Positions 1-64,000 of a DNA stretch of 64,000 nucleotides are shown here, one piece after another (within the stretch, counting starts at the first letter, position 1; each line of letters begins with the position of its first letter). Below the pieces are notes generated by a model. It saw only the letters and a list, made by a program, of their open reading frames with translations. It made no database searches and had not been told where the DNA came from. A program made the translations under genes and the position numbers. The DNA comes from Hormiphora californensis. Taxonomy: Eukaryota; Animalia; Ctenophora. The DNA lies in the NCBI GenBank assembly GCA_020137815.1, contig CM035358.1, positions 186,001 through 250,000 of the forward strand. The letters run 5' to 3'.

Positions 1-527
1 ACAAAACTTAGTAGATGAACTGGGGAGTACCACCAGGACTATTGGTACGGTATCGAAAATTTGATATTTGTCGATATCTCGCGTCACAGACAAGGTAGAG
101 ACACCAAAATTTGGTACCCCGGCTATTTTTTGACGCTGAACACGATGCAAGCATCCATTTCAATCCACAATGCACAGATTTTTCTGAAGAGTAATATTAT
201 AAAAGTTCAAATAATGAACATATTAGTATTCTGAATAATGAGTTTAGAGCAAGAATTAAAAAGAGAAGAAAATCGAAAAATACTGGGTTTGACCGGGAAT
301 TAAACCAGGGACCTCCAGAGAGACATGCTCGGAGCTATAAACCACTAAGCTACCAAACCCTATGTACTGATATTCAAACTCCTGCCCTTAACTAGACACC
401 ATGAGATATCAAAATTACTTTCCAATGAACATATTACTTCATAACTAATGAACGAGACAGAATTGGAAATTTTCGATACCGTACCAATGGTCCTGGTGGT
501 ACTCCCCGTTCATCCACTAAGTTTTGT
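1..527. mobile_element. TIR element (MITE), left end probably cut by the window edge
   Basis: 1-62 (acaaaacttagt...ggtacggtatcgaaaat) is the near-perfect reverse complement of about 468-527. Confidence 0.8.
284..360 (-). pseudogene. tRNA-derived pseudogene inside the MITE
   Basis: The minus strand folds as a cloverleaf: acceptor GGGTTTG/CAAACCC, A-box-like TAGCTTAGTGG, 7-nt loop CATGTCT (TGT in the anticodon position), degenerate T-loop TTTAATT, with mismatches in two stems. Confidence 0.65.
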
Positions 528-557
528 GAGAAAACACGGCGCACCACTCTAACTTTA

Positions 558-808
558 AAGTCGAATTTTTTAATCAAGGGACAGGGGCCGCTCATTTTTG
601 CGTGTTATAATCGAGATCAAGTTCCTGGTAATCTTAAGACTTGAACCCGAAAGCGTTTCAAAGATAATTTTTTAAGACCTTTTCAATGCAATCAAAATCA
701 AGTCTTTATCTTATCAGGAACAGGAGATATGAGCGAAAACGTTTAGCACACGCAAAAAGACTTTTGTAAATGTGCGGCCCCCTGTCCCTTGATTAAAAAA
801 TTCGACTT
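558..808. mobile_element. TA-flanked MITE (Tc1/mariner-like target)
   Basis: TIR aagtcgaattttttaatcaagggacagggg / cccctgtcccttgattaaaaaattcgactt with TA on both sides. Related copies at about 12943-13198 and 63870-64000. Confidence 0.85.
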
Positions 809-1124
809 TACCAGCTGCAGAACCCGTTATCAAAAACCATATTTACTGTACGTGGAGGCTAGAAACACTTAATTATTAGATAATAATAATAATAATAGCA
901 GCATTTGTATACACGCTCATACCATATAGGTTACTAGAATAAAGTCCTAGTTATCTACACGGCAATCAGAGCGGTTCACCATTGCAAAATATATTCTAAA
1001 ATCTAAAATTAATCGAAAATATTTAAAATCCTATTTGAAAGTCCGGTGCTCTGATGCCCAAAAGTCCATATTCAAAACCTAACTAAATTTATAAACACAC
1101 AAACTCAGACCTTAACTCTGTCTC

Positions 1125-1805
1125 TCACACTTCCACCACCTTGCCACCCCGAATCCCAAAACTCTTCCCAGGCTCCGCCTCCTTCCTCTCCTTCAGTTTC
1201 ACAACCAGATGCCTCCTCTCCTCCCTCTCATCAGGAGAACGGTCTGGGGAGATGTAAAAATTCTTATGTCTATCAGAGTTCTTCAGACCTTTCTTATAAG
1301 AAATAACCTGGTCTCGGAACTCCCTGCCACACAGACGGAGCTTCACAGGCCGGTCAGAGCCCTCCTTGTACTTTCCCAGTCGCTGCATACTATTAATGCC
1401 AGTTAGACCCACACCCATGTAGGTAAACACTAGATTAACATCATGCTCCAGATCTAGATTGTTCTCAGTTGGGTCATCAGTCAAACCACGAACAATTACA
1501 TTGCTTATCCTGTCTTCTGTAGCTACTACTATAGCCTGGCGAACTCGTTTCGGTGCCAGCGCTGTGTCGCAACCCTTCTGGAGTACAGAAGAGAAACTCT
1601 TTATCTCCTGTTCAGCTGTAGATTGCACTGCAGTGATCTCCTTGTCTCTCTTCTCAAGTAGTTGGCACTGTAACTTTATAAGACTTTCCTAAGACTCCAC
1701 TAGGGCTTTCTGTGCAGCAATAACCTCCTCTTGGATCTCCATCTGTCTCCTCTCACTCTCTTCAACTTCATTACACCAACGGTCAAGTACTGGGTAACAT
1801 CTCTC
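1125..1805 (-). pseudogene. LINE ORF1-like protein, C-terminal part (coiled coil plus RRM-like region)
   Basis: NVIVRGL...RLGK...RPVKL...FYISPDRSPDERE motifs typical of CR1/L2-group ORF1. The frame continues to the Polinton TSD with one in-frame TAG at 1689-1691. Confidence 0.75.
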
Positions 1806-2858
1806 AGTAGTTGGAATCCTGTGAAACGAGCACAGGCAATGACGTCACAGGACGCCCCTACTACATTTCGAATAATTACATAATTATGTATAATTATGCA
1901 TAATTATGTAATTATTCAATTTATGCAAAATTCGCATATTTCCCCCTCCTCAGGTGTACCATACTAACACCGTGCTAGCAATATGCAATGTAATTTATGT
2001 ACCCTACTAGTACCCAACAGTACCCTACTAAGTAGTACCCTACTAGTACCCTACTAGTACCCAACAGTACCCTACTAGTACCCTACAGTACCATACTAGT
2101 ACCCTACTAGTACCCAACAGTACCCTACTAGTACCCTACAGCTGTACCACATAAGAAATTAAAAACACATTCCAGTTAAATGCTAAATATTCTATACAAT
2201 AATCACTGCGCTGGCAAGCGCAAAGGTGGCCCCATATTGTATAATGCGTGTGTAATTGAGGTGGTATCTCCCTTATATTACTAGCAATATGTGCATGTAC
2301 TGTATGTACTCTACTAGTACCCTACGTAGGGTAATAAAATTGCACGTACAGTACAAGTACCATACTAGCACCGTACTAACCCCGTACTAGCCCCGTATTA
2401 GTACCGTACTAGCATCGTACTAACTTCGTATTATCAAAAAGTATAATATTCTGTAATGATTTTAGATATAAAAGGAACATGGGAGAAACATCGTAGGAAC
2501 AGAGAGAAAAAATGGTAGGAATAGGGTAGGAACAAGAGAAGAAGAGAGAAGCAGAGTAGGAGCAAGGTTGGAATAAAACGGAGAAAAAAGGAACAGAATA
2601 AGAACATGATAGGAAAAAAAGTGAGAAAAAGGGAACAGGGTAATAACAAGGTAGAAATAAAACAAGGGGGGTCGAGATGCAGAGAGTAGGGAAAATGGAA
2701 CGGGGAAGGAATAAAACAGAGTAGTGAGGAACGATATAAGAACTATGACCAAAAGAAAGGAGCAACGTATGTATATTTGTGTTATGCCAATTGTGAACCG
2801 TTGGTCCAGGAGTAGTATATAAGGGGCTTAGTCTTACGATAATTCATTTCTAGTTATA

Positions 2859-3212
2859 ATGTCTCGAAAAGGTTGCCGCAAAGTGGATTACGATAGTGAT
2901 TCGCAAAATTCTGAAGATTGTGAATCCAATGCATCAGTGTGTGAGTCTATTGAATCAATTATTGATGATCATGAGCATCCATATGCTAATCTACTTAACT
3001 GCTTTGGATTCCGAGAAATTATCAATGAAGACGTTAATGAAATTGAACTAAACGAAGGCGAAGCATTGTTGATGGAATTTTTGCGAAAAACTGAATCGCT
3101 TAATGTCATTAAAGAAGTCCTCCAGCAAAATGAAGAATTGGCTAAACAGCTCTGCGATAAAGTCTATCCAAATAAAGAAGAAAAGTGTTCCAAATGCAAG
3201 CACAGTAAATGA
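2859..3212 (+). CDS. Polinton orphan ORF, 117 aa, acidic N-terminus and C-terminal CxxC
   Basis: Intact ATG ORF with TATA-like tatataag about 40 bp upstream (2816-2823). No family recognised. Confidence 0.6.
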   Translation: MSRKGCRKVDYDSDSQNSEDCESNASVCESIESIIDDHEHPYANLLNCFGFREIINEDVNEIELNEGEALLMEFLRKTESLNVIKEVLQQNEELAKQLCDKVYPNKEEKCSKCKHSK

Positions 3213-3247
3213 AGCTATAAAAGCCACAGAGAATCATTATTTCCAAA

Positions 3248-3856
3248 ATGCCATTTTCAATTCTATCAACACTTTCTCGTTTCTTTAATCGACAAGATGA
3301 TGATGCGACCATGGAAAACATCCAAGAACCTGCTGATGAAACTCCAGACTTTGAAGTCCTTTATAAGCACAAAGATTCTCAAGCTCGAAAGTACGAGCGA
3401 TTGTACAAACGTAAATCTAACGAATGCCAAGACCATTTGGAGAGGATCTCCCTGTTTGAAAAGCAAGTGAATGAGTGTGTGGTTAACTTAAATTCAAATG
3501 CTTTTTCTCAAGCACTACTAACTGATAAAAACATTGACGAGTTTTTGGAAGTCCATCGATTGTTGAACACAAACGATTGTTCTAAGGTCGAGAATAGTTT
3601 TCGTCTTTTAAAAGCAATCAAAACGTTATTTGTAGGGATAACTTATGGCGTGATTCCAATAGTTGTCAACCAATCTGCACTGCTTAGCCAAAAACAACGC
3701 AAGATAATAAAATTGTTGGATGCAAAAGGGAAAAGCGATATCAAAAATTTATTTAACAAGTATACAAGTGAGATTATTGCAATTTTTAGAATTTTCGAGG
3801 AGACATTGGTGTTTTTAAAAAAGTTGAGTGGCGATTTACCTTTAAATAGAGGATGA
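3248..3856 (+). CDS. Polinton orphan ORF, 202 aa, predicted helical/coiled-coil
   Basis: Intact ORF convergent with the protease; ATTAAA follows at 3881. No family recognised. Confidence 0.65.
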   Translation: MPFSILSTLSRFFNRQDDDATMENIQEPADETPDFEVLYKHKDSQARKYERLYKRKSNECQDHLERISLFEKQVNECVVNLNSNAFSQALLTDKNIDEFLEVHRLLNTNDCSKVENSFRLLKAIKTLFVGITYGVIPIVVNQSALLSQKQRKIIKLLDAKGKSDIKNLFNKYTSEIIAIFRIFEETLVFLKKLSGDLPLNRG

Positions 3857-3897
3857 AATGTTTAATTGTTTTATTTCCCCATTAAAAAACAAGCGTT

Positions 3898-4350
3898 TTA
3901 TATTGCCTCAAAATAAGTACGAACAAGCTCATCATTGTTTGCAATATGTTTGTACTTGGATAAAAAGTCTTTCAAACTTGTACCATAGCTCATTTGATAA
4001 ATAAAGTCTGCACAAAAATGTCCACAGGTTGTAGAACCAGGTAATTGTACTGGACGATCAACATAAGTGCAGCTTTTAAAACGCTTTGACAACTTGGAAA
4101 AGTCATTAGGTAGCGTATGATGAGTTGGTGGTCTGCCAAAGGAATCGAAAAATATAGCGCATCTATCTTCTATCCACCATCCACACCAATGGTTTCCACT
4201 TTCATCGTGATTCTCAGTGTTTGTTATAAATCCATAAACTTTTTTTCGGGAACGGATAGGTGCCCGAGCACACGCAGGAAATGTACCAATAAAGTAGTCA
4301 CGGGTGTAAGGGTTCCTAAACAGGACGTGATTCAGAGTGTCCGTATCCAT
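3898..4350 (-). CDS. Adenain-like (adenovirus/Polinton) cysteine protease
   Basis: FIGTFP, FITNT, GNHW (catalytic His), FFDSFG (Asp), VQ...STTCGHFC (oxyanion Gln and catalytic Cys). Likely start MDTDTL at 4350; the ORF is open to 4467. Confidence 0.92.
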   Translation of the reverse strand: MDTDTLNHVLFRNPYTRDYFIGTFPACARAPIRSRKKVYGFITNTENHDESGNHWCGWWIEDRCAIFFDSFGRPPTHHTLPNDFSKLSKRFKSCTYVDRPVQLPGSTTCGHFCADFIYQMSYGTSLKDFLSKYKHIANNDELVRTYFEAI

Positions 4351-5592
4351 AACTGATAACTGGTTGTTCGAAACTGATAGATTTGCTTTTATATGGTGGA
4401 CCTGGCTGATATATGGCAGTTCTAGAGAGGAGACTCTAGTTAAATAAATTTCGCGTGACATGTCCAAAACCTATAGCAATCTTGCTAACAATAACCACAA
4501 AAGAATGTAAGATAATCCTATATAGGTCTATGTAGTGCTAAACCACCTGTTTTTCCATTGTTTTCACCGACCACCACCGTTGTTATAACAATAGTTTTGT
4601 CAATATGTAGACTTTTCATCTCATCAGGAGGGACCAAAAGATGAAACTGAACGGGAACCATCTAACCTTTCTTCTTCCTTCATCTAATGCTCTAGGTTAT
4701 AATAATATCTTATTAAGTTTTACCATTAGGCTAGTCGCACTTTTCCTCACTGAAAACATTCTTTTGGGCACGTCGTGCCCCTCATGTTCACACGCCAGAA
4801 GGGCGATACCCTCACACAACGAAGTTGGTCGCTACGCGACCAAAGCATTCTTAAAATATATACAATTTTCCTACCATGTTCCTCCAATGTTCCTACCATG
4901 TTTCTCCCATGTTCCTTTTATATCTAAAATAATTACAGAATATTATACTTTTTGATAATACGAAGTTAGTACGATGCTAGTACGGTACTAATACGGGGCT
5001 AGTACGGGGTTAGTACGGTGCTAGTATGGTACTTGTACCATACGTGCAGTTTTAGTACCCTACGTAGGGTACTAGTAGAGTACATACAGTACATACACAC
5101 ATTGCTAGTAGCGTGCTAGCACGGTGTTAGTATGGTGCGCCTGAAGAAAAGAAAAAATATGTGAGTTTTGTATAAACAATTACATAATTATGCAAATGTG
5201 TTTTTAATTTCTTATGTGGTACAGCTGTAGGGTACTAGTAGGGTACTGTTGGGTACTAGTAGGGTACTGTTGGGTACTAGTAGGGTACTAGTAGGGTACT
5301 GTAGGGTACTAGTAGGGTACCTAGTAGGGTACTAGTATGGTACTGTAGGGTACTAGTAGGGTACATACATTGCATTGCATATTGCTAGTACGGTGTTAGT
5401 ATGGTACACCTGAGGAGGGGGGAAAATATGCGAATTTGCATAAATTGAATAATTACATAATTATGCATAATTATACATAATTATGTAATTATTCGAAATG
5501 TAGTAGGGGCGTTACAGGGGATGACGTCACGACAGTGACGTCATCACCTGTGACGTCATTGCCTGTGCTCGTTTCACAGGATTCCAACTACT

Positions 5593-5892
5593 TCTCTCCA
5601 CCAGGAAATGACACACTTTCTCTGTGAACAAGTCTAGATCAGGCCTCTTGATTGCCTTTAGCTTACTCTTACTGGGGCATTTCAAACTATCCCATTGACC
5701 GTGTCCAGCACTCAAACTCTTCGGGAAACTATCTTTCATACCAGCATGTCCAAACAAGTCCTTTAACAGATCGAATAATTCACCCAGGACCTCACCATAC
5801 ACACTCCTCCGTACCCTTTATCACTGTACAGTGTACACCCTTAGTCGGTCCTTAAAGCTACCAATAGAAGCTGTACTACCACTCATAGCCAT
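5593..5892 (-). pseudogene. LINE ORF1-like protein, N-terminal part
   Basis: ...KVCHFLVER joins in frame to CYPVLDRW... at 1799 once the Polinton and one TSD are removed. There are two stops shortly after the ATG at 5892. Confidence 0.6.
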
Positions 5893-6091
5893 TGAGCGCA
5901 GAGAGAGATTTATATCTCACAATACGAGAGATTCGCAAGCACAATAAGAGATAAGAGACAGCTCAAACTGTAACAAAATTAATCATTTTTCCAAAATTTG
6001 TGATTTTTTTGAGACGGGGAGGCGGCCATCTAGACCCTATGAAGTGAGTAAAATTAGACCAGAAAATATTCATAAAATTGAATAAACAAAC

Positions 6092-6160
6092 CTTATTATC
6101 GATTGAAGCACTAAGGGGGAGTCCATCAGTCACCCTTGCAACCAGAGTAACCAGAACCAT
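6092..6160 (-). CDS. SEC22: Vesicle-trafficking SNARE SEC22, first coding exon (the rest lies left of the window)
   Basis: MVLVTLVARVTDGLPLSASIDNK matches the SEC22 longin N-terminus (MVLxTxIARVxDGLPLAAS). GT donor at 6091; acceptor-like ttttagcag directly before the ATG. Confidence 0.85.
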
Positions 6161-6344
6161 CTGCTAAAAGGAAGTAGTTTTAACATCTCCTTATATAATA
6201 TCTTCCCAATGGAAAAGGTAGGATATTTTATGTTTTACTGGTCTGGGTTAATTAATTAAATTTAATTGGAAGCTAGAGTAACTGCCAATCAAAGATTTTC
6301 AGATTTCGTGTGATGACGCCATTAATTGCTTGCGGAGTAATTCT

Positions 6345-6776
6345 TGTAAATGTAAATGTAAATGTAAATGTAAATGTAAATGTAAATGTAAATGTAAATG
6401 TAAATGTAAATGTAAATGTAAATGTAAATGTAAATGTAAATGTAAATGTAAATGTAAATGTAAATGTAAATGTAAATGTAAATGTAAATGTAAATGTAAA
6501 TGTAAATGTAAATGTAAATGTAAATGTAAATGTAAATGTAAATGTAAATGTAAATGTAAATGTAAATGTAAATGTAAATGTAAATGTAAATGTAAATGTA
6601 AATGTAAATGTAAATGTAAATGTAAATGTAAATGTAAATGTAAATGTAAATGTAAATGTAAATGTAAATGTAAATGTAAATGTAAATGTAAATGTAAATG
6701 TAAATGTAAATGTAAATGTAAATGTAAATGTAAATGTAAATGTAAATGTAAATGTAAATGTAAATGTAAATGTAAA
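6345..6776. repeat. (TGTAAA)n microsatellite, about 72 perfect units
   Basis: Direct reading. Confidence 0.97.
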
Positions 6777-6925
6777 TTAAGTCCAAAAACCAATTAAATA
6801 AATTAGTTTGGATGCCCGGGCCCATGTGGTGTCACGGGGGTAAGACCTTTAGGCTACTGCCATAATTAACGGCATATCTCGTTAATTGTTATCCTTCAAT
6901 CTTTCTATCTCTATCTATCTCTCTC

Positions 6926-7000
<75 letters not shown>

Positions 7001-7215
7001 CACTGTTTCTTTCACTATATCTCTCTTTTTTCTCTCTCCTCTTATTTATCTCTCCGTCTTTCTTGATTATATCTCACTCTTTCTATAATAATTTCTTTTG
7101 CCTTTATCTCTCTCGATATCCATCATTTATGACAGTAGCCTAAAGGTGTTACCCCCGTGACACCACATGGGCCCGGGCATCCAAACTAATTTATTTAATT
7201 GGTTTTTGGACTTAA
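6777..7215. mobile_element. TTAA-bounded MITE with an internal (CT)n tract
   Basis: About 80-bp TIRs ttaagtccaaaaaccaattaaataaattagtttggatgcccgggccc... and its reverse complement at 7133-7215. Confidence 0.85.
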
Positions 7216-7620
7216 TTTCTGTTCTTTTTGGTGTTAAATAGAAAAGGCTATTTTTTCTGATTTCTGCATATTTTCGAACTTGAATAGTTCATAAATATGT
7301 GAATAACGACTAAACGGTGAGAGATACGACTTTTTGTCAGGGGGACGACCCCCCATAAATCGACTATTTTGCGTCGAAATATGTCCATGAAAACGTTCTA
7401 GGACAAGCCGAAGTGAAAATATTGAAAATATGCATGAAATCGTGAATAGGTGCATAAATATGCAAATAACGGCTAAACGGTGCGAGATAGAGATTTTTGT
7501 CCCGAGTAAAACCCCCCCATAAATCGATGATTCCGCGTCGAATAAGACCGGTTTCAAGATTCTATGACCTTCGAGTCGTGTCATATCGCGACCATGGTTT
7601 AAATGAATATTTAACGACTT

Positions 7621-7870
7621 ATGTTGGGAGCATGACGTCACGCATCTATCTCTTGTATTCTGTATGTGTGCGCGCCCGGGCATGTTCGATGTGTTGCCTA
7701 CAGAGAGAATACAGAGATAGATGCGTGACGTCATGCTCCCAACATAATAAAAGTATCTCAGTGATGGAGGGGCCAATTTTAAGCGGGAAAAAAACAAAAT
7801 GCTCAGAGAAATAATCTCTACTACCTACAACAACATTGTCCAATTCTGTGTCGGTCCACTCTCACTTTAA
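7621..7870. mobile_element. Right end of a TTAA/AG..CT (Kolobok-like) MITE family with an internal 125-bp hairpin
   Basis: Ends ...ggtccactctcact TTAA. The same terminus occurs at 14564, about 16060, 37312 and 39095. Hairpin at 7621-7746. Confidence 0.7.
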
Positions 7871-9383
7871 GTTGGCCAATTTCAGATTTGAAAAAACTAG
7901 CTGAAAGCTGACAATATTAGCTTTCTGATGGTATAAAAATTGTATAAATATTCACACGTTTTTACTCCAAATTCTGGTAAATTAATAGTAAGGGGATATT
8001 TCAGCTTGACCGGGAAAAAATGTGTAACAAGAGTTTTCCATCGCCATTGTACTAATAATGGATCCCTCTAACGATCCCAACCAATGCTCAAATTGAGCAG
8101 AGGGTGCTAAGGCCTCATTTCCGGGTGGGCGTGGTACCTGTGTACCTGAGGCCAAAACCATAAGTACCCTTAAAATAGGAGTAGAGATGAAATCGAGGGC
8201 ACTAAAGTGATCAGCGTCGTCGCATTAGTGGGAGTAAGTGCATGCATGTTGCATGATATTATTCTTTAATTTGATTATCGCCCATAAAAGAGGCACTTGG
8301 CCACTGTGCCAATTTCAATCAATCAAGTGCCGGAATTTAGTCTCTATCTCATCTGGTTAATTAGATAATTGGATAATTAGGTTTGTGCTTAACCGTTTTT
8401 TGGCAATACGGCTATAGCCACTTAAGAATGGTTTGGAGACGTTTCATTGGTGCCATTCTTAAGTGGCTATAGCCGTATAGCCAACAAACAGTTATGTGCA
8501 AATCTAATTATCCAATTATCTAATTAACCAGATGAGATAGAGACTTAATTCCGGCACCTACCCCCACTAATGCGACGACGCTGATCACTTTAGTGCCCTC
8601 GATTTCATCTCTACTCCTATTTTAAGGGTACTTATGGTTTTGGCCTCAGGTTGAAAACACAGGTACCACGCCCACCCGGAAATGAGGCCTTAGCACCCTC
8701 TGCTCAATTTGAGCATTGGTTGGGATCGTTAGATGGGTCCATTCTGAGTACAATGGCGTTGGAAAACTCTTGTTACACATTTTTTTCCCGGTTTGGGCAA
8801 AAATTGTCGTTAAATCCCCTTACTATAAGTTTACTGGGGCAATTCGAACCACCGGGGCAATTCGAAACTGGGGCAATTTGGTTAGTGAACCGGGCCAATG
8901 ATGTGCAGTTCTTTGTACCACGTGACATCGGGGCAATTCGAACCAGAACGACCAGTGTGGAGATTGCGTGGAGATTGCATGGTTCGAATTGCCCCCACCT
9001 CTAACAACACCAGGCGGGAATCTTCTTCTGGTGTTGTGAAGACGTTCTCGTGATTCCCACGTGACGAAATAAAGCACTCCTATTGGTGTGGTCCGAATTG
9101 CCCCGGTACCAATGTTGGTCCCTAGAGTTGAAATTTATCTTATTTGAAAGATAAAATAATGAACTTTCAGCCTATATATATTTTTTCATTGTATCTAATT
9201 TTGGTTGAGTGTGTGAGTAAACTGCTCTGATTATCCCTCAGTGGCAGTATTAGCTATGCTATGCTGTCCCTGGGGGATCTGGGCAGGATACAAGTCTAGA
9301 TATTATTATTATTATTATCTTTTTTCAAATGGGAGTGAGCACCGATTAAGTAAAAAGTTAACCATTTTGCCCCGGTTTACCCT
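7870..9383. mobile_element. gggtaaaccggggc-family MITE carrying a nested foldback (about 8008-8790) and a short (TAT)n-tailed retroposon (about 9197-9318)
   Basis: Reverse-complement similarity to 19910-20605; nested inverted arms 8008-8240 and 8560-8790. Confidence 0.65.
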
Positions 9384-10793
9384 AAGGCATGATCTCAGGA
9401 GGGAGAATTATAGCCTCGGCCATAACTTCACTGTACGGTTCTCCGGTTCTTGTGGAAATTCGGTGTGAGAGAGTCTTTACCACCTTTTGGAACTCGTTGG
9501 CTATCCCACCTGCTGTATTCATAACCAGCGGAGAGAAGGCACCCCCTTCAACTTCTTGTACACGTTTTCCGTACGACTTCTTCTTGCTAGCCTCGTTTCT
9601 TTGGCAGAGTTGGCCGAGGAGCGTGTCGATAAAGGAAGGCGAATTGGCATGGAAAATTCGCACATCCATATATGGATGTGCGAATATGAGCCAGCTGCAT
9701 TTTTTGCCACATGTCAAGTGCGACCACGTCCATCCTTGCATCAGGGGCTGTGTTTGCCGAAGGGTGAAAGTGGATCCCGTCCGGACATGAGAGAAGTAGC
9801 TTCTCTGTTTCCACGCCTTTGAGGCCCGCATACGAGCATATCTTCGCCATAAGGTCCCTGATGTTGTCGTGACGGAGAATGGAATACCCACCGGTGGAAC
9901 AGGACAAGGTATGGTCCGCATTGTTTGGCTTTCCACATACACATGTCGATTCCAAATCTTTGACCTCAAACCCATACCACATTGCCACTGAGTCTACGAA
10001 TTCCAATTGATTCCGTTCGAAGCCCAGGTGAGGGTAGGGTGTTGCCGTGAGCCATCCAGATGCTCCGGCCTCTCCAGCGAGCTCTAGACATCTCACTAGC
10101 TTTGGGCATGTGATTCTAGTGAGTAACTCTTTGAGAGTGTCTGATTGGTGATCCTCGTTCTCCTTTGCAATCTTGTTCCTTGCCTCTCTTGCATTTTTCT
10201 CCACTAGAGCCATTTCTATTTCTTCTTCATTACGGCATAGTATCAAATCAACAAGGGGCTCCGTCAATGCTGAATCACGTAAGCAACTTTTCCAAGCCCT
10301 CCGAGGTCGGGAATTTGCCCTAATTGAGTATAATTGGGTCTAATTGGCCTTAACTGCTCAATTAGGACACTTTCCCGACATCTGAGGGGTTGGAAATTTA
10401 GTCGGGTACAGCGGTTTTCGTTGGCTGCGAAGCAGCCCCTCCGCAGGGTGTGTGAGGGGTTCGCGAAAAATCGCGCGCGAAAAAAGAGGGCGCGACGTGC
10501 CCAACGGTTTTCGCTTTGATATAAACAAGTTTTAGTTGGTTGGCCAGAATCTGCCACGTGTGTGGCAGATTCTGGCCAAGGTTTTTTGAGAATCTTGGCC
10601 GGAATCTGCCACCCTCGTGGCAGATTCCGGCCAATAATTTTAACGACATGTTTATTTTTATTTTGAACTAGAGTACCCGTTTGCTGGGAACCCGTGACCT
10701 GGTAAATGGTAATTTATCCTCATATAACCGGTGACATTTGTGTTTGATTTTTAAAAGATAATTTGTTTGTTCCTTAGAGCAATGAGTCTCATA

Positions 10794-11038
10794 GTAGGAG
10801 CGGTTAGATCAGCACGTGTAGAAAGTCGCGCGCCACCCTAATCTCAGGTTACTCTCACGGCTTCATTTTGCATCCAATCCAAAAGTGACCTTCATCAAAC
10901 CTGTAGATCTCCTCAAGGAGAAGCGAAAACTTGAGAGACATTTCTTGATAATGATTGGATGCGACCTCGAGGACTATGACAATGCGCAAAAAGGGGTGGC
11001 ATGCGACTTTAACCACGTGGTGATCTAACCGCTCCTAC
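10794..11038. mobile_element. TA-flanked MITE
   Basis: TIR gtaggagcggttagatca / tgatctaaccgctcctac; partial second copy at about 12690-12845. Confidence 0.75.
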
Positions 11039-11209
11039 TATACTCCATTTTTTTCAACTGTTCACCCCCCAAAGTCGTGCGCGGAATTGTTTTGCGCGTC
11101 TATCACATGTTAACGTGTAGCGCGCGCCACGAAAATTCTAAATTTCACTAAAATTTCAATTTTGGGTGAACAGTTGAAAAAAAATGGACTTTTTTTTATA
11201 TCATACACC

Positions 11210-12625
11210 TTGGGTTTTTGAAAAAACGGCCATTACAATTTTGGCGAGGCGGGTAAATCATTTACTGTAACGCGCGAATTTTCCCAAAAAAGCGCTGCTT
11301 TTTTACGCCGCGCGCGGAACCTAGAATTACGCGCAGCTGATGTAAAATTTTAAAATTCATTGAAATTTTCCTCGCGTTTTATGTCGCCAAAAAAAAGTCG
11401 ACGAAAAATTCCAAATTCGTGAATTTAGAATTATAAGAACTCCGGTCAGTTCTCATCTTGCCAATCCGTTTTCCGGGAACCCCTGGCCAAAGGACATTAA
11501 AGTTCACATAACGACCAAGTTTCATATCGATTGGATAAGATTTTTGGCTACGGTGAAAAATATCGTATTTTTGGCATTTTTAATTTTCCCGACGCGATTT
11601 ACGACCCTTAAACATTGAGTTACGGGAAATCGCTATCATGTAAAATGAAGTTCAAACGATTCTCTTTCCCCACTATTGCGTTAGTTTTTTGATTTAGAGC
11701 CGTTTTCAGGGTCTTAGAAGCGTTTGAAAAATTGTAAGTATTTTTGGCGCAATGACGTCACCCCGTGACGTCACTGTTGTAAAGATCGGATCAAAAATCT
11801 GAGCCCGTACTTACACCCGCCTTGGTCCAAAGTACCAGTGTACAATTTTCAGGGGTCTAGCTCAAAAACTGTAGGAGGAGTAGGGAGAAAACAATTATCG
11901 GACTAACTTTTTGGAAATTATCCATATAATAAATTCCATAATGTTAGTCAGTCTGTCCGTTAATTGGTTTTTCAAACTCCTCCCACAGTTTTTGAGCTAG
12001 ACCCCTGAAAATTTGTACACGGGTACCTTGGACCAAGGCGGATGTAAGTACGGGCTCAGATTTTGATCCGATCTTTACAGCAGTGACGTCACGGGGTGAC
12101 GTCATTGCGACAAAAGACTTACATTTTTCAAACGCTTCTAAGACCCTGAAAACGGCTCTAAATCAAAAAACTAACGCAATAGTGGGGAAAGAGAATCGTT
12201 TGAACTTCATTTTACCAGATAGCGATTTCCCTTAACTCAATGTTTAAGGGTCGTAAATCGCGTCGGGAAAGTTAAAAATGCCAAAAATGCGATATTTTTC
12301 ACCGTAGCCACCCAAAATCTATCCAATCGATATGAAACTTGGTCGGTATGTGAATTTTAATGTCCTTTGGCCAGGGGTTCCAGGAAAACGGATTGGCAAG
12401 ATGAGAACTGACCGGAGTTCTTATAATTCTAAATTCACGAATTTGGAATTTTTCGTCGACTTTTTTTTGCGACATAAAACGCGAGGAAATTTTCAATGAA
12501 TTTTAAATTTTACACTGCGCGCGTAATTTTAGGTTCCGCGCGGCGTAAAAAGCAGCGCTTTTTTGGAAAAATTCGCGCGTTACAGTAAATGATTTACCCG
12601 CCTCGCCGTTTTTTCAAAAACCCAA
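11210..12625. mobile_element. 1.4 kb foldback element
   Basis: Two arms of about 700 bp are reverse complements around a centre near 11930. Confidence 0.85.
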
Positions 12626-13201
12626 TGTTTATCAGACCCCAATTTGATTCTCAGTGCGCTCAGATGGGTCGCGGCGCCAGACAGTATGATAGTAGGAGCG
12701 GTTAGATCACCACGTGGTGACTTTTCGAGACAAATGAGCAGAGAGAGGGAGTATGAGAGTATGACGGTGTGTGGGTAATTTATTATAATTTATTGATCAC
12801 CACGTGGTTAAAGTCGCGTGCCACCCCTTTTTGTGCATTGTCATAGCTCGGGTACTCTAGTTATATGGATTAAAATTTTTATAAAACTTCAAAAAAAATA
12901 TTTCACTTGATTGAAAAAACTCTTGGCCGGAATCTGCCACCGTACAGGGCGCCGCGCATTCAGAGAGGTCGCGCGGCGTTGTATTTGGCATTTGCGCGTG
13001 ATAATCGAGATCAAGTTCCTGGCAATCTTAAGACTTGAACCCGGAAGCGTTGGAAAGATAATTTTAAGACCTTTTCAACGCAACCAAGATCAGGTCTTTA
13101 TCTTATCAGGAACACGAGATATGAGCGAAAACGTTTAGCACGCGCAAATCGATTTTTGTAAATGCGCGGCCCCCTGTCCCTTGATTAAAAAATTCGACTA
13201 T

Positions 13202-13580
13202 ATAAGGAACCATTATAAAGTTCAAGAGCCTCCAAGAGCGCACCACAATCAAGAGAGACCAAAATCAGAGCACACCACAAATCAAGAGAGACCAAAATCA
13301 GAGCACACACAATCAAGAGAGACCAATCAAGAGCGCACACAATCAGAGAGACCAAATTCAAGAGCGCACCACATTTGGTATCTTCTGGATAGGGAGCTCT
13401 CTTGGATTAGGTGCGCTCTTGATTTGGTCTCTCTTGATTGTGGTGCGCTCTTGATTTGGTCTCTCTTGATTGTGGTGTGTCTTGTTTTGGTCTCTCTTGA
13501 TTGTGGTGTGCTCTTGATTTTGGTCTCTCTTGATTGTGGTGCGCTCTTGGAGGCTCTTGAACTTTATTATGGTTCCTTAT
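13202..13580. mobile_element. Foldback MITE with subterminal (caatcaagagagaccaaa-type) tandem repeats
   Basis: ataaggaaccattataaagttcaagagcc / ggctcttgaactttattatggttccttat. Confidence 0.8.
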
Positions 13581-14024
13581 CAGTTAGAGTTTTACTGTTG
13601 ATGGGATCTCATGAATGGGATGCCATTCAGTTAGAGTTTCCCCTAAGTATGCCAATTGAGTAGAAGTCCATTGCAGCAGGATCTCCCTGTGTGGTTCCTT
13701 CAGAGCTCCACAGTAGCTTTTCGCCAACAAAAAGTGCCCGTGGCTTCCCGTAGATGTTGGTTAGAAACGTGGACAGGTCAGGACAGTAGGTAGTATTCTT
13801 CAGGGCCATTTTTCGGTTGAGATTGTTAAACGCGTTCTGGGCGTCCAATAGCAGTACACCTTCACATTCCTCAGATTTAAACTTCTCACTAAGTGCATGG
13901 ATCGCTGCCTCCACACCTCCTAACTGACCTGCAGCCAGTTGAACCTTTCCAGCCGCACTCTTGATGTCTGACTTGATGGTGTGGATAATGGCTTTGGTCA
14001 TAACACGTCTGAAACACTCTCCTA

Positions 14025-14174
14025 TACTCCATTTTTTTTCAACTGTTCACCCCCAAAGTCGTGCACAGAATTGTTTTGCGCGATTATCACATGTTAACGT
14101 GTAGCGCGCGCCACCCAAATTCTAATTTTTATTAAATTTCAATTTTTGGGTGAACAGTTGAAAAAAATGGACTT
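14025..14174. mobile_element. 150-bp TA-TSD MITE inserted in the CRE RT domain
   Basis: Removing it and one TA restores RPVGI-GECFRRV. A second copy lies at 11041-11191. Confidence 0.85.
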
Positions 14175-14668
14175 TATTCCAACAGGACGTGTACCACCTC
14201 CAGGCTTGGCAAGGGGCATGAGGCGACTTGCACAGAAAATGTCCAAAGCTTTCAAGTCAACCTGCGCTGTGGCTAGGGTCCGAGCTACTTTTGCAAGCGC
14301 TGTGCACAGTGCTGGGGGTGATTTCTTGAATTTCCTGGAGCAAAGGATTCGGTGTATTCCTGTTGCATCTAGTCCACTTGGCCCTCCACTACCTTTGAGG
14401 CTTTTGCCGCATGAGAAAATCGTTTGCCCATTCAGACCATCAAAGGTGACTTCCAATACTGCATCTGTTGGCCCCTGTCTCGCCAGGGTACTGTTGGCAG
14501 ACTGACCCTTTGGGTGTTTCTCTAGCAGATCAGACAATACGGATTCGTCATTGCAGTCCTTAAAGTGAGAGTGGACCGACACAGAATTGGACAAGATTAT
14601 TGTAGGTAGTAGAGATTATTTTTCTGAGCATTTTGCTTTTTTCCCGCTTAAAATTGGCCCCTCCATAA

Positions 14669-14921
14669 GGGGAAACTCTAACTGAATGCCTGCACAGTAA
14701 TGGCGTCCCATCACTGGTAAAAATCTAACTGATAATGGGAGTCATCACTCTGTGCGCGTCAGGATTTGCCACAAATTTTGCCAAAAAAAGGCTTTTACGT
14801 AGGGTGCAATGACAAACACACGAGCATTGTCGCGCGTTCTTCCATCATTCCTTCCATTCAATTAGAGTTTTACCAGTGATGGGACGCCATTACTGCGCGG
14901 GCATTCAGTTAGAGTTTCCCC
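14669..14921. mobile_element. PIF/Harbinger-like MITE (GGGG...CCCC, 3-bp TNA target)
   Basis: ggggaaactctaactgaatg / cattcagttagagtttcccc; related copies at 13581-13643, 20944-23891 and 44037-44272. Confidence 0.75.
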
Positions 14922-16823
14922 TCACTGAGATACTTTTGTTATGTTGGGAGCATGACGTCACGCATCTATCTCTTGTATTCTGTATGTGTGCGTGCCCGGG
15001 CATGTTCGATTTACTGCCTACAGAGTTCCGAAGATGGGACATTGTGCTTCAATGGTTTCTGGATAACCTTGGCTTCCTGAACCAACGCCTCAAAGTCTCC
15101 ATCGTGCCACAGTTTTAGACGTCGTTCAAGAACTTGAGCATGCTCCCGATTCTTGGACTTCTTGGCCGGCTTCTGGAGTAGCAGCAGTGGGGCTATAACC
15201 AAAGCAAATAAGGACCATCATCTGGTGTCTTCCCTATCACTGAAGAGACCTGCCAGTCTGGTAAGTTCGTCGATGAAAGAACGGCCCACTTGACCGAAGG
15301 GAACTTTGAACAGGTTGGTTGACCAATGACCATCCCTGACTGATCATAGAGATGTTGGAGAAAGCCTCGATGAGCTCTTCCCCATTCAAAGGTCTCCAAC
15401 AGTTAGCTTTACATGGCTCTGTTGTCTTCCAAACTAATCTGTTTAGGTTGAAACAGGCAGTACAATTAATAATAATTAATAATAATACCACACTACAGGT
15501 GTATGAACCATTTGTTCAGATTGATTAACAGGTGTCATACATGTCTGGTGAAAAGGTTCATGACAGGCTTCACATTTGGCATTCTCATAGGATGGCAGTG
15601 TTTCATAGCATTGCCCACACTTCTCTTCTGTAAACCACCTCGACTCATTTATCAATCTGCTTATGGGCGTTGAGTTTGAAATGGGCGTTCCCCTTGCGAT
15701 GCTGGTGTTGGGAGTAGCATAATCGTGGTCACCGTCTGAAGCCGATCCTGAGCTGTCGGAGAATAGAGAGTCGTCAGATGTAGGGGATACGACAAACGAT
15801 CTGAGGTGAGCTTGTGGGTGGAACGGTCTGTGTAGGGATGATGACGGCCTAAGGGGTACTGGTGAGAGACGGGCCTTGGCTTTGGATCGCGTGATCATGT
15901 GATTTGGGTAGTGAGTGATTGTTGAAAATTCTCAACTTGTTGGGTGTATGAATATTTAAGTCCTTTCCGCGGCCCGGATAATTCCGGGAAGAACTTTAAC
16001 GTTTTGTTGAGTGCTCTCAACTAGAAAAGGAAAATAAAGAAGAGATCTTGTTGATCTTAAAGTGAGAGTGGACCTGATCAGATTTGGACAAGTTTGTTGT
16101 AGGTAGTAGAGTGTAACACTTTGTAACACTTTGTAACACTTTGTAACATGTGCAGAAAACTTTTTGTGCACGTTACGCGTTACAAAGTGTTACAAAGTGT
16201 TTCATAGTGTTACAAAGTGTTACAAAGTGTTACATAGTGTTACAAAGTGTTACATAGTGTTACAAATTGTTACAAATTGTTACAAAATTTTACGTATTCG
16301 TATTCGGCTGAACCTAAGACACTGTTTCATGGTGTTTTATGCAACATATTAGCTCAAAATCGGGTGTACGGACCGGTTTTAACTAGTTTTGATTGATTTA
16401 TTGATTGAACTGTCTCACAGCCCAAATTTTGGGACCCAACCCACTATTTTCCGAAAAATCCCAGCTATCTCTCTCTCTCTCTCTCCTCTCGTCTCTCCCT
16501 CTGAAAGTGCCCAATAGACAGACTGCGTAGCATAGCAAGGTTAACTCAGACTGTCTGTCTGATGTGATCGTGATGACTGGTCGGCATCCCGTCCTACTCC
16601 CCAGGATGCAGGGAATAGGGATCTAGAACCAGCCCAAATACCCCCATAGTTCTGCCCCTCTTCTTAAACTGAAATCTTACACTTTTCAAAATCCCTTCAT
16701 ATCTGAAATGTTGACAATATGGTGGTACTGAGCACATGCGTCTCCTTCGGGTCTTTTATATAAATATTATAATAACACGGTGCCGACAGTAGCTTGCTTC
16801 TTAGTGGCCATACCGTAATCCTA

Positions 16824-17198
16824 CCAAACCAAACCAAACCAAACCAAACCAAACCAAACCAAACCAAACCAAACCAAACCAAACCAAACCAAACCAAACC
16901 AAACCAAACCAAACCAAACCAAACCAAACCAAACCAAACCAAACCAAACCAAACCAAACCAGAGAGAAAAAGAGAGAGAGAAAGAGAGAGACAGAGAGAG
17001 AGAGAGGTAGAGAGAGCGAGAGCGAGAGCGAGAGAGACAGAGCGAGAGCGAGAGCGAGAGCGAGAGAGACAGAGACAGAGACAGAGACAGAGACAGAGAC
17101 AGAGACAGAGACAGAGACAGAGACAGAGACAGAGACAGAGACAGAGACAGAGACAGAGACAGAGACAGAGACAGAGACAGAGACAGAGACAGACAGAC

Positions 17199-17268
<70 letters not shown>
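16824..17268. repeat. Compound microsatellite (CCAAA)n-(GAGCGA)n-(GAGACA)n-(GA)n
   Basis: Direct reading. Confidence 0.95.
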
Positions 17269-17274
<6 letters not shown>

Positions 17275-18246
17275 TGTAGAGTTGTCCCTCCTATGAGAGG
17301 GACACACAAAAATAAACACACAAGAACATTCATAACGTCCCACAAACTTGTTGGGTAAGGGATTTTCCGATGTAACGGGAGGAGGAGGATGGGAATGGTA
17401 CCTGAAATAGCTAAACAAAAATCATCGCATTATGTATTCATAATGCGGTGTTTCCCTGCCACAAATAGTTGTAAGATTGATGACCAAGCTTCAAAACTGG
17501 ATTTCCTGATGAATTTTGCGCTCAAGGAGCATTTTTTGGCTGATGCGAGTTATCTCGACCAAAACGCAGAGTTTTTACGTCAGCCGACCCGAAACCGGAT
17601 TAAATTTGGCCACCCGCTGGTCTCAGGGCCTCAAAATATGTCAAAATATATTTAAATTATCATTTGGGGTCATTACATGTAACTACCCTTTAATTACATG
17701 TAATTACCCTTTAATTACATGTAATTACATTTTAATTACATGTAATTACTTCCAATTACATTCCAATTAATTCAGCACCTCGAGAGCTTTCGAACGCACC
17801 CTAGAACACCTTTCTTACTGCTTCTAATTGCCGAGTTCAGCATACCCCTTATTTTGACTGTTTTTCGCGTCCTACCCCTTATAGGTTTGGGTATGGCCAT
17901 CGCCACACCCCCGTCGCGGGACCTCGATACCTTTCCAACGAGCCATAGGACACCTCTACTACTTCAGGGGGCTTCAAAACTTTCACTCTAAAAATATCTA
18001 TGGTTATGGTTATGGTTATGGTTATGGTTTTTTGGCATCTGTTATAGAGGGCCTGTCGGCTCGGCCCCGTTGTTTTAGGGGGGATGGGTTGAGATTGGGT
18101 TATGTTCGGGTCGGGGGGCCTTGCCAGGCCCCGAAATTTAGACCAGGAAGACGGCTTTTGACCACACACAAAAGGGAGACCACACTTACGAAAGATAATC
18201 GTCTAAACTTTCTTAAATTCAATTAATATGTCGTTATTACTGTTTA

Positions 18247-18689
18247 GGGTATACACTGGCTATTTGAAACAGCTGCTAACTAGAAACAGTGTCTGACAAT
18301 CTGAAACATGCGCACTGGTTATTTGAAACGGGTTCCCCGATCATGTGTTTGAGATTTTACATTGTATTGCGAGTTATCTGCTCTCTGATTGGGTGATATC
18401 GTGTGACGTGTGCTGCTGCTACAGAGGGAGAGATGTATCTTACACACACTGCAGTATGTGAAGGGTCTTCATGGTTAGATAATAGATAAAAATATGTTGT
18501 GTGTAGCGGTGCCGTTTGTACACTGTACCCAGACAGACAGAGGGAGAGATAGAGCCGTTGATTGTAGTATTGAACCTAATTACACACTTTTCACTTTACT
18601 TGTCAGAGTACTACAATTGATTCTTTTTTACATTGAAAAGATCGAGAGACAGAAAGAGAGAGAAAGAGAGAGAGTGAGGGAGAGAAAGG

Positions 18690-18767
<78 letters not shown>

Positions 18768-19540
18768 AACTTACCCCTATGTACCTCGTTCTACCTACCT
18801 TTACTCCGCAGGCCCTCCGGGCCCTCAGATCCAACAAGATCCGGGCCCGGGGGATTCAACCCTGCTCTCGCATGGGACCTTACGGCCATATAACCATTCA
18901 ATATGTAACACAGAATGCATTTTTAAACCTCTGGTACCTTGTTTAAATAAGCAACACCAATGAAGCAGGTCGAAACCGGCAATATTATTGCCTGGCAAGC
19001 GATTCTGGTAACTTGAAACACCGTGGAGGGCTATTTAAAACACTTTTCTCCAAATCCGCTGTCGGAAATTTTTGATGTTCATTTTGAGCATAGGGAGGAT
19101 ATGAATTATGAGTTTAGCCAATTCCGCCAAAAATTGGTCGAATTTGGGGCAAAAACTGTTTTCCTGGCTATTTGAAACAATTTTTGGAAACATTCACTGC
19201 ACCAAGCACATGTAACAAAATTCAGATTTCAGACATGGAATGGCTCTGTACAACCCTTGTCTAACTATTCCATGTCGAAAATCTCGGTTTCGTGGACGAA
19301 TTGAGGGAGATACGGCTGTTTCAAATTAGCAGACTGAGGCGGTCTAATTGAAACAGCAAATTTGGATAGAAATCACGTGACCCTGACCACGGAAGACAAA
19401 ATGAGAAATCTCAAACCACTTCAAAAACTACCCTGGGACTGTCTCGGTAACATAGGGTGAAAAAATTTTGGGTTCGACTTGATTTGTGGACATGCAAAGG
19501 AAAAAAGTGAAAAACTGTTTCAAATAGCCAGTGTCTACCC
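18247..19540. mobile_element. TA-flanked TIR element with an internal (GA)n tract
   Basis: gggtatacactggctatttgaaacag / ctgtttcaaatagccagtgtctaccc. Confidence 0.75.
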
Positions 19541-19542
19541 TA

Positions 19543-19808
19543 ATAGCCCAACTGGTCATTTCGAAAAATCAGATACAAACACATTAATGTGCCGCACTGT
19601 ATATGAGTTACTCCAACCCTCCAGTTTCAATGCTTGTTTAACGAAGGAAGTAACCAAGCGATCCACTGGATTCGATATATCTAGGCGCACGAATCTAGTG
19701 ATGGCACCTCGTACCGTTGAACGGTCGATTGATTCAATGACCTGTTGTATACAGTGCGGCACATTAATGTGTTTGTATCTGATTTTTCGAAATGACCAGT
19801 TGGGCTAT
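19543..19808. mobile_element. TA-flanked MITE
   Basis: About 60-bp TIR atagcccaactggtcatttcgaaaaatcag... and its reverse complement. Confidence 0.85.
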
Positions 19809-19909
19809 TAAACAGTAATCACGACATATTAATTGGAATTCGTGATCTTCTTTCTTAAATTGTGTCTGAAATGATAAGACTGTATGAAAATAGATATGAC
19901 GATAGACTA

Positions 19910-20605
19910 GGGTAAACCGGGGCAAAATTGTTAACTTTTTACTTAATCGGTTCTCACTCCCATTTAAAAAAAGATACAATGAAAAAAACTCTAGAGACCA
20001 TCATTTACTTAACTAAATAACTAATTTAAAAATTTTGGTCGGAAAAAATGGTACCGGGGCAATTCGGACAACACCAATAGGAGTGCTTTATTTCGTCACG
20101 TGGGAGTCACGTGAACGTCCTCACAACACCAGAAGAAGATTCCTGCCTTGTGTTGTTAGAGGTGGGGGCAATTCGAACAATGTAATCTCCACGCAATCTA
20201 CACGCTGGTCGTTCTAGTTCTAATTGCCCCGGTATCACGTGGTACAAAGAACTGCACATCATTGGCCCGGTTCACTAACCAAATTGCCCCGGTTCGAATT
20301 GCCCCGGTTGTTCGAATTGCCCCGGTAATCTTAATTTACCAGAATTTGTAATGAAAACATGCGAATATCCAAATAATTTTTATACCATCTGAAAGCTAAT
20401 ATTATTAGCTTTCAACTGGTTTTTTCAAATCGGAAATTGACCAAATTAAACCTGATCTAGAGCATATTTAGTGGTAACGGGCAGGCTCGAACGAGCAGTT
20501 TTCTTCTGGAGATAGGATGACGTCATTATGATAGCTTAACTAGGTGAGAGACGGGCAGTACATTGTTCGAATTGCCCCGGTTGTTCGAATTGCCCCGGTT
20601 TACCC
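19910..20605. mobile_element. gggtaaaccggggc-family MITE
   Basis: TIR gggtaaaccggggcaa / ttgccccggtttaccc, TA-flanked. Confidence 0.8.
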
Positions 20606-20683
20606 TATCGTCATATCTATTTTCACATAGAGCTACAATGCTACATGCTCATTTTACATTTTAACACGTTTCTTCTTTATTAG

Positions 20684-20872
20684 TATCAGAGTGTCTCAGC
20701 GGTGACTTTCCAAAGTCAAACAGAGGAACGTATCTTCCTAATCAACTTAGTTATACAACAAATGACACTGTAACTATAACCTGCAATTACGCTGCAAAAG
20801 ACAGTGCTGATGAAGTTACATCAACGTGCAATTCCGACGGAACTTGGCACCCCGCTCTCCCTGAGTGTGTAG
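20684..20872 (+). CDS. Crumbs-like gene exon: Sushi/CCP domain 1
   Basis: SECLSGDFP...YTTNDTVTITCN...STCNSDGTWHPALPECV, flanked by ag and gtaag. Confidence 0.8.
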
Positions 20873-23800
20873 GTAAGATGTAAAGGAATCAGCTGAGGAG
20901 CTGGGAAGTATTGAAAATGAGTTTGAATTAAGAGTCTCGATAAGGGGAAACTCTATCCGAATGGTGGTCTATTATTGGAGCTCCATAATCAGGTCTGCTT
21001 TTATTTCACCGTACCCTACGTAAATTGTAAAAGTTTGTAAAGTCCGTTTTAGGAGCATCTTGAGTAGAATAGCGCAAATTCGGTCTCAATATCAGGATCA
21101 TATACAGTCGGACCCCGATTTAGGGGCCCCCGATTTAGTGGCACCCCGATTTAGGGACAGGATTTTTTGGTAGTATAGCATACTACCTACGGAACGTTTG
21201 AGGACACATTGAGGACACATTGAGGACACATTGAGGACAGGTTGTGGACAGGTTGAGGACAGGTTGAGGACACATTGTGGACAGGTTGAGGACACATTGA
21301 GGACACATTGAGGACACATTGAGTAACGATTGCCCATCAATCGTGGACACATTGAGGACAGGTTGAGGACACGTTGAGGACACATTGAGGACACATTGAG
21401 GACATATTGTGGACACATTGAGGACAGTCTGAGGACAGGTTGTGGACAGGTTGAGGACAGGTTGAGGACACATTGTGGACAGGTTGTGGACAGGTTGAGG
21501 ACACATTGTGGACAAATTTGGGAAATTAGAGGTGAAAGCTTCTATTTTCGTTGTGGACACATTGAGGACACATTGAGGACACATTGAGGACACATTGGGG
21601 ACATATTGAGGACACATTGAGGACACATTGAGGACATATTGAGGACACATTGAGGACACATTGAGGACACATTGAGGACACATTGAGGACACATTGGGGA
21701 CACATTGGGGACACATTGAGGACACATTGAGGACACATTGAGGACACATTGGGGACATTAGATTTAAAAACTTCTATTTTTGTTGTGGATACATTGAGGA
21801 CACACTGATTACAACTACTGCATGTAAGACATATAATTAATTTGCACCTTAATTAACCACTTCCTCCTGGTTTTGAATACAAATGAAAGACATTAATTGT
21901 ATTTGGAACTAATCAGCAGTGAAATAAACAAACAGATACAATAACTGAATAACTGAAAATCTCCTCGGGCTACTCAACACCAATTGCGATAATACAACAA
22001 CTCTGGCAATAGCATAGAAAACAGTTTGTTCATATCAGACACGGTCGTTGCTCCCTTCTGTTTTAACCAAGCATACTCAGTGATGTCCAACTGAAGGGTC
22101 ATGCTGGTCCGTCTTCCTCCGTCACGAATGCCGGTATGCCTCTTCAGATGAGTCCAAAGGCCCTCTATGGCGTTCGTGTGGGCTCCGGTCGCTTGACAAA
22201 CAAAGTTTGTTGAGTGGTTCACGGTGAAGTGGGTGTAGCCGTGTTGACTAAGGTTCTGATAGGCGGCCCAACCGTCAGTGATGATGATGGTCCCAGGGAG
22301 AATGTGTCCACGATTGATGGGCAATCGTTACTCAATGTGTCCTCAATGTGTCCTCAATGTGTCCTCAACCTGTCCACAACCTGTCCACAATGTGTCCTCA
22401 ACCTGTCCTCAACCTGTCCACAACCTGTCCTCAATGTGTCCTCAATGTGTCCTCAATGTGTCCTCAAACGTTCCGTAGGTAGTATGTTATACTACCGATT
22501 TTTTCCCCAAAAATTTTTTGATTTTTTTTTGTGAAATTTTTTTGAAAATTTTTCAAAAAGATACCAGCCACGTCCGAATCGTGTTTCGAATCAGTGAATC
22601 TTATCGCATGTCCTGCTGCTAATTAGACGGTTCGGAACGAACCGATACGTGATCCCCATGGGGCCATTGAATCACAAGTTTACCAAGCGTCAAAATTTCG
22701 ATTCGATGGGGATCACGTTTCGATTCGTTCCGAACCGTCTAATTAGCAGCAGGACATGCGATAAGATGCACCGATTCGAAACACGATTCGGACGTGGCTG
22801 GTATACCTTTAAAAAAAAATTTTCGCAAAATTTTACGGTACGATTGTCAATGCTTTGATCGGTGCTCCCCATAAATTTTGAGAGAAAAAGTTATTTTGAA
22901 ATTTTGATACTTCCTCACCCGCTTAGGGTGCCCCGATTCGGCATGGTATCACGTATCGGTTCGTTTCGAATCCGCTAATCCGCGACACACCTACTCACAG
23001 GGCACTGCCACCTTAACTACCACATGAAAAAATTAAAAAAAGTCGAGACCACAACCTGTGCAGCATGTGGGATGGAAGACGAGACAATAAAGCATGTACT
23101 TACTGAATGCCCCGCCCTTTGGAAACTCCGACAGGAATCCTTTGACAGGCTGGGCCTCAGCATGTACGAAATTAGACACCATCAACCCCTTAGAAAAACG
23201 ATCTCGTTCTATAAGAAGGCGATGGAGATACTTCACCCCCCTGAAACCACCCCTTAAAGGGAGGTTTCCCCTGTGACTTGGTATGGCACCAGCTCCCCAA
23301 GTCTCCTTGGGCCGAAGCAGTTGGCAACATACCAGCCACACCACCCAGGACGGGGAACGGGAGCCTCATGGCACCCACCCCTTACTGGCTAGTGCTTCGC
23401 ACTAGCCAGCGTCCTCCCAGAAGAAGAAGAAGAAGAATCCGCTAATTAGACAGGACATCCAGTATGCTGCACCGATTCGAAACACAAATCGGACGGGCTG
23501 GTATAACTTAGAAAATTTTTCACATTTTTTTGAAAAAAAAATTATTTTATATTTTTCCATTTCTAATCAGAAATGATGATGTCATCAATACATGAATATT
23601 GCATATATGTAACAGTTAGAGGTGTTTTTAGTCTTAATAATATAGCATTTTAATTTGGGCATAAAATAGGTTTTTATGGGCCAAATATGGCTCACCCCGA
23701 TTTAGTGGACACCCCGATTTAGTGGACAAGACCCTTTCCCCCGAGGGTGTCCCTAAATCGGGGTCCGACTGTATCACGGTTACAAAGCTTTTGTGGATGG

Positions 23801-26800
23801 TGCGGTGACATAAACACAGGCCTGATTGCGTGCTGGAACTCCATTAGAGTTTTTGGTGATAATGTAATGGACCACCAGCTAGAGTTGCCCCTAACAGCAG
23901 TACAGGGATCTTCTGTAAAATAAATGTGTACATTGCATTCTACACAGCCCTAAAACTTAATTTAAAGGTTGACAAGATACCTAAAACTATCGTATTTTTT
24001 CGATTTATCATTAATTTTAAGCATTTTTTCAGAATTTTTTATCTTCTAGAATTTAGAGCAAAAACTAATTGAAATTATTTCGCCAGAAAGGTGGCTCATT
24101 TTGAACTTACTCCTTCATTTCCGTCACCATTGAGTTGAGGCTTCAAAGACATTGAGGTATCCGTAAACTTTTCCGCCTTCAACTCAAAGGTGACGGAAAT
24201 GAAGGAGAAAGTTCAAAATGGGCCACCTTTCTGGCGAACTAATTTCAATTAGTTTTTGCTCTAAATTTGTATTCTTTTTTCAACTAAGCTAATTGTCAAC
24301 TAAAGTGTTCAAATGTAATTCAAATGTACCTGGGTTGTAAGAAAAGACATTGAGGTATCCGTAAACTTTTCCGCCTTCAGCTCAAAGGTGACGGAAATGA
24401 AGGAGTAAGTTCAAAATGGGCCACCTTTCTGGCGAACTAATTTCAATTAGTTTTTGCTCTAAATTTGTATTCTTTTTTCAACTAAGCTAATTGTCAACTA
24501 AAGTGTTCAAATGTAATTCAAATGTACCTGGGTTGTAAGAAAAGACATTGAGGTATCCGTAAACTTTTCCGCCTTCAGCTCAAAGGTGACGGAAATGAAG
24601 GAGTAAGTTCAAAATGGGCCACCTTTCTGGCGAACTAATTTCAATTAGTTTTTGCTCTAAATTTGTATTCTTTTTTCAACTAAGCTAATTATCAACTAAA
24701 GTGTTCAAATGTAATTCAAATGTACCTGGGTTTTAGGAAACTGATTTAACGGAATTTTCAAAATTCGACGTCGTTTTGACGTCGTGACGTCATACATGAC
24801 GTCACGACGACGTAAAAAAATTATGACAGAATATTCGGCCAATGAATAGTCAGGGCATATATGATGTTAGATTTTCGGCATAATTGTTATAAAGCTAATT
24901 CCACTTCTAGGAGGTCCTATTGGGTCCCTAGAACCACCAAAAAAATGTTTGCGATTTGGTGGATGAAGAAGTTGGGTTTACGGGCCACGCCCTTCTACTA
25001 ACTTTTTAGCCTAAGGCAAAAAACGCCAAAACTGCGCTTAGGGGAAGAGCAGGGACAAAATCAAGGGCACCAGAGTGTTCAGCGTCCTCGAGCTAATTAT
25101 CCAATTATCCAATTAACCAGATGAGATAGAGACTTAATTCCAGCACCTACCCCCACTAATGCGAGGACGCTGAACACTCTAAACTCCCCGTTCTTATGTA
25201 CTGGCGGTTCGGGTGATCGCGAGTAGCAATGGGACCATTGAACGGCGCCTTACATAAAGTGTCTCTTACTTACATCCCCAGTCTTACTCTCCGTAAAGAA
25301 GCCGGACTCTATGCAACAAGGGGAGGTGTGAAACTGATAACAATAAAACATGGGGCATTCAAGGGAGGATCAGTTGGTTTCTCTCTCTAGTTTCTCTCTC
25401 ATAAAATGGGCACTCTATCTCCATGCATGTAGGGGAGGTTTTGAAGTTGTGGGGGCCATTTTTTTGGCCAAAATTTTTTAGTCACGTGACTGCACTGACC
25501 AGTCACGTGATATGACATACCCCGAGTTTTTTATTGGAAACTCTTATAGATTGGGCGAAGCGACAGCTGAGCCCGGGAAAAAAATTTTGATTTTTATACC
25601 AAAAAGTCGCCATTTTCGTCAAGAACGAGTCGTTATTGACGAAAGTCGAAGACGGCGACTTTTTGGTTTACTTACTAACGTTCCACAGACCCAATCTTCC
25701 AGTAAGGCCTGTCAGAGCATTGGCCTGACCCTACTCTCATTTCTTCAAGAGCGTGCGAGAACTGTGGTCAGAGCATTGGCCTGACAGAGTAAGGCCGGAG
25801 TGGGAGAGAAAGGGTGGGAGAGAGACATTTATCGGTGAGATAAGAGGGTCATCAGTGAGACGAGAGTGGTAGAAATCAAGAATAGTTTGGGTGTTAGCAA
25901 AGATTGCCAGGAAGAGAGAGCAAGATATACGATATTAGGGAGGATAGAAAAGGTCTACCCCGATAACCGAAGCCGTTCCCATGCTCGCAAGATAGGCGAG
26001 AAGCCTAGCGAAAACCAGTGTAAGGTAGTGAAATTCAATGATTGGGGATCCAAACATCCAATTTTGTATGGGCAACCGAAAAAGTTGCGGGGGCCATAGC
26101 CGCGTCCCCTACATGCGTGTCTATCTCTTCTTTCTGTCACAACCAATTATCCAATAAACGCTCTCAATGGAGGAGAAGATGGACCTAGAGAGGGAGAGAG
26201 CCGTGCTATTTTGTTCTAAAGGAGGGGGAGTATTATAGTGCCCTTGATTTTGTCCCTGCTTCTCCCCTAAGCGCAGTTTTGGCGTTTTTGTGCCTTATGC
26301 TAAAAAGTTAGTGTAGAAGGGCGTGGCCCGGAAACCCAACTTCTTCATCCACCAAATCGCGAACATTTTTTCTGGTGGTTCTAGGGACCCAATAGGACCT
26401 CCTAGAAGTGGAATTAGCTTTATAACAATTATGCCGAAAATCACCATGAAATTTACATCATATGACCTGACTAGAAGCACTAAACGTGTGAAAAGTTTTA
26501 AAGGCCATGGTAGTCAAGAACTGAAGTTATTGCACGAAATGTGAGTTTTTATGTGGATTTTCACAGTAAGCCCAGTGCTGACATTATCGGTAGACCCCCA
26601 TTTCGAATTTTTTCTAGACGACAAAAAATCTGAAAAAATGATAAATCGAAAAAATACGATAGACGAAAAGTTTTAGGTATCTTGTCAACTAAAACCTTTG
26701 AAACGAGAAATGTTTATCTTCGGTTTGAAAATATTTTTAATAAAGAAAGAATATTTACAATGAAATAGTGTTTATTTAGGACTGTAGGCGACTCGGAGAT

Positions 26801-27364
26801 TTATTTCAGGAAAGATAATACGGGACGGTTTCGACGTTTAACGTCATCATCAGCTCAAATTAATTTGTTTAAAGTAGTGTTGAAAAAATTGAAAGTTTCA
26901 AACTTTTTAACACTACTTTAAACAAATTAATTTGAGCTGATGATGACGTTAAACGTCGAAACCGTCCCGTATTATCTTTCCTGAAATAAATCTCCGAGTC
27001 GTCTACAGTCCTAGATAAACACTATTTCAATGTACCAGAACTATGCGACTCAAAAACAGCCGATTGGTCAATTTATTGATTCAGTTAAAGAATATTTAGT
27101 AATTTATCTCTTCTTCCAGTTTGTAAGGTAAATGATGACTGCACAGAAGGGACGTGTGATAAAGGCAATGTATGTGTATGTAATGAAGGTTATTATCTAA
27201 ACAATGACAATGCAACATTATGTGAAACGGTGTCGTGCAAGCTAAAAGTTGACCACGCTGTCTTGGATCCTGATAAAACCAGCTACACTGGCAACGAAAC
27301 GGTTACCGTGACGTGTGCTGATAACTATCTTCTGAAAGATAGAAATTCGGGTATATAAACACAC

Positions 27365-27449
<85 letters not shown>

Positions 27450-30400
27450 TACACTTACATAATTGTTCTGATGATTGTGAAAGCATGAAACTTGAGTAAA
27501 CGATTATTAAATCTGGTATTACTTTGTAATCAGCTCCATAATCTTGATCCTGTCGAGCGCTTTTCCAGAAATCCCTTTACAAGCAAACATACACATACGC
27601 CCTGGTTTTGGCCGATGAGATTTTTGAGATTTTTGGGAAAATTTGCTCAATTAGGTACGTTTGAGATTTTTGTTGTAAATTGTTGCCTTGTTCGGCCCTC
27701 CCTAAAAAAATAATAATAATAATAATAATAAATTATGACATCAATGTCATCTCATATATTTTCTCAAACTTTCTTTACCCTATTCAACTTCATAACCTTC
27801 AAAGAGTTAAAATAAATATATTAATCTCTTACATAACATCTTATTTAAATCACTTCTGAATTTCAATATACGTTGATTCCTTTGCATTTGGCAAATTTAG
27901 GATTAGAAATCATATAATTCACGTAGGCATCACGCCCGTCAGCACGTAGTTTATCATAAATCAATGAGCTAAGCTCCCAGAATTGGCCATTGGAAGGTAA
28001 ACCAGCTGATGTAATCCCCACCTTGTACTTCTCCAAACGGGCTTTGAAAGCATTTACTGATGGGGCTTCTTTCACTGTCGCAGGTAGCTTGTTCCAGTAA
28101 TTGGCACATCTGTTAAAAAGCACAGAGTCACCCTTGGAGTCTTTCAAGATGTTTGCACCACTCCTCGACAAACGAAACAAGTCCTGCCCGTATCGAACCT
28201 TTCCAGTGATGATCTTGTATGCCTCGATCAGGTCACCCCGCATTCGTCTCTCTAGGAGAGTTGTAAGTTCAAGTTCCTTCAGTCGCTCTTCATAAGTGAG
28301 AAGCCCGATTCCATCAATCAGTCTGGTGAACGATCTCTGAACATCCTCCAATTCCATGATCAGCTTCCAGTAACCATGAGATGCTGGAGGATTCCAAATC
28401 TGAACTGCATATTCAATGTGCGGTCGAATAATTGTTCTGAATATGTTCAGCATGACTTCCTTGCTTCGGCTGATGACATTCCTGGTGACCCATGCTGTGA
28501 CAGATTTGGCCTTCTTGATGGCAGCCCTGGCGTTTTGATCCCAGTGAAGGTCACCAGAGGTTCCAACACCAAGGTCCTTCTCATAAGAAACTTCAAGCAG
28601 AAGATCCCCGTGCAGATAATACGGAAGATGAGGATTCTTCGCACCAACATGGAGAACCTTACACTTCCTGTCTTGCACGTTGAACTTCAGGAGCCACTTC
28701 CTTTCCCATTCCTGTAGAGCCACGAGATCTTCTTGCGCCACCTGATGATTCTCCGTACTTGTCACCAGCTTTAGATCGTCTGCAAAGAGAGAGACAAAAC
28801 TCGATATTCCACCGGGAAGGTCGTTGATGTACAAGAGAAACAAAATTGGACCCAGGACTGTGCCCTGGGGCACACCTGACATCACCTCAAAAAGCTCAGA
28901 GAAAGTGCTCCCAACTCTGACTGAGAACCGCCGACCCGAGAGAAAACTTCTTATGATGTTGCATGTTTTTGCAAATGGCAGATTTGCCTAAAAAACTCAC
29001 GTTTTTTGGCCAAAAATCGAAATTCTCAAAAATCTCAGCTACCATCACCATTCACCAATGAGGCATGCGATACTTGCGGCAGCCCCCCTCCCCATGTATA
29101 GGAAGTTGGGTTTGGACTCTGGAAATTTAAATTTGATTTGCTGATATGCTTAGGTACTCTATAACATATACATTATACATGTACATATATCATGTATATA
29201 TAAAGTCCAAAGGCACCATCCCACAGGTCTCTATCACCCCCGGATCACTAATTATTCCTAATTTCAAAGTGATTTATCACGTTATCGCCAATTAGCACTA
29301 ATAATATCAGTTGCTGGTATCTAAGAGCTCATACATTCTGATACCAGATGATAGAGGATCACTAGATTAGTGGGCATACAAAATTTCAGTTTGATCTGAG
29401 TTATTGTCGAGGAGTTATAGCCGTTTTTACGTTCAGCTGGCAGATGGCTGGCACCACGTAGGATTACGGGTCAAAGTCGTCGTAGGAGGTCGTCGTTGGT
29501 CGTATTCGATGAGGTAATCCTGACTTTGCCCCACCCCGTTCTAGCGTTTTTAGGCTTTTTCGGTTATCATGATCTTCGGATCCCTGCACGATACCAGTGA
29601 TGGCTCTCTCGTACCGTTACACGGTCGGTGATCAATAACCTGTCGTATAGGCTTGATCATTTGTGTGGGTGATGTGTGTGTGTATGAAGTGAGTGGGTGA
29701 TGTCTACACCAGTTAGTACATTTTAATACAATATCCATGAGCCTAATATTGTATAGTGCTTAATGACAATAACGTCATTAATCACACATATCAGTAAGTC
29801 AAACTTTAAGTTTCAGACCCAACTTCCTATAGCCCACCCTACTAACACAGTAGACACAGTCACACATATACAGGGTGTTCATTTTGGATCTTTGCAAGCG
29901 TTGGGCTTCACCCAGAAAAAAGTTTAGCTTATAATGCAACTTTATACTTGGAGTTTGGACTATTCTATACCCTCATTCAAGGTTCCTGGTGCTTCCAGAG
30001 CTCTAATACCCTTAGAAGTGTGTTTTTGGCATCTAAAGTACCTGAAGGAATCCCAAAGTTTCATGGTGATTGGATGTTTTTCTCGGTCTCAAAGTTATGA
30101 AAAAAGTGGCTGGAAAGACTCAAAAACGGCTCAAATTGACATTTTAGAGTACAGTCGGACCCCGATTTAGGGGCCCCCGATTTAGTGGCACCCCGATTTA
30201 GGGACAGGATTTTTTTCCCCCGATATAGGAAATTAACCTTATTTGACCCCGATTTAGTGGACACCCCGATTTAGTGGACAAGAGCCTTTCCCCCGAGGGT
30301 GTCCCTAAATCGGGGTCCGACTGTATTTCCATCCACTTTTTTCGAAATTCTGAGACCGAAAACATCCAATCACCATGGTCTATGAAATTTTGGGATTGAT

Positions 30401-33400
30401 TTAGGCAAAGTCTCAGCACCAGCAAAAAATCCTTCTGGTAGTTTTGTTGCCAAAAGGTGTGCTATAGCTCCGGAATCACCAGGATTCAGGAACCTTGAAT
30501 GAGGGTAAAGAATAGTCCAACCCATGATTTTTCATGAGCTAATCTTCCAAACTTATTTCTGAGTAAAGCCCAACGCTTGTAAAGATCCAAAATGAACACC
30601 CTGTATAACCAAAATGAACAATACCATGTTGTGTTATAACTATGAACATGTGTTTAGACGAAACCAGCTTTACTGTGACATGTCAAGGAGATACTGGAGT
30701 ATGGGACCCAACGGAATCGACTTGTGTCCGTAAGTTATAATAGCAAGTTTATAGGGATCCCTAAAAAAGTTCAGTATTTACACAGCGTTTACACCAGAGC
30801 GCTGTGATTGGCTGAAATTTCTGACGATGGAAAATTTAAGCCAATCACAGTGCAGATTTCAAAATTTTTCTTCCCACGCTACCGTGGGAAAAACTGAAAT
30901 GGCTTAACTGGTGTAAACGCTGTGTAAATACTGAACTTTTTTAGGGATCCCTATTGAAATGAACTTTTTTTGGTGGTACAGTTCCAATTTACGGGCTCCC
31001 GATTTACCGGAACCCCGATTTACTGTACACACTTATTCCCCCCACCCCCAGAAATGGCCGTGCAACCTTTACTATAGGGTATTTTGTCGGTCGATTAGAT
31101 ACCCTAGTAAAGGTTGCACGGCCATTTCTTGTGAAAATTGGCGCATTCTCAACAATATGGGCCCATTTTCACTGAAAAACAACTACTTAGTCAGGACCAC
31201 TATTGGTGTGCGGTCGTGCCCACGGAAGGAGTGCGTGAATCATCTTGAAACCGTTTTTAAGTTAACTAATGCATATCCAAAAGTGTCTGTAGCTACCGCG
31301 CGGCCCAAAAAAAACTAAGGGTACGTTGGCCTTCTTTTCTCCCAGAAGTTTAATTTCGATCACTCTGATATTTTGTCACAATATTTGTATGGTTACTCAT
31401 TCGAGGAATCCGGAGTTTCAAAACATAAAAGTGTGAAGTTCATGAATGAACCCATTTTCTCGTTTTTCGGGTTTTTCCAAGTTTTCTCATGGTTAAATTC
31501 GATTTTATTCTTAAAAATAGCAACCATGCATTAGAGTAAACAATAATAAATGGCAATCCGAGTTTTTATTAAAAATGAATCAAGTTTAGTTGGTGAAATA
31601 AATGATTAAAAAACGGTCATTTTTACCAAACATCGATTTTAACCCGTTTTGACAAGAAATTGGTAAATTCAGGCGCTAAAAATTCGTACGGCCATTAACA
31701 CTTGATCGATATTGATGTTAGCTAGAATTTCGGCTCTCTATCTAAAAATTCATTTTTACGACTGGAATGAATCATAAATGAACTTGAAAACAAAAAAGGT
31801 ATTCCAAACCGGAATTTCACAGTCGCCTTTGGGTAACGATTTCCTTTCAAACGCGACTAATTTTAGGTCAATTGGACCACCACAAGAGACACAGTGGCCA
31901 CTTTTCCGACACTAGGTCTGGCCAAGTGACCCCTATTGGACCGCTAGCGTCATTACTAAGTGCCAATAAGCAGTTGTAACGGTCGCGTATCACGTATCAC
32001 ATCTGCTAATTAGGACGGTATACCGATACAGCGTCCGTTAGAATGTAAGTTCTCTTGCTAACACGTCACAATTTGATGGGGATCACATGACCCAACCTAG
32101 GCTAGTAAACTGGTCACTGTGATTCTTGTGGTGATCCAATTAAGCTCAAACTGGTCGCGTTCGAAAGAAAATCGATAGCCAAACAAATTTGTAAAACTTT
32201 TGTACCAAAATATGGTCCCGTTTTGGCGTTCATTAAATGTTCATTCGGGCGAAAAAAATGAATTTTCATCCAGAGGGCTGAAACTCCGGATTCCTCGAAT
32301 GAGTAACCATACAAATATTGTGACAAAATATCAGAGTGATTGAAATTAAATTTCTAGTAGAAAAGAAGGCCAACGTACCCTTAGTTTTTTTGGGCCGCGC
32401 GGTATTTGGGTGATGTTGTGACAGGGTCGTGGACTCTAACGGACTCCAGGTCTAAAAATGACAGACTCTAAGTCTAACGGACTCGAGGTCTAAAAAAGGC
32501 GGACTCTAAAACATTTTTTAGACTTAGCAAAAATTTTTAGACATAGAGTGTGTTAGACTTGGTAGACTTAGAGTCCCCCAAGCTCAGACGTTAAACAAAG
32601 AGTCCCCAGACTCTAGGTCTAAAACCTAATCACCAGCTTATCCCAACCCTAAACCTGTTACTGTGAGAATGGGGAGAGAGAATTTTAACAGCGCTGGTGT
32701 GTCTGGCTACAAAATCAAAATTTTCATTTTGATTTTGGCGTAGGTGTGTGCTGACCCAAATCATATCATCACTAACAATATGATATCATCACTAAGAATA
32801 TTTGTTAGTAGATTCACTAGTATGTTATAATTGTAAGTGACGTCAATAACAACACTACAACGAGTACTATACATGGAGGTGTTGGAAGAGTTTGTAAGAA
32901 CACAAAATTCAGTCAAGCAACTTCTGTGAACATCCTACATACTACTTTCTCAAAAAATCAGACCTTTTGCCGAGTTTTTTATTGTGTGGATCCTAATAAC
33001 TCAAGGCGGAATTTTCGTACCTACCCGAATTAGCTCAATGATCTGACTAAACATTGTAGGAAGGAGCTGTTGAATCACCATGAAAAGCTCCATGAACTCT
33101 CTGAAGAAGGACGTGCTTTATCATTATATATTGAAAATGAACTGATAGTGTAACTTTGATTATTATTTGGTAACATGAAATTCCCCCTCTGCGCTAGCTC
33201 ACGGAGGGGTAATAATATCGCTCTTACATCCGGGAAAAAATTCCTGTGTCCAAACTACAAAACAGAAAGTTCTAATTTTTTGAACGTACCGATGAAATTG
33301 TCTGAGCTACCATTACATACCAGAATTTTTCGATATTTTGGCCATTAACACTGTTTTTGTTTTGCTGGAATTTGGCTACAAAAAGCTTCAGGAATGTGCA

Positions 33401-36400
33401 AAATGCCATTCCAAATGTATTAGAGGTGGATTCATTCATAACTAAGCTATAGTCTAGTCAGAATAAATTCCACAAGATTGGAATTTCATGACCATATATG
33501 GAGGTATCTTGTAATCTTGTAATCTTGTAATGTTCTTCGTACAGATGCTGTACCGGTGTCAGTTCCTCACAGAGCCTCCCCCTCCCTGGATACAAGAAGT
33601 ATCCAGTCCAGAATTGAATTGTTATTTTGTCTGGTATATCCAGGTACCGGGGGTCGGTCCGGCATCCTCCTGTCAGGCCAATGCTCTGACAGGCATCCTC
33701 TTCAACCATTCTCCAAGAAGTACTTTGAACACAGTGAGGCTTTTAGCTGTGTTCACTTCACTTGGAAGGGTGTTCCATAGTCGGGTCGCTCTAGAAGCGA
33801 AAGAGTTGTGGAATTTCGTGGCCACCGACGATTGTGTGGTAGTGGGGCATGTTGGCACCTCCGCTCGTAGTCCGAGACGATCATTTTGGTAAAAGCGGAT
33901 ACCGATGTTGTTTGGCGCTTCACCGTTGGCCATTTTCCAGACCATGATGATGGAGTAACGTTCTCGTCTTCGTTGAAGTGAAAGGATCCCAAGTTTCTTC
34001 AGGCGATCCCAATAGTTTAATTCGCACATGCCCTGGATTCTCTTTGTAAATTTTCTCTGGACTGTCTCAACTTGCTGGATATCAGAGATTTTGGGCGAGT
34101 CCCAAAGTGGGCAGCAGTATTCAAGCTTACTGCGTACAAGGCTCTTATAGAGGATTAGCATTGTTCTCCTCGCTCTGGTTTTAAAGGAGCGTAGAACCCA
34201 CGCACTTATGTATGTAAGTGATACACCTTTGTTGTTAAACATGTGGTGGAATCGCTACCGGTCGCTACTTTCTGTAGAATGCAGGTCCTAGTTACTATAC
34301 AAACTATGTAGTACCATACATTTTAGATAGGTTTTAGACAAGTTTTCATGAGAAGGTCCTGTAAATTTTCATTTTTAGGTAGGCGGTATTGTAACCCCTA
34401 TATGCAATAATAGGGGTGACAAACGTTCATAATATAATACATACATGTAACTTCTAGTGGAAGTTTGTTGATATTTTTGAATGAATTCAGTCCTCTTAGT
34501 TACCACTTCAGTTGCCATGGCAACCGTGTTATTGACGTTGAAAGTGGCTTCGCCCGTATGGGTTATAAAAAGTCAAGAGGTGACAGCTTTCACTTCGTTG
34601 CCTGCCGCGGAGTGATTATAAGCCATAAGGAGATCGGTTAGAGTCTCGCGGCATATTCCGAACCATGTAGTCAGACATTGAAAATAGGGTAAACCGGGGC
34701 AGAATGGTTAACTTTTTACTTAATCGGTTCTCACCCCCGTTTAAAAAAATATAAGATGAAAAAAATTATATAGGATTAAAGTTCATTATTTAATCGTTCA
34801 AATAAGATAAATTTCGACTCTCGGGACCATTATTTACTTAATTAAATACCTAGATTAAAAATTTTGGTAGCCAAAATTGGTACCGGGGCAAAATGGTTAA
34901 CTCGCCCGTAGCGCCAAAACTAAGCATTTTAGAGTATATGTTTGTTCATAAGTCATATATATAAACCTGGCCATTCCGGAGCGGATTCTATAAGGAAAAA
35001 TCAATTGGGTCACCAAATTAGCCACAATCAGCATACCCATCTTGGCACACACAAAATACGTCATATTTTACTAATTCGCCATGTATGAGTTATAACTCCA
35101 AAACTAAGCATTTTATACCATATGTTGCTTCATAAGGCCATGTTTATATATGACTTATGAAGCAAAATGTGGTCTCAAATGCTTAGTTTTGGAGTTATGG
35201 GCGAATTAGTGAAATATGACGTCTAGACGCGTCTTTTGTGTGTGCCAAGATGGGTATGCTGATTGTGGCTAATTTGTATATGACTTATGCTCTAAAATGC
35301 TTAGTTTTGGCGCTACGGGCGAGTTAACCATTTTGCTCCGGTACCAATTTTGCCTACCAAAATTTTTAAATTAGGAATTTAATTAAGTAAATAATGGTCC
35401 CGAGAGTTGAAATGTATCTTATTTGAACGATAAAATAATGAACTTTAATCCTATATAATCCTATATTTTTTAAACGGGGGTGAGAACCGATTAAGTAAAA
35501 AGTTAACCATTTTGCCCCGGTTTACCCTAAGTTTAAACTGGTTTTCAATCTCTGACTACATGGTTCGGAATATGTACAACAAAATTATAATATGTATTAA
35601 TGTGAGAAATATTGCCGAATTTAAGTTTTAATTTTTCCCAATGTTTCAGCGTGTAATATAAATGATGACTGTACAAACGGGACTTGTACCGGGAACATAT
35701 GTGATTGCGTTGAAGAAAACTATGTTTTGGTGAGTAGTTTAAGTTCATACAATTCAGTTCAAATAAATCAATGGAAACTTCCACATCAGTCAAAGTTGGG
35801 AACTTTATGTATTTCACTGCGTCGTGTGTCGTCACGGGTGGTTCAATTTTGATCCGCAGAAAGTGACTCTCTGTAGAAACAGCAGTTTGGGTACCTACTT
35901 TTAGTCTCTTTTATGTGCCAACCTGATGTTTATGGCGGTCAGATTCAGCATACAATCTCTGCCCCAACTCAGCCTGACTCAGCTCACCTTTTAGAATCAA
36001 TCTGAGTATTTTTTATCAGAATCCGGACAATCCACAATTGTGTGAAAAGGTTACATGTACCGGCTTTGAATGTAACAATGGGAAGTGTTTTGTTCGAGGA
36101 GGAAAACAGGAGTGTGAATGTACAGACGGGTTCACGGGGGACCGTTGTGACCAATATGCAAAGTAAGTATCTTTGTTTACAGTTTTGTAAGACGGAGGAT
36201 TGTCCTGAATAGTACCACAACTATATTCAGTCTATCTATATTCACAACTATATTCAGTCTACCACTTTATCCAACAGTGATATAATCTTCCAGGAATTTG
36301 TGTGCCACCAACAATGATCAGTGCTTGTACGGATCTATATGCAATCAGATATCTGCTACTGATTATTCTTGTGACTGTTCATCTGTTCAACAGTACAACG

Positions 36401-39400
36401 CTACAGGCAAAAATTGTCAATACCCGCTGCAATTTCAAATATTTCTGAATGCAACTGAAAAGTAAGGAGTAATCAATGCGCTGGCAAAGGCAACTATAAT
36501 AGTGGTCGTTTTTATTCCTCCCCTCATGCAATATACTGTTTGGTAGATTGAGCCCTCTTCTAACTGGTTCAGTTGAGAAAAGCAGCTCGGTCGATTCCTG
36601 GTATTAATGATATTTATTGTCAGGTGTGTTGCTATTAAAGACATTAATACACAAAAAGTATCCGTCGAGTACGCCACTATTGCAAGTCCTCAAAGAATGA
36701 TGATCATGTCGGCATTGGTAGGTTTTATCTAATGTGATAATTTCATTCATGACAGCTCCCTGCCTGGGAGAGGTTAACCCGATCTGATCTAAATTCTTCC
36801 ACAGTTGACAGATGTTGAGGCATTAGACTACGTGGTGGCAGTCCTGCAGACTAGCGACAACTCACTCTCTGTCCAGTTTACTCCCCAGAATGACATCTCA
36901 ACAAACCCTCAAACATTTGTGTACCATGTGAAGGTCATTGACCTGACTAAATTATACAACACTCTGGAATTACGTTTGAACAAGACTTACTCTAGCTCCG
37001 ATGGAAACACGGTTGAGTTAGTATTGGATGATGAAACTATATGGACTGATTCAACAGGGTCAGGGCCGGCATCAAAACGATTCAATTCAATATCCGCTTT
37101 CCAAGTTGGAGGGAGTTCAAACTGCATTGGAAAGTTTGGTGGTTTAGCGGAGGACTTCTACGGTGCTTTTAAAGGCGTTTTTTATGGAGAAGATAGGGCA
37201 ACAATAGAACAAATCATAAAATCAGGTGTGTACACTGTTAGGAGAATTACAGTCGAACCCCAATTTACCGGGCCCCGTTTTATCGGAACCCCGATTTACC
37301 GGGAGTATTAAAGTGAGAGTGGACCGGATCAGAATTGGACAAGTTTGTTGTAGAATGTAGGTAGTAGAGATTAGCTTTCTGAGCATTTTGCGTTTTTGCC
37401 GCTCAAAATCGACCCACCCATCACTGAGATATTTTTTTTTATGTTGGAAGAATTCCTGCTGGATCAATATTTATCAAACAGGATAGAAACAATCCTTGTG
37501 TTTTACTAACACATTCTTTAAATTTTTAATATGCTGGCTTCCATTGCCCTGCTTCTATGCATGGACATGTCAACCTCACTGCTTATATTCAGAATGTGTT
37601 AGTAAAACACCACGATTGTTTCTACCCTGTTTTATACATACTAATTAAGGGTACACCTGGCGTTTTTCATCATCGAGTGCCCAACCAAATGACTTCACCA
37701 GGGTTTAGGCCATACAAAATGGACCTCAAATATGCAATTTTAGCCCTAAAGTCGAGTTCATATTTTTGCTACAGCCTATTTTCAAATCGGCGTTTTTTCA
37801 ATTTTTGTTGAAATTTTTAACCTCAGGACCACTTTTTTTGAGATAGAAACATTAAATTCTTGGAATTTGAAGAGAATATGAAGGTAAATAAGCCCAAAGA
37901 AGGATTTTTGAAATGGAGCTTATTTCTGGCCATGAGAACGGTTTACTTTTTTGCGTCTTTGACACGCTGGCTGAGAATGTTCCCATGCTTCATTAGAGAT
38001 GAAAATCTGGAAATAGTTGCCCAAAACGATTATCTATGTGGCCCAAAAATTTTGGAACTTTCCCGCCAAAGATGTGGTGTACAGGGCTTGTTTTGTGAAA
38101 CCCGTCTTTTTGAAAAAGAGGGAAATTCCCTGTATCTCAAAAACGGATGATCGTAGAGACCTGGGACTAAGCTTAATCGATTCAGAAGGTCCGATTTTGG
38201 GGGGGTCTTCTGAGAGACATTTTGCTCCTACTCCAACCGTTTTTGCTGTAATTGCAAAAAACCAATTCTATGAAAAGGGGGAACAACTCTATTCCAGCAG
38301 CCCGCTTCGGGCTGATTTCCCCCTTACTTGCTGATACCTTTTTCGCAATTACAGCAAAAACGGTTGGAGTAGGAGTAAAATGTCTCTCAGAAGACCCCCC
38401 CAAAATCGGACCTTCTGAATCGATTAAGCTTGGTCCCAGGTCTCTACGATCATCCGTTTTTGAGATACAGGGAATTTCCCTCTTTTTCAAAAAGACGGGT
38501 TTCACAAAACAAGCCCTGTACACCACATCTTTGGCGGGAAAGTTCCAAAATTTTTGGGCCACATAGATAATCGTTTTGGGCAACTATTTCCAGATTTTCA
38601 TTTCTAATGAAGCATGGGAACATTCTCAGCCAGCGTGTCAAAGACGCAAAAAAGTAAACCGTTCTCATGGCCAGAAATAAGCTCCATTTCAAAAATCCTT
38701 CTTTGGGCTTATTTACCTTCATATTCTCTTCAAATTCCAAGAATTTAATGTTTCTATCTCAAAAAAAGTGGTCCTGAGGTTAAAAATTTCAACAAAAATT
38801 GAAAAAACGCCGATTTGAAAATAGGCTGTAGCAAAAATATGAACTCGACTTTAGGGCTAAAATTGCATATTTGAGGTCCATTTTGTATGGCCTAAACCCT
38901 GGTGAAGTCATTTGGTTGGGCACTCGATGATGAAAAACGCCAGGTGTACCCTTAAACAGGAGTTCTCCCAACATAACAAAAATATCTCAGTGATGGGTGG
39001 GTCGATTTTGAGCGGCAAAAACGCAAAATGCTCAGAAAGCTAATCTCTACTACCTAGAACAAACTTGTCCAATTCTTATTCGGCCCACTCTCACTTTAAC
39101 TTCCCTGATAGAGGAAATTAACTTTATTTGACCCCGATATACCGGGCACCCCGATTTACCGGGCAAAACCATTCCCCGAGTATCCCGGAAAATCGGGCTC
39201 CTAATGTAACTAGTTCACTGGATCATAAGCTACGTGATACTTTCATGTTCACAGTTTTTAGACAAGAATAGTCAAAATCCTACAGAGTATTTAGCTCCTA
39301 GAAGAATTTTCTAAATCAATAAAGCTAAACTGAATTGATACAGCACCTAACTCCGATCATTTGAGCTGTGTTTTCAGGAATAACGAAGACGACACCGTTG

Positions 39401-42400
39401 TCTTGTTCTACAGTGATCTGTGAAAATAATGAAGGTTGTACGATGGATGCAATCGAACGACCTATCTGTAAATGTAAAGGTAGGTCGAGTAGACTAGAAC
39501 AAAAAACAAAGAAACATTGTTTGGAACCCCCGTGGCCTTGTGTAGATCCTTGACGCTGAGGGTAATTCTTGTGTGATGAAGGTGTAAAAAACTGAGGGGA
39601 CACTTTTCTTAATTATATCACGCTGCCTCCATACATGCATGCTCCCGCATACGCAGATTTAAAATTTTACCGTGTAAGTGGTTGCGCGTAGCGGGAGTGA
39701 TATTTGTACTACTCTACCTATCTTTCTCTTTCTCTGTCTCTCTCTATCTCTCATCTGCCTAACTTAGGCCCCTACCAATAATTTATTTTAGATGGTTACG
39801 ACGGTCCTGGCTGTTCAATGATTCAACAAATGTCTTTCAACGGCTACAGTAGCCTTTACGAGTTGGATTTGGAACCTCACACCTCTCTCGGGAATGATAA
39901 TCTTATCAGTGAAATGATCATTGCCTTTGGTAAGTTTCAAAATAAGGGTATCTGTTATCACATTTCTGTTCAATGGGGCCATTGGAAAGAGTGTTGAACA
40001 CTGAAAATCATTCCAAATCCGGTGGTCATATTAACTAGACAAGCAGTTGCGAAATTAACTGAAGCTCCTAAATCTTTTGTTTCAGATGTCCACATTGACA
40101 CTACGGAGAAAGAAAGTGGTCCTATCTTAAAAGTGACGAGCACATCTGATTGCGATTTCTCCCTTAAAAGTAACTAATTATTATTGATTATTAAAGTTAA
40201 ACATGAGTCAACTCCCTTTCTCCCCTGAGGAGTTTGTACATTTTTATTACCGTCCTCAGACTCAGAGAGCGAGAGAGAGAGAGCGGGAGAGAGAGAAAGA
40301 GCGAGAGTCTGCTACTTGGTAACTCATAGTAAGAGGGCGTAGCCGGAGTTCTATAAGTTACGATGTGACACAACAGGCATGACATGCCACGTCGCCACGA
40401 AAAAAGCGTAAAGAAGTGAGAAGAATTCCTTTTGCTGAACCCCCCCCCCCCCCCACCGATTGGTATGTCCGTGTTTCTCCGCCCTGTGGTCGTGTCTGCA
40501 GACCTCTTGTTGCTGCTGTTAGTATAAAAGGTAGCTGACTCCAAATGGCTACCGAATGACTCTACCTTGCACCTCCCCTGGTGAAATACCATCTTATTGT
40601 CAACTACCCAAGATTGTAGACTGTGAGCTGTCCACTGTGAGCTGCAGGTCTAAATGTTGCTGCAGGCAGGCGACCTTACTCCAAACTTTCAGTGAGAGAT
40701 AGATATACATTTACCGGATTTATCTGGATCTCATCACAGAGAGACTAGATATAGAATATAGAGGGACAGATAGGAAGAGAGAGGGGGATATTTCTTTAAA
40801 TTGCCTGTGTGTTGCATGCCTCAAGTGTATATTCACAATCACCTGAGATCATTAGATGAACTCTATAGCACCGCTGGAAACACGCCTTACACACGCCCTT
40901 ACACTTACAGCCACTTAATCTCCCAATGGTAATCTAATACTGTTTCAGCGAGAAAAGATGGCAATCAGCAGGTGTTCTTCTTTGCTGACGATCCAAATAG
41001 CACTACAGTTGACTCCAAAATAACTCTGGTGTTTAATGGAAAAACGGTTAAATTTGGACAACTACAGTCAAAAAGTTGTGTTTATGAGACAACGTTACCA
41101 CCGCTTAAGGTTAGAATTATGACTTGGGAGTTGTGGATTAGCTAGGCCAGGTCTAACGTCCAATGCTTCCTTGGTCGATCCTCGATCTAATTAAGGCATA
41201 GGGAGCTATGCTCGCGGAAAATTTGTAGTGAGGGCTGTTAAATTAAGATATAGGTAGTCTGTAGTCTGACTCGACTCCCGTTCACTCCTAAATCCCGACA
41301 TTTGCTTTCAAAATATTTCCTAATTAATCAGGTAACGTTTGGAGGTGAATCAGATAATGACACAGCGCCTAGCAACTTCCATGGCTGCTTGGATAACTTC
41401 AAGTTTACCGTTGGTGGGATAACTAGTGGGAGCATCCTGAGAAATACAAAGAGTGTAAAGAGTGTAAAGGTGGATGAGTGTGTGACTGATTACGTGCCAC
41501 CCAACCCATGCACACCCAGTTCTTGCAATAAGCAAAAGTGTGAACCTAATCCATTCGATTACACAGGTAACTTCGCGGGCACCTTTATGTTGCACTTGGA
41601 TAAAATTCATTTTCCGCAATCCGTATGTGCAGTGTCATATTAATGACAACATTGTGAAGCCGGGACTTGTTACCCAAAAGCTTATAAATAAGCAATAAAT
41701 AGTGTTACACGCTGATGAATGGTATCAGCTATGTATAATACCTCCCCACGATATTTTTCAGTTTTATGTTCCTGTACGGCACCAATGGAGGGTGATGCAC
41801 AGTGTGCTCGGAAAAAATACTGTGAGCTTGATCTAGCGGAGGGAGGATGCCAAGATGCGTCTACTAAAAAGTGCTATGAAATTATGGAAAATAACCTTGA
41901 TAGCTGCAAAGATATTTCCGGGTTGCAGCCTGATACCTGTGCAGAGATACTGAAAAAGCCTGTCTGGTATTACTATTGTGATTGTAAAGAGGGATACACA
42001 GGAGATCAGTGCACTACAAAAGAAGAACGTAAGAATTATTAGGGTGATTCATAATGATTTTCGCTAGGTACTTCTGGATCGCTAGTGATGATAGAGACCA
42101 AAAATTTCTACAGGATCTTTTAGTTTGGACTATTTGTTAACCCTAAGACCATGTTTAAAGTTTTCAATGACAAAATTTTACCGGTGACGGACTATTTATG
42201 AAGTTCAGTTTTGTTCCGGTCTCACAACCCAAATTTCAGTCCTTGGTTTTAACCCTGTAGAGGCCGTAAATTGATTCCAATGGATCCAGGACTTTTTATA
42301 GGGGAAGAAAGACATCTTTTTGGGACATTTGTGTAAAAATTAAATCTAAATCCAATTTTCACGTTTTATTTTGTGGGCTATTTTTAGAAATTGGTCAAAA

Positions 42401-43427
42401 ACCCATTTTTTCACTTTAAAAGGCTGTCACCACGGACCTGGTTGGTCTTTTGCCAAGATTGAAAGCTCAAATTGTAAATTAAGCTTAGCTCTACATGATC
42501 CTAAAGTTATTTGGCGGTTTTGGATGTCTTAGAAGGCCTAAAATTGAAGTTCAAAAATGTTGCCCGAAAACAGGTGATTTGAAATCACATTTTTTGCCAC
42601 TTTTTGGGCGATTTTTAGCACCCTACTCCAATCCAGCAACTTTTTCGGCTCAAAATGGGTTGTTTCCGATGACAACTGATAGAATGGACTACCTTATGTG
42701 TGAAAACGGCTAATTCTCAAAAAATTTACTTGCATTTTGACCATATTTTGATACGGGAGACGGCATAGTGGCCAACCACTAGAAAACGGGCTATAGCCTT
42801 TGGAAGAAAAATAGACTGGTCCCTAAAAATGGTGTCGTGAGATCAAAATTTCGTGCTGAACAAGTTCCTGTAAAAAATTTAGGGCTCGGATGAACGAAAC
42901 CCCGAAAAAATAGCTAGCGAAAATCATTATGAATCACTCTAGTAATTCCAAATTTACAGATTGTAGAACTGAAACTGTTATCTACTCCGCTAGCAAACTT
43001 TAAACATCATGGAACGAATTTTGAGCAATTCAGTCTTACTGAACTAGATATCCCCAGATGGAAAATTAACATATTTATATTGCAGCTGTTATAAATGAGA
43101 AAAGTGATCAAACTACGATAATAGTTGTGGTTGTTATTGTCGCGATTGTTTTAATACTCGTCGTTATTGTCCTGCTGGTGCGAAGAAGAAAGGAGCAAGG
43201 CTCTTCTGGAGGTAAAGTTGCCCACTATGTTCATTCATTTGATTAATCTGGGCTCGACCATGTACATGTAACAGTAAAGTTTTTTAAATTTTTCAGATAC
43301 GTATAGTCCACGGGCAATCGAGAAAGAAATTGAGTTGAGTCCTCCTTCAGCTAAAACAGATGACGTCCTTAACATTTATGATGACCCGGAGATAATACGA
43401 AATCCCAATGTGGAAAGGTTAATCTAG
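20684..43427 (+). CDS. CRB: Crumbs-like type I membrane protein (Sushi-EGF-Sushi-EGFx3-LamG-EGF-LamG-EGFx2-TM-Crumbs tail), 5' end not found
   Basis: GT-AG, phase-compatible exons: 20684-20872, 27120-27350, 30658-30729, 35650-35729, 36020-36162, 36294-36461, 36624-36717, 36805-37225, 39378-39479, 39792-39929, 40086-40169, 40949-41109, 41332-41566, 41762-42028, 43086-43211, 43297-43427. They give about 880 codons with no internal stop, ending DTYSPRAIE...NVERLI-stop. Confidence 0.88.
21169..22496 (-). mobile_element. Merlin/IS1595-family DNA transposon, internally deleted
   Basis: GG...CC termini, long TIRs with a (gaggacacatt)n minisatellite, 8-bp TSD GATTTTTT (21161-21168, 22497-22504). The empty site is visible in the host-MITE paralog at 30152-30323. 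Confidence 0.9.
21974..22324 (-). pseudogene. Merlin (ISXO2-like) DDE transposase, C-terminal fragment
   Basis: ILPGTIIITDGWAAY..L...GYTHFTVNHSTNFV...TGAHTNAIEGLW. Confidence 0.9.
22980..23434 (+). mobile_element. 5'-truncated LINE (C-terminal CCHC zinc knuckle, 3' hairpin, (GAA)n tail)
   Basis: CAACGMEDETIKHVLTECPAL; hairpin ctggctagtgc-ttc-gcactagccag; TSD GAATCCGCTAAT at 22968-22979 and 23435-23446. Confidence 0.85.
23962..26700. mobile_element. Composite TIR element with about 196-bp tandem repeats (24147-24730) and nested inverted pairs
   Basis: gttgacaagatacctaaaact...tcgtattttttcgatttatcatt is mirrored at 26637-26690; inner inverted arms at about 24885-25070 and 26238-26440. Boundaries are approximate. 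Confidence 0.65.
25709..25787. mobile_element. 79-bp micro-transposon with an 8-bp TSD
   Basis: AGTAAGGC-CTGTCAGAGCATTGGCCTGAC...GTCAGAGCATTGGCCTGACAG-AGTAAGGC. Confidence 0.8.
26758..27086. mobile_element. Penelope-like inverted pLTR remnant with a hammerhead-ribozyme core
   Basis: Inverted arms at about 26761-26890 and 26900-27029; CTGATGA-t-GACGT-taa-ACGTC-GAAAC-c-GTC at 26937-26966; 12-bp TSD AAAGAATATTTA (26746-26757, 27087-27098). Confidence 0.75.
27359..27454. repeat. (ACACAT)n microsatellite
   Basis: Direct reading. Confidence 0.95.
27710..28975 (-). mobile_element. 5'-truncated CR1-group LINE (RT C-terminal half, ORF 27863-28885)
   Basis: [49 protein letters not shown]; (TTA)n tail at about 27710-27730. 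Confidence 0.92.
29871..30603. mobile_element. Mariner-like MITE (CAGGGTG ends, TA TSD) with a nested cagtcggacccc MITE (30152-30323)
   Basis: cagggtgttcattttggatctt / aagatccaaaatgaacaccctg. Confidence 0.85.
30754..30951. mobile_element. TA-flanked MITE
   Basis: gggatccctaaaaaagttcagtatttacacagcgtttacaccag and its reverse complement. Confidence 0.85.
31296..32402. mobile_element. TA-flanked TIR element
   Basis: TIR of more than 100 bp: ccgcgcggcccaaaaaaaactaagggtacgttggcc... mirrored at 32285-32402. Confidence 0.85.
33507..34205 (-). mobile_element. 5'-truncated CR1-group LINE 3' end
   Basis: LYKSLVRSKLEYCCPLW...SLQRRRERY...RLWNTLP; (TTACAAGA)n tail. Confidence 0.9.
33670..33692. mobile_element. 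23-bp solo form of the micro-transposon, 8-bp TSD
   Basis: GCATCCTC-CTGTCAGGCCAATGCTCTGACAG-GCATCCTC. Removing it restores the CR1 C-terminal KRMPDRPPVPGY. Confidence 0.8.
34687..35527. mobile_element. gggtaaaccggggc-family foldback MITE
   Basis: Long inverted arms, TA-flanked. Confidence 0.85.
36805..37225 (+). CDS. Crumbs-like gene exon: Laminin-G-like domain 1
   Basis: Beta-rich sequence ending FQVGG...FYGAFKGVF; acag acceptor and g/gtgtgt donor. Confidence 0.75.
37250..39206. mobile_element. Triple-nested MITE stack in a Crumbs-like intron
   Basis: TA-cagtcgaacccc MITE (37250-39206) contains a TTAA-AGTGAGAG element (37312-39095), which contains a TTAA-GGGTACAC foldback (37649-38951). 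Confidence 0.88.
41332..41566 (+). CDS. Crumbs-like gene exon: end of LamG 2 and start of EGF
   Basis: VTFGG...NFHGCLDNFKF...NPCTPSSCNKQKC. Confidence 0.85.
42042..42939. mobile_element. TA-flanked TIR element filling a Crumbs-like intron
   Basis: gggtgattcataatgattttcgctag / ctagcgaaaatcattatgaatcactc. Confidence 0.8.
43086..43211 (+). CDS. Crumbs-like gene exon: transmembrane helix
   Basis: IIVVVVIVAIVLILVVIVLLV followed by the stop-transfer RRRK. Confidence 0.9.
43297..43427 (+). CDS. CRB: Crumbs-like gene last exon: FERM-binding motif and ERLI PDZ-binding motif
   Basis: DTYSPRAIEKEIELSPPSAKTDDVLNIYDDPEIIRNPNVERLI-stop. Confidence 0.9.
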
Positions 43428-45864
43428 CTGGATCTCTATTAGGATGTACAATGCTCAACTAATCATTGCTGGACAATCAGAAACTAATCTTTACAGGGAT
43501 CAATTGAGCGATTTTATTTTGATTCGCATGACAGAAGTATATAGTAGCATGATTTTTAAGTTTGTTTGATTTTTCTAATTTCACCTTTTTTACAACTTAT
43601 AATATAGATATTGCGCTGGTAAGCGCCTGCATCTAGGTACTTGGCATGGTACCAGTCTCGCTGCCATTGCCAAAAAAGCAACAAAAAGAATGATATAACA
43701 TATCACTTATAGGGCTAGGATTTTGGGATTCTTAGTTCGATTTTTTTCCGGCGTGGTCAGCACTCCAATTTTTCGATTGTTCGAGTTTTCAATAAGTGAA
43801 GGATGAGATTAGCAGGAAAATTCATGTGGTAGTTCGGTGTGCATGAAGGGTACCACCCAACTAAAAGTTACTATGCACTGACGTGACGTTACGCGATTTA
43901 TACCACGCTCGAATTACTATTTCAAATCCGAGATTTCTAAACCCTGTATGATCTTTTTAGCACACGTGTGTGCTCATGACCTGTATGTGCTCATGTATGT
44001 GCTCATGAGGCATATTTCATCGAACCTTAGGGTTAAGGGAAACTCTAACTGAATGGCATCCCATTAATGGGATCCCATCAACAGTAAAACTATAATGGAC
44101 CACAGTTATGGTTCTTTCTCTGTATTCTCTCTGTAGGCAGTACATTGGGCATTCCCGGGCGCGGGCACGAACACAGAAAGAATAGTCTGTACAGAGAAAG
44201 AACCATCACTGTGGTCCATTATCAGTTAAAGTTTTACTGTTGATGGGAGTGCCATTCAGTTAGAGTTTCCCCTTAGGATTAGGCTTAGGGGTAGATTTAG
44301 GGCCGGGTTCCGGTTCCAGTTAGGGTACGAATCCAACCACTAGGCCTAGGGGTTAACCTCGACCAATTATAATATGTCTAGGGATTAATCCTTAACCCTC
44401 ACCCTATAACTTAAGGTTAGTATTGGGATGGGGGTTAGGGTTTGGCTCCATTGCAACCTATTCTCGCTCCGCGAAGAATAGGCTCCCGCTCTGTCATGGA
44501 CAGCAAGAACTCACGTGTGCGCGATGTAAAGCACGTTTGTCAGCAAATCATGTGCGACAGACTGTTTTGGGAGACCTTTTTTAGCTGACCTAGCACTACT
44601 CAAACGTCAATTACCGCCTCATTTCGCATCGTGATGAATCGGCGGGTTTTTTCCCATGCTCACAAGGCCATGACGATTCACCCAGTACCCGCAGATTGTC
44701 CCAGGACCGAGTAAGAGCTTGCAGAATTGCTCATGTTTAGCGTCAATTTTGACCCACTATTCCTTTAATGCTGATACTTGCGGGTATTTTCCGTAAAACT
44801 AGAGACAATTATCTGTCAGGAGCAACAAACGAGATGCAAATCGGTTCAGTAGTTCCTTGCAGCCAGGTCTTTGAAAAAGTTTGCTCTAAAATCAATAACA
44901 GAGCGGAGGCCTGTATGTGAGATTCGCTGGCACTCCTTCAAATGTCAGCAATATGATCCTCTCTGAAATATAAAATTTGGGATAGAAATTATCCTTGTGT
45001 TTTAGGAGATTGTATAATCTTTGTGCGTGATAGCTTAAAAAGTGCTAACAACCCAATCAAATTACGTGTGGAGGCGCCGCGTGGGTACATATATATAGGT
45101 ACCATCGCGGGACAAAAGTACCCGTACTTTTTGTGAGTTGCTCTGTAGTTTCTGTTTGGCCGATTTTATTTTTCCAAAAATTGCCAGTTATAGTTAGGTT
45201 TTTTTCAAGAAATTCATTATCTTATTGATTAAATTGTCAAATTTATCACACTGGGGCAAATTTTTTTCACCTCTCTGGGGCAAAGTGGGACACCCTGGAG
45301 CTTTGGAAGAACTCGACATTATTCTTCTAGCCTCTTTTAGCTCGAAAAAGGATAGCACATAGTATGAGAGTTCAGGGCGTTTATAAAGTTTATAAAATGT
45401 TTTAAAATGTCTGGGTTGTCGTTTGTTTTCGGTGTATCTGCTATACAATTAACATTTACCAAAGTTTCTTTGATAATGAAATTTTACATTTTAGAAAGTT
45501 TATATCTTCCATGAAGAATAATGTGCTGATTTTTACCATTTTTTTACAAGTTGAGCTATGTATGATAATATTATTGATTCATCTATTAATCCTGAAGGCT
45601 ATGCTGAGTTTATCATTGAAAATAATATATAAATTATACTGTGTGATTTTAAATGACTGAGACTGGTGTATCGCAAACTGGGTGAATACTTCGACTTCAA
45701 ATTTTGGGACACGATGTAGCAATTTTCTCCTAGTGTTACTTACTCAACAAAGTTTTACAGCAAATTTCAATGTTCCAGAATGAATCTATTGCCACAAATC
45801 CTTCTCCAACTTTACACGGTCATATCTCTGGAGTCTAAATTAGACTCTACACGGTGTCCCTTAA

Positions 45865-46490
45865 GGACGTTCAACCTCGACCGAGCTCCCGAGCAAAACG
45901 AACGGTTGTGTGACCTAAAGGGGACCTCTGGGAACTACGCAGGGCCGTGGGGGAAAGATATAAAGGTATCTAAAGGAGAAAATCGCATTTAGGGCAAAAA
46001 AGCGCAAATAAAACCCAAAAACGCCATTTTAACAATGTTGCCGTGGATTTAGAGTTCCAATTCCAGCGGCAATCGATTCGGCGTTTTAAAAAAAACCCTG
46101 GGCCGGGGTGACTTGATTTTGGTCGAAAAAAGTAGATTGGAAAATTTGGAATATAGAATTTGGTCATTTTTCTCACACTACATTCCAAATTTTCCAATCC
46201 ATTTTTTCGACCAAAATCAAGTCACCCTAGGGTTTTTTGACACGCCGAATCGATTGCCGCTGGAATTGGAACTCTAAATCCACGGCAACATAGTTAAAAT
46301 TTGTATTTTTCAGCAGCACAAGTTAAAATGGCGTTTTTTGGGTTTATTTGCGTTTTTTTGCCCTAATGCAATTTTCTCCTTTGGATACCTTTATATCTTT
46401 TCCCCCACGGTCCTGCGTAGTTCCCAGAGGTCCCCTTTAGGTCACACAACCGTTCGTTTTGCTCGGGAGCTCGGTCGAGGTAGAACGTCC
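45865..46490. mobile_element. Foldback MITE
   Basis: ggacgttcaacctcgaccgagctcccgagcaaaacg mirrored at 46455-46490; arms of about 300 bp. Confidence 0.85.
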
Positions 46491-46524
46491 GTGTCTAATG
46501 AGATAGATACATAGTTCAGATTTT

Positions 46525-47251
<727 letters not shown>

Positions 47252-48255
47252 CAAGAATTATTGCATTATGTATTCATAATGCGGTGTTTCCCTGCCAAAT
47301 GGATTTAAAATTGATGACTAAGCTTCAAAACTGGATTTCCTGATGAATTTTGTGCTCAGAGAGCATTTTTTGGCTGATGCGATGTTAGTTACTAAGGTAG
47401 CTAGGTAAGTTGCTATGGTAACCAAAGGCAGTTGCTATGGTAACCAAGTCTGTTGCTTAGGAGACCCCAGTTGGTTACCAAGTGCTTCAACTTTAATCGC
47501 ATCTTAACTCGAGTCACTAGTGTGAAAGTAGTTTCATGCTTGAAAGACGTTCTATCACTTCATAGCATGGCTGTAGGGCGAACAAAGTGATTTCAGGTGA
47601 TAGTGGGAAGTGCTATCAGCGAGTAATTGTGCGCCACAATGTGTGTTAATCATTTCCTTTGTTGAATCAACGAAGCGTGAGATGAAATTTTTATGAAGGA
47701 GCAGCCTTGTTGTTAGGCGTTGTCCGTGACGGACGGACACTTTTAGTTAACTACACAATCTGCTGATTTCTAAACCCCGAATGATCTTTTTAGCACGTGC
47801 GTGCTAAAAAGATCATCCAGGGTGATTGCCTTCGGCAATCACCCGGGCAGGGAAAAAATCTGAATTCTTTTTCTCATTATACACTAGAGATATAGCCTTG
47901 TAAAGTTGGTAAGCGGTAAAGGTTGACCCGTTTCCTGAGAATTTTAAACGGTTTTGGCCATAGTATTCACACAATTTGCGATATACCAGTCTCAGTCATG
48001 TAAAATCACATAGCAATACAAAAATATAATTCATTTTCAATTCATTTTGCTGTTGCTAATCCAACCAATTGTTTGTTTTGATTGTATATTCTTCTGTTAC
48101 CATGTAGTAGCAGCAGAAGTTGATATGAAGTTGATCGTTGGATCCACATTATATAAACCCTAAATCTGAGTCTAGGCAATATGTAATGTGAGGTGGAACG
48201 TGTCAGTGACAATGTTACACTAAAGTTATAATTTGTTTTAATCAATATCGTTTCC

Positions 48256-48444
48256 AACAACAGCATTTCGATGAACGATCGTGAAGTAAGAAATTCACCA
48301 TCTCCTTCTCCACCTCCTTTTCCTGAAAGTGATGCCGGCGTTGCAGTAGATTCATCTATTGCTTTAGATATAATGGATGCCCCGACCAAAGATGGAGGCT
48401 CTGTCTACTGTGAAAACCACCCTGAAGATGACACGGACATTTAA
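48256..48444 (+). CDS. Possible terminal exon or short ORF (acidic, Pro/Ser-rich), gene unknown
   Basis: Non-repetitive open frame NNSISMNDREVRNSPSPSPPPFPESD...CENHPEDDTDI-stop; no upstream exons found. Confidence 0.25.
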   Translation, partial: NNSISMNDREVRNSPSPSPPPFPESDAGVAVDSSIALDIMDAPTKDGGSVYCENHPEDDTDI

Positions 48445-48451
48445 TTGAGAG

Positions 48452-48507
<56 letters not shown>

Positions 48508-48706
48508 ATAGCTATGATGAGATATAAAAAGAGATACAAAAAAAGCACACCCCACAAAACACAAAACACGGGACAGAAGTGGATGAACAAACAATACGAA
48601 ACGCACGGATAAGTGGATTCGAGAGGGAGTGCAGATAGTGGGAAAACAGGGAGAGTACATGCATTATGAAAGGTCGCCGAGGAATGAATAGTCAGCGTCA
48701 TAAAGA

Positions 48707-48753
<47 letters not shown>

Positions 48754-48805
48754 GCGCTCTCGTCTCTCTTCTTACTCTCCTTCTCTCTCGCTCTCTCCTC
48801 TCTCT

Positions 48806-48836
<31 letters not shown>

Positions 48837-49645
48837 GCTATCTCGCTCTGCCCTCTCTCTCTCTTCTCGCCTCTTTTCTCTTTCCCTCCTCCCTCTTTTC
48901 CTTTTCCCCTTTCATTTTACCTTCTTTTTTCCCCCTCACTTCCTCCATCTTCTTATCCCCCGGGTATTTTTCCCCCCCTCGTCTTTTTGTCATCTCGCTG
49001 GAGCCTTCTCTCTCTCGGCTCGCCTCTGAGCGCTACGAATCCCAAATCTACTGATGCGGGTTCTCTGTCGCTCTTGGCCCTCCGGAAATATCTAAGGCGT
49101 GGGCGAATGGTCATGCTGCGGTATCGTACTCTCAACTGCAATGACCAACGGAAGCGCGGTGACGGTGGAGGAAACACAACAAACAAAGAGTCAGGCGGCT
49201 AAGAAGTTATGTCTAGAGGTCGTCTTTTGGTAAATCACCACGGAACGCCGACTTGCTATGTTCCCTGCGACTCAGCTTGCTCTTCTCTGGCTCTATTCAG
49301 GCTTGAGGAAGACTTTTGTAATCGGATAGTAGTACATATATATTTAGTCATTACATGCGTGGCCAGGTCATCATGTATTTCCGTGTGAGCGATCGGGTCC
49401 TACACGCACCCATCACCCGCCCTCCTTTCCGTTGAACTATCCTCTCTTCCATGCATGTTCTCTGTCGCCTCTGACTCCCCTAGCTCCTCCTTGTTACCGC
49501 CACTTTGTTTACTTTGGCCGTTACTGTTCTACTTCTAACGCTATAAATATAGATTTTCTTTTGGGGGGAAGCGAGGAAACACACTCAGCACCTTCCCACA
49601 CACGATGGAAATAGTAGGAACATTGAGTGCGAGAAATATAGAATG

Positions 49646-51946
49646 ATGGGGAGCTCAATTTCATAAAAATAAAATCAACGCATTTTGGCCTTGGGCAGTG
49701 CAGCAGTCCACTCTGTAATTTGTTAAAGTCCTAAGATACTAGGCCATTCTATTATTCTAAAATCTAACAGCCGATGCTATATGGGCCCCCATACTCATAG
49801 CATGTAGGATTTTATTATGCCTATAAGTTGTACCTGAAAACTTATAACACGAGACCGAAGGTCGAGTGTTATAAGTGCAAGGGTCACCACACACCAAAGT
49901 TAAAATTAAAATTAAAATTTGACGTTTTTGGTCATAACTCTGCCATTTCTTGGCAAAATTGCTTCATTTTGGGCTTGTTGGAAAGAGGGCATCGAGCCCG
50001 TTCTGAACATCTCAAGAAACTTGAAATCCGCGCAAAGTGCGCGGCATTAAGGCGCATAATGCGCGTGTTAAAATTTTAAAATTTTAACGCGCACATTTTG
50101 CTCTGTAACGCCGCACACTTTGCGCGGATTTCAAGTTTCTTGAGATGTTCAGAACGGGCTCGATGCCCTCTTTCCAACAAGCCCAAAATGAAGCAATTTT
50201 GCCAAGAAATGGCAGAGTTATGACCAAAAACGTCAAATTTTAATTTTAATTTTAACTTTGGTGTGTGGTGACCCCAACAATAATGATCCGAGACCACAGG
50301 TCGAGGCAGATTCTTGTACTTTAGTGCACGAGCCTGCGAGTGCCACTAAGTTTGACTACCTCACGAGCCTGCGAGTGATGTAGTTTTACTTTTTGACCGA
50401 GCCTGCGAGGTCTAAAAGTGTACGAATCTGGGACATTATTGTTGACGTCAGGTACAACGAAAACAGGCATAATAAAATTGCATTGTAAAATTTTTTAAAC
50501 AAGAGTGAGAGACACTTTAGCATAGGGCGTAACAATAGAACAAATTCATGATAAGGTAGCAGGCAGAGAAATCAGTACAAGATAAGATAACGCCTGAGAT
50601 AGGTAAAGAGAGTGAGAGATTAGTGAGAGTGAGAGATAAAGAATGTGTGGGTCCGGGAGTTCGTAACTGTTATCTTGATTTCGATGCTGCAACGGGCGTG
50701 AGAGTGTGACATAAAGAAAGAGAGAGAGGGAGTTCGTACACGTTTATCTTTCTAACGGTTTTTAAAACGTGACAGAAACAGTGGAGTTCGAAGTGCAGCA
50801 GTGTTATAAGTTTTCATGTATAACTGGGCAGTGTTATAAGTTTTCACTTATAACACTGGGCAGTGTTATAAGTTTTCACTTATAACACTGCCCAGTGTTA
50901 TAAGTTGTACAAGCAGTGCTACCTAAAGAATTATATTATATCTCAAAATTTTACAATGCTATGAGTATGGCCATGGGGGCCCAGGCCAGTTTGGATTGGG
51001 CTACAAAGAGAAATCTGAAATATTGATTTGTAGTTTAATTTAGGTAAACTTACTCTCGAAATGTATCCTAGACCCCCTCATTTTTGGCAGTTAGGTCACT
51101 TTACCCAACTGTCTGACCCCCTCAGACACCCACCACCCTAACTGTCATGGGTATGGCACAGCTAAATATAGATATAGAATCCGCCTAGATATGAGTTTTC
51201 TGTTTAGATAGGCGACTCATGGAACATTCATAGGGCGGGATACACACTGAAGTTGGGCGCGCTCGTTCAAATCTCAACCTCGCGACACACACTGAAGTTT
51301 GAAGTTTCGTGGAAACCCATTTTTGGCTGAGAAATCATTTGTAAGAGGCTAAAGTATTTACTGGTACATCTTTCGAGATGTCCTTTATCCATACTTGCCT
51401 TGTTCGACCCTCCTTCCCCGCGCCCCGCGTTTGAACAAAACAAATCCATACTGAGTCAATTTCACCGTTTTTGAAATTTTTGGCTAATTCGGTCACAGTT
51501 GCCCCAATTCACCAAAAATTCTAAAAACGGTGAAATTGACTCGGTATGGATAAAGGACACCTCAAGAGATGTACCAGTAAATAAGTTAGCCTCTTACAAG
51601 TGATTTCTCAGCCGAAAATGGGTCTCCGCGAAACTTCGAACTTCGAACTTCAGTGCGTGTCGCGAGGTTGATATTTGAACATGCACGCCCAACTTCAGTG
51701 TGTCTCGCCCCTTGTACTAAACTCCGCTAGTCACTAGATCATTTGTAATTGTGTTAACAATATTTCAGATTTCTCTTTGTAGCCAAATCCAAACTGGCCT
51801 GGGCCCCCATATAGCATCGGCTGTTAGATTTTAGAAAAATAGAATGGCCTAGTATCTTAGGACTTGAACAAATTACAGAGTGGACTGCTGCACTGCCCAA
51901 GGCCAAAATGCGTTGATTTTATTTTTATGGAACTTGAGCTCCCCAT
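49646..51946. mobile_element. Composite TIR element with nested foldbacks (49881-50274 and about 51243-51702)
   Basis: About 140-bp outer TIR atggggagctcaa...gatgctatatggg. The inner 49881-50274 element has GGG..CCC ends and a CAA TSD. Confidence 0.8.
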
Positions 51947-52004
51947 TTATATTTCTGCCTCCTATAAGTTCCTACATTCCATCGTGTGTGACTGTGAGTG
52001 TGTG

Positions 52005-52151
<147 letters not shown>

Positions 52152-52620
52152 GGGGTCCTTGGGTCATTAGCTAAAACAACAGGTGGCTCCCGGTCCCATT
52201 ACAAATTTTACTCGAAAAGGGGCTTCAGCTTTCCTCCCTGGACCGATCCATAACAGTGATAATTAGATCATTTTGAAACCGACTGGCTGGAACGCGCGAT
52301 GCAATATTACGGTAAATGGCCTCTAGCGGTAGCACTATACTATGCGGACCACATATGTGCTGGAACAGGGTTCTGGGTTTTTTGGGACAAACGATCGCCT
52401 ACTTGTGTGTTTTAAATCAAGTTCTCTTAACTTGTGTAATTGCGTGCTCCCCATAAAAAACTGTGATTACACATGTAAATATACAATAATAAGAGCATCG
52501 CTTGTGTTGGGGCGCGCAATTATAACACCGCGCATTATATATAAGGGGGATTGTGAGCCGCGCGACAATACAAAACCTGAAGTTTAGTTGTACGTACCGC
52601 GCCCGGCTGGTTTTTTCAAC

Positions 52621-52768
52621 GAGGCCCCTCGGAAATGTTCAAGTCATGCACAATCAAGTCACGCCCACCAATCACAGCTCAGAACGCGCGGAGTGCTTCG
52701 CGCGTTCTGAGCTGTGATTGGTGGGCACGACTTGATTGTGCATGACTTGAACATTTCCGAGGGGCCTC
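52621..52768. mobile_element. 148-bp hairpin MITE
   Basis: gaggcccctcggaaatgttcaagtcatgc...cgcg / cgcg...gcatgacttgaacatttccgaggggcctc. Confidence 0.85.
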
Positions 52769-52929
52769 ACAACAAAAAATATGTCCGAAAAGGTTAGAAA
52801 GCGCTGCTTTATCCCGCGCTGCTATCGGGGGCCAGCAACGTTTGCCAACGAAAAGGTGGAGGATTAGCCATTAGGGTTTTTTTAGGATTGGGTGGACCAA
52901 GTATTTTACGAACAAATCGCTGCTACGAA

Positions 52930-55900
52930 ACCACAGTGTGCACTCGAGAACGTTTGAGTGCACAGAAGCATTTGTAAAGGGAAGTGTAGGTCTCCGTTTT
53001 TCAGTGATTTACCGCACTGGAAATGAACATGCACAGTTTTTAGCTGAATTCAGTGCCTACCTATCGTCATTTATCTCGAAAGGAGGTGTACCGATCCTTC
53101 TGGGTGACTTCAATGTTAGATTTCAGGACGAAACTGATAGTTTTACAATACGTTTCAAGGAACTAATTGACTCGGAAGGTTGGATACAAAACGTGGTAGG
53201 CCGAACTCACTCGAGAGGTGGAACTCTGGATTTGGTGCTAACTAGGGAAGGAGAGGATATCGGTTTAAGTGATGTTGACGTTTACCGGTCTCCGGTACTG
53301 CCCGATCATTCTCTTGTGAGCTTCTTTTTAGACGTTTCCGGTATAAGTACGACCTCAGAATACAAGATAGTTACGAGTCGGATGATGAAGGACTTCGATA
53401 TAGAGGATCTCAGGATGGACATACTCGACTCGGATCTTTGTGGAGAACTACCGGATGAGTTAGATGGCTGTGTGAGTCTCTACAACTCTGTAACACGATC
53501 TTTATTGGACAAGAGAGCACCCTATGTTACCAAGAAAGTGAAAACGAGAAATGTCCAGTGGTATAATCAAAACTTTGAGAAATGTCAAATGGCGAAGAGG
53601 TTACGAAGAGGGAAAGAGAGAAAATACAGGGGTAAGCTGAGAAAATCTACAAATCCGTTGGAATTACTTGAACTTTTCCAGGAGTCCAAAGCCCAGGAGA
53701 AAGAGACGGAGAGGGTGATAAAGGGTGTAAGGGAAGGCTTTTTTACTGTAAAGCTGGAAGCACAACGACACGATCCTCGTGGAACGTGGCAGACTGCAAA
53801 TACTCTGTTGGGCAGGGGGAAGCCAGTGGTTGTACCTGGCAACATCGAGCATACTGACCTTGCTGAGGCATTTATGAACGCTTTTAAAGGAAAAGTTGAA
53901 AAGATCTACCAGGCCATGGAGAAAGAGCGACAGGAGAATATGCCCCCTTCACAGGAAACCAATACTCAACAGAAAACAGCACCTACTTTCAAGTTTACGA
54001 ACGTTTCTGATGAGACACTTCGTTCAACTCTACTGGATATGGGAACAAAGCATTGTGAATTAGATCCTCTTCCTACTTCATATGTGCATAATCTCTTCGC
54101 TGAACTTCTACCCATCCTGTCCAAGATTGTCAACACTAGCCTGTCTACAGGGGTTTTTCCGTCCGAGTTAAAGACTGCTTTAATTCGCCCCCTCATCAAA
54201 AAAGCTGACTTAGATCCAGATGACCTCGGCAATTATAGGCCAGTCAGCAACCTACCGTTTCTTGGAAAACTGATCGAGAAGTGTGCTGCTGATCAGTTTG
54301 TCAGACACCTGGAGGAACATGCGTTGCTGCCCAAAAATCAATCAGCCTACCGATCCAATAAAAGCTGTGAGACGGCAACTCTTCGAATTCTGGACGACCT
54401 GCTGATGTTAACTGACTCTAAATCAAAGGTTGCCCTTTTACTCTTAGATATGAGTGCAGCGTTTGACACTGTGAATCACTCAGTCTTGCTTCGACGTCTT
54501 CAGAAGTTGTTTGGAGTTAAGGGTACGTCCCTGGCATGGTTCGAAAGCTACCTCTCGGGGAGAAGTGCATCAGTTTCGGTTGGAGACGTTAAATCAGCTC
54601 TTACGGCCATTGGTATTGGGGTTCCACAGGGATCTATTTTGGGTCCCATACTCTTCATATGTTACACAGCTGAACTGGAACTAATCGCCCTAAAGCATGG
54701 TGTGCACATACACTTCTATGCAGACGACACTCAGATCTATGCTGCTTTCTCCTCAGAGAATTATGCGGACACAGAACTGAGACTGCAGAATTGTACAGCT
54801 GATATACGGTCCTGGCTAACATCTAGCTTCCTACGCCTCAACCCATCGAAGACTGAAATTCTGATTCTATCACCTAGGGATAATGATATTCAGAACTCCT
54901 TTCAGCTGTCAACGGATTGTGATCCTTTGCCCGTCGCTTTATCTGTGAGGAACCTGGGGGTATATTTTGACTCAAACCTAAGTTTTGATGAACATGTAAC
55001 TAGAGTTGTAAAAGCATGCAACGCTACGCTAGTAAACCTCTGGCGGATAGGCGGCAAACTATCAAAAAGACTCAGGACGACCCTCGTATCAAGCCTAGTG
55101 CATTCTAAGCTAGACTACTGCAATTCTCTTCTGGTAGGCATCACCAAGAAGAACCTCGACAGAATGCAGAAAGTTCAAAATGCAGCAGCGAGATTTGTGT
55201 ATGGTCAGAAGAAATGGAGAGGTACTACTAACCTAAGGAAAGCATTACACTTTCTTCCAGTTGCTGAGAGGATTGAATTCAAGATCTGTGTACTGGTTTA
55301 CAAATGTGTAAATGGCCTTGCTCCGGGGTATCTATCCGACCGAATTGAGAAGAGAAGGAGAAAGTCCATGAGCCTCAGGAAAGATGATGACCACCTTCTT
55401 TTGGAGACACCGAGGACAAAATACAAACTCAGCGAAAAGGCGTTCAGTATCTGTGGCCCTCGATTTTGGAATCAACTGCCAAGAGGACTAAGATCAACTG
55501 AGTCTTTGGACCGCTTTAAAAGAGACTTGAAAACGCATCTTTTCGGTAGAGTCTTTACTTAGGTTGTGTCGATTTTCCGGAGTTGGGGAGATTGTCGTCT
55601 TCTGTCGGTGGAAGTAGGGTTGGTAGTCTGTAGTTTGAGCGGTGAGGGTTTGGAGCTTTGTTTGGAAGCAGATGTGGAGCTAAGTGGTGGTACATGGAGT
55701 TGTATTGGATTTAGAGTTGAAGTTGTTATGCTTTGTAGTGTTTGAAGTCGAAGTATTAGAGGCCTCTGGAAGGTTTCGGTGAGGGCTCCTTTTGCTGGCG
55801 GATATTTTTTGTGTTTCTGGACTCTGCGAGGTGTTTGGTCGAAGTGTTGGGTCTCGGTAAGGGCTGGGAGTCTGAAGTTTCGAGCAGCGTAACTGTTGCT

Positions 55901-57071
55901 ATCCGGAGGCAACGATGATTCCTAATTGGTCAACATTCCTATCTGAACTACATTCCTATCAGTGCTACACTCCTATCCTATGATAATTACTAATCATCTG
56001 AAGTCCTTTCCTCCTACATCTGAGCTGAGTAGGGGTCTATTTATATGCCAAGAGTATGTTTATCGAGTTTTGTGTGTTTTATGAGTTTCTGATGTTCCGG
56101 GCCAGAGTAGAGTTCTAGGATTTTTGAGTGAGCGAGCCCCCTGAGGAGCCAGGGCGACGATCCCGGATGTGCCAGGGTGGGGAAACGTTTTATAAACTCT
56201 CTTTTGTTCAATTGAGTGTGGAGATCAGAGAATGTGTTCAGTTGAGTGTGGATAGTGTGTTTTTGAGAGTTAATTTTAGTTTAATTAACTTAGTTTAATC
56301 CTGTAATTAGCTTACCTGACTGACCTTTAATGGTCTTCTCCATTTTTAATTTTTAATCTTATTCTGATATGTATCAACTTATTAACAACTTAATCTTACT
56401 TAGCTATATTATACCTTTCGGAGGTTATTGGTTTAGTTCTTTTTCAAGTCATTAGTTACTATATCTACTTAGCTATTATTCTATTATTACATCTACTTAG
56501 ACATTAACTTATCAACTTAAATATATCGTTATAATACATATTCCTACTCCGTATTAACTTGATTAATACTTTTCTAACTTAATCAATAGTATTCTTACTT
56601 CGTATCACTTAACTTAACTAATACCACAGTTTTTATTTATTAATCATCTTATCAGTTAATCAAGTAATTAATTATCAATTGATTATATCACAAGTAGAAT
56701 TACTTTTCTATAATTTATTAATACATATTTATTTTCATATCATTATCTAATATCGACTATCGACGTTACTTATTAGACTTTCAAGGATCTTAAATCCTAC
56801 AGGTGCCGTTTTAGAAGGCTAGTTAATACTTTTCTATAATTTATTTAAAACTTTTCTATAATTTATTAATACATATTTATTTTCATATCATTATCTAATA
56901 TATCGACTATCGACGTTACTTATTAGACTTCCAAGGATCTTAAATCCTATAGGTGCCGTTTTAGAAGGCTAGTTAATACTGGGAGGACGCTGTTCCGATC
57001 AGCCGATTAGTGTTAGCATTTATTTAGCCCCAAAGCGGAATATAAACGTTAATTGTATTTGTATTTGTATT
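52930..57071 (+). mobile_element. 5'-truncated L2-group LINE with a 3' UTR of about 1.5 kb
   Basis: The UTR contains an internal duplication of about 130 bp (56703-56980) and ends gcggaatataaacgttaa(ttgtat)n. Confidence 0.8.
52938..55562 (+). CDS. L2-group (L2/Crack/Daphne) LINE ORF2: N-truncated AP endonuclease plus reverse transcriptase
   Basis: VIYR, LGDFN, TH..G.TLDLVLT, PDH; NYRPVSNLPFLGK, LLDMSAAFDTVNH, GVPQGSILGP, YADDTQ, SKLDYCNS. Open for 874 codons. Confidence 0.95.
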   Translation: MHSRTFECTEAFVKGSVGLRFSVIYRTGNEHAQFLAEFSAYLSSFISKGGVPILLGDFNVRFQDETDSFTIRFKELIDSEGWIQNVVGRTHSRGGTLDLVLTREGEDIGLSDVDVYRSPVLPDHSLVSFFLDVSGISTTSEYKIVTSRMMKDFDIEDLRMDILDSDLCGELPDELDGCVSLYNSVTRSLLDKRAPYVTKKVKTRNVQWYNQNFEKCQMAKRLRRGKERKYRGKLRKSTNPLELLELFQESKAQEKETERVIKGVREGFFTVKLEAQRHDPRGTWQTANTLLGRGKPVVVPGNIEHTDLAEAFMNAFKGKVEKIYQAMEKERQENMPPSQETNTQQKTAPTFKFTNVSDETLRSTLLDMGTKHCELDPLPTSYVHNLFAELLPILSKIVNTSLSTGVFPSELKTALIRPLIKKADLDPDDLGNYRPVSNLPFLGKLIEKCAADQFVRHLEEHALLPKNQSAYRSNKSCETATLRILDDLLMLTDSKSKVALLLLDMSAAFDTVNHSVLLRRLQKLFGVKGTSLAWFESYLSGRSASVSVGDVKSALTAIGIGVPQGSILGPILFICYTAELELIALKHGVHIHFYADDTQIYAAFSSENYADTELRLQNCTADIRSWLTSSFLRLNPSKTEILILSPRDNDIQNSFQLSTDCDPLPVALSVRNLGVYFDSNLSFDEHVTRVVKACNATLVNLWRIGGKLSKRLRTTLVSSLVHSKLDYCNSLLVGITKKNLDRMQKVQNAAARFVYGQKKWRGTTNLRKALHFLPVAERIEFKICVLVYKCVNGLAPGYLSDRIEKRRRKSMSLRKDDDHLLLETPRTKYKLSEKAFSICGPRFWNQLPRGLRSTESLDRFKRDLKTHLFGRVFT

Positions 57072-57764
57072 CTGTGCTTACCTGCTTCGGCCTGTCCAAG
57101 AAATGGCTTTTTCTGATGCGGACTCCAGCTCTTATGGGTTCCATATTCAAACTTTTCAACACTACTTTAAACAAATTAGTTTGAGTTTCAGCAAATGTCT
57201 AAAGTCCGTTTCAAGCGACTTGACCCGTAATTCTTGGAATTTGGCGCATTGCGTGTGTATTTACAAAGGGGAAATCCTGAATTTCCAGGAATCTCAGGTC
57301 AAGTCGTTTGAAACGCACTTTATGCAAGAGCCCAGGAGGGCAGCAAGAAATGACAAGCTCCGATAATGAAATAGATATACGGATCTACCTGCAGGAAACA
57401 GACGTTGAAGAGGAACAAATTCGATACTGTCAAGAACAAACGGCGCCAAAGTTGGGGGCACAAAAAAGGGCCGGCGTTTAAATGTGGGTGTTTCGTGAGT
57501 GCTGACAAACGGTTTTTTAGGGTTTTGTATTTTGACCCTTCTACTGTTTTTTAGGGTTAGGGCTAAAGTAAGGTTTGGGTTGGGGTTAGGCCTTGACATT
57601 TCCTCCCAGATAAACTTTGAATTAGCCAAAACGGTTGAGTGGTTTGGCGGTTAGAGCCCTGAGCCATTTTAGTGAATCACCTTTTTTGGCAGCGTGCACC
57701 TGTAAACCGGCCACGAAACACCCAGATCGTAACGGCGCCCACAAAACAGCAGTGACCACGCCTT

Positions 57765-59465
57765 AATCTGCTAGGTCGGAGGCTTTGACATGTGGAGACA
57801 CGACCACCTTCGGGATACCTTAGCCGATATCCTCCGGTACGCGGGATTTAAACCCGTTAACACTGAATAGCCAATGTTGCCCTGTGATGGATTCAACTTG
57901 CCAATCAGTGCAAATATCCAAGCTGAATCACGAATGGACATAGTCTGTCGTGGCTTGTGGTCTGACATGCATGCCAGTTTCATGGATGTACGGGTTTTCC
58001 ATCCAAATGCCCCATCCTACCTGAAGGTGCCCATCACGAACCTGTATAAACAGCACCAAAATCAAAAGAAACTGGCCTATATGCGAAGGGTGCAAGAAGT
58101 GGAGCAGGCTTCCTTCACTCCTCTCGTATTTTCCACATCGGGAGGGTTTGCCGGAGAGGTAGGTTCTTGAACGAGCGGCCAGGAAGATCTGTGACAGGCA
58201 CAAGGAATGTTACGCTGAAACCATGTCCTTCATCCGTGAAAGGGGGGGGGGTGACACGTAACACTTTGTAACACTTTGTAACATGTAACGTGCACAAAAA
58301 GTTTTCTGCACATGTTACAAAGTGTTACATAGTGTTACAAAGTGTTACATAGTGTTACAAAGTGTTACAAAGTGTTACATAGTGTTACAAAGTGTTACAT
58401 AGTGTTACAAAGTGTTACATAGTGTTACATAGTGTTACAAAGTGTTACATAGTGTTACAAAGTGTTACATAGTGTTACAAAGTGTTACAAAGTGTTACAT
58501 AGTGTTACAAAGTGTCACAAAGTGTTACATAGTGTCACAAAGTGTTACAAATTGTTACAAAGTGTTACAAATTGTTACAAAATATTTACAAAATATATAA
58601 GACGGTTGGTGAATAAGTAATTTGAACGACTTTGGTGTCTTTCTAGAACACATCTAAAAGTTTTAAATCATTTCTAGGGTTAAAACATACACTTTTTTAC
58701 TAATTTGCGGATGTTTTGAGCCTCCGATGTCATCGACTGTGGAAATCAGGGCTGAAATAGTCCATTTGGTAAAGAAAAATATGAACTTTAGACAACGGTA
58801 AAGTTTTTAGAGTGATATTAAAAGTATTGTGCCTCTCAGAGGCCCCCAATGTGCTGAGTCACCTGTGAGTTGTGACCCAATCGACTTTTTTTTCATTGGT
58901 AATCGATTCTTTGTACTTAATAAGATGATATATATATAGTACAACGTTTCTGTTGGAAAAAGAAATAAAATTTTTCCAAAATCAATTTTTTGGTCAAAGA
59001 TTGAAAATTTGCTTCGCTACAAATCCTTGTGTGTTTGTAAATATTTTGTAACAATTTGTAACACTTTGTAACAATTTGTAACACTTTGTGACACTATGTA
59101 ACACTTTGTGACACTTTGTAACACTATGTAACACTTTGTAACACTATGTAACACTTTGTAACACTTTGTAACACTATGTAACACTTTGTAACACTATGTA
59201 ACACTTTGTAACACTATGTAACACTTTGTAACACTATGTAACACTTTGTAACACTATGTAACACTTTGTAACACTATGTAACACTTTGTAACATGTAACG
59301 TGCACAAAAAGTTTTCTGCACATGTTACAAAGTGTTACAAAGTGTTACGTGTCACCCCTCCCGTGAAAAGACACGGTTCAGCCTATTGAAATCAACACTT
59401 GTTGCGCTTAGGGGCACAAAAAGACGTGTGAGCCCAGTCATAGTGGAAAATGTTGACTTTCGAGA
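57765..59465 (+). mobile_element. CRE-clade retrotransposon 3' fragment (RLE domain), split by a MITE
   Basis: GG...RHDHLRD; SRMDIVCRGLW...DVRVFHPNAPSY...KKLAY...FTPLVFSTSGG; MSFIRE/KTRFSLLKSTLVALRG reads across the insertion. Confidence 0.85.
58242..59362. mobile_element. Oligo-G/oligo-C-ended TIR element with (AGTGTTACAA)n subterminal arrays
   Basis: GTGAAA direct repeat at 58236-58241 and 59363-59368 (could be read as 8 bp CCGTGAAA); related fragment at 16110-16290. Confidence 0.85.
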
Positions 59466-59472
59466 TACGTGA

Positions 59473-59566
<94 letters not shown>

Positions 59567-59606
59567 TATGCAGATTGCAGGTGTGTGGGTAATTTATTGT
59601 AATTGT

Positions 59607-60234
59607 GGGGGGGGGGGGTCCAGTCCTAAAAAAAGCTAAAGGTACCCTGATTTTGGTCGATAGCGTTTTTTATTTTAGCTTTTTTAGCTTTTTTTAGCTT
59701 TTTTAGCTTTTTTTAGCCCTACTTTTTATGTTTTTTCAGCATTCATCTTGACACTTTTCCATTAAATTTTCATCCTTCCGGACGTCTATTGACTGCATTT
59801 GTTCATTTCCTGCACATTTTTTACCATAATCTACCGTTTATGTCCATACATAGCAATTTCTGTATCCACCCCTACTGCCATTTTCTGGAGACATTTTTTC
59901 GATAAAAATATTATTCAAATTTGATAAAAATAGTTTTAAAAAAGTTCAAAAAACGTTATAAAACGTTATAATAAAAGTTTAAAAAATTTGGCGTCAGCGG
60001 GATTCGAACCTATATGATTCCACTAAAAACTCAATTTTAGCTTTTTTTTTAGCTTTTTTTAGCTTTTTATAGCCTTAAAAAAGCTAAAAAAAGCTAAATA
60101 AAGCTAAAAAAAGCTAAAAAAAGCTAAAAAAGGCTAAAAAAAGCTAAAAGCTAAAAAAAGCTAAAAAAAGCTAAAGGTACCCTGATTTTGGCCGTTAGCT
60201 TAGCTTTTTTTAGGGCTGGACCCCCCCCCCCCCC
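59607..60234. mobile_element. Oligo-G/oligo-C-ended TIR element with (AAAAAAGCT)n arrays, 6-bp TSD
   Basis: AATTGT-G12 tccagtccta...tagggctgga C14-AATTGT. Confidence 0.85.
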
Positions 60235-60501
60235 AATTGTTTTTCTGTACAAAGTCCAAGTTGGGGTTCCTTTTCGTTGGTCTTGAAAAGCGCTGCTTTA
60301 TCCCTCCTGCGTGTTTGCCAATTGTTGGTCTTTGGATGCCAATGCAGTTTGATTTTTACATGGATCTTAGATTATTTCACCCAAATGCACCTTCTTATAT
60401 CAAACAGCCCTTCATCAGTCTGTATATTGTATCATGTCGTAAAATTGCATAATGATGCTTTAATATAATCTTTTCCACATTTAGAAAAGAGGTAGTCTGT
60501 C

Positions 60502-61876
60502 ATGTCCGAAAGTCGGCAAACCCTTGTGGAAGCTGGAGAAACAGTTAATTATGAGACCTCGCCGGGAGTCGAAGTATTAGGAAGCTTTGATAGCATTGGA
60601 CTTCGACAAGACCTTATGAGAGGTATCTACGCCTACGGATTTGAGAAGCCTAGTGCCATTCAACAACGTGCTATTCGGCCCATGGTTAAGGGGAGAGACG
60701 TGATTGCACAGGCCCAGAGTGGAACTGGGAAAACAGCAACATTCTCCATTTCTGCACTCCAGTCTGTTGATATCCAGTTGCGAGAACCCCAGATCATTGT
60801 TCTTTCTCCTACCCGAGAACTGGCTGTCCAGATTCAGAAAGTTATGCTGGCTCTTGGTGATTACATGAGTGTCCAATGCCATGCGTGCATCGGCGGCACA
60901 AGCATTGGTGAGGACATCCGAAAATTGGATTACGGGCAACATATTGTGAGTGGAACACCTGGTCGAGTTTTTGACATGATCAAACGGAGAAACCTCCGAA
61001 CCCGAAGTGTAAAGATGTTTATCCTTGACGAGGCAGACGAGATGCTTAACAAGGGCTTCAAAGAGCAGATCTACGACGTGTACCGGTACCTACCTCCCAC
61101 CTCGCAGGTATGCCTGGTTTCTGCAACACTCCCACATGACGTACTGGAGCTTACCACCAAATTCATGACAGATCCTGTTAGGGTGCTAGTAAAACGTGAC
61201 GAGTTGACCCTTGATGGAATTAAGCAGTTCTTTGTAGCAGTTGAAAGAGAAGAGTGGAAGTTTGACACACTTTGTGACCTCTATGATACCCTAACCATAA
61301 CACAAGCTGTTATCTTCTGTAATACTAAGAGGAAGGTGGACTGGCTGACTGAGAAGATGAGAGAGAGTAACTTCACTGTGAGCTCAATTCACGGGGATAT
61401 GCCACAGCAAGAGAGAAACGCCATTATGGATGAGTTTAGAGGTGGCAAGAGTCGTGTCCTTATCTGCACTGATGTTTGGGCCCGAGGTATTGATGTTCAG
61501 AACGTCTCTCTCGTAATCAACTATGACCTTCCCCCAAATCGTGAACTGTACATCCACAGGTAAAACAACTGTGTATAATGTTTAAATACATGTAAGAATG
61601 TGTGTCTTTAAACTCCATGTGCATTTGAAACTGCCCACCTGGCTAAATTCAGGTCCCAGTTACTGGGCCCTTATTGTGTTATATCTTACTCGTATTCATT
61701 TCAATCTCCTCACATGTATACCCTCCCTCAGGATCGGTCGATCAGGAAGGTATGGAAGGAAAGGTGTTGCCATTAACTTCGTTAAGAACGACGACGTCCG
61801 TATTCTGCGTGATATCGAGCAGTACTATTCTACACAAATCGATGAGATGCCAATGAATGTTGCAGATTTGATTTAG
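60502..61876 (+). CDS. EIF4A3: Eukaryotic initiation factor 4A-III (exon junction complex DEAD-box helicase), 400 aa
   Basis: Exons 60502-61559 and 61732-61876; [33 protein letters not shown]; eIF4A3-type [20 protein letters not shown] and [11 protein letters not shown]-terminus. Confidence 0.97.
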
Positions 61877-62150
61877 GCACATGAAACATTAAACAAATGT
61901 AACAGGCCAGGCTACCACTGTCTTAGTGACAGGCGACAGCACATTTTGACAAGGAGCTGTGTGAGCTAACAGACTATTATTTTATTTCTTTATTGCTACA
62001 AAGTCGCTAGACCCAAAATTAATGTTTTCAAAAGATCTAATATGTTTTACTGTACATCCGTAATGAATCATCCCTTCCCCTCCCCCTACCCGACACATTT
62101 TTTATCAATTCCACACATTACCTACAGCATATATCCTATGTAGATCAAGT

Positions 62151-62523
62151 ATGGCAGAGCTGGCTACATTCAAAGAATTTCTTCAGAACTACATCCGCTG
62201 TACAGATGAATGTTTTCGTGCTTGCGTCAACGATTTCTCTAGCAGGGAGGTAATACCTTTTCAATCGTGAATTATTAACTTTGTGACATGTGAAGGTAAT
62301 CATACAGTGAACACTGAATTCTGTTGTGAACTCTGTTGTGAAATCTTTTGTAAACTCTGTTGTGAACTCTGTTGTTTTAACTATTGTTTTCCAGGTCGGG
62401 GAAAAAGAAGATAAATGTACGACTAACTGCACTGATAAATATTTGAAAATTAACGCCCGATTGTTGACAAGAGTACAGGAGCACAATGAAATGCTTATAT
62501 CTGCCCAAAGAACTGGCAAGTGA
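62151..62523 (+). CDS. TIMM9: Mitochondrial import inner membrane translocase subunit Tim9 (twin CX3C), 75 aa
   Basis: Exons 62151-62249 and 62395-62523: MAELATFKEFLQNYIRCTDECFRACVNDFSSRE/VGEKEDKCTTNCTDKYLKINARL... Confidence 0.88.
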
Positions 62524-62671
62524 GACAGACTACATAAAGACATTTCCAAATTCTTGACTGTCTTCTCGGCAACTGTGTAATACCAACAACTGTGATGTCG
62601 CTGAGTTGGGGAACCAATCAGTTTTTAAAACTTGCCCATTTTCTCGCTTTGTTTTTTTTAATTTTATACTC

Positions 62672-63632
62672 CGTCACCTTCAAGTTAAAAGGGTATATTA
62701 TATCTCTAGAAACATGGTTTTGAGATAATCAACAAAAACCGTTTTATGCCAAAAAATACGGAGTTTTGAAAAGATACAATACAATTATAATTTATATCCC
62801 GCTTTTGGGCCTATAATGCATTGTTAGTGCTAGGAGGACGCCGTTTCAATCAGTCGATTGAAGTAACGCACCCACCACTAACAAGCCTTCTAAAGATATT
62901 CCTGTCATTTTTGTTAGTGATCTGGATGTGTTAGGCGATGAAGTAAAAACTATCTGACATTCATAAAAATGCAGATATACCCTGCCCGGGTGAATGAATT
63001 CACCCGGATAGCTTAGCAGAATTCGAAAATGACATTTTGGTATAGAGGTGGTGGTAGAGGGAAATTTTTGGTCACACTTTTGTTGCGAGGGACAACAATG
63101 TACACCCGGTCTTAGCAACTGAGCCGTGCACACAGCGACAATGTGCTCCTTTTTAATGACACAATTTCATGAACGTGGTGTGTGCACAGCACTGACCAAA
63201 ACATGAAAACGTGCTGCCGCGTGTTTCGTGTGTTACATACACATTGTCATCTTGAGAGTGATGGAGGTTAGATAGTTAATTAGTTAGGTTAGGATGTCGG
63301 AAGCCAGTTAGCAAGTGATTGTAAAGGAGCAGTTGCGTAGCAGGTATGGGTGGACATTTAATTATCCCTCTACCGATTTACTAGGTATTCAAATATGTCT
63401 TTTTCGAATTCTAACCCTACTTTGCTTTTTTGTAAAGCAAAGGAAAAATAAGTCAAAAGGGCATTTATAAGTCAAGATATACCCTTTCTGTAAATCCAAA
63501 ATTTTTTGAATTTTACTTAGATCGATCCCATATTTTGGGCATAGTTTACACATGGAACAAGGACTCCAAACAACATGTAACATTAAGAAGGGTATATCTT
63601 AACTTAAATACCCTTTTAACTTGAAAGTGACG
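62672..63632. mobile_element. TIR element
   Basis: cgtcaccttcaagttaaaagggtat / atacccttttaacttgaaagtgacg. Confidence 0.6.
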
Positions 63633-63869
63633 ACCCCATATTTACATTTTCCCCACATCCCCCTTTTCATACGAGAGATAAAGAGTGTAAATGTACACAT
63701 TATCTCTAGATTATAAAGAGTCATTTAATAACTACATACTCACTTTCAACCTACAAACCCCACTGTATGTACCCATCACCACCGATATTGTTGCTAGGGA
63801 CTTACTATAACCTGGCTAGTTGCTTTATACTGTCCCAAATGCGATATATGGCACCATCTTTCTTTGCTA

Positions 63870-64000
63870 AAGTCGAATTTTTTAATCAAGGGACAGGGGG
63901 CCGCGCATTCAGAGAGGTCGCGCGGCGTTGTATTTGCGCGTGACAATCGAGATCAAGTTCCTGATAATCTTAAGACTTGAACCCGGAAGCGTTGGAAAGA
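63870..64000. mobile_element. Left part of a MITE of the 558-808 family
   Basis: ta-aagtcgaattttttaatcaagggacagggg; cut by the window end. Confidence 0.85.

Follow-up and report, generated by a model that had tools for sequence, protein, structure and literature searches.

Introduction

Crumbs proteins of the fly (Crb), vertebrates (CRB1/CRB2), sponges and placozoans are type I membrane proteins, in which the ectodomain ends in LamG-EGF-LamG-EGF-EGF before the membrane helix and the cytoplasmic tail, shorter than 40 residues, combines a juxtamembrane FERM-type motif (GTYSPxxxE) with a terminal ERLI. Sponge Crumbs were accepted with two to five of the five FERM-motif residues in PMC5968619. 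In mammals, a single gene produces CRB3A and CRB3B, which have the FERM motif in common and end with or without ERLI depending on a donor inside the tail exon; CRB3B, ending in CLPI, arises through a choice of different splice donors and acceptors in exon 4, and CRB3 lacks the ectodomain (PMC5380682, PMC4278252). The LamG-EGF-LamG arrangement and a single membrane helix are also found in neurexin-1 alpha (PDB 3qcw) and in the ctenophore neurexins named in PMC11405698, although neurexins have a different domain order and a different tail.

Ctenophores hold a special place in this picture. According to PMC5968619, Mnemiopsis, Pleurobrachia and Beroe are reported to have no Crumbs whose tail is conserved, yet EGF/laminin membrane proteins are noted; a preliminary description of the present locus had alluded to such a survey, and the paper bears out what it said. 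The absence, a published argument against homology between the epithelia of ctenophores and those of other animals, is restated in PMC7441587 and PMC9729800. Par6, which binds ERLI in other animals, is conserved in ctenophores, and MPP5/PALS1 and PATJ are reported absent from the phylum (PMC5968619).

Here we describe a gene in a stretch of 64,000 nucleotides (the window). We read it as most likely a divergent orthologue of Crumbs that makes two tails, the ERLI form being minor or stage-specific.

Gene structure and domain composition

The gene comprises 16 exons between 20684 and 43427, with GT-AG ends at every intron and a single open frame of 880 aa in the ERLI form and 937 aa in the long form. 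The encoded domains follow the order Sushi, EGF, Sushi, three EGF, LamG, EGF, LamG, two EGF, helix and tail, where Sushi domains were called by Pfam, the EGF count was estimated from cysteine spacing, and LamG domains were recognized from relatives and PDB matches. The RNA comparison spanned 39300-43700, and exons upstream of 39300 are modelled from the genomic sequence, Pfam matches and relatives. The features are as follows.

20684..20872, plus strand: first exon found, Sushi domain (Pfam Sushi, E 1.7e-5; match to P0123; open in the model)
27120..27350, plus strand: exon with an EGF-like module and the start of the second Sushi domain (Pfam, P0123 match, model)
30658..30729, plus strand: exon with the probable end of the second Sushi domain (from phase and Cys/Trp pattern)
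35650..36461, plus strand: three exons (35650-35729, 36020-36162, 36294-36461) with three EGF-like modules (Pfam, relatives, model)
36624..37225, plus strand: two exons (36624-36717, 36805-37225) with the putative first LamG-like domain (from position relative to P0123/P0125)
39378..41566, plus strand: five exons (39378-39479, 39792-39929, 40086-40169, 40949-41109, 41332-41566) with EGF, the second LamG-like domain and EGF
41762..42028, plus strand: exon with the end of an EGF and the last EGF-like module, which has an inserted Cys loop (RNA cover 41895-42027; P0121; model)
43086..43211, plus strand: exon with the membrane helix and a basic stop-transfer stretch (RNA cover from 43150; 98% identical in P0121)
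43212..43296, plus strand: 85-nt GT-AG intron, phase 1 (bridged in X12 and X13)
43297..43417, plus strand: tail exon common to both forms, with the FERM-type TYSPxxxE and then a conserved N-[IL]-Y-x6-I-x-N-[PV]-N-[AV]-E block
43418..43427, plus strand: donor GTTAAT within the Arg codon; read-through gives R-L-I-stop and thereby the ERLI terminus predicted for the short form
43418..48263, plus strand: 4846-nt intron, spliced out in the long form, which would contain the 3' end of the putative ERLI mRNA
48264..48444, plus strand: final coding exon in the long form, a polyproline and acidic tail with no ERLI (X12 loose end; P0121 and P0128 match)

A search of 12000-20680 identified no exon for a signal peptide. 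The first LamG-like domain has no Pfam match by itself; the second is supported by Laminin_G_2 Pfam matches in the relatives P0124 and P0125. Within 39378..41566, where tblastn with P0121 also backs the exons, junction 40169/40949 is bridged by RNA and 41109/41332 is implied by an RNA loose end. Aligned over 920 columns to the full-length relative P0123, which includes a signal peptide, the gene model shows 30% identity. As in Crumbs, the product is a single-pass membrane protein with an EGF and laminin-G ectodomain, to which two Sushi domains are added.

These results partly bear out the preliminary description. The two short exons that it proposed (43086-43211 and 43297-43427) have AG/GT ends and translate into a helix, a basic stretch, a FERM-type motif and ERLI-stop, and the EGF/LamG ectodomain that it placed before the helix is seen with Pfam, relatives, PDB matches and the one-frame model. 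Of the two junctions that it singled out for RNA mapping, 43211/43297 is bridged in two of the three RNA-type runs (X12 and X13). Junction 42028/43086 is bridged by no RNA contig, but P0121 crosses it, and an intron occupies the corresponding site in a distant relative.

Placement of the organism

The organism was placed by the following gene.

60496..61876, plus strand: eIF4A3 gene, marker for organism placement (91% identity and tree)

Among the best 120 of 4295 matches, the eIF4A3 product shares 91% identity with those of Bolinopsis microptera and Mnemiopsis leidyi, and no other named animal exceeds 85%. A 31-row tree drawn from those matches places it in a clade with Bolinopsis and Mnemiopsis (100/100), outside their lobate subgroup. 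Judged by this one marker gene, the organism is a ctenophore, as the preliminary description had supposed from the repeats.

A donor inside the ERLI codons

Four sequencing runs were compared over 39300-43700: X12 and X13 (metatranscriptomes from one study, 99+% alike), X7 (DNA of a close relative) and X22 (taken as RNA by guess only). The runs X8-X11 and X14-X21, with small word shares, were left out of the RNA comparison. Both the X12 and X13 RNA contigs cease to align at 43417, immediately before a GT (43418-43419), and the donor, which the preliminary description had overlooked, splits the Arg codon of ERLI (43417/43418). The X12 contig continues with 11 loose letters, whose sole match in the window is at 48264 behind an AG acceptor (10/11); the X13-side contig has six letters beyond 43417, too few to place. 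Since the contigs stop at 43417 and the loose end matches 48264, position 43418 is a used donor within the Arg codon, and R(L-I-stop) is thus made of the first 10 bases of the 4846-nt intron.

Protein records lead to the same donor. A search with the tail exon returned one protein among six candidates, the transcript-derived relative P0121, which after N-P-N-V-E continues with sequence matching window 48264-48444 and not with ERLI. In total, eight spliced records reach this point (X12, X13, P0121, P0123 = L004, P0124, P0129, L002 and L006). All eight use the donor, none ends in ERLI, and those that are readable beyond it run on into a proline- and acid-rich tail. The transcript simply ending in ERLI that had been envisaged is not supported: 8/8 spliced records splice differently, an outcome that the preliminary description had itself counted as a refutation, and the ERLI C-terminus is seen in genomic read-through.

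The one record that behaves otherwise is from X22. It matches the window across the donor and as far as the stop (33/36 letters) before diverging; its length is 113 nt, its start lies within the tail exon, and it may be DNA. The window donor itself is atypical, with T at +3 (2/16 donors of the gene) and without the G at +5 that is present in 11/16. In the 43428-44100 region downstream of the stop, the canonical AATAAA is absent, and the only near-polyA hexamers are AATATA at 43601 and AGTAAA at 44083. Allele variation was compared past the stop as a possible mark of a 3' UTR: 0/98 columns in the first bin vary, three inner-intron bins also have none, and the variation past the stop is not below that of other intron bins.

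Conservation of the ERLI read-through

L-I-stop follows AG/GT at one of 425 such sites in the window, and this site is the tail donor of the gene. A degenerate DNA pattern for the tail block, which stopped at the AG before the donor and had no L-I-stop content, matched seven metagenome contigs, comprising four unspliced loci and three transcripts. The unspliced loci (L001, L003, L005 and L007) represent one distant species, are 94-97% alike and all read E-R-L-I-stop, with codons that differ from those of the window (Ile ATA vs. ATC, stop TGA vs. TAG). The transcripts, L002 (same species as the unspliced loci), L004 (= P0123) and L006, are all spliced at the donor. ERLI-stop is therefore found behind the donor in 2/2 species with readable DNA and in 0/8 spliced records, X22 being ambiguous.

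At the protein level, this distant relative and the window model share 32% identity, and the positions of the three introns flanking the helix and tail exons agree between the two species. Its orthology and shared intron positions suggest that it, too, is a ctenophore. Outside the read-through, family tails are alike only up to E/S, that is, the donor: the distant members with a tail (P0123, P0124 and P0129) keep G-[TE]-Y-S-P-x3-E and a block ending in N-[AV]-E-S, and then diverge.

The chance of L-I-stop after AG/GT is 0.0004-0.0014 (L-I-stop occupies 5/3530 intron positions in the relative), and 0.057 if the donor hexamer is kept for splicing alone. Between-species identity at +3..+10 is 6/8 bases in a control intron vs. 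5/8 at the ERLI donor; given the control, similar bases close to a donor do not call for coding as their cause.

These observations weigh on the strongest competitor of the two-tail reading, namely that the gene is a former Crumbs with a fossil ERLI. Here, the Arg codon would have turned into a constitutive donor early in ctenophores and a new last exon would have replaced the PDZ motif, in step with the loss of PALS1 and PATJ; ERLI-stop, never made, would persist only through its overlap with the donor. Such a history accords with the use of the donor in every spliced record, with donor-side bases that are alike in the control intron too, with the lack of AATAAA in 43428-44100 and with the absence of PALS1 and PATJ reported in PMC5968619. 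However, donor constraint can account for no more than R-L and the first two Ile letters, whereas the third Ile letter and a stop are kept in both species with different codons (the figure of 0.057 applies to the second species given the hexamer). Moreover, the relative has AATAAA 182 nt past its ERLI stop, and the X22 record reaches the stop before diverging. We consider a fossil ERLI unlikely, and regard as the somewhat better than even case a divergent Crumbs orthologue in which the ERLI codons overlap a conserved donor, probably with two tails. That the ERLI form is expressed at all appears moderately probable.

Relationship to Crumbs

The tail motif of the window, D-T-Y-S-P-R-A-I-E, agrees with the preliminary description in having D in place of G and in keeping Tyr, Pro at +2 and Glu at +6; Thr before Tyr is also kept. 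GTYSPxxxE occurs in P0123, P0129, L002 and L006, and GEYSP in P0124. With respect to RxxxGxYxPS, two of the five residues are found in the window and P0121, which was counted as a FERM-type motif, and three in P0123, P0124, P0129, L002 and L006; the Glu at +6 is present in all. P0125 has no membrane helix or tail and was excluded from the tail counts, and P0131, P0133 and P0134 are outside the family.

The gene thus shares with Crumbs the type I topology, an ectodomain ending in LamG-EGF-LamG-EGF-EGF-TM, the juxtamembrane motif and the terminal ERLI, the last in genomic read-through. It differs in having two N-terminal Sushi domains and only two LamG domains, in an ERLI that overlaps a donor and is missing from 8/8 spliced records, and in its setting in a phylum for which PALS1 and PATJ are reported absent. 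The tail is also longer, with 53-61 aa and an inserted N-[IL]-Y block in the two species read vs. <40 aa in Crumbs (window, 53 aa in the short form and 110 aa in the long form; species of L002, 61 and 124). Because this tail-length feature fails, the gene is filed as a variant of Crumbs and not as a textbook member.

Sequence comparisons of the tail point to Crumbs. A tail profile of four family members (A3) has a sole match at E<=10 among 177,635 PDB sequences, the fly Crumbs 4wsi_X; the match is weak (E 0.4) and lies on the GTYSP..E stretch. Single tails have no Crumbs match in PDB at E<=10, which is explained by the insert of 12-15 residues between the two tail motifs. When P0121 was compared by phmmer with 1.84 billion representatives, 13 matches resulted. 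Nine belong to the family, some as fragments, and four lie outside it: a diatom EGF protein, the Crumbs-type P0132, P0133 and Fat2. The best two outside the family are the unrelated-looking diatom protein (E 4e-5) and P0132 (E 5.7e-5), and none of the 13 is a named Mnemiopsis, Bolinopsis or Beroe protein. P0132 is a tail-complete Crumbs-type protein whose own tail matches that of fly Crumbs. The family tail profile aligns to it at both motifs, and P-N-[AV]-E-R-L-I matches its end.

In the ESM Atlas, the long-form, ERLI-less P0123 finds Crumbs clusters at ranks 1-5 (0.90), above N-cadherin-like, neurexin and Caspr clusters (0.88-0.89), with margins of 0.01-0.02 and with 153-161 shared features, fewer than the 170 that genuine family members usually show. 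When only the ectodomain is used, scores fall to 0.86-0.88 (<0.9), and Crumbs clusters take four of the first six rows. Modelled with AlphaFold on an alignment of five rows, P0123 reaches a mean pLDDT of 40, and the model is usable for the LamG fold only. Two further searches added no members: a word-based search with the first LamG exon (0/615 candidates) and a scan of metagenome contigs with the back-translated tail (0 of 590 pattern matches confirmed). Taken singly, each link to Crumbs is statistically weak, and the Atlas ranking is a lead only.

It is on this weakness that a ctenophore-specific Sushi/EGF/LamG adhesion protein of other descent, with a FERM-type motif and an ERLI read-through gained independently, could be argued: the ectodomain has no strong named match, Sushi domains are present, and short motifs can converge. 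Against convergence, both Crumbs motifs occur in the correct order at the proper ends of the tail, the end matches that of P0132, fly Crumbs is the sole PDB match of the tail profile, and Crumbs clusters lead even with the ectodomain alone. We regard an independent origin as improbable and consider that the gene very probably descends from Crumbs.

An origin from neurexins, Caspr or cadherins, families that share LamG-EGF-LamG, in part with a juxtamembrane FERM motif, is very improbable: neurexin-1 alpha is the best PDB match of the ectodomain by profile (E 3e-10) and by fold, and Fat2 is a weak phmmer match, but no Crumbs ectodomain appears in any PDB match list, even for P0132, so that neurexin may win by default, P0123 starts with Sushi/EGF and has no cadherin repeats, and the ctenophore neurexin of PMC11405698 is a separate gene with LamG first and a different tail, the family motifs being absent from the ctenophore neurexin files searched in the supplements of that paper.

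A cadherin reading of the tail had been considered early on account of its likeness to the p120 site. It was dropped, as full-length P0123 has 0 cadherin repeats, which sets it apart from classical cadherins and Fat; its signal peptide stands directly before Sushi.

Implications for Crumbs function and evolution

A likely ctenophore Crumbs challenges the published absence. No claim of such a gene was found among the literature matches listed, although subscription papers, bioRxiv supplements and RefSeq-type Bolinopsis names could hold one, and Crumbs terms gave no match in the supplements of PMC11184263 and PMC11797021. A concrete reason for the earlier miss is that transcripts lack ERLI, in addition to the insert between the motifs; the small exons among MITEs blamed in the preliminary description are probably secondary. 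A ctenophore Crumbs would close the sole gap among animal phyla, and the gene would then date to the last common animal ancestor, whether sponges or ctenophores branched first. The proposal that Crumbs polarity signalling was present in that ancestor is supported at most for the gene and not for the complex, of which PALS1 and PATJ are reported absent.

In the two-tail reading, the presence of the PDZ motif would hinge on one donor. Use of the donor in the Arg codon, as observed, leaves the FERM-type motif in place and adds the long proline- and acid-rich tail with no ERLI. Skipping of the donor, combined with an RNA end in the intron, would produce an ERLI-ended protein able to bind a PDZ domain. 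Decay rules consider junctions downstream of the stop, and the ERLI mRNA, ending in the last intron, would have none. Both forms may link the membrane to the actin cortex via a FERM protein, as the motif suggests, so that splicing would toggle the PDZ link only, like CRB3A/CRB3B in mammals. The ctenophore switch differs from that of CRB3 in belonging to a protein with a large ectodomain, in the position of the donor within the Arg codon and in an alternative tail that adds about 57 residues and has an end not conserved between species; its ERLI form is a prediction, and the two switches are presumably of independent origin.

Since ctenophores keep Par6 and are reported without PALS1 and PATJ, Par6 would be the likeliest PDZ partner of the predicted ERLI form. 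In Mnemiopsis, Par6 sits apically at first and is no longer polarised after about nine hours (PMC7441587), and a stage-dependent tail switch would fit this timing, with which isoform ratios can be compared. More tentatively, and on balance doubtful, ctenophores may never have lost Crumbs, with an embryonic ERLI form holding Par6 apically without PALS1/PATJ and with the long tail taking over at later stages. If so, the loss of apical Par6 in Mnemiopsis after about nine hours would be explained, and Crumbs-Par6 would be an ancestral animal module, to which PALS1/PATJ were a later addition or from which ctenophores lost them.

Proline runs and Tyr motifs also occur in the long tails, which could bind SH3/SH2-type proteins through them.

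Conserved features of the cytoplasmic tail

Alignment of the tails of the candidate Crumbs gene and its relatives delineated two further features, with the following positions in the window:
43299-43301, threonine preceding the tyrosine of the FERM-type motif
43371-43417, family insert N-[IL]-Y-x3-[DE]-[VI]-I

The insert, characteristic of the ctenophore family, sits between the two Crumbs motifs (the juxtamembrane FERM-type motif and the terminal ERLI) and is kept in all tails compared (6/6). Tyrosine motifs and proline runs recur in the long tails of relatives (P0129/L006, P0123, and P0124), and the N-[IL]-Y insert may serve as a phosphotyrosine docking site. Among the family tails compared, the threonine is present in the window gene, the proteins P0121, P0123, and P0129, and the transcript contigs L002 and L006, and it is replaced by glutamate in P0124. 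This residue is one of two aPKC sites, described as a cnidarian-bilaterian innovation in PMC5968619.

Possible variation at the 3' end and in domain composition

In the unspliced genomic copy from a distant relative (L003), a strong pyrimidine tract followed by AG was observed approximately 90 nt past the ERLI stop (3355-3375, oriented +). It is a possible further acceptor, unused in transcript L002 of the same species. One family member of 631 aa (P0125) retains the LamG-EGF region, lacks a membrane helix, and carries C-terminal W/E-rich repeats; it may represent a paralogue that is secreted, an alternatively spliced form, or an assembly error.

Repeats and other genes of the window

Two repeats lie within introns of the candidate gene:
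37600-39000, palindromic MITE-like element, ~1.4 kb
42038-42964, repeat element of 925 nt, in the intron preceding the helix exon

The 925-nt element is absent from the DNA run of a close relative (X7). The remaining features, with LINE families assigned by eye, are:
2832-4470, several intronless ORFs, 126-211 aa in length, of which one looks by eye like a small cysteine protease
27863-28987 (-), reverse-transcriptase-like LINE frame
33673-34254 (-), reverse-transcriptase-like LINE frame
52875-55562 (+), reverse-transcriptase-like LINE frame, open over 895 aa
62067-62523, two-exon small Tim (Tim9/10-type) gene, assigned by Pfam, downstream of eIF4A3

The group of intronless ORFs possibly represents a Polinton/virus-like insert.
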